Part shown: positions 1-64,000 of the stretch, piece by piece
Numbering within the stretch: the stretch's first letter is position 1
Layout: each line of letters starts with the position of its first letter
Virus record (IMG/VR): IMGVR_UViG_3300010369_000001
Reading direction: 5' to 3' (one strand)
DNA: 64,000 nucleotides
DNA from: a virus
Lineage: Duplodnaviria > Heunggongvirae > Uroviricota > Caudoviricetes
The notes under the pieces: generated by a model
The model's input: the letters and a program-made list of their open reading frames with translations, nothing else
Told to the model about the DNA's origin: nothing
Database searches by the model: none
Made by a program: the position numbers and the translations under genes

Positions 1-482
1 GCCGCATTTTGAATATTGGTATAAGCTGAAGTTTGAAAACACATTACATTAATGGGAGAGTTAGTTAGGGTCGTTAGTGCGGTGTTGGCCGCAGCTAAAT
101 TGATAGTCGCAATAAATCCTCGAATAATTGTGCCTGGCGGACTAGCGACAGTTACTTCTACCTCTTGACCTGACGAACATACAAAATTTATATTAGGGGC
201 CGTTATATTTGTAGAAGTTCCCGTGCCCCAGAACGTCATTTGAGTAGTAAGTTTGGTAACTAAGCTACCCAGATGATCTTCTTTCTGTACTCCCATTGCT
301 AATGCCGCTGGTCTTTGAGCTATACTCCAGCCAATTTCATTTCCTTTTTCAATTAACTTAGCAAAACTATCTTCAACGTCGGCACTAACTCCGCGCTCTT
401 GAAGTACTGACACCATTCGATCTTTCATACGAAATACATCCAATTCTTCTGCGGTCATCTTTGAGGTGTCGATCATGCTCAT
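1..482 (-). CDS. Putative tail fibre/appendage protein (partial, runs off window start)
   Basis: Read by hand, not in ORF track: ATG at 482 preceded by AGGAG; MSMIDTSKMTAEELDVFRMKDRMVSVLQERGVSADVEDSFAKLIEK... open to base 1; Thr/Asn-rich beta-like C-terminal part; follows other fibre-like genes. Confidence 0.6.
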   Translation of the reverse strand, partial: MSMIDTSKMTAEELDVFRMKDRMVSVLQERGVSADVEDSFAKLIEKGNEIGWSIAQRPAALAMGVQKEDHLGSLVTKLTTQMTFWGTGTSTNITAPNINFVCSSGQEVEVTVASPPGTIIRGFIATINLAAANTALTTLTNSPINVMCFQTSAYTNIQNA

Positions 483-492
483 ATTTATTCTC

Positions 493-879
493 CTATAGTG
501 TTATTCCAATAATGGAACCTAATATTTCTAATTCTTGCCCTAACTCATCAACAACAGGAACATGTTCAGGAATTAGCCCTGTTACTCTATTTTCAATTCG
601 CGTTAGCTGAGCTAACATATCGGTAATTACCCCGGCCTCCCAATTACATGCTCCACCTAAACTATTGCCAGAACCTAAAAGGGAAATTGAGAGATCTTGA
701 TTTATTTTAAAAACATCATATTCATTGTTACCCGTAAACACCGAAACTATTCGTCCTGGCGTTGCTGTCGGCCCAGTTAAGTACGCATTAAATACCTGCT
801 CATTAGCAAACACTTGATCAACATCAAGCGTCCCCTTATTTAACAGCTTTAGCGGTAATGGTGTCTGTACTGCTGACAT
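493..879 (-). CDS. Small tail-appendage protein sharing an N-terminal domain with 889..1785 and 1785..2903
   Basis: VQTPLPLKLLN...F...AY...PTATPGRIVSV aligns with the N-termini of the two upstream ORFs. Confidence 0.55.
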   Translation of the reverse strand: MSAVQTPLPLKLLNKGTLDVDQVFANEQVFNAYLTGPTATPGRIVSVFTGNNEYDVFKINQDLSISLLGSGNSLGGACNWEAGVITDMLAQLTRIENRVTGLIPEHVPVVDELGQELEILGSIIGITL

Positions 880-888
880 AATTAAAGG

Positions 889-1785
889 TTACTTCAAATA
901 ACGTATCCAAAACCAAACAGCCCGATTATTACGAACCTGCGGTGACACTGTTTGCACATAACTCTCATCCGGGTTCATGGACATCAATGACCTGACTGTG
1001 TCATTAAGATTATTGTTTCTACCAATAATCGCTCGCTCATTACCAAACCCGGTAAACCACCAACCGCCACAATCTATAACACCAGCTAATCCCATAGTAG
1101 GAAACGGAATCGTATGAATGGTGTTGACTGCGGCTGTAACATTTACATTGTTGGCATAGCCAAAACTTCCATCACCTAAATCAATTTCTTTATTTAACTC
1201 CCACTTATGTGGCTCATTCGATAAATTCGAGGTTGCAAGCTGAACCTCCCTAGGCGGCACATAAAAACAAGTTCGACCTGAAGGTATCGACCCTCCGTGC
1301 CCAGTTGATACAATATCTCCTTTATACACGGCTAACATTTGGTCAGCCCTAAACCCAAAACCGTTCACGGGACATATTGCGCTAAAAGCTCTTTCTCCAT
1401 TTATATCGCACCAATAAAATCCAGTTGAATTTGTTGTGAAACTTACAAGTACAAAACCTGTCCTATCTGCTGTCCAGGAATCCCCCATAAAAAAGTTAGT
1501 ACCTGTCCAGCGATTAATTGTTTCAATGGCAGAATAATCAGGGATATAAGGAATAGCTCCAGCTGCTCCGGCGCCATTTGTTATTTTTCTATATGTTCGA
1601 TCCGCAGCTGTAAGATAAACATCAAATTCACCTGCCCCGTCATTTACGCTGACTAGCTTACCCGCTGTAAACGTACCGCCAGCTAACCACTCATAAAAGC
1701 GCTGAATACTTTCAAAAGACATATCAGTTTCAATATGCCCTGAAATAAGCAATCTAAAATTAACAGGTAGCTCAACAAGCGTCAT
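889..1785 (-). CDS. Putative tail fibre / receptor-binding protein
   Basis: Shared N-terminal domain, Gly/Ala linker, aromatic beta-rich C-terminal domains (WTADRTGFV...LAVYKGDIV). Confidence 0.6.
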   Translation of the reverse strand: MTLVELPVNFRLLISGHIETDMSFESIQRFYEWLAGGTFTAGKLVSVNDGAGEFDVYLTAADRTYRKITNGAGAAGAIPYIPDYSAIETINRWTGTNFFMGDSWTADRTGFVLVSFTTNSTGFYWCDINGERAFSAICPVNGFGFRADQMLAVYKGDIVSTGHGGSIPSGRTCFYVPPREVQLATSNLSNEPHKWELNKEIDLGDGSFGYANNVNVTAAVNTIHTIPFPTMGLAGVIDCGGWWFTGFGNERAIIGRNNNLNDTVRSLMSMNPDESYVQTVSPQVRNNRAVWFWIRYLK

Positions 1786-2903
1786 TAGGTAAATCTCAAA
1801 ACAATTGGTACATTGGCCGTATATGGTGCATCATTTATCATTACAAGGCATTTGTAAGGAGCAGTGGCCGACCCTGCAGCCCCTTCAACATTGACCATCC
1901 CCTGCGCAAATGCGCCAAGAATAGGCAGCGCCATTCCACCCTCTTGTGTGATCGTAGCGGGCCAAGGTAACGTATCTGGGTAGCAGAAAACACAGCCGTA
2001 GTCGCCGTCTTGAACTGTCACGGTTATCGACTGGCTGATGTTTGGATTTAGCACCCCGTGTGTCAGGTTACGAATCATAGCGGATGTAGCATCGTCAAGC
2101 CACTCTGCAGCACTTTTATGAGGGTTGCCAGCAATGCGCCCGCTGAACGCTCTTCGCTGCGGGGTATAAGATACCCAGCCAGTAAAGGCAGTGGTACCCG
2201 CTTCAATTCGACCAGCTGGCGATGGATTACCGTTACTATCCACAAGTACCTGGCCTTGCGCAAAATCAGCTTGTGCTCTAAAACGTGTTTGTGCAAGTAA
2301 AGCAAATCCAGGACTTACAATATGTCCTTGTGCATTATTATTTGTAAAGATTGGTGGAGTTTCACCTTCTCGATAAAGTCGGTACTGTACCATTTCTCCT
2401 CCATCGCCCTGCACCCATGTGGGATTCAATGTCGGAGAGATGACAGTTCCAAACTCAAGATTTCCAGCGGTTGGAGTGCTACCTGCCAACGCTAAGCTAG
2501 GCATTAAATAGGTGGGAGGAATAACTGGGCCAAATGCTCGCTGTAATAAGCTAAAGACATCATCATTAGCTGTAATAATTACGTCCTGTAATAACCCACC
2601 GTGCGGAGCTGTTACCCTAAACGAACGCCCCATTGGTAGCTCAGTCGCATCTTCTGCGCCGCCACCTTCACCACTGCCAATCAATTTTAATGTACGATCA
2701 AATTGAATTTCATACGTAGCTATAAATTGACCTTTATCTACATCATTCTGAACAAGGCGTAAATGATCCCCGATAACTGCGGTCGGATCATTAGTGGCAT
2801 AATCGTGCATATCATACATGCTCGCAAAATGCCTTTTAGTTTGTAAGGTATGGCGATTTAGTGTTTGAAACTGTACCGGAATCTCTACAATTGGTGCTGA
2901 CAT
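1785..2903 (-). CDS. Putative virion fibre/appendage protein, paralogue of 2916..3917
   Basis: PTYLMPSLAL, PTWVQGDGG, DSNGNPSPAGRIEAG and VNVEGAAG..APY match the neighbouring ORF. Confidence 0.65.
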   Translation of the reverse strand: MSAPIVEIPVQFQTLNRHTLQTKRHFASMYDMHDYATNDPTAVIGDHLRLVQNDVDKGQFIATYEIQFDRTLKLIGSGEGGGAEDATELPMGRSFRVTAPHGGLLQDVIITANDDVFSLLQRAFGPVIPPTYLMPSLALAGSTPTAGNLEFGTVISPTLNPTWVQGDGGEMVQYRLYREGETPPIFTNNNAQGHIVSPGFALLAQTRFRAQADFAQGQVLVDSNGNPSPAGRIEAGTTAFTGWVSYTPQRRAFSGRIAGNPHKSAAEWLDDATSAMIRNLTHGVLNPNISQSITVTVQDGDYGCVFCYPDTLPWPATITQEGGMALPILGAFAQGMVNVEGAAGSATAPYKCLVMINDAPYTANVPIVLRFT

Positions 2904-2915
2904 ATTTCCCCCTCT

Positions 2916-3917
2916 TTATCCTATGGTAAATCTATATTGTGTGGCGATAGTTGTATTAGCATCAAAAGATGCCCTATAAACATCATACGGCGCGGCAGCA
3001 TAGCCATTAGCTCCTTCTACATTTACAGCTGCCGCACTGGGTACAAAAGCTGCCGTAATTGGGAGTCCGGGCATTGCCATATTAACTGCCTCAATTAAAA
3101 TTCCCTGATCTTTTGGAATAGCAATCACGATTGTTCTAGTGCCAACCGGGATACTTACTAAAAATTGTCTTGTAGTTGTTGTATTCGTTCGACCAGCTAA
3201 TGCCCTTACGCCAGCAGAAGTTGTAGGGTTTGCCTGAACGCTATTGTATGTTTCAAAGAATGTGTTTCTAAAACTGGTAAGCGTAACTGCGTTACTTGTT
3301 CGGACACCAGCTGGGATTGAGCCTGCTGGAAATGGCTGATTATTGCTGTCGTTTTTAATTACGCCAGCTATGTGTGATACTTGTGCTGTAATACTTTGCT
3401 GCGTAGCGCCAAATTGGTGCGCAGTTAAAACCCTTGCAGCAACCGTCAGATTAGACCAGATATTAATGCCATTATTGAAAATTGAATATAAGGCCACTGC
3501 TCCGGCATCATTTTGCTGCCAATTTGGCGTTATTGTAATATTGGCGGTCGAACCTATCTCTCCAGAAGTAGCATTGGCACTGATGGATAAGGTAGGCGCA
3601 GTGTAGCTAGGTGTTTGCAATGGCGTAAGTAACTGTCTAAGGATAACTGCTAGCTGAGTTCCAGCAGGATATTGTGTTCCAGCGGGTATTCCTTGAAAGT
3701 TGGAAGCAGTTGTTGTTATCGGCCAAGGTAAAACTGGATTACCGTCCGCATCTGCCGCCCCGGTTCCGCCAAAGCTCGGATCCCAAATATAGTCTTTATC
3801 AACCATAACCCTAGCGTTATCCCATTTGGTCACTAGGGGGCCATTTGGGTCTAAGATAAATTGGTCATTAGTCCTTACTCTCGCTAAAGATATATGAACC
3901 GGCTGGAGATCTGACAT
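2916..3917 (-). CDS. Putative virion fibre/appendage protein (Ig-like beta domains)
   Basis: Thr/Ala/Asn-rich; PSYTAPTLSIS, PNWQQNDAG, DSNNQPFPAGSIPAG, VNVEGANGYAAAPY; TAAAAT-N6-ATG promoter. Confidence 0.65.
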   Translation of the reverse strand: MSDLQPVHISLARVRTNDQFILDPNGPLVTKWDNARVMVDKDYIWDPSFGGTGAADADGNPVLPWPITTTASNFQGIPAGTQYPAGTQLAVILRQLLTPLQTPSYTAPTLSISANATSGEIGSTANITITPNWQQNDAGAVALYSIFNNGINIWSNLTVAARVLTAHQFGATQQSITAQVSHIAGVIKNDSNNQPFPAGSIPAGVRTSNAVTLTSFRNTFFETYNSVQANPTTSAGVRALAGRTNTTTTRQFLVSIPVGTRTIVIAIPKDQGILIEAVNMAMPGLPITAAFVPSAAAVNVEGANGYAAAPYDVYRASFDANTTIATQYRFTIG

Positions 3918-3931
3918 ACCCTAATTTTAAC

Positions 3932-4819
3932 TTATGAAAAGGCTCGTAAGTAGCTTTCATATTCTTCGGGAGTCATTTGCTTTTGCTCATAAGATTGTGC
4001 TGGGGTACATAAAGCACATTCATCAAATGGCGCATCCGTTACATATTTAAGAATATCTTCCATAGGGGCAGTATAAAAATCAATACCGTCGCTAGCTAAC
4101 ACCGCCTCAGCCCACTCTTTATTAATAATTTGCTTATTACTGAGACCGTATTTCACCAAATTACAGCGAAAGCCATGACAAGCACATCTAAATAATTTGC
4201 TTCCAGTAACGCTGTAATTTTCCCTTACGTACATATTGCATACCGGATTTGCGTTTTCCGTCTGGACAGAATGCTGCATAACAATATTTTTGTCCCTAGT
4301 ATTAAATACCAGTTCCTTATCTTGCCCCAGCACCCCTATGTCAATAGTATGAAAAGTATCCCTAACGTACTTAAGCCCAATTTTTAACCGATCTTTATGC
4401 TCTTCTGTCCATTTAATTAAAGGTGTTTCAATTATGTGCTTACTAATAATTATTGCAAAATTTTTATATCGCGCAGAAAGATCTATTAAATCTTGCAAAC
4501 GTGCATACCCTTTTACCAGTAATTCCCCATTAGTTCGTAAAAGTACATCACTACCCTCGGAAAAATGCTCACAGGCGCAATTAAGTATGTCGATAATACC
4601 TTCGTGCAATAAAGGCTCGCCGCCTAAGATACTAACCATTTTAGGTTTAAAGCGAGCGGCCAGAATTGGAATAGACTCAAGTACCGTAGCAGTAGGAACT
4701 CTATAATCAACTGCCGGACTGAAGCTGCAGCAGTTCTTACAGCGTAAATTGCACGCCCCAATTATTGCAACATCTAATCTTTTAAACTCTAGCTTACCGG
4801 CAGCATTTATATTTGGCAT
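3932..4819 (-). CDS. Radical SAM protein with C-terminal Cys cluster
   Basis: CNLRCKNC (CxxxCxxC), GGEPLLH, TNG, C-terminal C...C...CALC; start moved to ATG 4819 because of TAAAAT-N6-ATG. Confidence 0.9.
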   Translation of the reverse strand: MPNINAAGKLEFKRLDVAIIGACNLRCKNCCSFSPAVDYRVPTATVLESIPILAARFKPKMVSILGGEPLLHEGIIDILNCACEHFSEGSDVLLRTNGELLVKGYARLQDLIDLSARYKNFAIIISKHIIETPLIKWTEEHKDRLKIGLKYVRDTFHTIDIGVLGQDKELVFNTRDKNIVMQHSVQTENANPVCNMYVRENYSVTGSKLFRCACHGFRCNLVKYGLSNKQIINKEWAEAVLASDGIDFYTAPMEDILKYVTDAPFDECALCTPAQSYEQKQMTPEEYESYLRAFS

Positions 4820-4884
4820 ATCCACATTTTACCGTAAATTTATGGCATATATCACTGAGAAGATTTTAAATATTATTTTTATTT

Positions 4885-5124
4885 ATGCTGACTAAAACTA
4901 ATGATTTTTTTGTGGACTGGAAAGAAAGTGCAAAAATAATGAATATCTTTGCAGTAATTTTTCTAGGCATACTGTACTGTCTCTGGGCTTTAAACTTACC
5001 AGGGCACACAACATTTTATGAAGCGCACCTTCTTGGATTAGCGGAGCCATCTAACTACCTACAAATAGTGGCTCTTTTTGGATTGGCTAATTTAGTTGCG
5101 CCAGCCCTGCATATAACAGGCTAA
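4885..5124 (+). CDS. Small membrane protein (2 predicted TM segments); start could be 4939
   Basis: Hydrophobic IFAVIFLGILYCLWAL and LQIVALFGLANLVAPAL; fills an intergenic gap and ends at a terminator. Confidence 0.55.
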   Translation: MLTKTNDFFVDWKESAKIMNIFAVIFLGILYCLWALNLPGHTTFYEAHLLGLAEPSNYLQIVALFGLANLVAPALHITG

Positions 5125-5160
5125 AGAAGAAAGACAGCTGCATATAGCTGTCTTTTTTTT
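5123..5160. terminator. Bidirectional intrinsic terminator
   Basis: AAGACAGCT-gcatat-AGCTGTCTT followed by a T run, with an A-rich 5' flank, between convergent genes. Confidence 0.8.
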
Positions 5161-6364
5161 AATTAAATACATCGTCGTAAAGAGCTAACCCGCCCCCCAC
5201 TATCATACCGCCCAAACCTAAGCGACTTAAACGATTTGTATTTCGTGGACTCCCTAATGTTCTAATAGCAGCCCTTCTGCCCTGATTTGGATCCGCTAAA
5301 GCTGCATCCCTAATAGCTTTTTGATTTGACGTAAAATTAGCTAAATCAGCAGTATGTTGATTTTGTCTCGCAGGAAAAGAGGCTACGTCCGCATTGTGCG
5401 TCTTAAGGGCATCTTGAAAAGTTTTCATAGCATTTTCATGCGCTTTCATCCCAGCATCAAATCGCTGCCGGAGAGCCTGATACCTATCCATATTTAATCT
5501 ATCTTGATTAATGTTGCCCGTCCTAGCAGGTAGTCGAGGCTCTCGCCTAGTTGGCGCAATTGGCGCTGTAGGTGCCGCCCCAGGCGCTACTGGCGCAGCT
5601 CCTGGATTCGCGATTGCAGCTGGCGCAGCTGCGACATTTTTGTTGCCAAACCACCCACCGCGATTTAATAATGGACTATGACTTAAACCCCAAGTACCCG
5701 CGCCACCGACACCGGCTGTTGTACTTGCCGCGCTAAGCCAACTTTTAAACAGCGGGTCAGAAATATTGGCTAGCCGATCTATCTCACCTTGTTTCCCTTT
5801 AGCCGCAGCTAATAAGGCATTAATTTGTTGTGCATCAGCGTCAGGATTTTGTTTTATTAATCGCTCTTTAGCGCGTTCAAGTAACTGCTCGGGCGTTAAT
5901 TTATTTAAAGCGCCGTAGATCTGCCATTTGTTTGCATTAGGATTAGCTTTTAATAACTCATCTACAGCTGCATCATTAGTTCCGGAATTAAACATGCCAA
6001 GCCAACCTAACCGATCTGCATGCCGTGAAACCTCAGTATCGCCGCTGGCACCACCTAACAGTGATGACCCTAGCAACCCTGCACCCGCGCCTAAACCGCC
6101 ACCAATAACTCCGCCAGTTAAAGCTGAAGATAATCTACGCCTACGCCGCTGCTCTTTAGCTAGCTCTTCATCCGGCTCGTATTTATCGCCCACAAATTCC
6201 GAACCCAGAAACCCTAAGCCCGCACCAATACCAGCACCGCCAAGCCCGTATACGGCAGTCGTCAGTAATTTATTAAGTGCGGCCTTACGCGCAGCGGCCT
6301 CAGGAGTTTCAGCTATTTTCTCCTCAGCGGCCTTAATCAATTTTTTAGCTTCACGAATTTGCAT
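5159..6364 (-). CDS. Putative virion cargo/ejection protein with glycine-zipper hairpin
   Basis: N-terminal KAA/EKIA; GLGGAGIGAGLG...EQRRRRR...GGVIGGGLGAGAG; Ala/Pro linker; hydrophobic C-terminus. Confidence 0.6.
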   Translation of the reverse strand: MQIREAKKLIKAAEEKIAETPEAAARKAALNKLLTTAVYGLGGAGIGAGLGFLGSEFVGDKYEPDEELAKEQRRRRRLSSALTGGVIGGGLGAGAGLLGSSLLGGASGDTEVSRHADRLGWLGMFNSGTNDAAVDELLKANPNANKWQIYGALNKLTPEQLLERAKERLIKQNPDADAQQINALLAAAKGKQGEIDRLANISDPLFKSWLSAASTTAGVGGAGTWGLSHSPLLNRGGWFGNKNVAAAPAAIANPGAAPVAPGAAPTAPIAPTRREPRLPARTGNINQDRLNMDRYQALRQRFDAGMKAHENAMKTFQDALKTHNADVASFPARQNQHTADLANFTSNQKAIRDAALADPNQGRRAAIRTLGSPRNTNRLSRLGLGGMIVGGGLALYDDVFN

Positions 6365-6369
6365 AATAG

Positions 6370-7710
6370 TTATCTTCTAGTCGTAGCCTGCTGTGTTAAT
6401 ATCCCGGAATTATCCGCGCCCCCTGCTCTCGCCTCAGAAGTCCCAATATCTTTATCGTAGCTCATAAGCGGCGTAATGTCATAGGTACCAAGCACCCCGC
6501 CTTTAGCTAGCGCCTCACGCATAAAAGACCGAGCCACCATTGGACGCCTCATTGCCCCTGGCGCAGTAGCCATCAATAAGTTATAGGTATTAAACACCTG
6601 CTCAGGCGTATACTGACTTATAATCTCATCATTTGATAGCATATCATTGATGATGGATTTAGTCCTCAGCCCAGTTAATGTTTTTTGGTGAGCTGGCGTT
6701 TTGATACCATAATGTATATGCCTGGCCGGCACAGATGTCTGCGTTGGGGCTAAACGACTTCTTTCTACTGGAGCTACCTCGTAGCCTAATGCGCCACCAG
6801 CATCATTTAGGGCGCTGGCAAATATATTACCTGTAAGAGCTGACGGATTGGCTACTTTAACTCCAGCCTTTTTTTTTAAGGCCGACTCAATAATATTACG
6901 CGCTTGTCCGCATTTATTAAGTCCTTCGATAGCTTGCTGAATTTCCTCAACAAGTTTATCAATGCCCCCGCATCTTTCAAGAAGAGCAGGATCCGCCCCT
7001 GTTATTTTAGTACTTGTAATAGTTACTTCAAAAGCTTCATCAGAATTAGCTATGGTATTCTTTCCATATTTATGAATAGCTGCAATCTTAGTAGCCACTA
7101 ATTTTTCTGGAGGAAGTGTTGCAGCATATTTTCTAGTGACAAATAATGAAGCCTCTAGCTGATCCTTCAAGTATTCACAGCGACCAGCTAACTTCTTGAT
7201 CTCTCCGTCAATAAAATTCTTATCCGAAAGCAACTTATCAACTGAGGTTTTTGCAGCCTCACAGCTTAAACAAGCTCCAGCTGTTTTTAGCAAAGCCTTC
7301 TTTTCCTCAAATTGCGCCCTAAAATCCTGCAAGTCTAGCTCCTCAGCAATTTTTACCGCAAGACCCCGAAACAACCTATGATCAATATCCTTTTTATAAA
7401 TATCCGCTACTTCCTCAGCGGCAGCTACTTTTATATTTTCTAATTTAGCTACAGCAGCTTCACAGTCAGCAATTGGCGTAGTTTCTAATTTCTCCAAAAT
7501 ACCCGCACCTTTTTCTCGAACATCCGCTGTATGCGCCGTATTGTATGCACGACCAACCAGCCTAGTATGGTCAGGTGTTAGCTCATAAGTTTTAGCTACT
7601 TTAACTAAAGCGGTCGTAGGGTGCATTCCATCATCCGTTAAGATAGCCATGTCATGAACTGCTTCTTTTAGCAATTCTTTGGTGTTATTAGAAATTTGCT
7701 TCGTAGCCAT
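6370..7710 (-). CDS. Helical head-associated protein rich in K-x-A motifs (internal core/scaffold-like)
   Basis: KEA, KVA x3, KIA x2, KTA, KLA, KYA, KKA; coiled-coil-like; leaderless promoter. Confidence 0.55.
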   Translation of the reverse strand: MATKQISNNTKELLKEAVHDMAILTDDGMHPTTALVKVAKTYELTPDHTRLVGRAYNTAHTADVREKGAGILEKLETTPIADCEAAVAKLENIKVAAAEEVADIYKKDIDHRLFRGLAVKIAEELDLQDFRAQFEEKKALLKTAGACLSCEAAKTSVDKLLSDKNFIDGEIKKLAGRCEYLKDQLEASLFVTRKYAATLPPEKLVATKIAAIHKYGKNTIANSDEAFEVTITSTKITGADPALLERCGGIDKLVEEIQQAIEGLNKCGQARNIIESALKKKAGVKVANPSALTGNIFASALNDAGGALGYEVAPVERSRLAPTQTSVPARHIHYGIKTPAHQKTLTGLRTKSIINDMLSNDEIISQYTPEQVFNTYNLLMATAPGAMRRPMVARSFMREALAKGGVLGTYDITPLMSYDKDIGTSEARAGGADNSGILTQQATTRR

Positions 7711-7749
7711 AGTATTATTTTACTTTGATAGCCTGTATTTTAAGGGCCA

Positions 7750-8751
7750 TTACTGATTAACCACCTGATGATAGGGCGAGGAAACAATGCCTGTAAATTG
7801 CGCAAGGTTTAATTCTCTTTTTTTAATTTTCATCCACTCCTTCCATTGCATATCAAATTGTTGTGCAATAGCTTGATAAGCTTGTTCTCGCGCGAGATCA
7901 TCTCCTTGCACGCCACCATGATTAACCATTAGCTTATTTCTTGTATATCTGAAAGCTGCCTTTTGATATAACGACGCAATTATTTTATTTAACCAAGGTT
8001 CAATCCACGGGAAATTAAAACAAGTAAATGTGTAATTAGCTAAATGCGGAGTAGTTCCATTCCACTCACGAACTGCGCTAATGACACTGTCCAAGATGTC
8101 AGCTGTCGTAAATTCAACATAACCTTGTAATAGATTTTCTACGTCAGTATCCATAATGCGCATACGCACATCAGAAATAGTAGGCGTTTTAGTGTCAACA
8201 TGGGCTGGACGGAAGGCGCTGCGCTCTACATTAAGAAGTGTTCGATGGATATAAAGTGCTCTTCGATCTGAGCTACGACATAGCCCAATAGAAATAACAA
8301 AAATACCACCAAGCATGCTCGGCTTATCCGGTACTTCAAATTGCAAAATACCTAGCTTTGGATTAACTACTTTAACTGGAACAGCCCATAACGGCCTTCT
8401 AGGTTCGTCAGCTGGCTGTATCCTAGCTTCAAAAAAATAAGTATCTTCTAAATCGCCTAATTCTCCGCCACCATAATATTCTGGATTTAAGGCAGCTAAT
8501 ATCCCCCAAACAGTGTCGCACTTACTTATCTTAGACGTATCAAACGGAGGAATTTCACCAATGTCGGGCTTAAAAAAAAGACCACTTAAATCAATAGGCG
8601 TACCGGTAGAATCTCGAAAATTATACTGAACCGTCGCCACCGTACCTTGCTGAATAGTCACAGCTTCTACCTTTGTAAGAACCGGACAATTTTCATAAAT
8701 ATTTGGATCCGGCGCAACAACTAATGTTCGTGGAGTAGGAGATAATTTCAT
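7750..8751 (-). CDS. Putative head-tail adaptor/neck protein with N-terminal Ig-like domain
   Basis: N-terminal TIQQG..TVQYNFRDSTGTPIDLS (BppU-like pattern); helical C-terminal MRIMDTDVENLL..EFT; downstream of capsid genes. Confidence 0.5.
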   Translation of the reverse strand: MKLSPTPRTLVVAPDPNIYENCPVLTKVEAVTIQQGTVATVQYNFRDSTGTPIDLSGLFFKPDIGEIPPFDTSKISKCDTVWGILAALNPEYYGGGELGDLEDTYFFEARIQPADEPRRPLWAVPVKVVNPKLGILQFEVPDKPSMLGGIFVISIGLCRSSDRRALYIHRTLLNVERSAFRPAHVDTKTPTISDVRMRIMDTDVENLLQGYVEFTTADILDSVISAVREWNGTTPHLANYTFTCFNFPWIEPWLNKIIASLYQKAAFRYTRNKLMVNHGGVQGDDLAREQAYQAIAQQFDMQWKEWMKIKKRELNLAQFTGIVSSPYHQVVNQ

Positions 8752-8752
8752 C

Positions 8753-9121
8753 TTAATTTTTAGCTAGTGTTGCGAGAGTCCCTAAACCGTAACCGGTGGC
8801 ACCGCCGCCTAATGCACCGAGCCCACCGCCAACACCTAAACCTCTAAGCAGATTGTTTATGCGTCTTCGATGAAAAGACTCATTAGTTTCATCGTTTTTT
8901 TGACCAGTACCAATATAACCAATCCCTGCGCCAAGACCTCCGCCTAAAAGACCACCACGTATTCCACCGGCAGTCGCAGCGCCTGCTCTAATCAGCCTAT
9001 TTTTTAGTTGATTTGGCTCAACAGCTAATCTCCCTGACAGAAGAGGCGACGACCTTAAACTAGCGCTAAGATCAGGCAAGTTTGCTAATTTCTCTAAATA
9101 TTTCTCAGCTAATATTTTCAT
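8753..9121 (-). CDS. Small glycine-zipper cargo protein with leader MKILAEKYLEKLA
   Basis: GGLLGGGLGAGIGY...ESFHRRRINNLLRGLGVGGGLGALGG; leaderless promoter. Confidence 0.65.
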   Translation of the reverse strand: MKILAEKYLEKLANLPDLSASLRSSPLLSGRLAVEPNQLKNRLIRAGAATAGGIRGGLLGGGLGAGIGYIGTGQKNDETNESFHRRRINNLLRGLGVGGGLGALGGGATGYGLGTLATLAKN

Positions 9122-9149
9122 AGTTTAATTTTACCTCATGCTCAGACCT

Positions 9150-9173
9150 AAAAAAGAGAGGCAGCTGCCTCTC
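9150..9173 (-). terminator. Intrinsic terminator of 9179..9859
   Basis: GAGAGGC-agct-GCCTCTC followed by T6 on the minus strand. Confidence 0.8.
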
Positions 9174-9178
9174 GTGAA

Positions 9179-9859
9179 TCATTTGATGCTATTAAATAGC
9201 TCTACAAATATTGAGCCTAACTCCCTGCCCAATTCTTGATGCGCCTCCCCTGTAGCTGACATAATGGCGCCTTCAATAGCGCCGTATAGGGCTGCTTCAG
9301 GTAGCGTCACTAATCTACCGTCCACCAGTCTTCGTTCCGTAAGCCACCAGAATAAGTTTCCCTCACGCTTTTCCGCGTTTAGGTTTTTTAATTCCTCTAG
9401 TAGCTGATGGCGTAACTTTTGGCACTCTAGCAGAATTTCAATTAATTCTTCATTGTCGGTGCGTTCTTGCGCAAGTGCCGTGCGTAACTCTTCCATCTCA
9501 CGTAAGAGCGTAACTCGCTCAAGACGTAGCTGCTCTTCAGCGGTCGCATACCAATCACGCTCATTTCTTAAACGGGCGATGTGCTCTCTTTGATTGGGAA
9601 TAACGCGATGAGCTGCAGCCCAATCGATGGTGTTTTCGCCGAAGCTTAATACACCCATTTTCTGGGCTAGCAGCAGCGTGTCACGCCGGAAACCGGCAGC
9701 TAGATACTGCTGCGTTGCAGCTTCTTCCCGTGCTTCAATCGCAGCTTGTTGCCAGCCTTTTCGGTTGTTTTCTGTAACGTACAATGAAAGAACCAGGACA
9801 GCAGTAAAGCCTACCAGCACCCAAATAATTGGGTTTGTGTTTGTGATAAAGTTTTTCAT
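9179..9859 (-). CDS. Membrane-anchored coiled-coil protein (inserted cassette)
   Basis: N-terminal TM (IIWVLVGFTAVLVLSLYV), long heptad region, SD GAAAGGAA, own terminator. Confidence 0.75.
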   Translation of the reverse strand: MKNFITNTNPIIWVLVGFTAVLVLSLYVTENNRKGWQQAAIEAREEAATQQYLAAGFRRDTLLLAQKMGVLSFGENTIDWAAAHRVIPNQREHIARLRNERDWYATAEEQLRLERVTLLREMEELRTALAQERTDNEELIEILLECQKLRHQLLEELKNLNAEKREGNLFWWLTERRLVDGRLVTLPEAALYGAIEGAIMSATGEAHQELGRELGSIFVELFNSIK

Positions 9860-9911
9860 GATAGTTCCTTTCGTGTTAGAGGTTAAACATTATCACGTTT
9901 TAATACCAGCT
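9860..9911 (-). promoter_or_regulatory. Conserved promoter/leader, copy 1
   Basis: AGCTGGTATTAAAACGTGATAATGTTTAACCTCTAACACGAAAGGAAC closely matches 19768..19822. Confidence 0.75.
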
Positions 9912-9984
9912 TATTAGCTAATTTTTAACTATATTTATGGTAGTTAAACTTGATAAACTTTACCCCCTTTAAAGGAGACTAATC

Positions 9985-10074
9985 ATGTCAAAATTACTAG
10001 AGACCATTTTTGTTGCAGGGCCATTTGTAGGAATACTGCTCGGCATACTTTTTAAATTCTGGGCAACAAACTAA
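9985..10074 (+). CDS. 29-aa hydrophobic peptide, Fst/Ldr type I toxin-like
   Basis: Not in ORF track; SD AAAGGAG 7 nt upstream; MSKLLETIFVAGPFVGILLGILFKFWATN; stop abuts terminator. Confidence 0.7.
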   Translation: MSKLLETIFVAGPFVGILLGILFKFWATN

Positions 10075-10110
10075 AAAAAAATGACCCTCATTATAGGGGG
10101 TCATTTTTTT
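10073..10110. terminator. Bidirectional intrinsic terminator
   Basis: A-run-TGACCC...GGGTCA-T-run between convergent genes. Confidence 0.85.
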
Positions 10111-10119
10111 AGCATTGTT

Positions 10120-12108
10120 TTATAAAATAGAAGATCCTGGAGTAGCGTTTATCATGTGAGGCGGTAAAAATCTTTGATTTTCCCGCTGCACTCGCTGCAT
10201 CCCTTCATTTAATTGCTGCTGCCGACGCTGCCCTTCTGGTGTTTGCTGAAAGTCTTGTAAAATACGATAGGCCTCAGCCGCAGTAGCTGCAGGCGCTTGT
10301 AATCTTACACCCGTCGCAAGATTCTTACCGTTATGCGCCTCCCATAATTCCCTAAAACGCCTATAGTCTTCAACATTCATGGAATTAACGTAGTCGTTAA
10401 CACTTTGAGACGTTCCGGGCATCCAATAATTTCGCGAAATTAATGTATTTAAAAACCCTCTTATACCATTCGCATTTACGTGTGGATTATAATTTTGCAC
10501 AGCATAGGTCAAAGCATCATTCGCAAAAGCCTCCTCACCTTTCATATCCGCAACAAAGCTTCCAACGTCCGCACCTAATAACGCCCAACCAACACCAGGT
10601 ATAAAACGAGTACCCACTTTACCTGCTAGGGTTTTGGGCGTCATGCTAGCTGTCATGCTAGCGGCCCTATCCGCCATAGCTTGTGTTGCTCTTGGTGCCA
10701 CCAAATTACCCACCGGCCTCACTCCATAGTTACCTATTGCTTTTATTGTTGACGGAGCAGTCATGGCTGTTTGAGTAGCATTGTACACATTTCCATAAGT
10801 ACCATGAGCTAATATATCTAACGCGCGATCTGGCCCCATTCCAATACCCAGCCCAGTACTAACCCGCGAAGGATCTACAGTTAAATTATCTCCAGTAAAT
10901 GCTTGTCCAATAGGTCTTTCATGCCAATAAACTCCATTAATCCCGCGCTCGTCATGATCAAAACCTCTATACCTCAGACTGTCAGACACAGTAGAAGGGG
11001 CAATTACTGGATTTTTTCCGGCTTCAATATCGCCCAGCACAGAATGAACCCTTCGCCAAGGAGAATTTGGATTATCAATATGGTGCTGCCGCCACTGCGC
11101 CGGCGACGCATCATAATCAAACCCTTCCGGTAACGATAGGTTATCTAGATAATGCGACTGCGCTGCAGCTAAATCATGCCCTTGCCAGCCAGGATTTTGG
11201 CTTACATGATTATTCCAATCCTCATCAGTCCAATTAAAACTAAAGTCTTCGGGTAAAGCTGCATTCTCTGGAACCTGCGGAGCTTTCGGCGGCGTAGGCG
11301 CTTGAGGTTGCTGTGTACTACCTAATAAATGACCACCTAAGACACCTAGCCCGGCACCAGCTACTCCGCCCAACATCGCACGTCTTCGCCGCTCTCGCTC
11401 TTTTTCAACTTCACTCTCACTATTACCGCCACCACTAAAATAACCTGCTGCACCACCAGCTAAACCACCAAGACCGGCACCTATTGCATAATTCTGCCAG
11501 TTAGCTCGCTTCATGCCCATCAAACCACGAAGATTATTCCTAGTTGCCGCTGTAGCTCTTCTAAGTCTACGAGATTTATACTCTTCATCACTTTCTCTCT
11601 TACCTTGAGTAGACTCTCCACCAGTAATGTCAGAACTATAAATATCAGCTACGTCACCTAGTAACCTGCCCAACGTTCTAGCTGTTTTTATGCCACCTTG
11701 CTTCATATTACTTAATCCGTGCCCAATCCCGACGCCAATGCCCATACCACCAATTGCACCAATAGCTGACGGCAAAATCATGCGACTATTCTGTTCTCGC
11801 TGAATATCCCCCCATTCAGGCGTAGCTGCAACTTCTTCCACTGTTATATTAGGATTCCGCCTACGATGTTGCTGCATTAAAGCAGCACGACGAGCATCAA
11901 GATCACCGCTATTCATATAACGATATAACCCGTAGCCTTTACCCGCTAGGCCGCCAATCGTTCCAAGAGTAGCTAAGCCAGTAGCTGCGCCTCGGCCTAG
12001 CGTATTTTTAGCTACAGACGTTGCCCCTATGCCGGTTCCAATAAGAGCTGCCGGCGTTATCACTTGAGACAACGGAATACTTGGAAGACCAGATAAAGAT
12101 GGTTGCAT
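10120..12108 (-). CDS. Large putative virion cargo/ejection protein with several glycine-zipper segments
   Basis: Several GxxxG-rich helices, KTA/KRA sites, ERERRRRAMLGG loop, internal repeat LPEDF..W..H...NP / LPEGF..W..H...NP. Confidence 0.6.
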   Translation of the reverse strand: MQPSLSGLPSIPLSQVITPAALIGTGIGATSVAKNTLGRGAATGLATLGTIGGLAGKGYGLYRYMNSGDLDARRAALMQQHRRRNPNITVEEVAATPEWGDIQREQNSRMILPSAIGAIGGMGIGVGIGHGLSNMKQGGIKTARTLGRLLGDVADIYSSDITGGESTQGKRESDEEYKSRRLRRATAATRNNLRGLMGMKRANWQNYAIGAGLGGLAGGAAGYFSGGGNSESEVEKERERRRRAMLGGVAGAGLGVLGGHLLGSTQQPQAPTPPKAPQVPENAALPEDFSFNWTDEDWNNHVSQNPGWQGHDLAAAQSHYLDNLSLPEGFDYDASPAQWRQHHIDNPNSPWRRVHSVLGDIEAGKNPVIAPSTVSDSLRYRGFDHDERGINGVYWHERPIGQAFTGDNLTVDPSRVSTGLGIGMGPDRALDILAHGTYGNVYNATQTAMTAPSTIKAIGNYGVRPVGNLVAPRATQAMADRAASMTASMTPKTLAGKVGTRFIPGVGWALLGADVGSFVADMKGEEAFANDALTYAVQNYNPHVNANGIRGFLNTLISRNYWMPGTSQSVNDYVNSMNVEDYRRFRELWEAHNGKNLATGVRLQAPAATAAEAYRILQDFQQTPEGQRRQQQLNEGMQRVQRENQRFLPPHMINATPGSSIL

Positions 12109-12740
12109 TAGGCAAAGGCAGTTGCATTGGGACTAAATCTAGGATTTGATACTGGGCGAGTATTTAACGCCCACGGCTGGTCAGCCTGAGACGCTTGCTG
12201 CGGGTTAGCTAAATTATTGAATTGCTGCCCAAGCCATCCGCCAACATTCCTAGGAGCATTTAAGGTATTAGAGATTCCTTCTCCCATTTGCTCTGGTGAC
12301 CAACCAGTTAAACGAGAAGCATTATCAATCATACCGCGGGCTCTAGCTATGTCTGGATCGTTGTGTAGCTGCCCGTAAGCTGTTGCTTTATCCATAAACC
12401 CTGGTTGCCAAGCTTCACCACCAGTGCCCGCTTCATTACTTCTGGGCGAATACTGGTTACCAAAACCTAACCAATTGCCCCAGCCATTTTGACCTTCACC
12501 GCCACCAAAAGTATAGCCGCCTAAACCACCAACACCAGCACCAGCTAATGCGCCCATCAAAGGATTCATTCCAGCCATACCAGCACCTAAGCCACCTATA
12601 CCTGCGCCTATGCCGCCACCAATTACAGCCCGCCGACCATCATCGCCAAGACCTTCCCATAGCTGGCCCAGTTGATCCATAATAGCAACCTTTTCCGCAG
12701 CTTCTTTAAGCAAGCTATATTGAAATGATTTATATCGCAT
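12108..12740 (-). CDS. Glycine-zipper cargo protein
   Basis: LLKEAAEKVA leader, then RRAVIGGGIGAGIGGLGAG...GALAGAGVGGLGGY. Confidence 0.6.
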   Translation of the reverse strand: MRYKSFQYSLLKEAAEKVAIMDQLGQLWEGLGDDGRRAVIGGGIGAGIGGLGAGMAGMNPLMGALAGAGVGGLGGYTFGGGEGQNGWGNWLGFGNQYSPRSNEAGTGGEAWQPGFMDKATAYGQLHNDPDIARARGMIDNASRLTGWSPEQMGEGISNTLNAPRNVGGWLGQQFNNLANPQQASQADQPWALNTRPVSNPRFSPNATAFA

Positions 12741-12754
12741 AGTAATTATTTATT

Positions 12755-12789
12755 AAAAAAAGGCGCCGTCACGTAATACGACGTCGCCT
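12755..12789 (-). terminator. Intrinsic terminator ending the capsid operon
   Basis: AGGCGACGTC...GACGGCGCCT plus T run on the minus strand. Confidence 0.75.
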
Positions 12790-12818
12790 CATAACAATCA
12801 AAATTTAATTTTTAGTTT

Positions 12819-13241
12819 TTATTTTTTTGTTGCCGCATCGCCGTCTGCCTTTTTTTTAGCTGCAGCTTGCTTATATGCCTGGAAAGCTTGGAACTCAGCC
12901 CATTGCTCAGGCGTTACCTGCGGTGCAGCAGTTTTAACCTCCTCAGCTTTCTTAGCTTCAGCTTGTTTCTCGCGCGAGGCTCTTAGATATTCTATGGCCG
13001 CAGCTTGCTTTTCTCGTGCAACGGTACTCGGCTGTGCAACAATGTCATCAATTATCTTAGCAACCTTCTCGTGAGCTTCTTTAGCAAAGAAAGTCTCCAT
13101 AACCTGTTTAGGCTCATGACCAAGCGCAAGCGCATCGGCCACCTTAACAAGAGCTTGTCCGCCAGCAATATCGCCAGATTCGGCAAGTTTAATGCCCGCT
13201 CGCGCGATTCTCAAGCATGCAGTTTTTAGTTCAGTATTCAT
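12819..13241 (-). CDS. Small Ala/Lys-rich head protein saturated with K-x-A motifs
   Basis: KTA, KLA, KVA, KEA, KVA, KQA, KQA, KKA, KTA, KQA, KKA in 140 aa. Confidence 0.6.
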   Translation of the reverse strand: MNTELKTACLRIARAGIKLAESGDIAGGQALVKVADALALGHEPKQVMETFFAKEAHEKVAKIIDDIVAQPSTVAREKQAAAIEYLRASREKQAEAKKAEEVKTAAPQVTPEQWAEFQAFQAYKQAAAKKKADGDAATKK

Positions 13242-13287
13242 GATATATTCGTGTGGGACTAAGCCCAGTAAAAGTTAAGTTTATTCT

Positions 13288-13620
13288 TTATAGTACCACA
13301 AGCCGACAATTCGGAAGCATGTTACCGTTAGTATCTACAACTGGGACAGTTGTGTTAGTTCCTTCGTTAGGCCCGTTTGGTCTGCTTAGGACTTCTAGTT
13401 GACCTCGTGCAATAGTTTTAGCTAGGTTAATGATACTCTTTCTACCATCATACCTGCCCATGTGATTAGCTACAAGTAGCGGGTCACCGATAAACACCAT
13501 TGTTTCATTAGGTTTAAAAAGCAAACCATGACGTCCCAACCAAGGTACATCTAGCGGAGTATTCGCCGTGTTCCGTATAATTGTCGCATAGCTATGCGGC
13601 CAGTTCATTGTAATAGCCAT
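13288..13620 (-). CDS. Putative minor capsid/decoration protein
   Basis: Directly downstream of MCP; small beta-rich protein. Confidence 0.5.
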   Translation of the reverse strand: MAITMNWPHSYATIIRNTANTPLDVPWLGRHGLLFKPNETMVFIGDPLLVANHMGRYDGRKSIINLAKTIARGQLEVLSRPNGPNEGTNTTVPVVDTNGNMLPNCRLVVL

Positions 13621-13668
13621 AGTTCTATGTGTTAGCCCGGTGATTAGCCGGGCGGTTAATGTTTAAAT

Positions 13669-14637
13669 TTATGGGTTGAGTCCGAGCAAGTCAGTTCGGA
13701 TAACATTACGTTGGTTAACAATCAACATACCGTAATTAGCAAGCGCAACAAACTCGATCATATTGAGCTTGGACTCGATGTACATGGTAAGTTCTTGCAA
13801 ATGGCTGCAACGAATGTAGTATTTCTCGTCGGTGAAGCCCCAGATAGTTCCAGTGGGAACCATGAGAGTATTCATCGTGATATACCATCTCATTCCACCC
13901 CATCCATCTTCTGTAACCCCTTCTTTCAACATCGACTGTGCGATGTCACCGCCAGATTCCTCACGACCAAACTTAGCTGGCTCAAGAGCGGTAATGACGT
14001 TAGTGAGAAGTTGCTTAACTTCAAACCCTCTATCCCCTTGAACTCGAAGCATTTGAGCTTTGATGTTCGGAATAGTTTCTCGGCCGAGACCACCAGTTGA
14101 CTGCACCCACTGAGGAGCATTTGCCCAAACAGGAGTAGAGTTAGGCGCGCCCAAACAAAGTTGGTTAGCATTAAGCCAATCCATGTTCAGAGTAAGTGCC
14201 ATATCTCTTACAATGTTATCCGCAAACAATTTACGAATATCGTAGGAGTAGGTTCTCATTTCGTTCGTATCTTTGAGCATACGAGGAGTGAAGATCTGGT
14301 AGAACTTCATCGCACCTCGCCTACCGGCAAAGATGTAGTTGTGCGGGTTCGCATAAAGTCCAACATTGATAGATGCTGGGCTGTCAACTTCATAATCGAA
14401 GTAGCGAATGTTTTCTTCAGTTTCAAGCTGCGGAATCAGCTGGTCATTCGTAGTCGTCGTCCACGTAAACATGGACAAGGGCATTGCTTTTTCCCTAATA
14501 CGCTCTTTAATGACTTCATTACCAATCTCAGCAGCCTTTTCCCTATCTTCATGCGAAGACGAGGTGGCAAGTTTTACAAAATTTTGAGAAGCAATTTTGT
14601 CCTGCTCTAGTTCTTGTTCGTATGATGTAATACTCAT
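13669..14637 (-). CDS. Major capsid protein (HK97 fold inferred)
   Basis: 322 aa; follows protease, scaffold and decoration genes; E-loop-like and spine-helix (YDIRKLFADNIVRDMALTLNMDW) pattern; C-terminal YGMLIVNQRNVIRTDL; N-terminal KIA/KLA. Confidence 0.8.
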   Translation of the reverse strand: MSITSYEQELEQDKIASQNFVKLATSSSHEDREKAAEIGNEVIKERIREKAMPLSMFTWTTTTNDQLIPQLETEENIRYFDYEVDSPASINVGLYANPHNYIFAGRRGAMKFYQIFTPRMLKDTNEMRTYSYDIRKLFADNIVRDMALTLNMDWLNANQLCLGAPNSTPVWANAPQWVQSTGGLGRETIPNIKAQMLRVQGDRGFEVKQLLTNVITALEPAKFGREESGGDIAQSMLKEGVTEDGWGGMRWYITMNTLMVPTGTIWGFTDEKYYIRCSHLQELTMYIESKLNMIEFVALANYGMLIVNQRNVIRTDLLGLNP

Positions 14638-14676
14638 ATTTATTGTTCGTTGGCATTGAGCCAGTAAAGGTTAAAG

Positions 14677-15372
14677 TTAGTTACTCACAGCACCACAAGG
14701 AAGTGGACAGCCCCAGAAAGATACTGCTGGCTGATTCTTACCTGTTACCGAAACCATTGGGTTCGGAGTAGGTTTTTGCATCGTGGTTGGGTAGTTAGTG
14801 TCAGCGAACTGATTATAGCCCCATTGACGGCCTCGACCCCAAGGACGAGAAACAAAACCAATGCACATTTCAGTGTCTTCGGTAAGCGGCACGATCATAC
14901 CAACTTCATCGCTTGCAGCAAATGCAGCTGTCGCCTTACTGGTCAAAGCTGTGTTATACGGATATTCCTCTTCTGGGTCGCATTCCGTTGACATAAACTC
15001 ATAACCTGTGCACATTGGAATGGCCATCAAGTTCGGAGCTGGTTGCGGAATCGCACTCATATAAGGCGCTTCAGAAAGCGGTGTTCCAGAATTTGCCGCG
15101 TAAGTAATTGGAACGGTTGCGATATTTGCACCGCCCTCATTCAAGAGCAATGGCATTGCAAACTTACCAACTGCGTTTACTGGGCAGACAGGATCGTACA
15201 CGCCATCTTCAGTGAGATAAACAATACGACCATTTGGAATACCGGCGTAAATATTTTTGATAGGAGCGTGATACTGCGTTTGGTAAGTTGAAGTAGGTGT
15301 TAAACCACTAATAACTGTACCCTGGCAGCCTTTGATCCCTTTGTAGTGACTAGCAAAATTAATAGCACTCAT
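14677..15372 (-). CDS. Putative head decoration/cement protein
   Basis: Immediately upstream of MCP; IPNGRIVYL, CIGFVS and C-terminal AVSFW pattern typical of decoration proteins. Confidence 0.6.
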   Translation of the reverse strand: MSAINFASHYKGIKGCQGTVISGLTPTSTYQTQYHAPIKNIYAGIPNGRIVYLTEDGVYDPVCPVNAVGKFAMPLLLNEGGANIATVPITYAANSGTPLSEAPYMSAIPQPAPNLMAIPMCTGYEFMSTECDPEEEYPYNTALTSKATAAFAASDEVGMIVPLTEDTEMCIGFVSRPWGRGRQWGYNQFADTNYPTTMQKPTPNPMVSVTGKNQPAVSFWGCPLPCGAVSN

Positions 15373-15423
15373 AGTTTTATGTAATTTAGTGAGCGTTACT
15401 CACGGGTTAAAGTTAATTGTTAA

Positions 15424-15855
15424 TTAGACGTTAAGAAGACGTTCAGTAAATTTACGCATCGCGGCGGAACCTTCAGCCCCATCACTTCTACTACCATTTT
15501 GAACTGTTGCCGTTTTCTCAGCAACACCTAATGTACCAATTGTTGGCGTAAGCTTGTCGTGCGCAGTCTTCAGTGCCACATACTCATTCAATACGTTATT
15601 GAGCAACGTAATTGTCTTTTCGTGATCACTTAAAAACTCAGCAGCATGTTTACTAAAACCATCTGGTACAAATGGCTGCCCATTTACCTTTTCAAGCGAC
15701 TCAAGCCTGGTCACCATACTAGGAACTAGGCTCGCACATTTCTGCTGCCTAGCGTTCATATCATTTACGATGCCGTAAGCCTGTCTGACAATGTCACTTG
15801 TCTCTTTACTATACTCAGCAGCGTCTTTAACAAATTGAGTTAATTCAGTTTTCAT
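15424..15855 (-). CDS. Putative scaffold/core protein
   Basis: Helical, K-x-A rich (KDA, KCA, KHA, KTA x2), within the head operon. Confidence 0.5.
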   Translation of the reverse strand: MKTELTQFVKDAAEYSKETSDIVRQAYGIVNDMNARQQKCASLVPSMVTRLESLEKVNGQPFVPDGFSKHAAEFLSDHEKTITLLNNVLNEYVALKTAHDKLTPTIGTLGVAEKTATVQNGSRSDGAEGSAAMRKFTERLLNV

Positions 15856-15860
15856 AATTA

Positions 15861-16355
15861 TTATCTAATTAGACTATCGATTGATTGACCGTACCGCTTT
15901 GCTTTTTTGCCCTGTTCCGCGTTTTTAGCTTGCAACATTGCTTGTTTAAGTTCACCTGTCTCGTCTTTAGCTAATCGATACTCGGGAATACTCATGCCGT
16001 AATAGGCGGCTTCTTTATATTCATCCTCATTTGCGGCCTGGGCAAGTAGCATCATTGCAGCTAGCTCGTCCTCACCAAAATCGGGTTCATATGTTTCACC
16101 ACATAACCCTAAATCAACATCCCCACCATATTCATCACTTAATGACTGTTCAACCCCACAGCAACCTGGCTGGGCGCCAATATCATCACTGATTATGGCT
16201 TCCATTAAAATAGCGGCCTCTTCATCACTAAGTGATTCAATAATTGCTGCTAACTCAGCTAACTCGTTACTCCCTGAATTATCGCTGCACCCACTTAAGC
16301 TCATCCCAAAAGAATCACCTGGGGGCGGATCATTCATATTAGCCTCTTTCGCCAT
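15861..16355 (-). CDS. Acidic scaffold-like protein; probably the -1 frame extension of 16373..17470
   Basis: Acidic, with KEA/KQA motifs; no SD or leaderless promoter; in frame with a -1 slip at the A11 run. Confidence 0.6.
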   Translation of the reverse strand: MAKEANMNDPPPGDSFGMSLSGCSDNSGSNELAELAAIIESLSDEEAAILMEAIISDDIGAQPGCCGVEQSLSDEYGGDVDLGLCGETYEPDFGEDELAAMMLLAQAANEDEYKEAAYYGMSIPEYRLAKDETGELKQAMLQAKNAEQGKKAKRYGQSIDSLIR

Positions 16356-16386
16356 TTGTTTGGCGAGCTTCTTTATTTTTTTTTTT
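16350..16386 (-). other. Candidate -1 frameshift/transcriptional slippage signal
   Basis: G-A11-TAA, then stem TCGCCA-aacaaa-TGGCGA 9 nt downstream. Confidence 0.55.
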
Positions 16387-17470
16387 CGCTACCAGTAGCC
16401 AATTCAGCCAACTTGGTCAACTTCTCAATTTGCTCAGCAGAGAAAGATGCTAGCTTATTAAGAAGTGCGTCCTTATGTTCGCGATCATTAGTTACTTCTT
16501 GCGCTTCTTTAGTTAAATCTTTTTCAAGCAATGCTTGCGCCATTTTCATTTCTTCCGGCGCGAGTGGTGGTTCAAGGGCCATTGCTGGATCCATCATAGC
16601 TGCTTCTTCAGCCATCGCTGCTTCAAGCATAGGATCGCCAACACCCATTGCAGGGTCACCTAACATCGGATCAGCAGCTAAACCAGGGTCGCCTAGAAGA
16701 GCTTCCTCTTCAGGACTTGCACCAAGAATTGCTTGTATTTGAGCAACTTCTTCAGGCGAAAGCGGATCTTCACTTAACTGTGTTTCAATAATGGCTTCAA
16801 CCAGTGCTGCATCTTCTGGAGCTAGCTCGCCTTCTGGTGACCCGCCAGCAGCTAATTCTTCTTCTGCTATAGGTTGACCAGGCGCTGCCATTGCCGCCAT
16901 CGCAGCTTCAGGCTCCATAACGGGTGCATCTGCAGCAACTGCGGCCTCATCAACAACACCTTCCGCAAACTTTGCCATCGCAGCAATTTTGGTTACAAAA
17001 GATTTTTGTGTTGCAGCAAATTTCTTTGCCTGTGCAATAAATGCTGCGCCTTGTTTATAATCGGTCGATCCGGTAATGCTCAAATCTGAATCAGGAGTAG
17101 CTCCGTCAGAATAACCTGGCTCATCTTGTGTCATAGATGCGTCTTCAGTTCCCCAACCCTTTTCACCCAATAAAGCATTTTCAAACGTCGGAGATTCACC
17201 AGAAGGAGTAGTGGCATCTGGAAGCATACCGTCTGCAATAGGATTTCCGCCCTCACTTGGAACCATTTGCTTATCTTGACCTAGGCCGGGAACAGACTCT
17301 TCATTAAAGAGAGCTTCTGCGTCAGTATCAATACCGTCCGTTTCGTTTTGCAATTTAGAATCTACACCTTCCTGCGCTTCATTAGCTTTTTTCTTACGTG
17401 TAGATGCAACTTTGACACCATAACCCTCTAAGATGCGAGTAAGTGTCGGAGAAAGAATACTTGTGCTCAT
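16373..17470 (-). CDS. Putative prohead scaffold protein (acidic, low complexity)
   Basis: Directly after the protease; Glu/Asp/Ala/Pro/Met-rich; many K-x-A motifs. Confidence 0.65.
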   Translation of the reverse strand: MSTSILSPTLTRILEGYGVKVASTRKKKANEAQEGVDSKLQNETDGIDTDAEALFNEESVPGLGQDKQMVPSEGGNPIADGMLPDATTPSGESPTFENALLGEKGWGTEDASMTQDEPGYSDGATPDSDLSITGSTDYKQGAAFIAQAKKFAATQKSFVTKIAAMAKFAEGVVDEAAVAADAPVMEPEAAMAAMAAPGQPIAEEELAAGGSPEGELAPEDAALVEAIIETQLSEDPLSPEEVAQIQAILGASPEEEALLGDPGLAADPMLGDPAMGVGDPMLEAAMAEEAAMMDPAMALEPPLAPEEMKMAQALLEKDLTKEAQEVTNDREHKDALLNKLASFSAEQIEKLTKLAELATGSEKKK

Positions 17471-17522
17471 AGTTTACTTGGGCTTTTACGCCTTTGAATT
17501 TAAATATAACATACTAAAAAGT

Positions 17523-18986
17523 TTAAACAAAGCCAGCTGCCATGTTCTGAATTACGGCTGTGACATAATGCTCATCTTCTTTTAAACGCGTCATAGCAGC
17601 TACCTTGTATAAACAATATTCAACAGCTGCCTTATAGTCTTCTTCAGTAATTGCTACCCCTGCTATTTTAGCGCGCTTTACATCAGCCACCAAACCATCC
17701 ACTGCTCTTTTTTGCTCAGCTACTTTATTGTAAAGATTGCCATAAGTGAACAAATGATAATGCGCTGGCATAGAACGCTGCCTACTGCACGCATATTTAT
17801 TACACTCATGTAGCAGCTGATCTCTACTATCAACAGCTTGATTTAATAAACCAAACATATTTTCTAGGGCGCGACCATATGCGACTGAGACCTTATACCC
17901 AGCATACTTAGCAAACTGCTTGGGAGATAAAACCATATTAAAATCAGCTAGATGCATTAAATGCGCACACTTTGTTTTATCATCAGATAAGCGGGCAAAT
18001 TTCTCTAGAGCTGGACTCAAGCTATCATTCGCAATAAATCCATTTACCTTAATTAATAAATCTAGATTATTGCCTGACCGAGCCGGAGCCAAACTGCTTT
18101 CGATAGACGCTAGCTTTAATAATGCCCATGAATATTTCTTTAATTCAGCTACTTTAATAATGAATTCATCTGGATTATCATATAATCCTCGCGCGAGAGC
18201 TAGCTGTGCGCCGCCTAAAACTGTACCCGCTGCAGTCGCATATTTAGCTATAGCTCCGTAAGCTGTTCTATCAGCTGGAGTACTAACTCTAGAAATATCA
18301 ATAAATCTACCACTTGGATTATCTACATACTGTACAAAGCCGTCCTCTGCTGTTTTACATAAGCCAGATTTACAGCCAAATCGTTGTTTACCGTTTTTAT
18401 CTATACATTCATGTTCTTCACAATATTGAGCTGCTGTCTTAGCCTTATTTCCACAAGACGAACAAACATCAATAGGAACTGAGCTACCCATGCTCCACGG
18501 CAACTCTTTTCCAGAATAAAGAGCGTCAATATCTTCTTTAGGTGCAATTTTACCGCCATTTTTATCAGCTGCCTCTTTGCTACCGTTTAATAGTACAAGA
18601 AGCTCAACTCTGGACATTTCATCATTCCATATAGACGCAGCTACTTTGCCGAAAGCTTTTTTAGGATCTTTATTCTCGTGGTGATAAAAGACCTTAGCTG
18701 ACTTTACAAAAGAAGGGTGATCACGTTTCAACATCTCCTCTGTCCAGCCGTCACCGTTCCTGTTACATCCGTAGTTTTCTGTGCTGCCCATAGCTATAAG
18801 ATGAATTGGAATTTCATCCTTTGCCAGTTTAATGCCGTCAAGAATATGCTTAAAACGATGCTCACCTGCCCGTTTAGTAAAAAAAGAATTACTATCGGAC
18901 TGAGTAAGGCCTCTAGAAGAAACTGGAATTATTTCAGCTGTTTTTACGCCAAAATCCCAGCCACCAACGTCGATACATTTATACAT
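17523..18986 (-). CDS. Prohead maturation protease (HK97/herpes-like serine protease) with Zn-finger insertion
   Basis: NRNGDGW, VFYHHENK (His), GKVAASIWN, PWSMGS (Ser), CSSCGN, FIDISRVSTPAD; upstream of scaffold and MCP. Confidence 0.8.
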   Translation of the reverse strand: MYKCIDVGGWDFGVKTAEIIPVSSRGLTQSDSNSFFTKRAGEHRFKHILDGIKLAKDEIPIHLIAMGSTENYGCNRNGDGWTEEMLKRDHPSFVKSAKVFYHHENKDPKKAFGKVAASIWNDEMSRVELLVLLNGSKEAADKNGGKIAPKEDIDALYSGKELPWSMGSSVPIDVCSSCGNKAKTAAQYCEEHECIDKNGKQRFGCKSGLCKTAEDGFVQYVDNPSGRFIDISRVSTPADRTAYGAIAKYATAAGTVLGGAQLALARGLYDNPDEFIIKVAELKKYSWALLKLASIESSLAPARSGNNLDLLIKVNGFIANDSLSPALEKFARLSDDKTKCAHLMHLADFNMVLSPKQFAKYAGYKVSVAYGRALENMFGLLNQAVDSRDQLLHECNKYACSRQRSMPAHYHLFTYGNLYNKVAEQKRAVDGLVADVKRAKIAGVAITEEDYKAAVEYCLYKVAAMTRLKEDEHYVTAVIQNMAAGFV

Positions 18987-19000
18987 AACTTAATTGTAAC

Positions 19001-19246
19001 TTACTGAATAGGTCGCCCCGTAACGGCGCCGCGCATTGCCTGAAACGGGTGTCGATACGCCTGCCCCATAGATGCTCTCAGGCCATTAAGAAAAGTAGGG
19101 CTTTGAGCTGCGGCAGGAGCCGGTGCCGCTGGCATTTGTTGTAGCGTAGGTGCCGACCTATGTGCAGGTAAGGTTCTAAGCTCCCGCTGTAAGTCTCGCT
19201 GTGTAGTGGTAGCTAATTTAGCTAAATAAGCTTGCCCGATGGTCAT
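19001..19246 (-). CDS. Small cargo protein with leader MTIGQAYLAKLA
   Basis: N-terminus matches 8753..9121 and 21421..21786. Confidence 0.6.
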   Translation of the reverse strand: MTIGQAYLAKLATTTQRDLQRELRTLPAHRSAPTLQQMPAAPAPAAAQSPTFLNGLRASMGQAYRHPFQAMRGAVTGRPIQ

Positions 19247-19300
19247 ATTAGTTATAGTTGAAAAACTTTTTCTTTTTATTATACGCTACAACTTAGACCT

Positions 19301-19337
19301 AAAAAAAAGGAAGTGGCTACTAAACCGGCTTCCTTTT
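19301..19337 (-). terminator. Intrinsic terminator
   Basis: GGAAGCCGG...GCCACTTCC plus T8 on the minus strand. Confidence 0.7.
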
Positions 19338-19466
19338 CCAGTACGCAGCTACCGCAAAATAGTAAAGCTCCGCGCCTGGTTCCGTGCATACCAGAATACA
19401 CACGATTGAAACTATTACGAAAAGTAACAGCCAAATCAAACATTTTGTAAACTTGGAGAACTTCAT
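19320..19466 (-). CDS. 48-aa single-pass membrane protein (inserted cassette)
   Basis: Not in ORF track; SD GGAGGT 5 nt upstream; MKFSKFTKCLIWLLLFVIVSIVCILVCTEPGAELYYFAVAAYWKRKPV. Confidence 0.7.
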   Translation of the reverse strand: MKFSKFTKCLIWLLLFVIVSIVCILVCTEPGAELYYFAVAAYWKRKPV

Positions 19467-19535
19467 TTGACACCTCCATCAATAAAGGGTTTTCCTTCAA
19501 CTTTTTATACCCCAAAACATAACATGTTTTTACGT

Positions 19536-19560
19536 AAAAAAAAGAGGAGCCGAAGCTCCT
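19536..19560 (-). terminator. Intrinsic terminator with UUCG tetraloop
   Basis: AGGAGC-TTCG-GCTCCT-C-T8 on the minus strand. Confidence 0.85.
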
Positions 19561-19566
19561 TGATGA

Positions 19567-19767
19567 CTAAAATGTTAGTGGTGTTAGTAGTTTTACTACT
19601 TCAGACATTCTAATCGCTTTGCCGTCAAAAACTTTGCGACCGTCTTCCGTGAGCCTCTCAGCCTCCTGACGAAGTTCCCTCTCTGCGGCAGCCTCACTAT
19701 CAAAAGCTGCCAAGTACCAACTGACGCCATGACCGTCATCCAATTTGTGCATCATTAAGTAATCCAT
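19567..19767 (-). CDS. Small hypothetical protein (inserted cassette)
   Basis: Start moved to MDYLMM, which has SD GGAAAGGAA; own promoter and terminator. Confidence 0.7.
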   Translation of the reverse strand: MDYLMMHKLDDGHGVSWYLAAFDSEAAAERELRQEAERLTEDGRKVFDGKAIRMSEVVKLLTPLTF

Positions 19768-19822
19768 GGTAATGTTCCTTTCCATTGTTAGAGCTAATGA
19801 TTACCACTTTTTAATACCAGCT
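19768..19822 (-). promoter_or_regulatory. Conserved promoter/leader, copy 2
   Basis: AGCTGGTATTAAAAAGTGGTAATCATTAGCTCTAACAATGGAAAGGAAC. Confidence 0.75.
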
Positions 19823-19835
19823 AAACTGCTGCTTT

Positions 19836-20639
19836 TTAACACCGACATATTTCCCTATCAATCCAAGCATCCCATTTCTCTTGATTTTGGGAATGAGTAT
19901 GAGAGTGCAAAATCCCAGCCGTACCTATAGCACTCTCACTGTTGGTTCTCACATTAGAAATCCGCCTGGGATTTAACGCGGGAAAATTATGATTCCCAAA
20001 AAAAGAAAATAACCTACGAGCATAATCAATCCTTATATTTGAGCTAGCGTCTAGCTGAAGTGCCTGTATCAAGAATTGATCATCCACAATATACTGTTGC
20101 ATATTCTCCCTAAATTGCGGTCTTTTATTAAAGAACCTTACTATCGGATGATCGGCATTATTTCTGAACGCCTCATTTAATTTGAAGGTCTCTTGCAGAA
20201 GATGAATTACTTCGTTTATCTCTCCGGCATACGTCCCAGTATTTGCATAGCCCTCGGAACCGTAGCCAGCCTCAATAAGATACGCAAACTCTGGGTCGCT
20301 ATATGGATGCAAATTAGCCGCAACCGCTGGTGCAAAGATTACACCGCCCTGATACGCAAGATTGAAGTCGTCTAGGATGTCTTGATGATTTTTGACAAAG
20401 ACAACATCGCGGACATCGACAAAAAAAGCATATTTGAAGGTCGTGAGATTAGCTACAAGGTAATTATGTAGCTTGATGTATTTCTGTAAGAAATTAATCC
20501 AAGGTTCTCCGTAAGAGATATATGTGAGCGGGATTTGAAAGTAGTCAGCTGTTCGTTGAATAGAGGCTGACATTTCTTGGGGATTGGGGTAATCACAGAC
20601 AGTAGCAAATACTGTATTGTCCTTTGTTGCATAATGCAT
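19836..20639 (-). CDS. Glycosyltransferase, PLOD/LH3-type GT-A domain
   Basis: FVDVRDVVF, ANTGTYAG, DDQF, ILHS; start at MHYATK supported by TATAAT-N6-ATG. Confidence 0.75.
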   Translation of the reverse strand: MHYATKDNTVFATVCDYPNPQEMSASIQRTADYFQIPLTYISYGEPWINFLQKYIKLHNYLVANLTTFKYAFFVDVRDVVFVKNHQDILDDFNLAYQGGVIFAPAVAANLHPYSDPEFAYLIEAGYGSEGYANTGTYAGEINEVIHLLQETFKLNEAFRNNADHPIVRFFNKRPQFRENMQQYIVDDQFLIQALQLDASSNIRIDYARRLFSFFGNHNFPALNPRRISNVRTNSESAIGTAGILHSHTHSQNQEKWDAWIDREICRC

Positions 20640-20652
20640 CCAAGTATTATAG

Positions 20653-21285
20653 CTAACTTCTCGCCCACGAGCCAGCGAAGTGATGGATCGCGTAAGTATT
20701 GTCAGTAAAAGCCGCCATTTTATGTGTTCCCCAATCCATCGGACAAAAATACTCGCGAGGGAAGAGCGTAAAACCACAAATAGTTTGCTTTTGACCGTTC
20801 AAAACAAGTCCGTGAGAAAGGCAAGCGGCGGTTATATCGGTAACATTTGTAGTTAAATCTAATGACCCATCTTCATTAACAAACCGACGACTGGCATATC
20901 TTTCAAGTAGTTCTACAAAAAGAGGATGCCCTTTTTGACAACCCATAATTGCCGTAGGTATCTGCTTGTCGGACTCGAAACCAGACACTGCTTCAAGATC
21001 CAAAAATACATCAATCGGTTTTATAAGTTCACAATCTGCATCCAGATAAATACCGCCATAATTGACAAGCGCCCAAAGGCGAACATAATCCGACACAAAA
21101 GCCCACATTTTTGACTCGTAGGCTTCTTTCGTGTACGCACTCAGATTTATATCAAAATTACTTTCATTCCACTCCTTGATTTCGTAATCAGGACAAAACC
21201 TTTGCCAACTCTCAATACATCTCAGAGCCAAAGGAGGTAACGGGTTGCCGCCGAACCAACAATAATGGATTAATTTCGGGATCAT
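20653..21285 (-). CDS. Glycosyltransferase family 32 (capsular polysaccharide synthesis type)
   Basis: MIPKLIHYCWFGG, WAFVSDYVRL, GGIYLDAD, YAIHHFAGSW. Confidence 0.92.
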   Translation of the reverse strand: MIPKLIHYCWFGGNPLPPLALRCIESWQRFCPDYEIKEWNESNFDINLSAYTKEAYESKMWAFVSDYVRLWALVNYGGIYLDADCELIKPIDVFLDLEAVSGFESDKQIPTAIMGCQKGHPLFVELLERYASRRFVNEDGSLDLTTNVTDITAACLSHGLVLNGQKQTICGFTLFPREYFCPMDWGTHKMAAFTDNTYAIHHFAGSWARS

Positions 21286-21299
21286 ACTGTATCGACATT

Positions 21300-21437
21300 T
21301 TAACAAAAAGGAGGCGGTAACTGTACAACCCGACCTTCCGTCTGCTCTACATAAGCTGTGGATGCCGCATTAGACGTTGCTGTCGTTTCCGTAGCTAACT
21401 TCAAAATACCAGCTGGTACTTTACTTATTATTTTCAT
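21300..21437 (-). CDS. 45-aa hypothetical protein with MKII...LKLA leader
   Basis: MKIISKVPAGILKLATETT..., preceded by GGAG. Confidence 0.4.
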   Translation of the reverse strand: MKIISKVPAGILKLATETTATSNAASTAYVEQTEGRVVQLPPPFC

Positions 21438-21786
21438 AGCTCTCCGCCTCCGACTGATAACTACCTGCTTCACCGCCCGACGAATTTCGACGACGATGGT
21501 GCTTCTCTGCGAGTGCGAGTAAAGACACCGCACCTCCTAATAATGCTGCGGATCGGAAGTTAGCTCCCTGATCCTGATTTGGCGGCGCATTAGACATAAA
21601 CCCTAACCCAGCGCCTGCGCCGCCTCCAAGTAACCCGCCAAGAAGAATATTCCTACGTTTGTCGGTAAAAGAACCAGCAACACCCCCGATTAACGCGCCA
21701 ACACCACCACCAATAAGAGGACTCTGTAAATATAAATTTCGATCAAATGCTACCTTCTCTAAATACGCTTCACCGATTATTTTCAT
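21421..21786 (-). CDS. Small glycine-zipper cargo protein with leader MKIIGEAYLEKVA
   Basis: IGGGVGALIGGVAG-SFTDKRRN-ILLGGLLGGGAGAGLG; leaderless promoter. Confidence 0.65.
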   Translation of the reverse strand: MKIIGEAYLEKVAFDRNLYLQSPLIGGGVGALIGGVAGSFTDKRRNILLGGLLGGGAGAGLGFMSNAPPNQDQGANFRSAALLGGAVSLLALAEKHHRRRNSSGGEAGSYQSEAESYENNK

Positions 21787-21814
21787 ACCGTAATTTTACT
21801 TCACCACTTTGACC

Positions 21815-21838
21815 AAAAAAAGGAGCCGTAAGGCTCCC
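21815..21838 (-). terminator. Intrinsic terminator
   Basis: GGAGCC-ttac-GGCTCC plus T7 on the minus strand. Confidence 0.8.
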
Positions 21839-21879
21839 TATGTTTCTTGTGCTACCTAACTGGCAAAGATCAATTAGTT

Positions 21880-22338
21880 TTAGTTTGCAAAGTTGCGCAT
21901 GACATTTGCGGCTTCGGTGTCTCGCTTCAAGAGTGCCTGAATATACGCATCCCTCAATACGGAATTGTTGTTAGTTTTACGTGCGTTACGTAAAATATCT
22001 GGTTCGATACTGCCAAAAGCATCTCGTAATTCCATATCGCCTAAATGATGTTGAAATTGTGGCCCATTTAATAAACCGTGTTCACTGGATGCCCAGCCTA
22101 TACCGCCGCCCGCTAAACCGCCCAAGCCAGCACCTATTAATGCATTACGTCTTTTCTTTTTAGGATCTTCGGTCAAAAAATATCCGCCTAACCCTGAACC
22201 TAATGCGCCGATTCCAGCACCTAAGCCAGCAGCTATTTCAGGCCGCTCTGTCCTAAAAATATCTCGCAAGCCAGCTGACGGTTTACTATTATTCAGCTGA
22301 AAAGTTAATCGTGTAGTTCTATCGGGAATATTTGACAT
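21880..22338 (-). CDS. Glycine-zipper cargo protein
   Basis: AAGLGAGIGALGSGLGGYF-LTEDPKKKRRN-ALIGAGLGGLAGGGIG. Confidence 0.6.
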   Translation of the reverse strand: MSNIPDRTTRLTFQLNNSKPSAGLRDIFRTERPEIAAGLGAGIGALGSGLGGYFLTEDPKKKRRNALIGAGLGGLAGGGIGWASSEHGLLNGPQFQHHLGDMELRDAFGSIEPDILRNARKTNNNSVLRDAYIQALLKRDTEAANVMRNFAN

Positions 22339-22340
22339 CT

Positions 22341-23075
22341 CTATTTCATATTCCGTAGGATTGCTGCTAATTTTAGCTGGGCATCTTTAGTCTCTTCGTC
22401 AAATTGCCCTATTTTCATGTCCATTGGCGGAATAGGCATAACATTAGTTCCTGGAATACCAACTTCTTCTTCAAGTTGCTGCTTTTCAGAATCTCGCTTC
22501 TGCTGCTCAACAATCGCTCGGCTCATTTCAGCAGCATCTACAACACTTGGAGGAATTGGTATGTCGAGATGATTAAATAACGCATTCAGCATTTCTTTAA
22601 TCCGTCCCGTTTCTCGCATGACGATTACATCTATTTTTTCCTTTTGGGGTTTGCCTTCAGCTGCGGCTGGGTCAACCGGCATTGGCGGAGGCATTGGCGG
22701 CATTCCGCCCATAGCTGGATCCATTGGCATGCCCGGAGGCGCACCACCCATCATTGCCGGATCCATCATCATTGGATCCGGCGGCATTCCACCCATAGCT
22801 GGATCCATTGGCATTCCGCCAGGAGGAGGAGGCATTCCTCCGCCACCCATTTGAGAAGCGTCAATTAAAGCTTGCTTATGGAACCATTCGTCCGCAGCTT
22901 TTTCTTCCGCAATTTTAGACATTGCAGTAAGCAACCTATCTGTTTCTCGACTAACCTCACCAAACAAACCATAGGTATTGTCAGGTTTAAGCTTCACAGC
23001 TGCTTCCTTTGACTCAAACTCAACATCAGGTAATTTGCCTTGTTTCGCAGCAGAAATTAAATCGTTCCAGCTCAT
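22341..23075 (-). CDS. Met/Pro/Gly-rich low-complexity head protein
   Basis: GMPMDPAMGGMPP repeats; KEA, KIA, KAA, KQA, KLA. Confidence 0.6.
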   Translation of the reverse strand: MSWNDLISAAKQGKLPDVEFESKEAAVKLKPDNTYGLFGEVSRETDRLLTAMSKIAEEKAADEWFHKQALIDASQMGGGGMPPPPGGMPMDPAMGGMPPDPMMMDPAMMGGAPPGMPMDPAMGGMPPMPPPMPVDPAAAEGKPQKEKIDVIVMRETGRIKEMLNALFNHLDIPIPPSVVDAAEMSRAIVEQQKRDSEKQQLEEEVGIPGTNVMPIPPMDMKIGQFDEETKDAQLKLAAILRNMK

Positions 23076-23098
23076 ATTTACACGTATTTGATTATTCT

Positions 23099-23434
23099 TT
23101 AATTATAACTTCTGAATAGTGGGTCTAATACTTTTCGCTTAAAATCCTTCTCAGCAAATTCATCCAAACGTCTGCCAATAGGTCGAGCGCCAAGCCCCGC
23201 GCCAGCACCAACTAACCCGCCACCCAACATCGCCCAAGGTAGCTCCCGTCTTCGACGCCGATTAAACGCCTCAATTGATTCTCTATCCTGTCTTTGTGCT
23301 GCAAAAAAGTTAGCTAACCCGCCGATACCGGCGCCAAGTATTCCACCGCCTCCAGCAAGTACTGCTGTACTAGGCAATGCTGCGCCTGAATCTACTAATT
23401 TAGCTGACGAAGCTAATTTAAATATACCTTGCAT
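23099..23434 (-). CDS. Glycine-zipper cargo protein
   Basis: MQGIFKLA leader; GGGGILGAGIGG...AFNRRRRRE...GGGLVGAGAGLG. Confidence 0.6.
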   Translation of the reverse strand: MQGIFKLASSAKLVDSGAALPSTAVLAGGGGILGAGIGGLANFFAAQRQDRESIEAFNRRRRRELPWAMLGGGLVGAGAGLGARPIGRRLDEFAEKDFKRKVLDPLFRSYN

Positions 23435-23439
23435 AATAA

Positions 23440-24177
23440 TTACCTCAAAAGACCGACAGACTTATCCATTTGCTGCTGAATATGTTTTTTTCTTAAGCTA
23501 ATTGTCGCCTGCGATACTCCTAATTTTTTAGCTAACTCAGCTGGCGTTAATTTACGCTTACCATACAGCCCAAACGTATGCTCCATAACTAACTTATCCT
23601 TGCTATTTAAATCAGGGTACACTAAATTTACTACAGTATTAAATTTTACTGGGCTGACCACTGCTGGCAATAAATGCCCGCCTTCTTCACTATTAGTTTC
23701 AAATGCCCCGTAAGTAATCGCATTGCCAAGATTCATAATTTTCTCAATCTTAGCTGGGTTCATGTGTATATGATCAGAAAGCTCATACGTTGTTGGCGCA
23801 CGACCTAATTCGGTCTCCAATTCCTTAGCTTTAGTAATAATCCTTTGTCGTTCATAATTCTTATTTTCTGGAATGTGAATTATTTGCTGACGAGAATTAT
23901 ATTCACGATTTAGCTTCTGTAGCTGCTGGTTAAAAAATGTATTGAGGTTAGCCCGTGTGGGGTCATAGCGATTCATTGATTGCAAAGCTAACACTTTGGC
24001 CTTTGGTCTAAGCGCTAAACGATCTTGCTCTTCAAAACGGAGCAAGTGTTTATTTATCATTGGGTTTATCGCATTTACAAACGCAGCGTTATCAGCTGGC
24101 TCGCGTTTTGAGGCGTGCCAGGCCTGATACGGCTCATGAAATTCAGGCTCAAGTAGCCAGCCTTTAGTGTCCTGCAT
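23440..24177 (-). CDS. RNA polymerase sigma-70 family factor (regions 2, 3, 4)
   Basis: RYDPTRANLNTF (region 2), ELGRAPTTYELSD (region 3), LTPAELAKKLGVSQATIS HTH (region 4). Confidence 0.88.
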   Translation of the reverse strand: MQDTKGWLLEPEFHEPYQAWHASKREPADNAAFVNAINPMINKHLLRFEEQDRLALRPKAKVLALQSMNRYDPTRANLNTFFNQQLQKLNREYNSRQQIIHIPENKNYERQRIITKAKELETELGRAPTTYELSDHIHMNPAKIEKIMNLGNAITYGAFETNSEEGGHLLPAVVSPVKFNTVVNLVYPDLNSKDKLVMEHTFGLYGKRKLTPAELAKKLGVSQATISLRKKHIQQQMDKSVGLLR

Positions 24178-25189
24178 TTGCTAAACGTTCTTTAATGTTT
24201 GTAACCTTAACTGTGGCCGCCTTACTAAGCGAAGTAAGGCCTCCGCCGCTAGGCCTATCTAAACCACGAACTAATTCGGTGCCGACAGTCGGAGCTGGAA
24301 ATTTGCTAACTCGCGGTATTGCGCCTTCAATATGCCTAGCACTTATATCACGATAAAGGTCTTCAAATGATTGATCAACGCCCAGCATTCTTTCTTTTTC
24401 ATTTTGCTCAACTTTACGCCTAGCATTTTCAAAGGCCCGCATAAAATTATGATATGCAATTAACGAAGCCCCAACAGTTGTAGCGCCAATAAGTGGGCCA
24501 ACTATATTTGCATTGCCACTAGCTTTCTTTTGTAAAGTCTTTTCAACCAACTCAACTCGATCAAAAGCTGAATAAATGTTGTCTAAGGCTTTTTCTAAGG
24601 CGGTGCCTTCCGAAGCTCGTTTATTTCTCCTAGCAGCTGCGTCCTGCTCATAAATAAGTGCAGCCTCAAACTCTCTTCTAGCATTGTCTCGTTTGCGCCT
24701 TACATTGTCACCAGCAATACGCTTAATTCGCTTATCAGTTAAATTACGTCCAGACGCAAGCCCGGCTAGAGAAGCTACAGATGCGCCTCCCCAAAATGCC
24801 GGAGATCGAAAAACACTTTCATTTCCGGTCGGATTAGAACTGCCGGTTAATGCAAACGTCAAAGGATTCTTTAAAGCCTCAAAATTAGCGTTAAGATCCT
24901 CCCAAAAGTCAGCTTGCTTCAAGCTAGCGGATAAAAGATCATCTACTTCAATTCGTTTACCTGGTCTTTGTTTTCTAGGCAAGTTAATATTGCGATTAAC
25001 GCTTGATAAATAATCATCGTTATTCACAATACGCTGCAACCCTAAATTAGTATCACCAAAAGCTAGCGAATTATCCCGTTTAGCCGTTGCAGCTCTGGCT
25101 AAAGAGCCGAGACCAAAACTGCCCGCACCTATAGCGGAAATAGCTAAAGCTGCCCTTAATGCTTGTGGAGTTAATAATGCGTTTGACAT
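24164..25189 (-). CDS. Putative virion cargo protein with hydrophobic segments
   Basis: KQA, KRA, KKA sites, two of them followed by Gly/Ala-rich hydrophobic helices. Confidence 0.5.
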   Translation of the reverse strand: MSNALLTPQALRAALAISAIGAGSFGLGSLARAATAKRDNSLAFGDTNLGLQRIVNNDDYLSSVNRNINLPRKQRPGKRIEVDDLLSASLKQADFWEDLNANFEALKNPLTFALTGSSNPTGNESVFRSPAFWGGASVASLAGLASGRNLTDKRIKRIAGDNVRRKRDNARREFEAALIYEQDAAARRNKRASEGTALEKALDNIYSAFDRVELVEKTLQKKASGNANIVGPLIGATTVGASLIAYHNFMRAFENARRKVEQNEKERMLGVDQSFEDLYRDISARHIEGAIPRVSKFPAPTVGTELVRGLDRPSGGGLTSLSKAATVKVTNIKERLANAGH

Positions 25190-25197
25190 AGTGTTTA

Positions 25198-25716
25198 TTA
25201 AAACATTGACCTAACTGATCGTGCTCCTGAACGTTCTTTATGTTCTTGATCTCTAGCAGCAACTCGTTCCAGAATGCCGGCCGTCTCAGCTTTCAAATTA
25301 AGAATCTCATCAATTTTCTGGTAATCCTGCACAGCTAATTCATTCCTCGGGGCAGCTAAATTACCAATCTGCGAACCTATAATATTTGACCCTATTGCGG
25401 CAGCGCCTAACGGAGCACCTATCATTCCAGCCGGAACCCACCAGGGGATTTTGCTAACCATATTCGCCCCAAAACCTAAACCTGCCATAGTTTTACCTAC
25501 CCCGGTATTTATCGCCGATCCTGTGCCACGAATAAGGTTTAGCACCGGATTAGCTACCTTCTCGAAAGTGCCATCCCAAACTACCAACTTATCGCACATG
25601 GCGTTAAGTGCTTCAGCGTGCTTATTGATAATCTCAGCTGTCTCGTCAGGCGTAAAACCATCTTCGATACACTGAAGAATAATAGCTTTTTTATAGATGC
25701 TTGCAGCTTTTTCCAT
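25198..25716 (-). CDS. Putative virion cargo protein
   Basis: MEKAA, FEKVANP, hydrophobic Gly-rich segment; leaderless promoter. Confidence 0.5.
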   Translation of the reverse strand: MEKAASIYKKAIILQCIEDGFTPDETAEIINKHAEALNAMCDKLVVWDGTFEKVANPVLNLIRGTGSAINTGVGKTMAGLGFGANMVSKIPWWVPAGMIGAPLGAAAIGSNIIGSQIGNLAAPRNELAVQDYQKIDEILNLKAETAGILERVAARDQEHKERSGARSVRSMF

Positions 25717-25730
25717 AGTTAAATTATAAG

Positions 25731-27719
25731 TTACATCATCGGAGGCTGTCCGCCGCCGGCCATTTGCTCTTTAGCCATTTGCTCACCTTCTTGCTTAGCC
25801 TGATAATCCATTTGACGAAGCTCTTCTAGTACCTGAGAATAAATCGTTTCAGGAAGCTCCTTACGCAATTGATTTAGCTTCTGCCGCCGCTGCCCGTGCT
25901 GCTCAGCCATTAAAACTTCTTGAGCTAGTTGATGAGCAATGCCGACTACATCATTCGGTGACATTTTTTCTTCATCACCTGGCATAATCCCCTGAGAAAT
26001 ACTTCCCATCATTCCCATTCCATGAGGACTTAAACCGCCTTCTGGTGGCGGCGCGCCCATACCAGCGCCACCTGGAGGCCCCATTCCCATTGCCGCTTCT
26101 GGCGGCGGAGGCGGCTGCCCTGTAGACTCTGGGTTCGGAGACATCATAATATTCTGCATCATACCCTTCAGCATCCCCTGCTGTTCCAGTTCGCCTTGCA
26201 TTTCCATCAAAGCTTTTTGCTCATCAATAATTCGACCTTGCTCTTCTAACCAATTACGCCCCATACTTTCAAAAGCTGATGACCAGCTCATAGACATTTG
26301 TGCCGCCAACTGAATGTCCATAGTCTGCCTATCGACATCTGCATCTAATTTAAGCGGTAAAAGCCCAAGTTTCACTGGCGACCAACCTAGACGCGGTTGT
26401 AACTTATTTCCTAACCAGAATAAGAAAGTCTCTAGCTCGTTTCTAAACCACTGCCATTTATTTGCAAAAATAGTTAAAGCAAGAGGGGCGCCATCAACAG
26501 CTAACGTGTTGCGATAAAGCTCAGCTGGTACGTCTATTACTGAAAGCAATGTATCTTCAGCTTGCATAATTAGCTCAGTAGGTACCAAATTTTTAGCTTC
26601 ACCGCCGAGTAACTGATACTGCGCAGGGAACGGCAAGAAGGTAATTTGCCCGTGATCTTGCGTCTCCCACATCTGTTTTACTTGATGTAAGTACGGAAGT
26701 AAATCTACTGTCCCTGCCGGGTCAGCAGTAACGCCGTCCGACGCACCAGCTCTAGGAGCTGGAGTAATTAAACGCTTAGGAACTGAATAATCTACGGCAA
26801 TAGCTTCATTTATTTTATAGAGACAAGCTAACTGCCAGATAAGCTGGAAATGCGACAACATTCGCGGAATTCCCCAGCCATAACACAGCACGCCAGAAAG
26901 CGTAGAATCGCGTAAATGAAATAACTCCCCATCATTAAATCGGAAAGTACCCTGCTGACTTATCGCATAAATAAGCTCCATAGGATACGTGAGTAGCGTA
27001 AGCGTTCGTCCTTCTTCTACATTCTTTTTCATCTCCGCATTTGGCCTAAGATGATAAATGCATTTCTTTTTATCAAACGAACCAGCTTCAATGTAGATGT
27101 CTTGTGGGCGCCACGACACTAGCGTAATATCCTGCTTATTCTCAGATGGAATATCCTTTACATAAAAAGCTCCATTATTGTTGCATTTGTTGCACGTTAA
27201 GTCTCCCAGCATTGGAAGAGCGCCATCTCTTCCCTGTTTAAGAGATTTAATCGCATACTTAAACTGAAACTTTTTCTGATTATCTAAAACATATTTAAAA
27301 CTGTAATGTTCTTTACAGCGCGGACAAATAACAGTTCGTGTGAACGGAAAATATAGCGATCTAAAAGCGTTGCCATAACAAAGCAAATCACAACCTAATG
27401 TAAATAGCTCTTTATTGCCCCCCAAAATAGGAAGAAGGTCTCGTTCGATTGCGTTCTTTGACGTTAAGTCTAAGCGTCCCTTTTTTTCAACATCGGCATA
27501 AGTTAGCTGCGTAAGGTTTAATGCAATAGCTGATTTAATCGCACTGGAATATGCCGGGGCTGAGCAAGTCCAAAGAAATTCAATATAAGCAAGACAAGTA
27601 CGCCAAAAGTCCGGCGTGGCAGCTGTACCCATTGTAGAGAATGGATACATCAGCATTTTCTTGCTGTGATTTACTTGCTTAAACGAAGATAAGGCGTCAT
27701 TTATCCCAAAATAACTCAT
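25731..27719 (-). CDS. Portal protein (putative) with Zn-finger insertion and Met/Pro/Gln-rich tail
   Basis: DLLCYGNAFRS, LFHLRDSTLSG..GWGIPR (portal-like GxP motif), CPRC/CNKC; size and location fit. Confidence 0.7.
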   Translation of the reverse strand: MSYFGINDALSSFKQVNHSKKMLMYPFSTMGTAATPDFWRTCLAYIEFLWTCSAPAYSSAIKSAIALNLTQLTYADVEKKGRLDLTSKNAIERDLLPILGGNKELFTLGCDLLCYGNAFRSLYFPFTRTVICPRCKEHYSFKYVLDNQKKFQFKYAIKSLKQGRDGALPMLGDLTCNKCNNNGAFYVKDIPSENKQDITLVSWRPQDIYIEAGSFDKKKCIYHLRPNAEMKKNVEEGRTLTLLTYPMELIYAISQQGTFRFNDGELFHLRDSTLSGVLCYGWGIPRMLSHFQLIWQLACLYKINEAIAVDYSVPKRLITPAPRAGASDGVTADPAGTVDLLPYLHQVKQMWETQDHGQITFLPFPAQYQLLGGEAKNLVPTELIMQAEDTLLSVIDVPAELYRNTLAVDGAPLALTIFANKWQWFRNELETFLFWLGNKLQPRLGWSPVKLGLLPLKLDADVDRQTMDIQLAAQMSMSWSSAFESMGRNWLEEQGRIIDEQKALMEMQGELEQQGMLKGMMQNIMMSPNPESTGQPPPPPEAAMGMGPPGGAGMGAPPPEGGLSPHGMGMMGSISQGIMPGDEEKMSPNDVVGIAHQLAQEVLMAEQHGQRRQKLNQLRKELPETIYSQVLEELRQMDYQAKQEGEQMAKEQMAGGGQPPMM

Positions 27720-27740
27720 ACTTTTGATTATACGTATTAA

Positions 27741-27800
27741 TAAAAACGCCGGTGCGGTTTAGCCCAAAAGAACGTAAAAAGCATAAACACAGCCACCGGC
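27741..27800 (-). terminator. Long stem-loop/terminator upstream of the portal promoter
   Basis: GCCGGTG...CACCGGC 7-bp stem with inner GTTTA/TAAAC pairing, followed by T5 on the minus strand. Confidence 0.5.
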
Positions 27801-27821
27801 TAAAAACAAAAACTATTTTAA

Positions 27822-30419
27822 TTAAAATCCATCCAAGTCTCCAACTGACTCAAGCAATCCTGCCATTTCCGGAGTATTATCTCGCTGCAACAAGAACAAC
27901 ACTAAATCACCTAATACTTCCCACACATCCAGCAAAGTAGTTTCTAATTTAACCACGTCATCGTCGCCGAACTTATCCTCAAACTTAGTCCTGTCAGAGA
28001 ATAGAAGGAATAAGGTTCTTCCTATTCTATCCAAAGATGCTTTGAATATCTTTGAATAATCGCCAACCAAATCTTCAGTTCTTCTAGCGCCAATCAACGA
28101 CAGCAAGGTGCTCACGTCGAAAATGTCTTTATTTCCCGTAGAAGCAGCATCCATTGCGCCCTGAAGTGCCATCGGATCTGGTGGCGGCACTTCTTGTAGC
28201 CAGTCGGGCGGCACAGGCTGATCTTCATAGCCTAGCTGCTGCGCTTCGCTCATGTCCCCTTGAATAGGTATCCCACTATAACTGTCAGCAGCTATTGGCG
28301 GGTCACTAAACATCGCTGGCAATATATGCTCAGGTATTTCTGATAATAGCCCGCCACCGCCCCGTCCAATTAAATCAATAGGCAGTTCCGCCACTTTATG
28401 CAGCGGCTCACGGTACGGAATATCAAGCGTCTGATTCGGTAGCAAATCTACCGCCGCCAATATTTCTCGTGCTGTTTTATCCCTAAAACTATAATCTAAT
28501 ACCAATTTCTTAAAGGCAGCTACCTTATCGTGAGCTACCCTATTGATCAAATAAGTCTTATCAACCCTGGCTACTTTAAGCTTTCGACGATTAGTCTGTA
28601 AAAGCTGAACAATATCATTCTCAGTCGCCAAAGCTAACGCCGTAACATCTCCTTGGCTATGCTTGTACGGGTCAATGTCGATATACTTAAAAATCTTTGG
28701 GAGGACTAGCTTACCATCACGGAAAACCATCTTATTACCGGCAAACGTAGGAGAACAAATAACCCATTTGGGCAGCTCACCTTTTACATCGTCGCCCTCT
28801 CTTTGTGTGTTATAATCCCGGTTATTAGCTATGAATAAATCGTGTAAACGAGAAAGTGTAATCTCTGTCCCTTCATTTTTCATATCGTAGGAAATATCTC
28901 TACGATTATCCTGCTGATCTCTCCAAGGATTAATATGCCAAACACCATCAGCATTTGACGCGTCTAGCGGAATAGTGCCACAGCCGCAAGGCGTAACAAT
29001 AATCCGCCCTCGACAGTCCTTAGCTTCCGAATTACGCATACTTGTTGCGCCTTTAAATTGCTCAGCTGGAAGCCTATTAAACCAATCCTGCTTACCAGAC
29101 CCACGAACCGTTAGTACAGCTGCCTTCTTGGCATAAATAGTATATTTACGTTTCCAGTCCACAACCAAACATAAATCGCGTGATGGGCGCTCTTTAACAA
29201 ACCAAGGGTTAATTATTACAAGACATTCCCTAATACTCCCATCCGCAAAGAATACATCATAAACCCCAGTGTCAGCTGGGCTCTCGAATTGCATCTCATC
29301 TTCCACGATTGCAATTTCATCATCCTCTCGATCATCAATCGTGAGATTACCTAAGCTAATAAGCTCAGCCGCTTGTTTTTCAGACAGAAACGGGAACGCA
29401 GCGGTGTCATCTTGCGTGATCACTCTTACAGCTGCGTTCTTCGGTGTGCGTAATTGATATTTAGTAGCTTTCTTAGCTGTCGCAATCTTATTAAATGCGT
29501 TACTTAATTTCTCAAAAGTTTTAGCAAAGAACTCTTCCCCGTAAAAAGAATCCATTGCAACCTTCATAATCGGATACTGGTCGCAAGCATAAGCTAACCT
29601 CGTGAAAATTCGAGCATCCGCTGACGCTATTTTCTCAAGATTAATATTTAATTTAGGTATTTCTGCAGCAGCATGCTTAGCCATTCCAATAATGGCAGGC
29701 TGAAGCCAACTCTCAAAATTAGCCACCTTACCTAAAGCTGGCGGCTGAGTAAGCTGCCGCATGTCTGGATAGCGAATACCTAGCTGACGGAAATCCTTAG
29801 AATTACAGCTGCCAAAGACCGAGTCTCCGCCCTCTTTAATCAACCAATCAACCCAGCCTTCTTTTAATGGAACAAATTGATCCTTAGTTTGAATATAGAG
29901 TAGCTCAAAACCATTGATCTTTCCTTTATCAAAGAAAATTGGAATATAAGCCCAGGCAGACCCTACTTTAAAGCCATAAACCCCTACAACCTTTGTATTG
30001 TCCTCATTTTTGTCTAGTATGCGAAAACCAACAAAATAATTCAGGTCAAACAGCTTCGAGGCTTTTTCTTTAATGTAATGCGAAGAGAGCGTAAAAATAG
30101 CGGTCTCCAATTCCATATCATTGGAATGCCCCATCAAGTCGCTAGCTTTCTTTGTCCAATAATCCCTAGTGGATCTGGTAGTGGCCTCGCCAGCCTTTTT
30201 AATCGCGTAATTTAAATCGTAATTTTCATCAGTTGCCTGCGGTAGTAAGCCAGCTACTGCGCCACGCTTCTCTATGCGGCCCTCTGGGCCATTACTGGCA
30301 AGCATCCAGCTAGCTGCGGCAATGCCCTCCTTTAGCGGCTCATGAAATATAGAACGATCTACACCGGGAATTTCCTTCCCTTGTAAATTAAAACAGATAG
30401 TTTCCGCTGATTTTCGCAT
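27822..30419 (-). CDS. Large K-x-A-rich head/core protein of unknown function
   Basis: 865 aa with about 15 K-x-A motifs; adjacent to portal; leaderless promoter. Confidence 0.55.
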   Translation of the reverse strand: MRKSAETICFNLQGKEIPGVDRSIFHEPLKEGIAAASWMLASNGPEGRIEKRGAVAGLLPQATDENYDLNYAIKKAGEATTRSTRDYWTKKASDLMGHSNDMELETAIFTLSSHYIKEKASKLFDLNYFVGFRILDKNEDNTKVVGVYGFKVGSAWAYIPIFFDKGKINGFELLYIQTKDQFVPLKEGWVDWLIKEGGDSVFGSCNSKDFRQLGIRYPDMRQLTQPPALGKVANFESWLQPAIIGMAKHAAAEIPKLNINLEKIASADARIFTRLAYACDQYPIMKVAMDSFYGEEFFAKTFEKLSNAFNKIATAKKATKYQLRTPKNAAVRVITQDDTAAFPFLSEKQAAELISLGNLTIDDREDDEIAIVEDEMQFESPADTGVYDVFFADGSIRECLVIINPWFVKERPSRDLCLVVDWKRKYTIYAKKAAVLTVRGSGKQDWFNRLPAEQFKGATSMRNSEAKDCRGRIIVTPCGCGTIPLDASNADGVWHINPWRDQQDNRRDISYDMKNEGTEITLSRLHDLFIANNRDYNTQREGDDVKGELPKWVICSPTFAGNKMVFRDGKLVLPKIFKYIDIDPYKHSQGDVTALALATENDIVQLLQTNRRKLKVARVDKTYLINRVAHDKVAAFKKLVLDYSFRDKTAREILAAVDLLPNQTLDIPYREPLHKVAELPIDLIGRGGGGLLSEIPEHILPAMFSDPPIAADSYSGIPIQGDMSEAQQLGYEDQPVPPDWLQEVPPPDPMALQGAMDAASTGNKDIFDVSTLLSLIGARRTEDLVGDYSKIFKASLDRIGRTLFLLFSDRTKFEDKFGDDDVVKLETTLLDVWEVLGDLVLFLLQRDNTPEMAGLLESVGDLDGF

Positions 30420-30451
30420 ACCTTAATTCTACCACGCTAGGTTAATTGGCT

Positions 30452-32011
30452 TTATCCGCTAAACAAAGCCAAATAAGCTGCTTCCTCCTCATCTGACAAT
30501 TGTTTTTGCTTAGTAAACTTAGAATGAGTTACACATAAACTGCAGGAGGTATTTCGCGTATTTAATAAATATTCTCTAATTTCCATAGGGGAGCTACTCT
30601 CTAGCGCTATTCCATCATATGACAAAATCTGGGCTGCCCATTGCTGATTTATTGGCTTTCCATTCCTTAGTCCAAACTTAGCTAGCTGACAGCGTAAAGC
30701 AGCCCTTACACAGCCATACAGTTTGGTTCCAATCATTCCGTGATACTTTCGTACAAAACTACAGCAATATATCGCCGCTTTATCGTGTTCTTGCTGATAC
30801 AATTGCTTAATTTCGCCAGTTGCAACAGGTTTAAATAGTGCATCCTTATAATGGCTAATAATCGCTTTACGTGACCAGTTCTTCAAAATCCAATCAATAG
30901 CTACCGGCATGCTCAGGTGAACACTTACCATTAACCATATTCTTTTAGGGTACTTACTTTCTAGCGCGAGAAACATATCCTGATAATATTTCTCTGAAAA
31001 CAAAGTTCCATTAGTATAAATATGAATTTCACTGTACGGAAACACATTAAGCGTTTCTTCAATAATTTCTGCTATTTGTGGATGACATAATGGCTCGCCG
31101 CCGCTAAATCCAATGATTTTTGGTCGGATATATTGATGAGCTAGCTTTAAGCTCTCAAAAACATCTTCTACAACAATAGTCCAATCAGTAACTGTAGAAT
31201 AAGAAAAACACTCCTTGCAGCTTAAATTACAAACTGAAGTAATAGGAAATTCCAGCCTCTCAATTTGTAACTTACCCTCGCCCGCCAATTGAACACCGCA
31301 TTCAAAGCTACTTTGCCCCCAAATAAGACTGTCCTTAGTCAACCTACCACCGCTTACTAAATCGCCAGCTAGCTGCTTACCGTATTTGAGCCTAGTGGTA
31401 TAAGCTGGAATATCTTTTGTAAATGCCCACTGTAAAAACCCGCCTGTCCACTGTCTCGAATAAGCCAAATATTCAAGATTTTCTAAACTTTGTAAACAAG
31501 TTTCTTTTAACTTACTTGCACTATTCCATAATATAATATGCCCTAATCTTGCACCACCAGTGCGGATAATCATTTCATTTACGTCAAGCACGGGCCAAGC
31601 AGGATTAGGCGGTGTCTCAGCCCCAGCAAAACAACAAATCCAATCATCCGGCAGATAAGCTAGGACTTCTTGCTGTAAACGTTTCTTGAAATTAGAAACT
31701 AGCTTTACGTCATCCTCAAGAACAATAATTGGTTTAGCTGAACTTCGGGCCGCTTTAATATGACTCTCTAAACAGCCCCAAGCGCCGTAACGCAAAGAGT
31801 TAGCCCTATCACCTATAACTTGCCTAATAGCTGCAACCTTATCTGCCGGAAAATTTGGATTAGGCTCTGAGGTAATAATAGTAGGAAAAATTCCCTCAGC
31901 AGCTAAATGAGGTAAAAGAAACTCTAAGCGTTTCTGGCTTACCTCATTAGTCGTCGTAATAACTATTACTTCAAAATCACTAAACTTTAGCACACTCTTT
32001 AAAATAGTCAA
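30452..32011 (-). CDS. Fusion: GT25-like glycosyltransferase + radical SAM
   Basis: N-terminal GCLESHI, IIVLEDD; C-terminal CNLSCKEC, GGEPLCHP, TNG, CSLC. Confidence 0.85.
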   Translation of the reverse strand: MTILKSVLKFSDFEVIVITTTNEVSQKRLEFLLPHLAAEGIFPTIITSEPNPNFPADKVAAIRQVIGDRANSLRYGAWGCLESHIKAARSSAKPIIVLEDDVKLVSNFKKRLQQEVLAYLPDDWICCFAGAETPPNPAWPVLDVNEMIIRTGGARLGHIILWNSASKLKETCLQSLENLEYLAYSRQWTGGFLQWAFTKDIPAYTTRLKYGKQLAGDLVSGGRLTKDSLIWGQSSFECGVQLAGEGKLQIERLEFPITSVCNLSCKECFSYSTVTDWTIVVEDVFESLKLAHQYIRPKIIGFSGGEPLCHPQIAEIIEETLNVFPYSEIHIYTNGTLFSEKYYQDMFLALESKYPKRIWLMVSVHLSMPVAIDWILKNWSRKAIISHYKDALFKPVATGEIKQLYQQEHDKAAIYCCSFVRKYHGMIGTKLYGCVRAALRCQLAKFGLRNGKPINQQWAAQILSYDGIALESSSPMEIREYLLNTRNTSCSLCVTHSKFTKQKQLSDEEEAAYLALFSG

Positions 32012-32924
32012 TAGTTTGTTTTAATCCGTCCTCCAAAGAAACAACTGGCTGCCAGCCTAATTTCTCTTTAGCTAACATAATATCAGGGCAGCGTCTGGAA
32101 CAATCGCCACTAGGTAGCTCTTTATACTCAAATACTGGATCGGCTATATCAAGTAACTGTGCCATTGTTTTAATACAGCTTTTTATTGAAATTTCATTAG
32201 GGTTGCCAATATTGATCGGGCCAGCTTCATCCCTGGACATCATCTCAACCAAGCCCGTAACCATATCAGAAACATAACAGAATGATCGCGTATGCTCGCC
32301 ATCACCGTATATCGTCACTGGTTTATCCTGTAACAGCTGATTAATAACATTAGGCATCAACCTGCCGTCGTCTGACTGCATACGCGACCCATATACATTG
32401 AAAATACGAACAATCTTTGTATTTAAATTATATTTCCTACGATACTCAGCAACCAACGCCTCAGCTACTCTCTTGCCCTCCGAATAACATGCCCTAGAAC
32501 TTTGTGTATCCGTATTCCCTAAATCTGTTTCTTTCTGAGGATGAGAAAGTGCCTCGCCATATACTTCACTGGTACTGGCGTGCAAGAATTTAGCCCCTGC
32601 TGTCCTAGCTAAGTCCAGGATATTCAACGTACCCATAAATGAAGCTTTTAATGTCTCAATAGGGTTTTCTGTAAAAGCTTTTGGACTGGCCGGGCAAGCT
32701 AAATTATAAATTTCATCAATACCGCCCATTACATGAAACGGTTCCGTAATATCGTGCTTAATAAACGAAAAATTATCACCCTCGGTCATAAGATGAGAAA
32801 TATTTCTCCTGCTGCCCGTACTGAAATTATCTATGCAAACTACTTTGTGCCCCTGACTAATAAGAAACTCACAAAGATGCGAGCCTATAAAACCAGCTCC
32901 TCCTGTTACTACTATTCTTTTCAT
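31980..32924 (-). CDS. uxs: UDP-glucuronate decarboxylase (UDP-xylose synthase), SDR family
   Basis: TGGAGFIGSHL, IYNLACPASP, ASTSEVYG, RACYSEGKR, RIFNVYG, DDGR, TRSFCYVSD. Confidence 0.9.
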   Translation of the reverse strand: MKRIVVTGGAGFIGSHLCEFLISQGHKVVCIDNFSTGSRRNISHLMTEGDNFSFIKHDITEPFHVMGGIDEIYNLACPASPKAFTENPIETLKASFMGTLNILDLARTAGAKFLHASTSEVYGEALSHPQKETDLGNTDTQSSRACYSEGKRVAEALVAEYRRKYNLNTKIVRIFNVYGSRMQSDDGRLMPNVINQLLQDKPVTIYGDGEHTRSFCYVSDMVTGLVEMMSRDEAGPINIGNPNEISIKSCIKTMAQLLDIADPVFEYKELPSGDCSRRCPDIMLAKEKLGWQPVVSLEDGLKQTIDYFKECAKV

Positions 32925-33901
32925 TATTTACATTTACTTAAAAGTTCAGCTAACTGCTCGGCATACGGAATCATACGCTCATCAACAATATAGCGCTCAT
33001 CGTCTGAAACTATCCACTCGTCAGCTTTCCAACCATATTTAACTGTTTCTCGTCCTTGAAGCCTAGCTCCTTCTTCAATAATGTCTCTTTCCACTTTCCA
33101 CTTCTTATGTCGCTTGGCAAAGTCCTCCATTGAGCCGTAAAGATAATGACACAGTGCTACATTGTTATTATCTATAAAAGCTTCTTGCAAGGCCATACGA
33201 TCAAAAGCACCGCCAAGCGCCACTTCTTGTCCGGCAAAATTAACTGTCTTACCATATACCTCAGCTGCATGGCTATAATACCACTTCACTGTCTCGCAGG
33301 GGCGACTGCCGCCATCAGTTCGACCATCTACTTTAATTTGATCCACCCTAACAATGGGCTTGACGGTACTCCACCCGTCTGATGTTTTACGCTTTGTAAA
33401 CCATTTAAGTCTCGTTTCAGTTCGTGGCGCAGTCATAATTTGATTATTATGCCCGTACACCAACCAAGGCACAACAACTTGATCTACGCCCGGCCGGTCG
33501 ACAGCTCTCAACATATCATTAACTGGGCGCATGTGAGAATCATATAAATATTCATCATCATCGAAGAAGGCCAGCCATTCAACACGTCCTTTATAGAACT
33601 CATACATTTTCATATATGCGCGCTGTTGATAACCTATACCAGGATGATACCCGTAATTATTTATTACATCTACAACTTCTCGTACCTCAGGAGCAAGTCG
33701 CTCAATAGCGTTATACGTATCATCAGTACACCGATCTAAGCAAACTATAATGCGGTCAAATCCAGAAAGATAATTATGACACAACATTTCTTGGATGTAC
33801 TGGTCGGCGTTACAAACACACATGCCGACAGCTGAATAATATTTTTTTGTGATACTGTTACTCATTGTTTTATAAAGGAGTTTTTTGCTCTGCAGGAGCA
33901 T
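32924..33901 (-). CDS. Glycosyltransferase (GT2/GT92-like)
   Basis: YIQEMLCHNYLSGFD, LDRCTD, WLAFFDDDEYL, LCHY; true start probably MSNSIT. Confidence 0.8.
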   Translation of the reverse strand: MLLQSKKLLYKTMSNSITKKYYSAVGMCVCNADQYIQEMLCHNYLSGFDRIIVCLDRCTDDTYNAIERLAPEVREVVDVINNYGYHPGIGYQQRAYMKMYEFYKGRVEWLAFFDDDEYLYDSHMRPVNDMLRAVDRPGVDQVVVPWLVYGHNNQIMTAPRTETRLKWFTKRKTSDGWSTVKPIVRVDQIKVDGRTDGGSRPCETVKWYYSHAAEVYGKTVNFAGQEVALGGAFDRMALQEAFIDNNNVALCHYLYGSMEDFAKRHKKWKVERDIIEEGARLQGRETVKYGWKADEWIVSDDERYIVDERMIPYAEQLAELLSKCK

Positions 33902-35879
33902 ATTGTTTTACTGCTGGACATAGCTTACAAATTGCCCGCGCTTTAGTGCATGAAAGGAATTGTACTAGCTCACTTCTTGTACTGCTTGGCAATAACGGCA
34001 AATAGTCCGCCGCAGCTCGCCATAACTCTCCCAACTGCCCAGTTAAATAGCCGTGCTGATATAACGCCGCCTGCGGACACATATATAAACAGCCATTTAA
34101 TAATGTCACACAGTTCCTTTGTGTTGAGCATTCATGGTAGCTAGTCTCTGCGCAATCGGAGAACATAGGGACTGGTAGTTGATTTTCTATTTCGTAATAC
34201 TTCTGAAAAGAATTAAAATAATTACGAACCTCAACCAGCAACTGATTAGCTTTCCAAAAAGCAACCTGCTCATCTATTTTTTTATTTAGTGGCTCCTGGT
34301 CAAAATGCTTTGAAACACGAATAAAAGTATTTGTTTCAAATATCGCCTGAAGCGTGTCTTTGTCTTCCATCGGAACTAAACCATTAGTTACAATGACTCG
34401 TGCTGAACTAGGGAACGTATCATGCACAATTCGCACAATTTGAGCTAAATTTGGATGTAGTGTAGGCTCGCCACCTAAAATACGAACTTGATGAGGCAGC
34501 AACCGCCCTTTCCACGCATTACACCACTCATACGCCTCCTCCACCGTAATCATTCCTTTTAAGAACTGCCCTAAATGCGCACAGTAATTACATTTTAGAT
34601 TGCACGAATAGCAAATATTTAGCTCAAGAGCGGGAAATTCGACTGGAATATTTTCTCGTTTTGTTTCATCCTCTTCCCACCATTTCTTCTCATACATCAT
34701 CTCCCAATGCCCGCGACTAGCTGGTCTTGAAGCATGTAATATTGGGGCAGAACAAATTGCATTATTGGTTGTCGGCTCCTCATGCATTTTTGAGTCTGGC
34801 GGGAAATTAAGAATAAATGCAGAGAAAATACGGTTAGAATCTAGCTGATACCATTCTGGATGTTCAAGGGCGTTCAAAAAATGTAGCGCCTGATCATCAT
34901 TCTCGATATTAAACTTAGGCTGGCTAGGAACATAATTTTCTATTAAGTATTTAGCTACGGGCAGCTGTAAATTGCCGTCTAGGTATTGTTGACGTAATTT
35001 GAATATATTTTCATAGACCGTAATTAAATCATCGACGTGTCCGGCAATTACGCCAGTATTTAGCTCGCATCTATCCCCAAGAATTTTTTGAAATTCATAA
35101 TAAAGGCGCGAATGGTCATACACAAAATAAGGGTGAATGATGCCTGGCGAATCTGTAGAAATTAAAATACGTCCGTCATATAGGGCATTAAACTTACCTA
35201 AAATAATATCTACTGGCTGCCTAAAAATAATATCTCGCGTATCTATAGAAACAAGATATTCAATTCCTTTCTTCTTATATTCAAGGCACTGCTCGTAAAA
35301 GTGTTTGATTTTATGCTCGTAAAAAGTTGTGTACTCCGCCTTATAGTCATAAAAAGCATAAGGAATACCTTGCTCAGCTGCGCTCTTACTAAACAGCGCA
35401 ACACTTGTTGTCGTTTTACTGCCAAACGCTGCAGCACCTAAAAAAAGTGTATTTGCGCGTGTCGCGTATAATTCCCCAGGAGTAAATGCCCACACAACAT
35501 TGCCGCTAGGAGCTGGGCCGCCAGAATTAAAATAACGTACCGGAGAGACTACTACACACCTAAATACATACGACCCCGCCGGTAAGACAATCTCAGGAAT
35601 TAACTGCCCAGGCTTAGCTGACTCGCCGACCGCTACATCATCAATATAAAATCTAACAATGGCATTTTTTGAGTACTTTAAAGCAGACGGCGCCAGCCCA
35701 CACGCAAAACGGGTCGCTTCTTCAAGATTTACACGAAATATACATTCATGCCCAAATGAGCTCCAGCCGTCCCACACTATCTTTGCCCAATCGCGATGCT
35801 CCGTTAGTAAAAAAATATCATAATCTGGTTCCTTTAACTCTCCAGCAACCTTAATCGGTACAATACTACTTTGCGACAT
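33870..35879 (-). CDS. Three-domain fusion: beta domain + PLOD-type glycosyltransferase + radical SAM
   Basis: SIDTRDIIF, LNTGVIAG, DDQAL, PILHAS; then CNLKCNYCAH, GGEPTLHP, TNG, CKLC. Confidence 0.85.
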   Translation of the reverse strand: MSQSSIVPIKVAGELKEPDYDIFLLTEHRDWAKIVWDGWSSFGHECIFRVNLEEATRFACGLAPSALKYSKNAIVRFYIDDVAVGESAKPGQLIPEIVLPAGSYVFRCVVVSPVRYFNSGGPAPSGNVVWAFTPGELYATRANTLFLGAAAFGSKTTTSVALFSKSAAEQGIPYAFYDYKAEYTTFYEHKIKHFYEQCLEYKKKGIEYLVSIDTRDIIFRQPVDIILGKFNALYDGRILISTDSPGIIHPYFVYDHSRLYYEFQKILGDRCELNTGVIAGHVDDLITVYENIFKLRQQYLDGNLQLPVAKYLIENYVPSQPKFNIENDDQALHFLNALEHPEWYQLDSNRIFSAFILNFPPDSKMHEEPTTNNAICSAPILHASRPASRGHWEMMYEKKWWEEDETKRENIPVEFPALELNICYSCNLKCNYCAHLGQFLKGMITVEEAYEWCNAWKGRLLPHQVRILGGEPTLHPNLAQIVRIVHDTFPSSARVIVTNGLVPMEDKDTLQAIFETNTFIRVSKHFDQEPLNKKIDEQVAFWKANQLLVEVRNYFNSFQKYYEIENQLPVPMFSDCAETSYHECSTQRNCVTLLNGCLYMCPQAALYQHGYLTGQLGELWRAAADYLPLLPSSTRSELVQFLSCTKARAICKLCPAVKQYAPAEQKTPL

Positions 35880-35940
35880 TATTTTACGTATTTGTTCTTT
35901 TAACCCAGATTATACATTTTTTTTTTGTATACTGTTTTGT

Positions 35941-36279
35941 ATGGCAATTACATTTGACATTTTTAAAGAGCTACACGCCCGTATAAAAAAAGGAGATTTT
36001 GAATCTGACAGGAAGCTAGCTAAAGAATACGGTATAAACAGAAACTGTATATATCAGATAAGGCGCGGTACTCACAAGTTCTTTGGGATTCTTGGCGGTT
36101 CCATGGATCCAGCTGAAGCTATTGTCTATCCGGCGCTAGACGACAGCGGCATTATAAAAAAAGCCCGATGCAAAAAATGCGGCGGGCTTTGTCAAGCTGA
36201 AATACCTTGCTACGTTTGTGCCGTACGGGAACTCGCAACAAAGAAACATGCACAGGCTTTAGCCAATATTGGCCTCTAG
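35941..36279 (+). CDS. HTH + zinc-ribbon putative regulator
   Basis: SDRKLAKEYGINRNCIYQIRRG HTH; RCKKCGG...PCYVC; TATACT-N7-ATG. Confidence 0.75.
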   Translation: MAITFDIFKELHARIKKGDFESDRKLAKEYGINRNCIYQIRRGTHKFFGILGGSMDPAEAIVYPALDDSGIIKKARCKKCGGLCQAEIPCYVCAVRELATKKHAQALANIGL

Positions 36280-36897
36280 CTCACCCTCCGGGCCAGTAGC
36301 GCCTTCATCACCTCGCTGCCCCGTTGTTCCTGCCGCTCCGCCAGGAATAATTAATGGAGGAGAAGGCGCCTGCTGTTGCTTAACAATTGCATCGAGTGCA
36401 TTTTTAACTTCTTCGATAATTTCTGCGCAGCGTTCAGGACTCTGACCAACAGTTCCTTGCAACAGTCCCATACGACCTTCACTAATGGGCAGATTTCGCA
36501 ACGCCACCATAAAAAGAATATATTTTCTTAGCTCCTCATTAGCCGCAAACCAGATAATAAAGAAATCTTTAACGGTATTCTCGTCAAGAAGCCAATCCGT
36601 CATTTCAATAGCTGCCTGCTGCTCTCCTTGAGAAAGTCTTGACAGAATAGCTGGGCCTCGGTTAAATAGAAAATCATCAGCTTCAGAAAATCCAACGGTT
36701 TCTTCCATTTCAGGTGTTATAGGAACACCGACACTTCCAATAGTAGGAGATTCTTGTGAAGCAGCTTCTTTTTTACGGCACCGACAAGCGTCTTGGCAGG
36801 CAGTTACACCTGCCCCTAAGACAGCTACGGCAGCATGTAATTGTTCAACTTGAGCTTCTAATGAAGTTACGCGATCAGCTAAAGGAATTCTAGGCAT
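36259..36897 (-). CDS. Hypothetical protein with N-terminal coiled coil and short collagen-like tail
   Basis: RVTSLEAQVEQL; C-terminal (G-x-y)7 GAAGTTGQRGDEGATGPEGEL. Confidence 0.6.
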   Translation of the reverse strand: MPRIPLADRVTSLEAQVEQLHAAVAVLGAGVTACQDACRCRKKEAASQESPTIGSVGVPITPEMEETVGFSEADDFLFNRGPAILSRLSQGEQQAAIEMTDWLLDENTVKDFFIIWFAANEELRKYILFMVALRNLPISEGRMGLLQGTVGQSPERCAEIIEEVKNALDAIVKQQQAPSPPLIIPGGAAGTTGQRGDEGATGPEGELEANIG

Positions 36898-36934
36898 TTT
36901 GTTCTTTTGTTAAAAATTAATTTCTCTTAATATA

Positions 36935-37522
36935 CTATATTCGTATATTCGCGTCAAGATAACTTTGATTTTTTTCCATTTTAAATCTCAGTCCAGCAGT
37001 TGCTTCAGGTGATAGATCTTTCCGTTTTTCGTGTAGGGCATATACCTCGAGCTTGCTCCTAGCTGCTACTTTGGCATATACCACAAATTCCTGTAATGCC
37101 TCTGCGATATATTCGTCCACTCTCGCGCGAGAAACCTCTTTTGGAAGCATTCGCATTGCCATCGCAAGCCTTGAATCTTTTAACTCCCTAAAACTACTAT
37201 CGCTAATTCTTTTGAGAATATGATTAAAACAAATCAATCTTAGTAACGGCAGCATAATTGCCAGGTGATATTCAGGCGAAATAAATGTTGGACGATGCTC
37301 AGTCATGTAGCTCCAGCACGCATTTTTATAATTTGCGTCAATAGTAGCATTAGCAAGCGTAACTGTCTTTAAGAAAGTAAAATCAGCACGATTAGCGCCT
37401 GTCAGTGTTAAACCGGTGCTCTGCGAAAGATTAAAGCCAGCAAGCGTACCGCTCTGCATCGCCCAAACAATGAGCGCAATAACCAAAATTAAACCATATA
37501 TTACTGCTGGTGATAGTTCCAT
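36935..37522 (-). CDS. Membrane-anchored hypothetical protein
   Basis: N-terminal TM AVIYGLILVIALIVWAM. Confidence 0.6.
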   Translation of the reverse strand: MELSPAVIYGLILVIALIVWAMQSGTLAGFNLSQSTGLTLTGANRADFTFLKTVTLANATIDANYKNACWSYMTEHRPTFISPEYHLAIMLPLLRLICFNHILKRISDSSFRELKDSRLAMAMRMLPKEVSRARVDEYIAEALQEFVVYAKVAARSKLEVYALHEKRKDLSPEATAGLRFKMEKNQSYLDANIRI

Positions 37523-38344
37523 TTAAATAACTCCGTGAGCTGACAAAATAGCTGACTTATGGACAATAGTTGAGCTGCGTATTGCCTGCTCAATCATCTC
37601 TATATAGCCTTCATTTCTTGTAATTCGGTCGTTTAATAAAGCCACTAACCGCCTACTAATAGTTCCTCGCTTTATTAGTGATTTATAATAATTAATCTTA
37701 TCTGTGCAGGCCACTAACAAAGCTGGGAGAATAATCTCATAGTAAACGTTATAGGTGTAGCTCTCAATGGCCGTCGGCACCGTTACGGAAGCGGGTAATT
37801 GCTTTTTTAAAATATTTAAAAAATTAATGTGATAGGAATTTGCATTGAAAACTTTAAGTATTTCCCTACTTTTCTTATCAAAATGCTCTTTAATGTCTTT
37901 ACATTTTGCCATATCCTTGCAATGATGGTTTTTATAAATAGAAGGTACAAATGCTTTATAGGCTATGGAATTGATGATCGTATGCGCCTGTAAGGTTTCC
38001 ACATCTTCTCCTGCCACAAATTCTGAAAGCAATCTACAAGAAGTTAAACCATCACTAATAGCTGACTGCACTTCAGCATCAATGTCCCTGCCTTTATTGC
38101 ACAGCTCCATTAATACAAAATTATCCTCTTTATTCCAGAGCTGATCTATAGCCAACCAAACCAACGTTATTATTGTTCCAGCTAGCAGACAATAAACAAC
38201 CGTAGACTGATTATCAATTTTGCCAATAGAGTCGATTATTAAAGATACGCCAAATAAAATCGCAATTGGCGAAGTCTTAGCTAGCACATTGCCCCACTGG
38301 GCAAGAGCCGCTAGATTACTTGATGCGTTAATTAGTTGGGTCAA
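37523..38344 (-). CDS. Membrane protein (2 N-terminal TMs + soluble domain), possibly holin-related
   Basis: IAILFGVSLII and VVYCLLAGTIITLVWLAI; follows tail genes. Confidence 0.5.
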   Translation of the reverse strand: MTQLINASSNLAALAQWGNVLAKTSPIAILFGVSLIIDSIGKIDNQSTVVYCLLAGTIITLVWLAIDQLWNKEDNFVLMELCNKGRDIDAEVQSAISDGLTSCRLLSEFVAGEDVETLQAHTIINSIAYKAFVPSIYKNHHCKDMAKCKDIKEHFDKKSREILKVFNANSYHINFLNILKKQLPASVTVPTAIESYTYNVYYEIILPALLVACTDKINYYKSLIKRGTISRRLVALLNDRITRNEGYIEMIEQAIRSSTIVHKSAILSAHGVI

Positions 38345-40187
38345 GGTATGCCTCCATTTTGATAATGCTTAATGGCGGGGCATCTCCGGCATCTTTATGC
38401 CAGCTAAACCAAAGCATTGCGCCTCGTGGTACTTCGATAGGTTCAGAACATGCAGTGAAATACACGGGTGACTCTGTCACAGAGTGGCTAAAATCAAACT
38501 GTAAATCTTGTGCGTCCCCGTGTGGATTACACAATGACGGGATTGTCATCGGTAAAGGTCGCGGAACATCATCACACTCAAGGGCCGGGATAACGATGAA
38601 ACGGCCGGTAAACATTCCAGCGTTAATATTTCCCGCCGCCCCTACTACCAATGTAAGCTTAATTCTAACCGTTCGAGCAGTAGCGTCTTCGCCATCATAA
38701 AGCGGGATATAAACACTGCCAGAAAACCCAGATTTTTGCCCTGGAAAAAAAGCTAGTGCCACCATGCCTCCTATAAAAGCATCTCTCATTTGGTCAAGAT
38801 GAACTGATTGGACTGGAAGCGGAATATTACTCCACGCATCGCCAGCTACAATCTTGATCCGTCCGGAAGGTCGCTTAAACTCATCGTGCGTAAAGACATT
38901 ATCAACGGAAATAACCTGACTAAAAATAGAGTCCATTTCTACCGACTCTACAACTGGCCCCCAAAAAAAACCATTCTTATCAGTAATCTGATTAAAATCG
39001 TCCGCCGTTGGTCTCGCGGTCATACTTTCCCAGCCAGGCCCAATATATTTCAAAACCCTCGGCCCAAGGAAAACTTCCGATAGTGTTTTGTTGTCTAGCT
39101 CAAGGTCAACATTTAAGTCGCCTCGTATAGCTGGTGCGCCTGTCCTAGTGCAAGTGATACTCAGCCCGGACGCTGGAGTAGTTTGAAGCGACGTTACAAC
39201 TGCATCATCCGTGTTATAGGTAATGCTAGTATAATACGCCAACATCTCTTCATGCGTATCTGGTTCTGTAGTCTGCCAAACTGGCCAGTTAGGGTCGGAG
39301 GTATTCCAGCTACCCGGATTCCATGGTAATTTATCTGTATCCATCCACCAAATGCCCGTCTCATTAACTATATATAGATAATCATAAATTTCTGCAATAG
39401 CTGGTGCGGGGCCATTTTGCGCCGTATACTGGCTCCAAAATATCTTAAAAGATTCCGGCGCAACTAATGGAAATAATTCTCGTAAACTGTCAGAGGCGTT
39501 GATGTTATAACCAAACACTGCGCCAGCTGGGATACGAAAATTAGATGAAGCAAAGGCCGCACTATTAGCTGGCAACCAGCCCTCACTATCCAGGCCATTA
39601 TTAAGCGACGGCCGGGCTTTCATTAAAAGACGATGATGCCGATGCCCAGATAAAATACGGTCAAGACTAATATTAACAGCAATAGTTGCTTTATTTGGCC
39701 CAACACTAACTACAAAAGCTACCGGAATACTTACAGTCGGCGCTTTAGCTGTTACGCGGCCTTCAATATTACTTAAATAGCGCACGCCTAACGATAAATA
39801 ATCATAATGCGCATCTTGATTGCCACTCTCGGTAAAATCTAGCTCGACAATACCGCTTAAACAAATATCAGCAATATTAGCTGTATGTTTCTTAACAATA
39901 ATGCCTAGTACATAACAAGAATTCTCAGCAATCACCTGGTCACCTTCTACACGGGTACTTACACGTGCCGGTGAAAACGCACCAGTATCTTTATTTAAGT
40001 AGACCGGCGCACCTACATGCGTATCAACATCCACAGGTTGGTTGTAGTGAATAATATTCGAGGTATCAAGATATGAGCTGATTTTCATATCCAACCTAGA
40101 CATCCACTGAATCAAGTCCTGTACCGGACGATTAGCGACCTCGGGCGTGAGCGGTTCGCCAGACTCTATAAGGCGTACTTTTGACAT
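38328..40187 (-). CDS. Putative baseplate/tail-fibre-attachment structural protein
   Basis: IESGEPLTPEVANRPVQDL N-terminus typical of fibre/baseplate proteins; VGAPVY...VLGIIV..ADICLSGIV decoration-like domain. Confidence 0.55.
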   Translation of the reverse strand: MSKVRLIESGEPLTPEVANRPVQDLIQWMSRLDMKISSYLDTSNIIHYNQPVDVDTHVGAPVYLNKDTGAFSPARVSTRVEGDQVIAENSCYVLGIIVKKHTANIADICLSGIVELDFTESGNQDAHYDYLSLGVRYLSNIEGRVTAKAPTVSIPVAFVVSVGPNKATIAVNISLDRILSGHRHHRLLMKARPSLNNGLDSEGWLPANSAAFASSNFRIPAGAVFGYNINASDSLRELFPLVAPESFKIFWSQYTAQNGPAPAIAEIYDYLYIVNETGIWWMDTDKLPWNPGSWNTSDPNWPVWQTTEPDTHEEMLAYYTSITYNTDDAVVTSLQTTPASGLSITCTRTGAPAIRGDLNVDLELDNKTLSEVFLGPRVLKYIGPGWESMTARPTADDFNQITDKNGFFWGPVVESVEMDSIFSQVISVDNVFTHDEFKRPSGRIKIVAGDAWSNIPLPVQSVHLDQMRDAFIGGMVALAFFPGQKSGFSGSVYIPLYDGEDATARTVRIKLTLVVGAAGNINAGMFTGRFIVIPALECDDVPRPLPMTIPSLCNPHGDAQDLQFDFSHSVTESPVYFTACSEPIEVPRGAMLWFSWHKDAGDAPPLSIIKMEAYLDPTN

Positions 40188-40190
40188 AAT

Positions 40191-40676
40191 TTAGAAACTG
40201 AAACCACCAATACTGTTTTGAATTCTCTCAACTGCCGTTTGTGCTTCCTTCGTAGCACACATTGGCGGCACATAATTAAACGGATAATAAGCTGGTGCTT
40301 TGATATTTACCGCACCGGCCTCAGCTACTGGCCTGTCTTTACGAGGTACGCGCTGACGTTTAGGTTTAGCTGGCGGCTCTTCATTAATAGGCTCTAATGG
40401 TGGCTCATCTTTAAACGTCTCATCAATTAGCTCGCCCATTGCTTCAGCCGTTTGTGCCGCATTAGCTTCCACCTGAGCAGGATCAATATCTTGCTCTTCA
40501 TCCTCGGGATCTGACGCCAAAGCCTCAGCTACAGTCTCTTCTACTTCTTCCTGAGTTTGTGCCTGCTCCGCGGGATCTAGAAGTGGATCAGCTGCATTTT
40601 CAATCTCAGCTGACGAATCGACCAGTTGCTCTACGTCTGTACTTAATTCTCTTGCTTTTCTACCTGCTTTTGCCAT
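40191..40676 (-). CDS. Acidic disordered hypothetical protein
   Basis: Glu/Asp/Ala-rich with a basic patch KPKRQRVPRK. Confidence 0.6.
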   Translation of the reverse strand: MAKAGRKARELSTDVEQLVDSSAEIENAADPLLDPAEQAQTQEEVEETVAEALASDPEDEEQDIDPAQVEANAAQTAEAMGELIDETFKDEPPLEPINEEPPAKPKRQRVPRKDRPVAEAGAVNIKAPAYYPFNYVPPMCATKEAQTAVERIQNSIGGFSF

Positions 40677-40682
40677 TTTATG

Positions 40683-41180
40683 TTAATTGGTTAAGTTTAA
40701 TCGGAAAGTTATCGCTGTCTGGGCAACCTGTGAAAAAGGCATCTGATTTTCTCTGACAAAGTAGCCTCTTGCCCAAACAATATCTCTTGTTATATCATCT
40801 ATCGCTGTTCCGTGTGTCGGCGAGCTAACTAAAGCAATACCATAAATTATTGCGCCAGCTGTCGATTTGCCACCGACTCCAGTATTGCCTACACAAATGC
40901 CATTAAAAAATAATGTAATATCGTTTGGATTATCTGGATTTATTTTAGGCGTAACCGAAGCTACAGGAATGCGTAAGAAATCTTGATTTCCAGCTTGGTT
41001 TGCTCGCAAATTCAAATAATAATCATCATCCGCTGGGTTAGCTACAGGAGGATTAATTGGACTTGAGGTTCCCGCCTGGAACTCTAAATATAAAACATTC
41101 GGCGAAGAATTTCTATCACCGGATAAAAGTCTTGCTAATATCCGGTTAGCTGAATTTGATACAACCACTGAATTCGACAT
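40683..41180 (-). CDS. Putative baseplate/tail structural protein
   Basis: Beta-rich, between baseplate-like genes; TATAAT-N7-ATG. Confidence 0.5.
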   Translation of the reverse strand: MSNSVVVSNSANRILARLLSGDRNSSPNVLYLEFQAGTSSPINPPVANPADDDYYLNLRANQAGNQDFLRIPVASVTPKINPDNPNDITLFFNGICVGNTGVGGKSTAGAIIYGIALVSSPTHGTAIDDITRDIVWARGYFVRENQMPFSQVAQTAITFRLNLTN

Positions 41181-41205
41181 AGTATTTATTATAACGGGTT
41201 AGCTA

Positions 41206-42678
41206 TTATTCTCGTGTAACAGGGCACCAACCCTTACGATTGAAACGCCCCAAATGAATTGTCATTGATTTAAGCTTATCTCTTACTCGATAACCTGTTT
41301 CCAGAATACCTAAGCCCCTCAACGCAATATCGTCATTACTTTCCCCTAAGATAGTAATTTCATCAGGTAACTCCAGACATTGCTGAATTAATAATGCCGA
41401 CCAGGGTGGCGTCAATCTACGAATAGGTAAATGATCTAAATTTAGATCAGTAGGGTATTTAACATAATCTAGCTTTAAAAGCGTAAAGTGGTATCTACCT
41501 ATGTGCTCTGCAAAAAAACGATATGGATTTATTTGGATCTCATTAGACTGTTTTTGACAAAGCTCAATTACTTCATTTACTGAAGTACCATGTAACTGGC
41601 AATGCTTTTCAAAATCCTGCCAAAATCTTTCGACATCAAATCTATTTCCCTCTACTGGAAATCGCTTTTGGTCTCCCACTTCATAAATATCCTTATACTC
41701 GTTAGCAAATACCAGCCCATAGAAGTATTCAACCCCTAGAAATCTTCTAGGAATTAAAATAGCTGACACCTCATCAGGCTGGGCTAACTGATTGAGATAG
41801 ATGGGCTTGAACTCAGCTGTAATAGGGTCGCCTTGCTGAAGCACGTCACCTATTTCCACCGCCACTTTATGCCCCGCAGGAATTACATAATCATTCTTAT
41901 CTGTAATAACAGACCAAAGAGCTGTTGCCACTACTGTTTCTTTTTCTTTAGCTATTACATTCCCTGTAACCTCAGAAAGAATAGTGAATATGTTGGTTGA
42001 GCTGGCGCCATCAATATAGGCGTTGAAGATGTTGTCAACCACGCTCCTATAAGCATGACTAGAGCTAGATTCAAGATTAAGTAAAACACCAAAGTGCTTA
42101 AATATCCAACGGAAGTCTTGCTCAACATGAGTTAAAAACCAAGTTCGAGGTTTACCATCTTTACACGGATCTTCAAAGAACTCGACTGAGTCCTTGAATA
42201 ATCTAAAATCTTTACCGGGAAACAGTGTAATAGTAGGATTTGTTACATCATCTACTATTGAATTAATCGAAACTACATTGCTAAGCGGCAGCTTATAATA
42301 CGTCTTGGTCGGGTTTGGCTTTCCATAGCGATGGTAGAGAGCTGTCCACTCTGTAGTAAGATTAGCTCCGCCCGGTTGAACATTATCGACAGGCCGTATA
42401 AAAGGTAGAAATGTAGCAAGGTCATTATCAAAATGCGTAAAGGCAGCTGGCGTATTATTTCTTTCAGCGGGGTCTAAATAAAAGGTGTAATAACGTTCTC
42501 TATGATAAATAGGGATCTTAGCCCTAAACGCAGATAAAGCCAGCTCGTGCCAGTTTTGCTCTACCTGCTCCTGCAGCCTGAGCGCTCCTTCAAAAAGACC
42601 GGACACAAACGGGTCGTCCTGAAAATTTTGACTCCAGTACGTCCCCAATAATCGAAATAATTGCCTTCGTGTAAGCAT
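41206..42678 (-). CDS. Putative baseplate wedge protein
   Basis: FGVLLNLESSSSHAYRSVVDNIFNAYIDGASSTNI resembles the wedge (P2 gpI/T4 gp7-like) pattern. Confidence 0.5.
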   Translation of the reverse strand: MLTRRQLFRLLGTYWSQNFQDDPFVSGLFEGALRLQEQVEQNWHELALSAFRAKIPIYHRERYYTFYLDPAERNNTPAAFTHFDNDLATFLPFIRPVDNVQPGGANLTTEWTALYHRYGKPNPTKTYYKLPLSNVVSINSIVDDVTNPTITLFPGKDFRLFKDSVEFFEDPCKDGKPRTWFLTHVEQDFRWIFKHFGVLLNLESSSSHAYRSVVDNIFNAYIDGASSTNIFTILSEVTGNVIAKEKETVVATALWSVITDKNDYVIPAGHKVAVEIGDVLQQGDPITAEFKPIYLNQLAQPDEVSAILIPRRFLGVEYFYGLVFANEYKDIYEVGDQKRFPVEGNRFDVERFWQDFEKHCQLHGTSVNEVIELCQKQSNEIQINPYRFFAEHIGRYHFTLLKLDYVKYPTDLNLDHLPIRRLTPPWSALLIQQCLELPDEITILGESNDDIALRGLGILETGYRVRDKLKSMTIHLGRFNRKGWCPVTRE

Positions 42679-43088
42679 TAATTTGTTGGTTGCGGGCAGG
42701 TGCCAGTATAAGTAAAGTAACCCGGATACCTTACTAAATGATCCACTGAAGGATTCTGCTTAATAATATTTGGCCCAATTACCCATTTATTCGGGTCGTC
42801 GCACATCGGCGTAGGGGCAGGAGGATAATCGCTCGGGCCTCTGGCTGGCACATAATCAGGCAGCGGCTGCTGCGCTGGCGGATCCCAAGGACGCCAATAT
42901 GCTGGTGCGGCTTTAGCCGGATAAAATTTCATTATCTTTGATAAGATAACTTCCTGAACAGCCTGATCTTCTTCAATTAACTGCTTGAGCGTAACTAACT
43001 TAATACTCAGCTCCGCTCCATCTAAATTGATAATAAGCGCCGGTTCGTCTCTTTTCTCGCTATTACTGCCATCAAACGCTGTAACCAT
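42678..43088 (-). CDS. Pro-rich hypothetical protein
   Basis: ORF coupled to neighbours. Confidence 0.5.
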   Translation of the reverse strand: MVTAFDGSNSEKRDEPALIINLDGAELSIKLVTLKQLIEEDQAVQEVILSKIMKFYPAKAAPAYWRPWDPPAQQPLPDYVPARGPSDYPPAPTPMCDDPNKWVIGPNIIKQNPSVDHLVRYPGYFTYTGTCPQPTN

Positions 43089-43261
43089 GTCTTTTTCTCC
43101 TCATTATTCTTTTTGTCATCAATCTTAAAAATTGTACTTTCGGTGCCACCGCAGGCGCACGGCACAATATAACTAATAATATCCTCGTTATCTTCGACAA
43201 CAGTATTATTAGTCAAGAAATTGTCACAATCTTTACACTTTATATAAAACGCCCTAGGCAT
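43022..43261 (-). CDS. Small zinc-ribbon protein
   Basis: CKDC...CACGG. Confidence 0.55.
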   Translation of the reverse strand: MPRAFYIKCKDCDNFLTNNTVVEDNEDIISYIVPCACGGTESTIFKIDDKKNNEEKKTWLQRLMAVIARKETNRRLLSI

Positions 43262-43944
43262 TATTTCACCTTTTCAAACATTTCAAGAATGCTCTCCGTC
43301 GTACCTTCCGTTAACTTGAGCTGACTTAATTGATAGCGCCAGGCAGCTAAATTTGACAATACTTCATCATTTATATCCGTTAACTTAGTGAAAAACCCTT
43401 CCATAGTATCAGGGTCAGTAGCCTGAGCATCATCAAACATTGGCTCAGGTAAAAAGTTAACTAAAACATTTGGCAGCCCTCTTACGCCCATCCATTTAAG
43501 CGTTTCTTCGATATACCCTATTATTTCCTCTGAAAAAGTCTCCTTTTCAGTTGGAGGATATAAAAGACATATTTCAAGAACAGCCCAACTTAAATCCGCC
43601 GGCTCCATTGGCTGAGCTACCGGAGTGTCCACGCCATCACCGTTAAGAGCATTACATAAAGTAATGAAAACAGGTAGCTCATTAAACACTGCATCAGAAG
43701 TGACAACTTCTCTAGCTGCCATTATCTTATCAAAAACATCCGGCTCAATTTTTACATTTAATTCTGATGCAATTTCAAGCTGAACTGTTTTTGGCTCCCA
43801 CTGAAACCACTCTGGCGGAAATAAATCGCACAATCCCAGAAAAGCTACTGAACCATAGGTAGCTGGCTGACTAAGAAGCTGGGCAAGAGCGCGCCTTGCC
43901 TGATGCGCTTTTGGATTTATAGTGCCGGTTCTATTGATTGCCAT
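43261..43944 (-). CDS. Hypothetical protein (acidic, helical)
   Basis: TATAAT-N6-ATG promoter; 227 aa. Confidence 0.65.
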   Translation of the reverse strand: MAINRTGTINPKAHQARRALAQLLSQPATYGSVAFLGLCDLFPPEWFQWEPKTVQLEIASELNVKIEPDVFDKIMAAREVVTSDAVFNELPVFITLCNALNGDGVDTPVAQPMEPADLSWAVLEICLLYPPTEKETFSEEIIGYIEETLKWMGVRGLPNVLVNFLPEPMFDDAQATDPDTMEGFFTKLTDINDEVLSNLAAWRYQLSQLKLTEGTTESILEMFEKVK

Positions 43945-43951
43945 AGCTCTA

Positions 43952-44269
43952 TTATACTACGACATACCCTTGTTTAACAATTTCCTTATATCTCCTATGG
44001 GCAGCAGCATAAGCTTCAAGATCGACATCTGGTACTTGATTTAAGTTACCGTTTCTGCCTATTTCCTTAGCTCGTTTATTTATGGCTTTTTCAAGAGCTA
44101 AAGTCTCGTTTATATCTCTAACTATGTTATCCGCCATTATTTGCCGAAGATCATATTTATAGACTTCGTGAGTTGCTTCAGCCGTAGCTGCGCTCTTGCC
44201 AACAGTACCAGCTCCTAAAGCAGCTATTAAAGTTCCAACACTCAATTTAAGAAATTCACGTCTCTTCAT
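43952..44269 (-). CDS. Twin-arginine (Tat) signal protein containing a major-capsid-like segment
   Basis: MKRREFLK + hydrophobic h-region + AEA cleavage site; YKYDLRQIMADNIVRDINETL matches MCP; TATAAT-N7-ATG. Confidence 0.75.
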   Translation of the reverse strand: MKRREFLKLSVGTLIAALGAGTVGKSAATAEATHEVYKYDLRQIMADNIVRDINETLALEKAINKRAKEIGRNGNLNQVPDVDLEAYAAAHRRYKEIVKQGYVVV

Positions 44270-44283
44270 ATTAACTATTATAT

Positions 44284-44535
44284 TTAATCCTCTATAGCGT
44301 CCAACTCGAGCCTGTCCTCCCTGTACCGACTACAACCATAACACTCAAAGACTTTATAGCCTGGCTTGCAATGAGAGTAAATTCCCAAATTTTCTGCCTT
44401 GACACACTCCATACACCAATAAATTTCACAACACTCAAAATAAATCCACTGACCAGCAGCCAGGGAATTACCACACTCACTACAAATGTCAGGTTCCGAA
44501 CTAGCCGCTGCGGCCGCCACACATACTTTACTCAT
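44284..44535 (-). CDS. Small Cys-rich zinc-finger protein
   Basis: CSEC, CC...CMEC, CYGC. Confidence 0.55.
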   Translation of the reverse strand: MSKVCVAAAAASSEPDICSECGNSLAAGQWIYFECCEIYWCMECVKAENLGIYSHCKPGYKVFECYGCSRYREDRLELDAIED

Positions 44536-44828
44536 AATTTACCCTCCACAAGCTGCTTTAGCTTAAATTCAGCTTCCTTTTTGGTCTTAGCCCACCGACA
44601 ACTACTAAATAAACAATATTTCCCTAAGCTAGCTTCATCATAGCCAGAAATATCGTCATATTTAACTAACACACATTTCTGTATCTTGTCCTCATTTAAA
44701 GACAGCTTAGTCATCTTTACTTTAACAACTTTCTTGATGGCATCTAAAACAACCCAGCCGTCAAAGAACTGCTTATCCTCTAAACCGCCCCAAAGCCAAA
44801 TTGGGTATGCATAATAATCTACTGACAT
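44532..44828 (-). CDS. Hypothetical protein
   Basis: C-terminal KTKKEAEFKL common in small phage proteins; coupled ORF. Confidence 0.55.
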   Translation of the reverse strand: MSVDYYAYPIWLWGGLEDKQFFDGWVVLDAIKKVVKVKMTKLSLNEDKIQKCVLVKYDDISGYDEASLGKYCLFSSCRWAKTKKEAEFKLKQLVEGKL

Positions 44829-45745
44829 ATTCTTTTAAGTTCTTGTTGAAGAATTTTACTACAAATACGCTCTAACGTTAAATACTTCTCACAAAATTGT
44901 TTCATTCGCCGCCGCCAAGCAAAACATTCCTCTTCAGAAATAGATGTGACAATTTTAGGTATTTCAGCTAGCTTATCGGGCGTAACCACTATAACTAAGT
45001 TTTTCCAATCAACCTCGTCTTCGTACGGAAAAATAGGTTGGTCAGTAATATAGATCGGGATTGTCCCGGCAGCTAAAGCTTCGTATATTCTATAAGTAGT
45101 TGGGCCGCAGCCTCTTGGGCACAAGGCAAAAGAAGCATTTCGCAATTCCTCTAAATAATCCGTGTACCTTAATTTCTCAGTCCATTTAACAAAGTCACAA
45201 CATTTACTGAACTCATTGCTTTTTAGTCGTACCCAATGCGGGCTCTCGCCGCCAAGACAATAAAGAATTAACGTTCGCTTAATATCGCTTAAACTGGCCA
45301 TCTGATAATGTCGCAGCTCTCTTACATGTACTAGCGGTATTATACTATGTTCTGGCGTATGATCTACATCACAACTGTTATAGCCGCCGCCGCAGTAAAG
45401 AAAGAAATTTTTTGGATGCTTAATAAACGGCGATTGATCCATATTCCTTGTTACAGCCGAGCTAAAGTAATTAAAAGCATCACTGCAGCTGTCAAAAATT
45501 TCTTGCAATTGCTCAAAATAAATTTTACTAATTGCGGAAGTATGGTGGCGCAGCTCCCAGGCCTGAGACCATTGAATAGGTAAATAAACTGACTTTAACT
45601 CAGCTCCTTCCTTGATGCGCTGAATAATATGCGCTGTATAGTCCATAGGGAAAATACCTGGACGAATATTTATACGATTAAATTCATCCAGCCTCTCTTT
45701 ACACAACTCAAAAATACGTTCTTGTTCTTTTTGTATTTCAGTCAT
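44819..45745 (-). CDS. Exostosin-family glycosyltransferase (GT47-like)
   Basis: FALCPRGCGPTTYRIYEALAAGTIPIYI, PYEDEVDW. Confidence 0.9.
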   Translation of the reverse strand: MTEIQKEQERIFELCKERLDEFNRINIRPGIFPMDYTAHIIQRIKEGAELKSVYLPIQWSQAWELRHHTSAISKIYFEQLQEIFDSCSDAFNYFSSAVTRNMDQSPFIKHPKNFFLYCGGGYNSCDVDHTPEHSIIPLVHVRELRHYQMASLSDIKRTLILYCLGGESPHWVRLKSNEFSKCCDFVKWTEKLRYTDYLEELRNASFALCPRGCGPTTYRIYEALAAGTIPIYITDQPIFPYEDEVDWKNLVIVVTPDKLAEIPKIVTSISEEECFAWRRRMKQFCEKYLTLERICSKILQQELKRICQ

Positions 45746-46677
45746 TAGATGTTTGGGTGCGCAGAGTAAATGATGTCGGACGCTGGAATATGCTTTAGCT
45801 GAACTTGATACACTAGCGCTACGCTACGCTGCTGACATATTGTTTTACGCCCAACTACTCGGTATCTTTCCGAAGTGGTAGCGTCAATCCACACATCATT
45901 CTGATTGGGCGAGTATAACGAAGTAATTCTACCTTGAATCGGATTGTCATCAATCGGGCCTCGAAAATCATCTAGCTTATCGCTATTGGCATCTATTGCT
46001 GTAATTTCCATCCCACACTCAATGGGATTAAAATAACCACCAATAAAGCTAGTTCCAAGACAAATTGGACACTGATCCCTTTTATTAATGTCTGTTAGTA
46101 AATCATTACACACATTGCATTTTACCCCTAACCATTTACGTTTCAAAAGAAATCCAGGCGATTTATGATATAGCTGCCTATTTTCAGCTCGAATAATTCT
46201 AAGCGCAGTCCTATACTCCGTAAAAGATAATTTAGAGAATAATGTAGTTGGTTGCGATTCATAAGTTTTAAGCGGCCCTTTTAAAACCAACTTATAAGCC
46301 CCGCCCATACGCTGCCCATGATGCCGTTTCACTGTGTCAGCAAGCTTAAACTGAATATCTCCTTCATAAACTAACAGCCATGAATCTTCAGCTAAATCAA
46401 ATTTACTATAGAATAATTGAAGTACTGTATTTGGATGCAATGCTTCCGTAAAATTTCTATTTTGCTGCCAAGTTATAATAGTTGATCCTTCAACTGATGG
46501 CCACACATCAAGCTTGTAGAACGGCGTAAAAGCCACTCTCTCTATCTGAATCGCCGGATCCCTGACCTGTTGATCTATTGGATGTAATTCAAGAGGTTTT
46601 GGCGTTTCAGCTATAATGCGCTCCGGTTTTGTATACGGCGAGCTAGCTCGGAAGTGTTCAAGTGTTCTGACGGGCAT
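45745..46677 (-). CDS. Putative neck/head-closure protein
   Basis: KCNVC...CPICLGTSFIGGYF, DVWID....RYRV pattern; TGnTATAAT-N6-ATG. Confidence 0.5.
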   Translation of the reverse strand: MPVRTLEHFRASSPYTKPERIIAETPKPLELHPIDQQVRDPAIQIERVAFTPFYKLDVWPSVEGSTIITWQQNRNFTEALHPNTVLQLFYSKFDLAEDSWLLVYEGDIQFKLADTVKRHHGQRMGGAYKLVLKGPLKTYESQPTTLFSKLSFTEYRTALRIIRAENRQLYHKSPGFLLKRKWLGVKCNVCNDLLTDINKRDQCPICLGTSFIGGYFNPIECGMEITAIDANSDKLDDFRGPIDDNPIQGRITSLYSPNQNDVWIDATTSERYRVVGRKTICQQRSVALVYQVQLKHIPASDIIYSAHPNI

Positions 46678-46698
46678 AATTAAATTATAACATTAGCT

Positions 46699-46728
46699 AA
46701 AAAAAAGGAGCTATAAGCTAGCTCCCTT
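46699..46728 (-). terminator. Intrinsic terminator of 46735..47130
   Basis: GGAGCTA-gctta-TAGCTCC plus T8 on the minus strand. Confidence 0.8.
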
Positions 46729-46734
46729 CTAGCG

Positions 46735-47130
46735 CTACACTCCTGGCGAATCCTCAATCATTTTTGAGATCCAATACCATTGACTGGTACGTAGATCCGA
46801 GGGCACCGGATAAGTAACTAGTGGGTTACTCCCGTCTATGTGGCGAAGAATGTTTTTATCCGCGTCAAATTCAACGCGGATTAGCGTTGAATTGTGAGTA
46901 AGCCCGAACCAGTAAGAGCCACTGACCAGCGGCTTTCCCCCGAGCACAATTAATGAAAAATTTTCTTTCTCACTGCTCTCGCGCGAGAAAGTAATTTCTT
47001 CAGCTCCACAATTTTCTGATAGCGGGTCATATGCGGCCGCTAAGGTCTCAGCTAAGCGCGTGTCTTGTGCCGAAATGATCTCGGCTCCCTCAAGATCTGC
47101 TGCGTAGCCGAAATTGCTTGTATCAGTCAT
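46735..47130 (-). CDS. Hypothetical protein (inserted cassette)
   Basis: SD GGAAAGGAA; bounded by terminators on both sides. Confidence 0.7.
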   Translation of the reverse strand: MTDTSNFGYAADLEGAEIISAQDTRLAETLAAAYDPLSENCGAEEITFSRESSEKENFSLIVLGGKPLVSGSYWFGLTHNSTLIRVEFDADKNILRHIDGSNPLVTYPVPSDLRTSQWYWISKMIEDSPGV

Positions 47131-47209
47131 TTAGAATTCCTTTCCTTTAAGGTCACGGCGAAATTACCGTTCAAGATTTTTTACCTTAAAAGTCAGTTTA
47201 TTTAAGTAT

Positions 47210-47280
47210 AAAAAAAGAGCGCCGGTAAACCCCTAAACCGACGCCCCACGTTAGTGCCAGAAAGGACAAACAACACTAAC
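47210..47280 (-). terminator. Tandem hairpins ending in an intrinsic terminator
   Basis: GTTAGTG...CACTAAC, then GGGCGTCGGT...ACCGGCGCTC + T7. Confidence 0.7.
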
Positions 47281-47282
47281 TA

Positions 47283-47618
47283 CTATCTTGCGCTTGCGCA
47301 GCTATACTGCACTCTAATTTCGTCACACTCTTCATTTGGATTAACTTGTACGCCCTCATTAAAATACTTAAGGGTACTAATACCGCTCCAGCCAGCTTGC
47401 TTGTTGAACTCTTTCTCAGCTAGCTCAATGACATAATTCTTAACCGGATCCATGTTAAAAAATTGCTCATAGTCATTTACTGGACTAGGATCGTCTTTAA
47501 CCAACGGAAGACCAAGAGTAATAAGACATTTATTACTATTAAGCCCGCCGTCTCGTTTGATCTCAACCACTGTAATTTGTTTAATCCTAGCTTCTACTGA
47601 TTTAATATCCCAAGTCAT
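47283..47618 (-). CDS. Hypothetical protein
   Basis: 111-aa ORF in operon. Confidence 0.6.
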   Translation of the reverse strand: MTWDIKSVEARIKQITVVEIKRDGGLNSNKCLITLGLPLVKDDPSPVNDYEQFFNMDPVKNYVIELAEKEFNKQAGWSGISTLKYFNEGVQVNPNEECDEIRVQYSCASAR

Positions 47619-47625
47619 TCTTTTG

Positions 47626-47922
47626 TTACCTCGTTACTGTTATTTTATTCCCCCTCACGCCCATATATTGTATCGTAATTTTTTCTGTAGTGTTAGAAAG
47701 TCTTTTAAATTCATCAAAATCACTTTCAGGGATAGTAGCTAAAATCTTTGCGATTTCATTAATATTATTAGAAAAATTTTGAGTAGCTGCTCCCTGACCA
47801 CACCCAGCACATTTCTCAGGCTGTACCCGCCAACTAGCTGACAATCCTCTCAGAAATGGAAAGCGAGCCACTACCTCCGGATAGCGCGTCAACCCAACCA
47901 GCCAATTTGACGTTAATCTCAT
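47626..47922 (-). CDS. Hypothetical protein with CxxC
   Basis: KCAGCG; TAAAAT 8 nt upstream of ATG. Confidence 0.6.
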   Translation of the reverse strand: MRLTSNWLVGLTRYPEVVARFPFLRGLSASWRVQPEKCAGCGQGAATQNFSNNINEIAKILATIPESDFDEFKRLSNTTEKITIQYMGVRGNKITVTR

Positions 47923-47933
47923 TCGTAACTATT

Positions 47934-48713
47934 TTACCCATAAATACCTGCCTGCCTATCCCTAATTAACTGATGCAGCTGAGGATATTTTGCCTCTAGC
48001 GCCCTCAAAGCTCGTCTATTGCCGCCGCCTCTAAAATTGTCAAACATTAATGTACTATCACCTGCATGCTTAAACTCAAATATATTTGACCACAATTTAC
48101 TCGCCCCCGCTAAGAAATGTTTTGTACCTTTCAATACCGCCATAGCCCAAAACCACATATCGTCAGCTGTAGGCGCAATTTCCTTAAAAAGCTGGCTATT
48201 AGCTACATCAGCATAAAAGGAATTAGGCGGATACAAAATCATCCCAACACCTAGCGGAAAGGCAGCTGGATATATTCCTTTTCCAAGTATGGACTGCCAC
48301 TCTCGATACAGCTTAAATTGAGTATCAGCCTCAAATTCTATTTGTCGCATGCATGTGCCGACTATGCAAGCTGGATTTTCAGCACTATGTTTAACTAAGT
48401 GCTCGACACTATCAAGAGCATAAAAACAATCATCATCCGCTGTAATAATCGTATCATCGGGAAACTCCTGTAAAGCCCAAACTAGCTTTGAATACGACTT
48501 AATTGGTTCATACCCTTCTCTAATTTCAAGACCAGCTATATTTTTTAACTCAGCTGTTGCAGCATCATTTGTGTCTAAATAAAGAATTACTTTGTCAGCT
48601 TTATGCGTTTGATTAAGCAAGCTATAAATCGCATGCGGGGCCGATTCAGCTAATCTGCGACCATGACTTGTTAAAGAAATTATTAATTTACCACTCATAA
48701 AAAAATTGCTCAA
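47934..48713 (-). CDS. Glycosyltransferase (GT-A, 'ISLTS' GT2/GT64-like)
   Basis: IISLTSHGRRL, IITADDDCFY, GVGMILYPP, PTADDMWF. Confidence 0.85.
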   Translation of the reverse strand: MSNFFMSGKLIISLTSHGRRLAESAPHAIYSLLNQTHKADKVILYLDTNDAATAELKNIAGLEIREGYEPIKSYSKLVWALQEFPDDTIITADDDCFYALDSVEHLVKHSAENPACIVGTCMRQIEFEADTQFKLYREWQSILGKGIYPAAFPLGVGMILYPPNSFYADVANSQLFKEIAPTADDMWFWAMAVLKGTKHFLAGASKLWSNIFEFKHAGDSTLMFDNFRGGGNRRALRALEAKYPQLHQLIRDRQAGIYG

Positions 48714-49395
48714 AATCGTCTCGATTTATTTGCTCAATAGCTTTTCTCGAAGTTTCATTCAATATATCCCTATAAGATAATTGCTTACTAAATGTAGTAA
48801 AAATACGCTCAGTAACTTTGGTTATTATAGGGAAGCTAGAGCGTAGCTTATTAATCCGCTCGGACACCTGCCTAATAATAAGGTCTAATCCTTCTTCAAA
48901 TCTAAATATTTCAATTGACGGGTCAATTTTATTGTCTGCCCACAAATACCCACACATGGGCTGCGTCACATACGGCCACGCACCGCGACCGCCTTCATAC
49001 AGTAAAAATTCATTTATATTCTTAAAGGGCTTATTTTTGCGTAAATCAACTGCCCAACCTTCCTTAAACTCGCTATTAGGGTCAGCCATTTTTTCAAAAT
49101 GATAATAGCTAGAGAGGGTTTTACTAAATGGATTGCGGACAATTGCAAATTTATAGTATGTGTCCCAAATTTCTGGCCCAAGCAATTGTTGCAGTTCATG
49201 TGCCTTGGCGTGCTTTAGCCCAAAGTGCAAGCCGTCAGCTAACCTACCGCGCGGCCCTTCAGCTGATGGAGTGCGCCCAAAGGGGCAGGATAAAGACAGC
49301 ACACCATCCATTGTACTAAATTGTTTCTCAATACTTGTCCCACCTGTCTTAGGCAAATGAATAAATAGAAATTTATATTTATGCGAAATTATCAT
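48688..49395 (-). CDS. Sulfotransferase family 2
   Basis: FIHLPKTGGTS (5'-PSB), FAIVRNPF..LSSY (3'-PB), DFEQFFY. Confidence 0.9.
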   Translation of the reverse strand: MIISHKYKFLFIHLPKTGGTSIEKQFSTMDGVLSLSCPFGRTPSAEGPRGRLADGLHFGLKHAKAHELQQLLGPEIWDTYYKFAIVRNPFSKTLSSYYHFEKMADPNSEFKEGWAVDLRKNKPFKNINEFLLYEGGRGAWPYVTQPMCGYLWADNKIDPSIEIFRFEEGLDLIIRQVSERINKLRSSFPIITKVTERIFTTFSKQLSYRDILNETSRKAIEQINRDDFEQFFYEW

Positions 49396-50204
49396 AATGG
49401 CTTACTTAAATGATTACTTATTTGCGCCCAATAAGCTGGCGGCGCCTGTGACTGCTCCATATACTCTAAATAAGTCTCACAAAGATTGCACTCAGCAAAA
49501 GGATAGAGATGTAAATATTCTCTAACGGCGGTGAGATTTGCAGAAGATAAATCAAGCCCAGCAAATGGCGCTAACTTCTTGTAATAATCGTCATGTATTG
49601 GAGTTCCGTCTTTTTTACCATAATGAAGAAACAGCATCCTAGCTGCATGTCTGGGACAGCGATAAAGCTTACCTTTGTGTACTACTTTATTATGGCGTGG
49701 CGGACAATTTACCGAAAAATCCCTCTCTTCAGATAAAGAGATTAAAGGCATGTCAGCAAATCTCTTTTCTACATAATCGTACTTAAAGCCTTCAGCAGTT
49801 AGCCAATCTCGCATATTAACTAAATTCCGGTCATAGCCTCGGCCATGTGGCGTAATTATAAGATAGAACAATGGATATTTCTCATATAACTCAGCTATCC
49901 GATCTTTGAAAAGAAATAGCTGAGTTCCATTAGTAGCGATGCTTATTTGCGTATTTATGGAGAAATAGTCATAAATACTTTCAACGGCCTCAAATATTTT
50001 GTCATGTAAAAATGGCTCGCCGCCATTTAAGCGCACTTCATCTGGAACTAAAAAATTAGAAGCTAGCTGAAGGTCATCCGATATTTCCTGTAACGGCAGC
50101 TCCCAATCCTGTAAAGGACTGAAATGAGCGCAGCCACGACAGCTCAAATTACATTTACTTGTAATTTGTAGCTCCAGTCTAGCTATTCTGACTAATTTAT
50201 TCAT
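49392..50204 (-). CDS. Radical SAM protein
   Basis: CNLSCRGCAHFSP, GGEPFLH, TNG, KLYRC, CNLC. Confidence 0.9.
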   Translation of the reverse strand: MNKLVRIARLELQITSKCNLSCRGCAHFSPLQDWELPLQEISDDLQLASNFLVPDEVRLNGGEPFLHDKIFEAVESIYDYFSINTQISIATNGTQLFLFKDRIAELYEKYPLFYLIITPHGRGYDRNLVNMRDWLTAEGFKYDYVEKRFADMPLISLSEERDFSVNCPPRHNKVVHKGKLYRCPRHAARMLFLHYGKKDGTPIHDDYYKKLAPFAGLDLSSANLTAVREYLHLYPFAECNLCETYLEYMEQSQAPPAYWAQISNHLSKPL

Positions 50205-50433
50205 AAGGTTTAATTTTGCCAGGCTTTAAATTTAAGAGTCCTTTTTGTTCTTCGATAAGTCGCCGCTGCTCTTTCAAGTAGTTCCTGCCACTTAGTACAG
50301 GACATATTTCGGGCTCACTAACACGCTGTTCAAGTAAGACAAGCCGATCTGTTAAATCTAACAAAGCTACCGCCTGAGCATTTTGTACTCGTACAATCTC
50401 AATTAATTTAGCTGTCAATTCCCAATCGTTCAT
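50197..50433 (-). CDS. Small coiled-coil hypothetical protein
   Basis: TAAAAT-N7-ATG; LTDRLVLLEQRV. Confidence 0.55.
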   Translation of the reverse strand: MNDWELTAKLIEIVRVQNAQAVALLDLTDRLVLLEQRVSEPEICPVLSGRNYLKEQRRLIEEQKGLLNLKPGKIKPYE

Positions 50434-50470
50434 ATGTTGTATTTTACCGTATCTTAGCTAGACTTTAACT

Positions 50471-50782
50471 ATGGCGGTTAATCTTAAATACAACATCAGA
50501 AAGCTGAAGTGTATTTTGCATTTAGGGCGGGCATGCTGGAACTGCGGATATAATCGTTGCCTTGATGCTTTAGACTTTCATCATCTGCCCGAATATGAAA
50601 AGTTGTATGACATTAGCTGGGGCATTAAACGTTATCCTTTTGAACACGTAATGGTCGAGCTAGAGAAATGCGCCCTTTTGTGCGCTAACTGCCATAGAGA
50701 AACACACGCTAATTTAGGAAAATGGCAGCTGAGGGATATTGATAAAGACGAGCTATTTGAGAAGTACGGAGCTGAGTTTTAA
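50471..50782 (+). CDS. HNH endonuclease
   Basis: CWNCGY...LDFHH...KCALLCANCHRETH; TAGACT-N6-ATG. Confidence 0.88.
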   Translation: MAVNLKYNIRKLKCILHLGRACWNCGYNRCLDALDFHHLPEYEKLYDISWGIKRYPFEHVMVELEKCALLCANCHRETHANLGKWQLRDIDKDELFEKYGAEF

Positions 50783-51807
50783 GTCTCGCGCGAGAAAACA
50801 TCATTTTCTAACGCCCATTGATATGTCTTTCTTATTCCTTCCCGAATTTGTGTCATCTTAGCTGGGCGCTCAATAATACTGAAAAGCCTGCTATCGTCTA
50901 ATTCACGTAAAGGCGCACCATCAGGCTTAATATTGTCATAAGTCATTAAACCTTTATAGCCAATTACTTCAGCTATAGTCTGAGCTAAATTGTGAATAGA
51001 CAGCTTAATTGATCCGCCTATATTGTAAATACATCTTGTTCCTCGTGCCCAAGTATAATTTTTAAGCATTGGAACTTCCATAAGTCGGACAGCAATATCG
51101 GCTAAATCGTCAACATATAGAAATTCTCGAACAGCTTTACCGCTTCCCCACAGAGAAACAACATCTGCATTCGACAATTTAGCTCGGTGAAACTTCCTAA
51201 TTAAAGCTGGAAGTACGTGACTACTTTGTGGATCAAAATTGTCGTTAGGCCCATAAAGATTACAAGGTACAAGAGTATAGTATTGCGTGTCATATTGTTT
51301 GTTATACATCTGACACATTTTAGCTGCCGTGACTTTAGCTACCGCATAACCCTCATTAGTAGGTTCAAAAAGACCATTACAAATTGATTCTTCTTTTATT
51401 GGAGTCGGTGCTTCTCTAGGATACATACAAACACTGCCTAGATTAAGTAGTTTCTTTACTCCGTATTTATGCGCCGCATGAATTATATTTGCAGAAATCA
51501 TGAGATTGTCGTACAAGAATTCAGCTTGCGCATTGTTGTTAGCTAGAATACCACCTACTTTAGCCGCACAATTAAAAACAACATCCGGACGGATGTTATT
51601 GATTATGTAACAAGCTAAATCCTTTTCCCTCAAGTCATGTACACGACTGTTCTCTTCTGGAAAAAGTTTCGGCTGCTTTTCTAAATATGAACTCCAAGTT
51701 CTTTCCGTAAAAACATTCTCATAACCTTTTTCCTTAAGATTGCGGATAATAGCTGAACCAACCAACCCTGTGTGCCCAGCTACGTAAATTCGATCTTTTT
51801 TATTCAT
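50779..51807 (-). CDS. fcl: GDP-L-fucose synthase
   Basis: IYVAGHTGLVGSAI, AAKVGGILAN, LGSVCMYP, EPTNEGYAVAK, NLYGPNDNF, SHVLPALIRK, REFLYVDDLA. Confidence 0.93.
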   Translation of the reverse strand: MNKKDRIYVAGHTGLVGSAIIRNLKEKGYENVFTERTWSSYLEKQPKLFPEENSRVHDLREKDLACYIINNIRPDVVFNCAAKVGGILANNNAQAEFLYDNLMISANIIHAAHKYGVKKLLNLGSVCMYPREAPTPIKEESICNGLFEPTNEGYAVAKVTAAKMCQMYNKQYDTQYYTLVPCNLYGPNDNFDPQSSHVLPALIRKFHRAKLSNADVVSLWGSGKAVREFLYVDDLADIAVRLMEVPMLKNYTWARGTRCIYNIGGSIKLSIHNLAQTIAEVIGYKGLMTYDNIKPDGAPLRELDDSRLFSIIERPAKMTQIREGIRKTYQWALENDVFSRET

Positions 51808-51843
51808 AAAATGATTATAACTAAAAATTCAAAATCTTCAACT

Positions 51844-52524
51844 TTACCACTCATAACCTAAAAGCTCAAAATCTCTTTTATAAAACACTTCAATTACGTC
51901 ACGAGCCTCACAATTAATTACTTCACGATAATTACGCCGACACTGACGCGCCTTAGTGTTAACTTGTTGCGATAACACACTAATAATAGGAAATTCTTTA
52001 TCTTTTTTTTGGATATTTTTACTTATCGTTGTTACCGCATTATTCAACCCATCTTCAAATTTAAATATTTCACAATCAATTCTATCGTCGACATATATAT
52101 ATTCTATTTGTGAACGAAGTGCTTCATCTTTAAGTTTTAAAAATTTTTCAGTTAAAAGCCTAATAATCCATGAATTTAAATCAAGAATATCCTTACCATT
52201 AAGCATCATTAGTTTAACTAACCAAGGTTCACTACAATAGCCACACATGGCCCTAAAAAACCAATACATACTTATAATGCGATCAAATGGATTACGTACT
52301 ATACTAAAACGATAATAAGAATTATAAATTTCATTACCCCACAACCATTTAATAAAATTTAAGTCAGCATGTTTATAGACAGCTATAGACGGTTTATCAA
52401 AAAAATTAAACACTTCGCCAGATAATACGCATGCTTCACAAATATTAAATTCAGCTTCAATACTAGTGCCAGCTGTCTTAGGAATATGAACAAAAATATA
52501 TTTAGACTTATGCGAAATTATCAT
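51844..52524 (-). CDS. Sulfotransferase family 2
   Basis: FVHIPKTAGTS, FSIVRNPFDRIISMY, DFELLGY. Confidence 0.9.
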   Translation of the reverse strand: MIISHKSKYIFVHIPKTAGTSIEAEFNICEACVLSGEVFNFFDKPSIAVYKHADLNFIKWLWGNEIYNSYYRFSIVRNPFDRIISMYWFFRAMCGYCSEPWLVKLMMLNGKDILDLNSWIIRLLTEKFLKLKDEALRSQIEYIYVDDRIDCEIFKFEDGLNNAVTTISKNIQKKDKEFPIISVLSQQVNTKARQCRRNYREVINCEARDVIEVFYKRDFELLGYEW

Positions 52525-53453
52525 ATTTTAACTTTCTCTAATATAGCTCTAACAGCATTATGATAAACCAACATACTATAATCATCTTCCTTACTCTGAT
52601 TATCTAGTCCTTTAAAATAATCTACATTGTGCTCTATGCCATTAAAACGATTTTTACATCTACTATGACGCATAACCCAGTCTTCTAAACTACCAGTGAT
52701 ATAATGCGCTATATTTGACGACTGACTCAACGATATGAAACTTGTTTTATTGTAATGAAGCTGCTCAATATTTTTCCAATCTTGAAGAGGCTTATCTGAA
52801 ATTAATAAACCATTTGCATCACGTGTACATCCATCAATCGTTTTGCAAAAATGAATAAAACACCAACGATCATTTTTAACAAGCCTATCTACTTTAATAA
52901 TAGATTTAAATTGAGCTGGTTTTAGCATATAGCTATTAATCAAAGGCATTCGTTTTGTTAATGCCGACAATCGTGTATTAGGTAATTTAATTGTCCTAAC
53001 ATTATTATTAGATCCATAAATTTTCCACCAAAACAATATCTGACTTGTATCTAAAGCAAAAGTATCAATAATATCATTAATTTTACGTTGCTTAAAATCA
53101 TAAAATAATTCATCGACATCCCAAATAGCCAACCACTCAACTTCTTTACTAACCAAATCATAAATCAAATTATAGGCTTTTTCTTGAAAATCCCAACCAG
53201 GATTGTTATTAACATAAGGCAATATCACTACCTTATCTAAGACAAACTGTGGTAAATTCATTATTTTATTAAACGTATTATCTATTTCGCCATCAATTTT
53301 ATGCAATACAACTAGTATCTTATCAAAACCTATTAAATAATGATGAACAATCCATTCTTGAATATACGCTTCTTCTAATCTAGCTACACAACCAATAGCT
53401 GACTTATAACGTTTTTTACACATTGCTTTATTACAGACTAGCGACTCGATCAC
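52521..53453 (-). CDS. Glycosyltransferase (GT2/GT92-like), paralogue of 32924..33901
   Basis: YIQEWIVHHYLIGFD, WLAIWDVDEL, FKSII, IAHY.TGSLED. Confidence 0.82.
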   Translation of the reverse strand: MIESLVCNKAMCKKRYKSAIGCVARLEEAYIQEWIVHHYLIGFDKILVVLHKIDGEIDNTFNKIMNLPQFVLDKVVILPYVNNNPGWDFQEKAYNLIYDLVSKEVEWLAIWDVDELFYDFKQRKINDIIDTFALDTSQILFWWKIYGSNNNVRTIKLPNTRLSALTKRMPLINSYMLKPAQFKSIIKVDRLVKNDRWCFIHFCKTIDGCTRDANGLLISDKPLQDWKNIEQLHYNKTSFISLSQSSNIAHYITGSLEDWVMRHSRCKNRFNGIEHNVDYFKGLDNQSKEDDYSMLVYHNAVRAILEKVKI

Positions 53454-54207
53454 GTTGTTGATAAAAGTATTTATTAGAATTATTAAAACAATGCATACAT
53501 AAAACCATCTTACCTTGATAATCTTTAATAAGCTTACTAACCTCTAAATACCAATCTTTTTTCACTGGTACACTGAGTATTTGAAAAATATCCGGATAAG
53601 GTAAGTTACATAACTTAAAAGCATCGTGGCCAGGTGCTCCGCAAATGCTTATACGATTATCCGTAAAAGTCAATCCGCACATACATTTACAAGGAATAGA
53701 ATAAGTCTCATCAATTGACGCTATTCTACGCCCAAAATAATGTCTTTCAAAAATTCTAACTTTATTATGTGTCAATAATTCTCTTATATGTATTTTTTTT
53801 TCATCATCTAAAAACTCATACAAACTAATACTAGTTTTATCAACATAATTTAAAACAGTAGTCAATAACGCAGTATCTTGTAAAAATAAAAGACCATTTG
53901 TAACTAAATTAATGCATTTGGCTATTTTACTTTGATGTAATAAAGGTAAACCCTCTAATAAATTTTCCCAACATAATGGTTCACCAATCGCATTAATGTT
54001 TAAAGTCTCTATAATGTAATCAGAATCATGACAGCTAATTATGAATTTTTCTAAAGCAGAAATACTCAAATGCCACTGAGCATACTCAGTACGACAAGCT
54101 AAATGAGCACAATTTTTACAATTTAAATTACACTTACCCACCACTGACATATTTAATTCAGGTATTAACATAATTAAATCCCTCCACTGTCTTAATAAAC
54201 CGCGCAT
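53431..54207 (-). CDS. Radical SAM protein (true start probably MLIPEL)
   Basis: CNLNCKNCAH, GEPL, TNG, CKCMC, CMHC. Confidence 0.85.
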   Translation of the reverse strand: MRGLLRQWRDLIMLIPELNMSVVGKCNLNCKNCAHLACRTEYAQWHLSISALEKFIISCHDSDYIIETLNINAIGEPLCWENLLEGLPLLHQSKIAKCINLVTNGLLFLQDTALLTTVLNYVDKTSISLYEFLDDEKKIHIRELLTHNKVRIFERHYFGRRIASIDETYSIPCKCMCGLTFTDNRISICGAPGHDAFKLCNLPYPDIFQILSVPVKKDWYLEVSKLIKDYQGKMVLCMHCFNNSNKYFYQQRDRVASL

Positions 54208-54874
54208 CAGTGATTAAAGACTGACCGACATCTTGTCCACAAAAAGAATTATTACTTATAAAAATTTTTAAATTATTTTCTCTACACCAAGGAAAAATTA
54301 AACAATCTATAGCCGGTAAACGGCCATCTGAAGAAACCCATTTACAATTATTCGTATGTGCGTCATAAAAAATTTTATTTGATTTAATATCATTAATTAA
54401 TTTAGCTCGCCATTCACCAGCTTGAAAACAAACGCACTGAAATCCGTGTATGTAATCAACCGTTCCAACTAAATCTGTTAACTTTAAATAACTCTCTGGC
54501 TCCTTTGAATATGGCCAACCAGTATGACCTGCCATTAATATTTTCCAATCAAATGGTAGCTGATTAATATGTGCTTCTAATACTGACTGAAAATCCCACC
54601 TAAAATAGGCATCATCTTCAAAAAAACATAAAATATCTTTTTCAGATAATGCCGTCTCAAGTAAATTTGCCACACTTATTGCATGATCGTAATACTGAGT
54701 ACGATAAAACTTGAGATCCTTAGGTATTAAACTTCTTTTTTCAACATACCACATGAAAAAAGAATAATTATCTATGCCAGCAACTTTACACATATTAGCT
54801 ATACGTCTTCGACGTTCTGCACTTATAGTGCACCCCTCTGAACCACAGCTAAGTATTTTATAGTTAAAGACCAT
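54158..54874 (-). CDS. GT25-like glycosyltransferase
   Basis: FFEDDAYF, LPFDWKILMAG, HGFQCV, AID, GQ. Confidence 0.75.
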   Translation of the reverse strand: MVFNYKILSCGSEGCTISAERRRRIANMCKVAGIDNYSFFMWYVEKRSLIPKDLKFYRTQYYDHAISVANLLETALSEKDILCFFEDDAYFRWDFQSVLEAHINQLPFDWKILMAGHTGWPYSKEPESYLKLTDLVGTVDYIHGFQCVCFQAGEWRAKLINDIKSNKIFYDAHTNNCKWVSSDGRLPAIDCLIFPWCRENNLKIFISNNSFCGQDVGQSLITDARFIKTVEGFNYVNT

Positions 54875-54875
54875 A

Positions 54876-55631
54876 TCAAAAATTATCCCCTAAAACATCA
54901 CTAAGCACTTGCCTAGCATATCCGCCTTTAAAATCTCTATTTTCGGGAGCTAAATGAAATAAACCTGGAAAATGATAAAATATTGCTTTTCCATTATCTA
55001 CATTAGGCTGACAGCTGGTAAAAATCTGCTTATTTTTATCCAAAGAAATATCTAACCAAAACTTTTCATTTGCCTGTTCATATAAATATTTTTCATAAAA
55101 AAGCTTTTGCAACATATACTGATCTTCCGGAAATTGATCATCAGAAGAAATATAATTATGCAAGTGCTCTAATAACCTTATCACATCTAAACGATTACCG
55201 CCATAGGCTCCGCTATTAGGTGAAAAAATTAAATTAGAGTTCTTATCCTTAAAACATCGTATAAAATCTTCACTATTACGCGGCCATAATGGCGCTTCAG
55301 CAGTTAAAGCTAAATAGGGTACTTTTGCATACTCTGTGGAGACTATTACACCATTATCAGGAAGTCGTGCCTCAAATACAGATGAATCTGCACAGATAAA
55401 TGTGTCCGAATAATCCGCTAGAATTACTTTCTTATGTGGTAAAATATTCAAATATTTTAGCCCAATACGCAGCTTATCTAACCATTTTGCCCTACCAAGC
55501 TCAGGTCTAAACCTTTCACCAGCTCCTGCAAAAACTAACGGAACTTTAAAATAATCACATGTTTTTTTTAATAAACTATCCGGAACATTAGGATAAATAC
55601 TAAAAGCTACTATCGCAAAATTTTCAGACAT
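54876..55631 (-). CDS. PLOD/LH3-type glycosyltransferase
   Basis: LADYSDTF, PNSGAYGG, EDQYML, FYHFPG. Confidence 0.75.
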   Translation of the reverse strand: MSENFAIVAFSIYPNVPDSLLKKTCDYFKVPLVFAGAGERFRPELGRAKWLDKLRIGLKYLNILPHKKVILADYSDTFICADSSVFEARLPDNGVIVSTEYAKVPYLALTAEAPLWPRNSEDFIRCFKDKNSNLIFSPNSGAYGGNRLDVIRLLEHLHNYISSDDQFPEDQYMLQKLFYEKYLYEQANEKFWLDISLDKNKQIFTSCQPNVDNGKAIFYHFPGLFHLAPENRDFKGGYARQVLSDVLGDNF

Positions 55632-56403
55632 CTTTACATAACTGATCTACCAGCTTAAAGTAAGCTTCTGTAAGAGGCTGACCAGGAAAATGGATTATCG
55701 GGCTTATATTAGTTAACCCTGTTTCTAATATACGAGCTGACATTAATTGTCCCGTTCTATCTACCTGTATCAAAGGTATGCCACATGCTTGTAAAATATG
55801 AATACAAAATTGATCATCCCAACGTTTTTGCTGCTTTAACGCATAATTAAAAGCATACAGACTAGCTATATCATTTTTTGTTAAATTATTAAAATGACCA
55901 CAATTCCTTTTTTGATCAAGGCATTCAAATACAAATAAAATATGCTGACATAGCTTAATAATTAAATTTATTTGCCCAGCAAAAACACCGGCATTTAAAA
56001 CCACCAACTCCTGATCTTTAGCTACTTTATCTCTAAACCATTTTTCATTATAAGGATAAAGCACATCGGCCCATCCTTTATTAAATAATACACACTTTAA
56101 ATCTAACGTATTATATATTCTTAAAAGTTCACAAACTGGCGCAGTAAATAATACATCACGCGAATCAAAGAAAAACAGGTGCTCTACTCCCTGTTGTAAT
56201 AATTTTTTTGCACCCGCTAATAATGGATTAATTTTTAAAGCTATATAATCATGAACATTTAACGCATTAGTCTCTTCCCAATACAACCAATAAAGCGGTA
56301 CTCCAAAGTACTTAGCTGTCTTACGAATACCATACGTATATTCCTGTAAACCTGTATTAACAGCTGTGCTGCAAAATCTTGTATTTTCTAACGTAGCTAA
56401 CAT
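55624..56403 (-). CDS. PLOD/LH3-type glycosyltransferase
   Basis: FFDSRDVLF, LNAGVFAG, DDQF, IIHFPG. Confidence 0.75.
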   Translation of the reverse strand: MLATLENTRFCSTAVNTGLQEYTYGIRKTAKYFGVPLYWLYWEETNALNVHDYIALKINPLLAGAKKLLQQGVEHLFFFDSRDVLFTAPVCELLRIYNTLDLKCVLFNKGWADVLYPYNEKWFRDKVAKDQELVVLNAGVFAGQINLIIKLCQHILFVFECLDQKRNCGHFNNLTKNDIASLYAFNYALKQQKRWDDQFCIHILQACGIPLIQVDRTGQLMSARILETGLTNISPIIHFPGQPLTEAYFKLVDQLCKDV

Positions 56404-57023
56404 GTGGAAATAAGGAACCTATTTTGCTCTTCAGCCGTATATGCTTCTAAACTATCATATAAAATAGTAGACTGCATTTTACCTGTTTGAATACTAGGAC
56501 TTCCGCCCTGTCCTACATAACTTTTTTGTGGACAAAATATTTTTAAATGTTGCACTTCTGGGTCATGATAAAACATACAATCAAGTCCGCCAGGAGAATT
56601 ATAGATTGCTGCACTTAATTCCATATATGAAAAATTATTACGATATGCAATACACTGTGTACCATGAAATTCAGCTAATTGCCTATAATTATTTACTTCT
56701 TTTTTTACTTGAAATATTTGAGTATACCCTGGAATAAAAATTTCCCATTCCTCAGGTAAATTGGCTAAATCTTTTTCAAATCTTTTAACAAAATCTGGAA
56801 AGACTATAGCATCATCCTCAAAACATAATAAATTACCAGTATAAGTACGCAAAATTTTTGCAAAATGTTTAGTGCCACCTAAAGGAGGATCTACAGCAAC
56901 AACACTAATACTATATTCACCAATATTGCTTCTTTTAAAATATTGACGTAATCTTGCAATACGTTCTGTACTTATTTTATGATCAGTTGACAAAATAACA
57001 ATTTTAAAATCAGCTAAGTTCAT
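56397..57023 (-). CDS. GT25-like glycosyltransferase
   Basis: HFAKI, CFEDDA, LPEEWEI, HGTQCI, GLD, VGQ. Confidence 0.75.
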   Translation of the reverse strand: MNLADFKIVILSTDHKISTERIARLRQYFKRSNIGEYSISVVAVDPPLGGTKHFAKILRTYTGNLLCFEDDAIVFPDFVKRFEKDLANLPEEWEIFIPGYTQIFQVKKEVNNYRQLAEFHGTQCIAYRNNFSYMELSAAIYNSPGGLDCMFYHDPEVQHLKIFCPQKSYVGQGGSPSIQTGKMQSTILYDSLEAYTAEEQNRFLISTC

Positions 57024-57829
57024 TATTCCCCCAAATCAAATATGTTATGAATATTTTGTGATTTATCGCATTTAAATTTTTTTATCTTATCCGCTAATAT
57101 TGGATAATGAGCAATAACCGCATTCAACTGTTTAACATTACCGCCTTCAAACGCATTATATTTCCAAAGACAAGTACCACCTGCTTCCATTGACTGATCA
57201 ATTAATAAAAGATTACGCCTAATTTTTTGAGCTAATGGTTTATCAATAAAACTCACAGGTTTATTGTTTAATATACGCATAGCAAATAACCAAATTTCAT
57301 CAGCTTTAGGAGTCAGAGTAAGGAACAATTCTTTATTAAATACGTCACTATGAAAACTATTTGGGGGTATTAAACAACCATGCATATTAAGCGGACTATC
57401 TATATTTTTACATGGGCAACAACGAGTATGACACAACTTATACCGATCTTCATCGTAATACACCCCTTCAGAGGTTAAGCATGTCATGGAACCCGTCTTT
57501 TGATACTGCTCTACTAAACTGCGCAACCAATCCCTCGGATAATAAGCATCATCGTCTGCCAATACAACTAAATCATTTGGAAATTCTTGAAGCGCCCAAA
57601 ACCATTTAGAGTGTACTCCAATATTTTCATATCCTGCGCGTATTTCTAAACCTAGCTGAGCTAATGCTTTAAATTTTTCACGCACTATACCTAAATAAGG
57701 ATCTGCGTCTTTATCTAAATATAAAATTACCTTACTTGGAATATCTTGGTCTAATAACGTACTTAAAGCTCTAAAAAGAACCTCATTTATCCGCTTACCG
57801 TGACTTGTTAACGAAATTATTGTTTTCAT
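57023..57829 (-). CDS. Glycosyltransferase (GT-A, 'ISLTS' type), paralogue of 47934..48713
   Basis: IISLTSHGKRI, LADDDAYY, LIPPNSF, PKADEIW. Confidence 0.85.
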   Translation of the reverse strand: MKTIISLTSHGKRINEVLFRALSTLLDQDIPSKVILYLDKDADPYLGIVREKFKALAQLGLEIRAGYENIGVHSKWFWALQEFPNDLVVLADDDAYYPRDWLRSLVEQYQKTGSMTCLTSEGVYYDEDRYKLCHTRCCPCKNIDSPLNMHGCLIPPNSFHSDVFNKELFLTLTPKADEIWLFAMRILNNKPVSFIDKPLAQKIRRNLLLIDQSMEAGGTCLWKYNAFEGGNVKQLNAVIAHYPILADKIKKFKCDKSQNIHNIFDLGE

Positions 57830-60800
57830 GTTTTTTATATGCTAATAATTTTCTATTATTTTGCATTGTTATTGAATTATACATTTGCCTACTGACAGCA
57901 TGTCGTTGTTCTTCATTAAAAAAGGCATGAGCTAAATGCCTAATAAATCCGCCAGATGTCGAGTTTAATAAAGCGTATTCCTCATGTTTTAATATTACTG
58001 GTCTACCATATTTTTTAAATGTAAATTCACTAAACGCCAGCTGTTCCACTGGCCAGGTCTGTTTTGTATGTTCCCATTCAGCTAAGTTTACAATTTCATA
58101 TAGTTCTTTCCAAATATCATGAACCATAGGAACATTCGCCATCAATATTACACCCAAACATGCCTCGGCATCATTAAAGGTTACTTTTTCATTAAGCTTG
58201 TTTGGTACAACATGTATTAAATGCCAAGGCTCGAAATCTTGTAACACATCTTCATAGAGTGAGATATTATGACTATAAAAACAAGCGTCTGCATCAAGAT
58301 AAAGTAAATAATCACAATCAACTAACTGACGTTGAATATGTCGCACTTTTTCCCAATTAACATGTCTATCTTGTGGCAAGTCTTCCTTAGCTATTTCCTC
58401 AACACTATATTCGTATCCATGAATATCACAGTATAACTGATTTATTGGACGAATATACTTATTAAACCAACTATCTTTACAACATAAATCTCCCCAAATA
58501 TATTGACTAACTTTTAACTTTATTTCTGAAACAGGTAAACCTCCAACAGCTCTAAAAGGTGCTCTAGTATCATCAGTTACTTTTTTACCGCCATCTTGTC
58601 CAACAATACTTTGCTTAGTCAAATAAAATTTAACATTATTTTTTAAACACCATTCGGCAATTAAAGTATCTACGCCAAAAGGGTGATTTACATTAATTTC
58701 AATGTCCTCATTAATAATGGCCGTAGCTAGCTTTTTACGCCACTCACCTGCCCGCAATAAAACACATTGAGTCCCCCAAAAACGACTAGCTTGTATATAA
58801 TTTGCTTCCACTAGCTCAGCATCTTTAACTGTCATCCACCCAGCAATAGCTATATCCCAGAAAGCTGGCAAGTTATTCAATTCATTCTTTAATCTATCCT
58901 TAAAATTAACCGGCAATCTCGCATCATCCTCAAAATAAATTATGTCATGGTCCGCGTATTCATTTATAATTTTTGCAAAATGTAAATCACAACCTCTATT
59001 ACCCCACAAAGGATTATCCGTCTCCTTTTTAACATATACAGGTAATATATCTAAAACATAATCTGTTATGCCCGCACTTTTAAAATTTTTCTTTAATTTT
59101 AATATCCGCTCCGTACTAATCTCATTATCTGTGGTAGCTACAATAACGAGATAACGTTTAAACCATTCTTCTTTCTTAGCTTCAGTAGCTAATTTAAGCT
59201 CTACCATCTTCTTATTACGCTGCATTAATGCTGAATTAAATATTCTTTCAAATTCAGCTGTATCTCTTAAACATTCAATAAAATTCCGAATAAAATATCC
59301 ATAGGCAGATTGAAGCTTATAATATTCTCGCTCCAATTCAAAAACGTCTACAAATTTAGGATAAACAAAATTACCTAAAGCCAACTCTACATCTGGATAT
59401 TGTTTCTTAGTATATGCGCCCAATGTAGTATCCGGTACCGACTGCCAATAATCTAATACTTTATGCGATTCTTCACTATTTTTATATAGCATTACAGCTA
59501 ATAACGGTTTTGAATGTACTAAAAACTGTTCACTCACAGTACCTGTTGAAGTTAGTATATGTTTTGTTAAATTAGTCTCTAACTTAGCTACATAGTCAGC
59601 TAATGATATACTATGCTCATAAAATATACAATCGCCTTCTAAAGACAGTAAATAATCACAATTATTTAAATGTTTTTTTATTGTTGGAATAAGCTGCCAC
59701 ATAGCATTTCGATCTGACAAACTTACCGCTACGTGTTCACAGATATATTCGTAACCATGAAGTTCACAATAATTTCTATTAATAGGCTCAATATATTTTT
59801 TAAACCAATGATTTTCATCAGTCCACTCTCCAAAAATCATTTGTAAAATTTTTATTTTTTTATTAGATTTATTAAAAATAAAATCATTTCTTTCTATAAT
59901 TTCATTATGTAATTTTTTTGAAATCTCTTCAGGCACTAAACCTGCATACGCTGAAAAATAGCGTATTAAATAAGAATCAGTCCCGCATAAACGATAATAA
60001 TCTTTTAAAACAGTTATTTTATTTGGATATTTTTTTGCTAATTCAAACAATGCAACATGCGGGCCACACTCACTCCACTGACCGCAAGGATATACATTAG
60101 TCGTATCAACATCACCTAACCACTCAGCGACTATATCTTTTGCAATCTGTGTATTTTTTATTAGCATTACTTCAGTATGTGCTTGACCAACCACATCAAA
60201 AGCTACTAACGATTGCATATTATTTATTTTAGAAGAGGGTACCACAATTAAACTACTTTCTAACTCATTAGATAACTCTTCTAAAATACTTAAATTGTGA
60301 TCATAAAACAGGCATGAAGCCGATAAACAACATGCCCATGCATCAGGATTACAATAATTTAATGCCAAGCGATAACCATACTTAAAATAATAATCATGAT
60401 GTTTAGAAAATTCTTTAACATTAGGCGCTATAAAAACAGCATAGCTAAAGCCCATTCTATTACAATAAGCCTCATTTATTGGCTCAACATACTGCCTAAA
60501 CCAACTATTTGGTAATGCCTGCTCTTCTGTTATTATTTGAAAAACATTTAATCGACTCATACTAATATCAACATACTCTATAGGAACTTGCCCAATACCG
60601 CATGGAATCATAGTGAAACCAGAGCGGTATCGTTTATACACATTGGCACTTATTACTTTTTTTGCTTTATATAGTGTCATAATATCTGTAAAAAAACTCG
60701 CTAGACTCTCACTACTAGTTTCTTCACAAAAAAACATTGAATGACCTAATTGACCTGTTGTTACCTTAAAATTAAATTTTTCTTGTAATAATTCTCGAAT

Positions 60801-61385
60801 GAATTCATTAGAACAAATCAAAATTAAATTACTAGTTGATACTTCAGCAGTACTGATAATCTCTTCTATTTTTTTTATAAGATTTAAAATTAGCTCAGAG
60901 CCTCTGTAACCATAATCTTTTTTCCAATTATCATACCATCGAACATGTAATGCCGTATACTCACTGTTGTTTAACTCCTTAAGACAATTCGCAATAGCTG
61001 CTAAACCAATTTCACTCATATCTGGAGTAATTAACCATTCGAATTCAGTTAAATTTAACGGATCTACAGGCCACTCATGACCATCACAAAAAACAATACC
61101 TTCACTATTAACATGCTCAAGAAGCCAATTATATACTCGTTCTTTAGAGCGGTCATTACCGGGTAATTGAAAATAATGAACTTGTTCATTATTGTATAAA
61201 AAAGAATTTGACCAGCTAAAAAATTTATGAAATGATTTATTTTTTGGAATTACTGGGGTTATCTTTAATGAATCTCCAAATAACTGTTTTAAGTAAATAA
61301 AAAATTTACAAAAATCAAAATAACCCTGATAAGTCCAAATTACCCTAATTTCTTTTATCAACGAATTATCAAAATATTTAGACAT
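57795..61385 (-). CDS. Multidomain glycosyltransferase: fucosyltransferase-like + 3x GT34-like + GT25-like
   Basis: ALHVR...DIMTLYKAKKVI..SGFT; three repeats of WF..Y(I/V).PIN..YC...G(Y/F); WEKV...YLLYLDADA, WPVEQ; YFEDDA domain. Confidence 0.78.
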   Translation of the reverse strand: MSKYFDNSLIKEIRVIWTYQGYFDFCKFFIYLKQLFGDSLKITPVIPKNKSFHKFFSWSNSFLYNNEQVHYFQLPGNDRSKERVYNWLLEHVNSEGIVFCDGHEWPVDPLNLTEFEWLITPDMSEIGLAAIANCLKELNNSEYTALHVRWYDNWKKDYGYRGSELILNLIKKIEEIISTAEVSTSNLILICSNEFIRELLQEKFNFKVTTGQLGHSMFFCEETSSESLASFFTDIMTLYKAKKVISANVYKRYRSGFTMIPCGIGQVPIEYVDISMSRLNVFQIITEEQALPNSWFRQYVEPINEAYCNRMGFSYAVFIAPNVKEFSKHHDYYFKYGYRLALNYCNPDAWACCLSASCLFYDHNLSILEELSNELESSLIVVPSSKINNMQSLVAFDVVGQAHTEVMLIKNTQIAKDIVAEWLGDVDTTNVYPCGQWSECGPHVALFELAKKYPNKITVLKDYYRLCGTDSYLIRYFSAYAGLVPEEISKKLHNEIIERNDFIFNKSNKKIKILQMIFGEWTDENHWFKKYIEPINRNYCELHGYEYICEHVAVSLSDRNAMWQLIPTIKKHLNNCDYLLSLEGDCIFYEHSISLADYVAKLETNLTKHILTSTGTVSEQFLVHSKPLLAVMLYKNSEESHKVLDYWQSVPDTTLGAYTKKQYPDVELALGNFVYPKFVDVFELEREYYKLQSAYGYFIRNFIECLRDTAEFERIFNSALMQRNKKMVELKLATEAKKEEWFKRYLVIVATTDNEISTERILKLKKNFKSAGITDYVLDILPVYVKKETDNPLWGNRGCDLHFAKIINEYADHDIIYFEDDARLPVNFKDRLKNELNNLPAFWDIAIAGWMTVKDAELVEANYIQASRFWGTQCVLLRAGEWRKKLATAIINEDIEINVNHPFGVDTLIAEWCLKNNVKFYLTKQSIVGQDGGKKVTDDTRAPFRAVGGLPVSEIKLKVSQYIWGDLCCKDSWFNKYIRPINQLYCDIHGYEYSVEEIAKEDLPQDRHVNWEKVRHIQRQLVDCDYLLYLDADACFYSHNISLYEDVLQDFEPWHLIHVVPNKLNEKVTFNDAEACLGVILMANVPMVHDIWKELYEIVNLAEWEHTKQTWPVEQLAFSEFTFKKYGRPVILKHEEYALLNSTSGGFIRHLAHAFFNEEQRHAVSRQMYNSITMQNNRKLLAYKKHENNNFVNKSR

Positions 61386-61396
61386 AATTTAAATCC

Positions 61397-62065
61397 TTAC
61401 CAACTGTAATTAAAAAGTTCAAAATCTTTTTGATACTTTTTCTCAATATATTTTCTAACCATAGAACTTAATACCTCTCGATAATGACCTTGTTGTCTTC
61501 TATGTTCTGAATGAATCCTATAACTTATTGGAGAATAAACTAATTCTTGGTTCATATTATTTGTATTAATTTTTTTAATAATTTCTTGTAAAGCAGCGTC
61601 TAAAGTATCTTCATATTTAAAAATATCAACCTTAATTTTATCTTTAGATGTGCAGAAAAATGACTGTGGATAAAATAAGGCCATTGTCCAAGTAATGTCA
61701 CCGCCTTGAATAAATGTATCTAAGCTACTAACATCTTTATTTAAATTTTTTGCAATAACCTTAATATATGAAATATTATGTTCAAGGCCTGTCCTGAAAT
61801 ACCAATATTGAGAAATAAATCTGTCATATGGATTTCTAACTATGCTAAATAAATAATAATTACTAAATATATTAGCGCCATATACTAACTTTAATGCTTT
61901 AGTAGAGATATGTGATGCATTTAATTCTAGCCCCCATTTTTTTAACGTAACAGTGTCACATACTTTAGCCGTGCTATCAATATTAAGTAATTGTGAATAT
62001 AAGCTACTACCACCAACTTTAGGTATATGGCAAAAGATGTATTTATTTTTATGCGAAATTAACAT
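61397..62065 (-). CDS. Sulfotransferase family 2
   Basis: FCHIPKVGGSS, FSIVRNPYDRFISQY, DFELFNY. Confidence 0.9.
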   Translation of the reverse strand: MLISHKNKYIFCHIPKVGGSSLYSQLLNIDSTAKVCDTVTLKKWGLELNASHISTKALKLVYGANIFSNYYLFSIVRNPYDRFISQYWYFRTGLEHNISYIKVIAKNLNKDVSSLDTFIQGGDITWTMALFYPQSFFCTSKDKIKVDIFKYEDTLDAALQEIIKKINTNNMNQELVYSPISYRIHSEHRRQQGHYREVLSSMVRKYIEKKYQKDFELFNYSW

Positions 62066-62068
62066 ATT

Positions 62069-62278
62069 TTATTTAACAGTATTGGACTCCACCCACTGCC
62101 TCGCTTCTTGTTCATCTGCAAACCGCTTCTCACCAACACCTAAACATCGTGCAATATACGGTAACGGTATATTCTCTACTGCATTAGCTGCTTCAATAAC
62201 TGAACCAAGCCAAAAAGAAAATGGCTCTGTTACGAAACTTCCATCTGCGACCCACTTCAAATCCAGTATAAGTTTCAT
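62069..62278 (-). CDS. Small hypothetical protein
   Basis: 69-aa ORF; F..EQEARQWVE C-terminus typical of small phage proteins. Confidence 0.55.
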   Translation of the reverse strand: MKLILDLKWVADGSFVTEPFSFWLGSVIEAANAVENIPLPYIARCLGVGEKRFADEQEARQWVESNTVK

Positions 62279-62379
62279 TTCTTTTTCTTAACTATCTCAA
62301 ATCCCTCTGGAACCCAAAACTCAGCTCTACATAATTAATTTCTTCTGTCATGTTTTTTTAAATTGTTTTCGTAGTTTAC

Positions 62380-63444
62380 TCATAAGCCCCTCACCAAGCT
62401 AAAGGCTTGCCACATTACCTTATCCATGTCCAAATATTGATAGCTCCCCAATCTACCACCAAAATAGAGATTGCTATAATTTAGCTTCTCCTTATACCTC
62501 TTATATAGTCCAGTATTGTAGCAATCATTAACCGGATACATTCGCTCCTGCCCCTCGCCTCGTCGGAAGCTAGCTGGCACCTCATAAGTTACAACAGAAG
62601 TCTCAAATGAATCAGCCGTATCCGGGTAAAAATATTTATGCTCCGTTGCCCTAGTATAAGGAACCTCCCATTCCGGGAAATTAATTACAGCATTACCAAA
62701 TAAATTATCCTTTACCTCACGCTCCAAAAAATTAATTGTGCGATACTCTAGCTCCCCCTCAGAATAACCTGAAATGACATCTAAGCTGCCACTGTAGATA
62801 ATTCTGTGATATTCATTTAAGCTAGCTAATAAATCCTTATGATAAAATGTTCGGCCATATTCAACATCAATACCTTCAAGCATTTTGTCGAACATCGCCG
62901 AATAGCCATTAATGGGTATTCCCTGATATTTATCTAAAAACATCCGAGTTTCAAACGTATCGCGCCATTTAATGCGCTTCATTGCGGCCTGGACTACATT
63001 AAGACCAGTGTTCCCCATTAAACCCGGACGACCAATAAAACAATCCTCGCCCCACATTTTTCTGGAATAATCGCGGAAGAGCTTCTCAAAAATCAAAGAA
63101 TGCTCATCTTTAGTTAAACCATTTCCCTTAATCCCAAGCTGCTGATATGTCAGCTTATTCGGCGGAAAAGAAATATATTGCCCACCAACAAAGCTAAATA
63201 CTCGGTGGACATAATTATTAAAAGAAGTAAACCTATTAATAAAACTCCATATTTGCTCATTGTCTGTATGAAAAATATGGGGCCCATAAGTGTGAACTAT
63301 CAATCCGCTAGCTCGCCTCTCGTCCCGACAAATACCGCCAGGTTTCTTACCCCGCTCAATGACCTTTACTTTGTGCCCGGCATCAGCCAGGAGCCTAGCA
63401 CACGTACAACCAAATAATCCAGCTCCAATTACTAATACTTTCAT
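62380..63444 (-). CDS. glf: UDP-galactopyranose mutase
   Basis: MKVLVIGAGLFG, VHTYGPHIFHT, YQGIP, LEYRT, YTRATEHKYF, MYPVN, GGRLGSYQYLDMD; start set at MKVL. Confidence 0.93.
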   Translation of the reverse strand: MKVLVIGAGLFGCTCARLLADAGHKVKVIERGKKPGGICRDERRASGLIVHTYGPHIFHTDNEQIWSFINRFTSFNNYVHRVFSFVGGQYISFPPNKLTYQQLGIKGNGLTKDEHSLIFEKLFRDYSRKMWGEDCFIGRPGLMGNTGLNVVQAAMKRIKWRDTFETRMFLDKYQGIPINGYSAMFDKMLEGIDVEYGRTFYHKDLLASLNEYHRIIYSGSLDVISGYSEGELEYRTINFLEREVKDNLFGNAVINFPEWEVPYTRATEHKYFYPDTADSFETSVVTYEVPASFRRGEGQERMYPVNDCYNTGLYKRYKEKLNYSNLYFGGRLGSYQYLDMDKVMWQAFSLVRGL

Positions 63445-63488
63445 CTTGTTCTTTGTTTGAGGTTTTCCTCCAGTATAACAAATCTCGG

Positions 63489-64000
63489 TCAAAAGTCAGC
63501 ATTTTCTCTCGTAGCTAAATTATGGATAATATCGGCCTTTACGTCAGGATGCTGTTTTATGCAAAAAGCCACTTCATCCGCCATATTTAAATTGGGAGCT
63601 GAAGCTAAGCTGTCAGTCCCCAATAATACCTTTACACCTAAATCCAGCATCTTTTTCAATGGATATGGCTTATGACGAAAATAAAAATGCGACCTAGGAC
63701 AATATACTACAGACATATGTGGGTGCTCAGCTAGGAACTTGAGCTCATTGTCCTCTAAATAATTACCGTGCACAATAAATACCCTAGGAGCTACGCTCAA
63801 TAACTTCAGATAATCTAGCGGCTGATACCCTAATAAAATATTAGCCGGATTATAATAACGATCCATTCTTGTTTTATGTAGCTCCAACATTGCGCCAGTG
63901 CGACATCTTAATAATTCCAATTCCTCCAGCGTCTCAGCTAAATGAATAGAAATCGGGACTTTTTTGTTTATTGCGTAACCAATTAATTCAGGATGGACAG
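63489..64000 (-). CDS. Amidohydrolase/deaminase (chlorohydrolase-like superfamily), partial
   Basis: Frame open to the window end: VHPELI...ISIHLAETLEE, VHGNYL, CPRSH, LGTDSLAS. Confidence 0.85.
   Translation of the reverse strand, partial: VHPELIGYAINKKVPISIHLAETLEELELLRCRTGAMLELHKTRMDRYYNPANILLGYQPLDYLKLLSVAPRVFIVHGNYLEDNELKFLAEHPHMSVVYCPRSHFYFRHKPYPLKKMLDLGVKVLLGTDSLASAPNLNMADEVAFCIKQHPDVKADIIHNLATRENADF

Follow-up and report, generated by a model that had tools for sequence, protein, structure and literature searches.

Introduction

Terminase and prohead protease act as immune triggers, and the Lit/Gol peptide belongs to a capsid-sensing defence. The major capsid protein (MCP) and the portal are likewise known triggers, as set out in the available parts of three reports, one or more of which describe single MCP substitutions that allow escape from CapRel (PMC13581612, PMC11578894, PMC13728456). 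Recognition can involve a large surface: Avs7 reads the MCP as one complete fold, over 3,700 square angstrom (PMC13581612). For Bodo saltans virus, fusions that carry fragments of viral genes are proposed by the authors to be decoys for host antiviral factors (PMC5871332, in the part available). It is also established, in the accessible part of PMC10924467, that the twin-arginine translocation (Tat) system can carry an untagged partner in a folded complex that bears the signal on one partner only, the hitchhiker route.

Here we analyse a phage mini-gene in which a predicted Tat leader is closely followed by an excerpt homologous to the MCP. It lies in a stretch of 64,000 nucleotides, referred to throughout as the window, the whole of which was analysed.

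The phage and its genomic context

The phage is uncultured and large (longest contig 225 kb), and the sequencing runs with matching sequence are labelled termite gut metagenome. In the contigs of all four runs checked, from which the window itself may derive, the stretch is present in one piece with no joint, and no sequence variants of the mini-gene were found there. One close relative of the MCP is labelled Planctomycetaceae, and 5 of the 11 genome contigs with an MCP of the family are binned in Planctomycetota or Verrucomicrobiota. Radical-SAM enzymes, glycosyltransferase-like enzymes (GT47 by Pfam) and further paralogous enzymes of modification form a long series at positions 30452-35879, 44819-45745 and 47934-63920, and perhaps serve virion or surface glycan decoration.

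The window has few Shine-Dalgarno motifs and a TA[TAC]AAT hexamer 6-8 nt before ATG, which makes leaderless expression likely. Relatives of the phage encode an RNA polymerase subunit. The pattern TA[TAC]AAT-N6-8-ATG is found upstream of 14 of the 75 listed window genes, including the mini-gene, the portal, a protease-like gene and a second gene that carries a fragment.

Anatomy of the mini-gene

The mini-gene is an ORF of 105 residues on the minus strand at 43952..44269, with the position and sequence originally reported for it. It consists of a Tat-type leader, an excerpt of the MCP spine helix and a tail of unassigned origin. The predicted twin-arginine leader covers residues 1-32 (44174..44269, minus strand), with RRxFLK, an h-region at 9-24, Lys25, and AxA at 28-30 and 30-32. 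The copy of MCP residues 130-150, comprising a loop and the first half of the spine helix, forms residues 37-57 (44099..44161, minus strand); it begins 4-6 residues past the predicted cleavage, and is thus as close behind the leader as first proposed. The tail of 48 residues (58-105, at 43955..44098, minus strand) is matched neither elsewhere in the window nor in any of 223 retrieved loci.

A TATAAT hexamer (44277..44282, minus strand) stands 7 nt before the ATG and likely marks a leaderless start. The preliminary description regarded this element as the gene's own promoter. The TATAAT-N7-ATG arrangement is indeed present, but a promoter scan gives no good -35 and the pattern is a common one in this phage. 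Since it also precedes 13 other listed genes, the mini-gene looks like a normal gene of the phage. Another TATAAT (43951..43956, minus strand), which belongs to the next gene (227-aa core), overlaps the stop codon of the mini-gene. The mini-gene lies about 30 kb away from the head genes, as had been pointed out, and its neighbours are small accessory genes.

The leader has been compared with what is expected of a Tat signal. Residues 3-7 are RREFL, which agrees with the minimal motif of two arginines, any residue and two hydrophobic residues (as given in the accessible part of PMC10924467). The h-region is rich in Gly and Ala and of moderate hydrophobicity (hydropathy 1.88 over 13 residues, 1.51 over 19), the c-region contains a Lys, and there are two possible cleavage sites, ATA at 28-30 and AEA at 30-32. 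Against TIGR01409 the leader scores 14.9 bits, below the cut-off of 16.7, and PF10518 is not among the matches at E<=0.1. Judged by its sequence features, the leader thus has a Tat-type build, as initially suggested, though it scores below the curated cut-off. It is worth adding that TIGR01409 found nothing above cut-off in 50 relative records and missed the first Tat gene of relative G037 as well; the leader of the G037 fusion described below has no NCBIfam match at E<=0.5.

The donor is the major capsid protein

The donor gene (13669..14637, minus strand) encodes a protein of 322 residues, which has no Pfam, PHROG or NCBIfam match. Its identity as the MCP, taken for granted in the preliminary description, is borne out by structure prediction, by Foldseek and by a family profile. 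An AlphaFold2 model built with 150 sequences reaches a pLDDT of 90 (an earlier model with 21 sequences had 38) and places a helix at residues 134-162. Foldseek returns HK97, T5, SaPI1 and other capsids at the top, with E about 1e-9; there are 361 PDB matches at E<=0.001, and the top matches listed are capsids and one encapsulin, which identifies the HK97 fold, with its E-loop, spine helix, P domain and A domain. With the family profile, the protein annotated as MCP in Salmonella phage Arash is matched at 2.8e-67. There are 24 close relatives of the MCP, and 568 at E<=0.001. Cultured phages of 180-187 kb carry a distant member of the family, namely Salmonella phage Arash (OQ632216.1), in which no second MCP match was found, and Vibrio phages D69, D148 and D181. 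These would provide a bench system for the MCP family.

When mapped on the model, the donor segment (residues 130-150, at 14188..14250, minus strand) is a loop and the first half of the predicted spine helix. It is among the conserved parts of the MCP, with D133, R135, D140, N141 and D145 present at 65-95% in 150 sequences, and it ranks 32 of 302 segments. A putative scaffold gene (16373-17470) is assigned by position only.

The excerpt is homologous to the MCP

The excerpt and the donor segment are identical at 13 of 21 residues, with a BLASTP pair E of 4e-7. By tblastn against the whole window the excerpt gives E 3e-5, and it occurs in the window as a single copy. The Smith-Waterman score of the mini-gene with the MCP is 72, and that of the next best window protein is 43. 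A score of 72 was matched by none of 2000 pair shuffles and none of 7668 shuffled all-vs-all pairs, the latter from a set of 72 proteins of which 2 are plus-strand ORFs read in the wrong strand. It was matched by none of 300 proteome-wide shuffles either, and the match originally noticed therefore stands at the level of the whole proteome.

It could be argued that the similarity arose by chance or convergence, as the match is short and reaches 17-18 bits on the MCP family HMM. Against this, in addition to the shuffles, the mini-gene is the only fragment match among 13,198 ORFs (121 loci and the window), and a reciprocal profile made from three mini-proteins (see below) recovers MCP genes. Chance is already largely refuted by these results, and we consider it scarcely credible. 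The mini-gene is not itself a full-length HK97-fold MCP: only profile positions 124-143 of 312 match.

The DNA was also reported to be nearly identical over a core of 21/23 nucleotides. The core is present, but it adds no evidence because the protein match alone predicts such a match (P=0.11): when both peptides were randomly recoded in 20,000 runs, the best 23-mer reached at least 21 in 11%, and the total reached at least 40 identities in 45%. The observed total is 40/63 nt across the segment. Seven more near-exact direct repeat pairs of 23 nt are found in the window besides the MCP pair (for example near 9880/19790, 48640/57780 and 49360/52490), mostly among paralogous enzymes.

Age and constraint of the excerpt

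Identical codons are used at 7 of the 13 shared residues, with 5.9 expected at saturation (P=0.36). The synonymous sites thus look saturated, which implies that the copy is not recent, and the suggestion that the mini-gene is a recent chimera derived from an MCP fragment is not supported.

Within a core of 17 residues the excerpt differs from its own MCP at six sites. All six of the residues found there also occur among more distant family members (K 29, L 51, Q 85, I 42, M 10 and I 41 of 150), and five of the six are found in none of 21 close MCPs. Scored with a matrix of 141 distant MCPs, the excerpt does better than its own MCP (42.7 against 37.3 bits), and random substitutions at the same sites reached the score of the excerpt in 11 of 100,000 trials; in a more conservative HMM test over 24 residues, 144 of 20,000 did so. 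The best single matches of the excerpt are still within the close MCP clade. Family-like substitutions are absent from three MCP fragments of relatives that have no Tat leader (G001a, G066a and G011), in a set where detection by profile is biased towards family-like residues.

These substitutions mean that the excerpt is no recently duplicated, decaying copy of the phage's own MCP gene. The pattern points to an old capture that has been kept MCP-like, or to a capture from an unsampled lineage.

Recurrence of the design in relatives

Searches with the whole ORF at E<=0.01 recovered only the mini-gene itself among 36 candidates. None were found in viral contigs, and GenBank phages gave one match at E=7. 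Atlas matches of the whole ORF were all under 0.9, and its structure model is of low confidence. A search for short relatives of the MCP found one C-terminal MCP piece and missed the mini-gene itself (17-18 bits). Exact-motif scans gave no Tat fusions, nor would the two fusions described next match these motifs. The close-clade motif occurred 0 times in viral contigs, 0 times in genomes and 11 times in metagenomes (9 MCP genes, 2 by chance), with termite-clade loci that span only 10 kb from the MCP, and the family motif occurred at 108 viral loci (107 MCP, 1 by chance) and 26 genome loci (11 MCP).

The records of 100 of the 107 MCP loci with the family motif were searched whole. The same architecture and segment are found in two distant relatives. 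In G037, a gene of 87 residues pairs an RRxFLK leader with this spine segment, which is identical to the MCP of G037 at 15/28 positions. A gene of 76 residues in G053 combines an RR leader with the start of the spine (score 37) and a piece of the portal (score 73), both pieces being matched by 0/2000 shuffles. Homologue searches with these two fusions found only themselves and one spurious match, and weak segment matches in G013, G015 and G017 were not accepted. The MCPs of the window, G037 and G053 are only 16-33% identical pairwise, and the window and G037 mini-genes show no alignment outside the leader motif and the excerpt, and therefore the captures were likely separate. The three separate fusions all begin at the D-x-R motif of the spine. 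With a profile from the three mini-proteins alone, the MCP gene was recovered in 79 of 80 records, and these 80 gave no additional Tat fusion.

The combination of a Tat leader and an MCP fragment was thus detected in 2 of 80 related records, or 2 of the 31 that are at least 90% complete. In the 8 fetched records and the window there are four convincing Tat-type small genes, and three of these carry the spine start; the survey began with 19 loose candidates, of which 15 were dismissed by eye as not Tat-like.

This distribution bears on two further explanations. The preliminary description raised the possibility of a membrane-tethered nucleator of the phage's own procapsid, which would agree with an excerpt that tracks its own MCP and with a start motif common to head genes. 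The rarity of the gene disfavours this idea, as does its location, 30 kb away from the head genes in a neighbourhood of small accessory genes, and we regard a nucleator as very improbable. Alternatively, the mini-gene could be a neutral or short-lived chimera without selected function, possibly a recent capture from the MCP of an unsampled relative. No homologue of the whole ORF turned up in 5.8 billion proteins (E<=0.01), IMG/VR or GenBank phages, and G011 holds a fresh, 92% identical copy of another MCP segment, which indicates that fragment capture is ongoing. However, the ORF is intact, with its start motif and a complete leader, the design is repeated in relatives, and five of the six core substitutions are family-typical while missing from the close MCPs. 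A neutral origin is accordingly rated as improbable, though less so than a nucleator.

Capsid and portal genes as donors

Pieces of MCP without a leader occur in seven genes (two in G001, which are also in G073, one each in G011, G053 and G067, and two in G066), and stem from several parts of the MCP. Most MCP fragments therefore have no Tat leader, and fragment capture also happens outside the Tat design. When seven MCPs were tested, 8 of 9 fragments scored best with that of their own phage.

In 69 relative records, at E<=0.01, there are six detached MCP fragments in five records and five detached portal fragments, from several portal positions and each confirmed individually, in five records. 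None were found there for terminase, protease-like and sheath-like proteins, or for helicase in small ORFs, using control profiles of only 6-9 sequences each that were built including some of those records; the labels "sheath-like" and "protease-like" come from size, position and motifs, with no Pfam name. If capture is scaled to gene length among the MCP and four controls, the probability that all five records fall on the MCP is about 2e-5, subject to the relatedness of the records and the stronger conservation of the MCP. When 13,089 small ORFs were scanned locally, eight detached fragments were of the MCP, two of the portal and none of the others. Six of the eight records fetched whole were picked for their MCP fragments, and the ranking of donors rests on the 69-record searches. 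Among the genes surveyed, donors are limited to the MCP and the portal.

The window itself contains an example of the latter. The likely portal (25731..27719, minus strand, 662 residues) is assigned by structure and by Atlas neighbours, which are portal families at 0.92-0.94. Its residues 487-508 (26196-26261) are copied in residues 49-70 (50224-50289) of an ORF of 78 residues without Tat leader (50197..50433, minus strand), which has TAAAAT-N7-ATG. The two are identical at 12/22 positions, with a Smith-Waterman score of 69 matched by 0/2000 shuffles. Two differences of this ORF agree with a relative's portal in L007 and not with its own portal.

Other arrangements were noted in relatives. In G067 (C1:110584-111062, minus strand) a portal-fragment gene and, directly after it, an MCP-spine-fragment gene both lack a Tat leader. 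In G014 (C1 about 28900-30330, plus strand, L284) an ORF of 478 residues contains two pieces of its own portal (scores 52 and 114, each 0/1000 shuffles). MCP pieces in G001 (C1:79966-80418 and 96638-97890, plus strand) are fused to members of tandem arrays of small paralogous genes, and a polymerase-family ORF of G037 (C1:184203-187961, plus strand) has a 30-residue stretch that is 23/30 identical to the baseplate-J-like protein of the same phage.

One conceivable role of the mini-gene is interference with assembly. As a copy of the scaffold-binding end of the spine helix, the excerpt would titrate the scaffold or the head subunits that belong to a related, co-infecting phage, and the protein would draw them to the membrane. 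In SPP1 the scaffold touches this helix at its amino end (PMC6813328); it also contacts the spine helix of HK97, and comparable density is seen in P22 and T7 (PMC10275583). The MCP and the portal are the two shell proteins that meet scaffold, and pieces of both occur in one chain in G053 and in two adjacent genes in G067; family-wide residues would also suit a range of rivals. On the other hand, 8 of 9 excerpts score best with the MCP of their own phage, so that assembly of the phage itself would suffer as well; the start motif that the mini-gene has in common with the portal and protease-like genes suggests co-expression with its own head genes; and portal fragments come from several positions. 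We hold this explanation to be unlikely.

An envelope role is another candidate, and to us an equally unlikely one. Here the Tat leader would be the selected part, acting through translocase jamming, superinfection exclusion or lysis timing, and the capsid helix would be merely a stable soluble helix with no capsid-related partner. If fully exported, the excerpt would end up in the periplasm, out of reach of assembly and of sensors in the cytoplasm; a second Tat-type gene in G037 lacks a head excerpt; and the non-Tat chimeras with MCP or portal pieces indicate that these genes are frequent donors. But a mere filler would not be expected to start at the same spine D-x-R motif in three separate fusions, to show family-like substitution in both the window and G037 genes, or to avoid the four control genes.

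Possible function

On the basis of these observations, our tentative preference is that the mini-gene is an optional accessory gene, which provides a bait for a host capsid sensor that is taken out at or across the inner membrane. We consider this possible rather than probable; it stands ahead of scaffold titration and the envelope role, with a neutral chimera, a nucleator and chance following in that order. The mini-gene would be transcribed together with the structural genes by way of the common leaderless-type start. The helix excerpt would then compete with the MCP for a sensor that recognises a short stretch, and Tat would either dock the bait-sensor pair at TatBC or carry it to the periplasm by the hitchhiker route. 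In a host with such a sensor, the phage could thereby evade abortive infection. Movement of folded complexes by that route would explain why the leader is of Tat rather than Sec type. The bait is favoured because a Tat leader would send the excerpt away from sensors and from assembly, unless removal is its purpose. Patchy presence fits an accessory counter-defence gene, and by analogy with known triggers the use of MCP and portal as donors was counted in its favour.

Several observations count against a bait. Recognition of a whole fold, as by Avs7, could hardly be mimicked by a helix of 21 residues; terminase and prohead protease are also triggers, yet no fragments of them were found in the 69 records; and most MCP fragments in relatives are without a Tat leader.

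The interpretation first offered thus holds in part. The MCP homology, the Tat-type leader and the idea of an MCP mimic gain support, the last from recurrence and from the family-allowed residues; recent birth and a nucleator do not. A more general and unlikely extension is that phages repeatedly fuse excerpts of their own immune-triggering shell proteins, the capsid spine helix and the portal, to a Tat leader as "deportation tags", which would haul capsid sensors or rival head proteins out of the cytoplasm. If so, the excerpts would map the epitopes that bacterial sensors read.

Even without a bait, the restriction of donors to capsid and portal and the three Tat fusions at one helix pose a testable question, namely the identity of the protein that, in infected cells, binds the first part of the HK97 spine helix. 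To look for capsid sensors in hosts that have been little studied, the mini-genes can serve directly as probes. We know of no capsid sensor for this phage family.

Comparison with known systems

We found no description of phage Tat-leader genes with capsid or portal excerpts in the literature searched, which covered few subscription papers. If the bait is real, it would represent counter-defence by export of a sensor, as opposed to inhibition or signal sponging, and this too was not found in that literature.

The mini-gene resembles HK97-fold MCPs in its homology to the start of the spine helix, but with only 21 of about 320 residues it cannot form the fold. With Tat signal peptides (TIGR01409, PF10518) it shares RRxFLK, the h-region and an AxA right before the cargo; the cargo is a short capsid excerpt rather than a cofactor enzyme, and the score is below the curated cut-off. 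CapRel SJ46, Avs7/8/10 and Thoeris share with our proposal the MCP and portal as triggers, but are host-side systems.

In Bodo saltans virus, ankyrin-repeat proteins begin with fragments of essential viral genes, and are similar in that small pieces of the virus's own genes are fused to a separate module (PMC5871332), and the mini-gene is likewise a fragment of an essential gene joined to another module. In contrast, the mini-gene has no Pfam match, ankyrin repeats included, and is a single copy in the window with no tandem amplification. The virus is a eukaryotic giant virus, its fragments are of catalytic enzymes, and its module is ankyrin where here it is an export leader; the decoy role is a proposal there as well. 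Finally, DSAD1 is cytoplasmic and has no export leader, the available part of its account does not describe it as a copy of the trigger, and its function is shown whereas that of the mini-gene is predicted (PMC11087589). It is nevertheless a small phage protein and an inhibitor that competes with a structural trigger for DSR2, the tail-tube sensor of the host, as the mini-gene would do for a sensor of the capsid.
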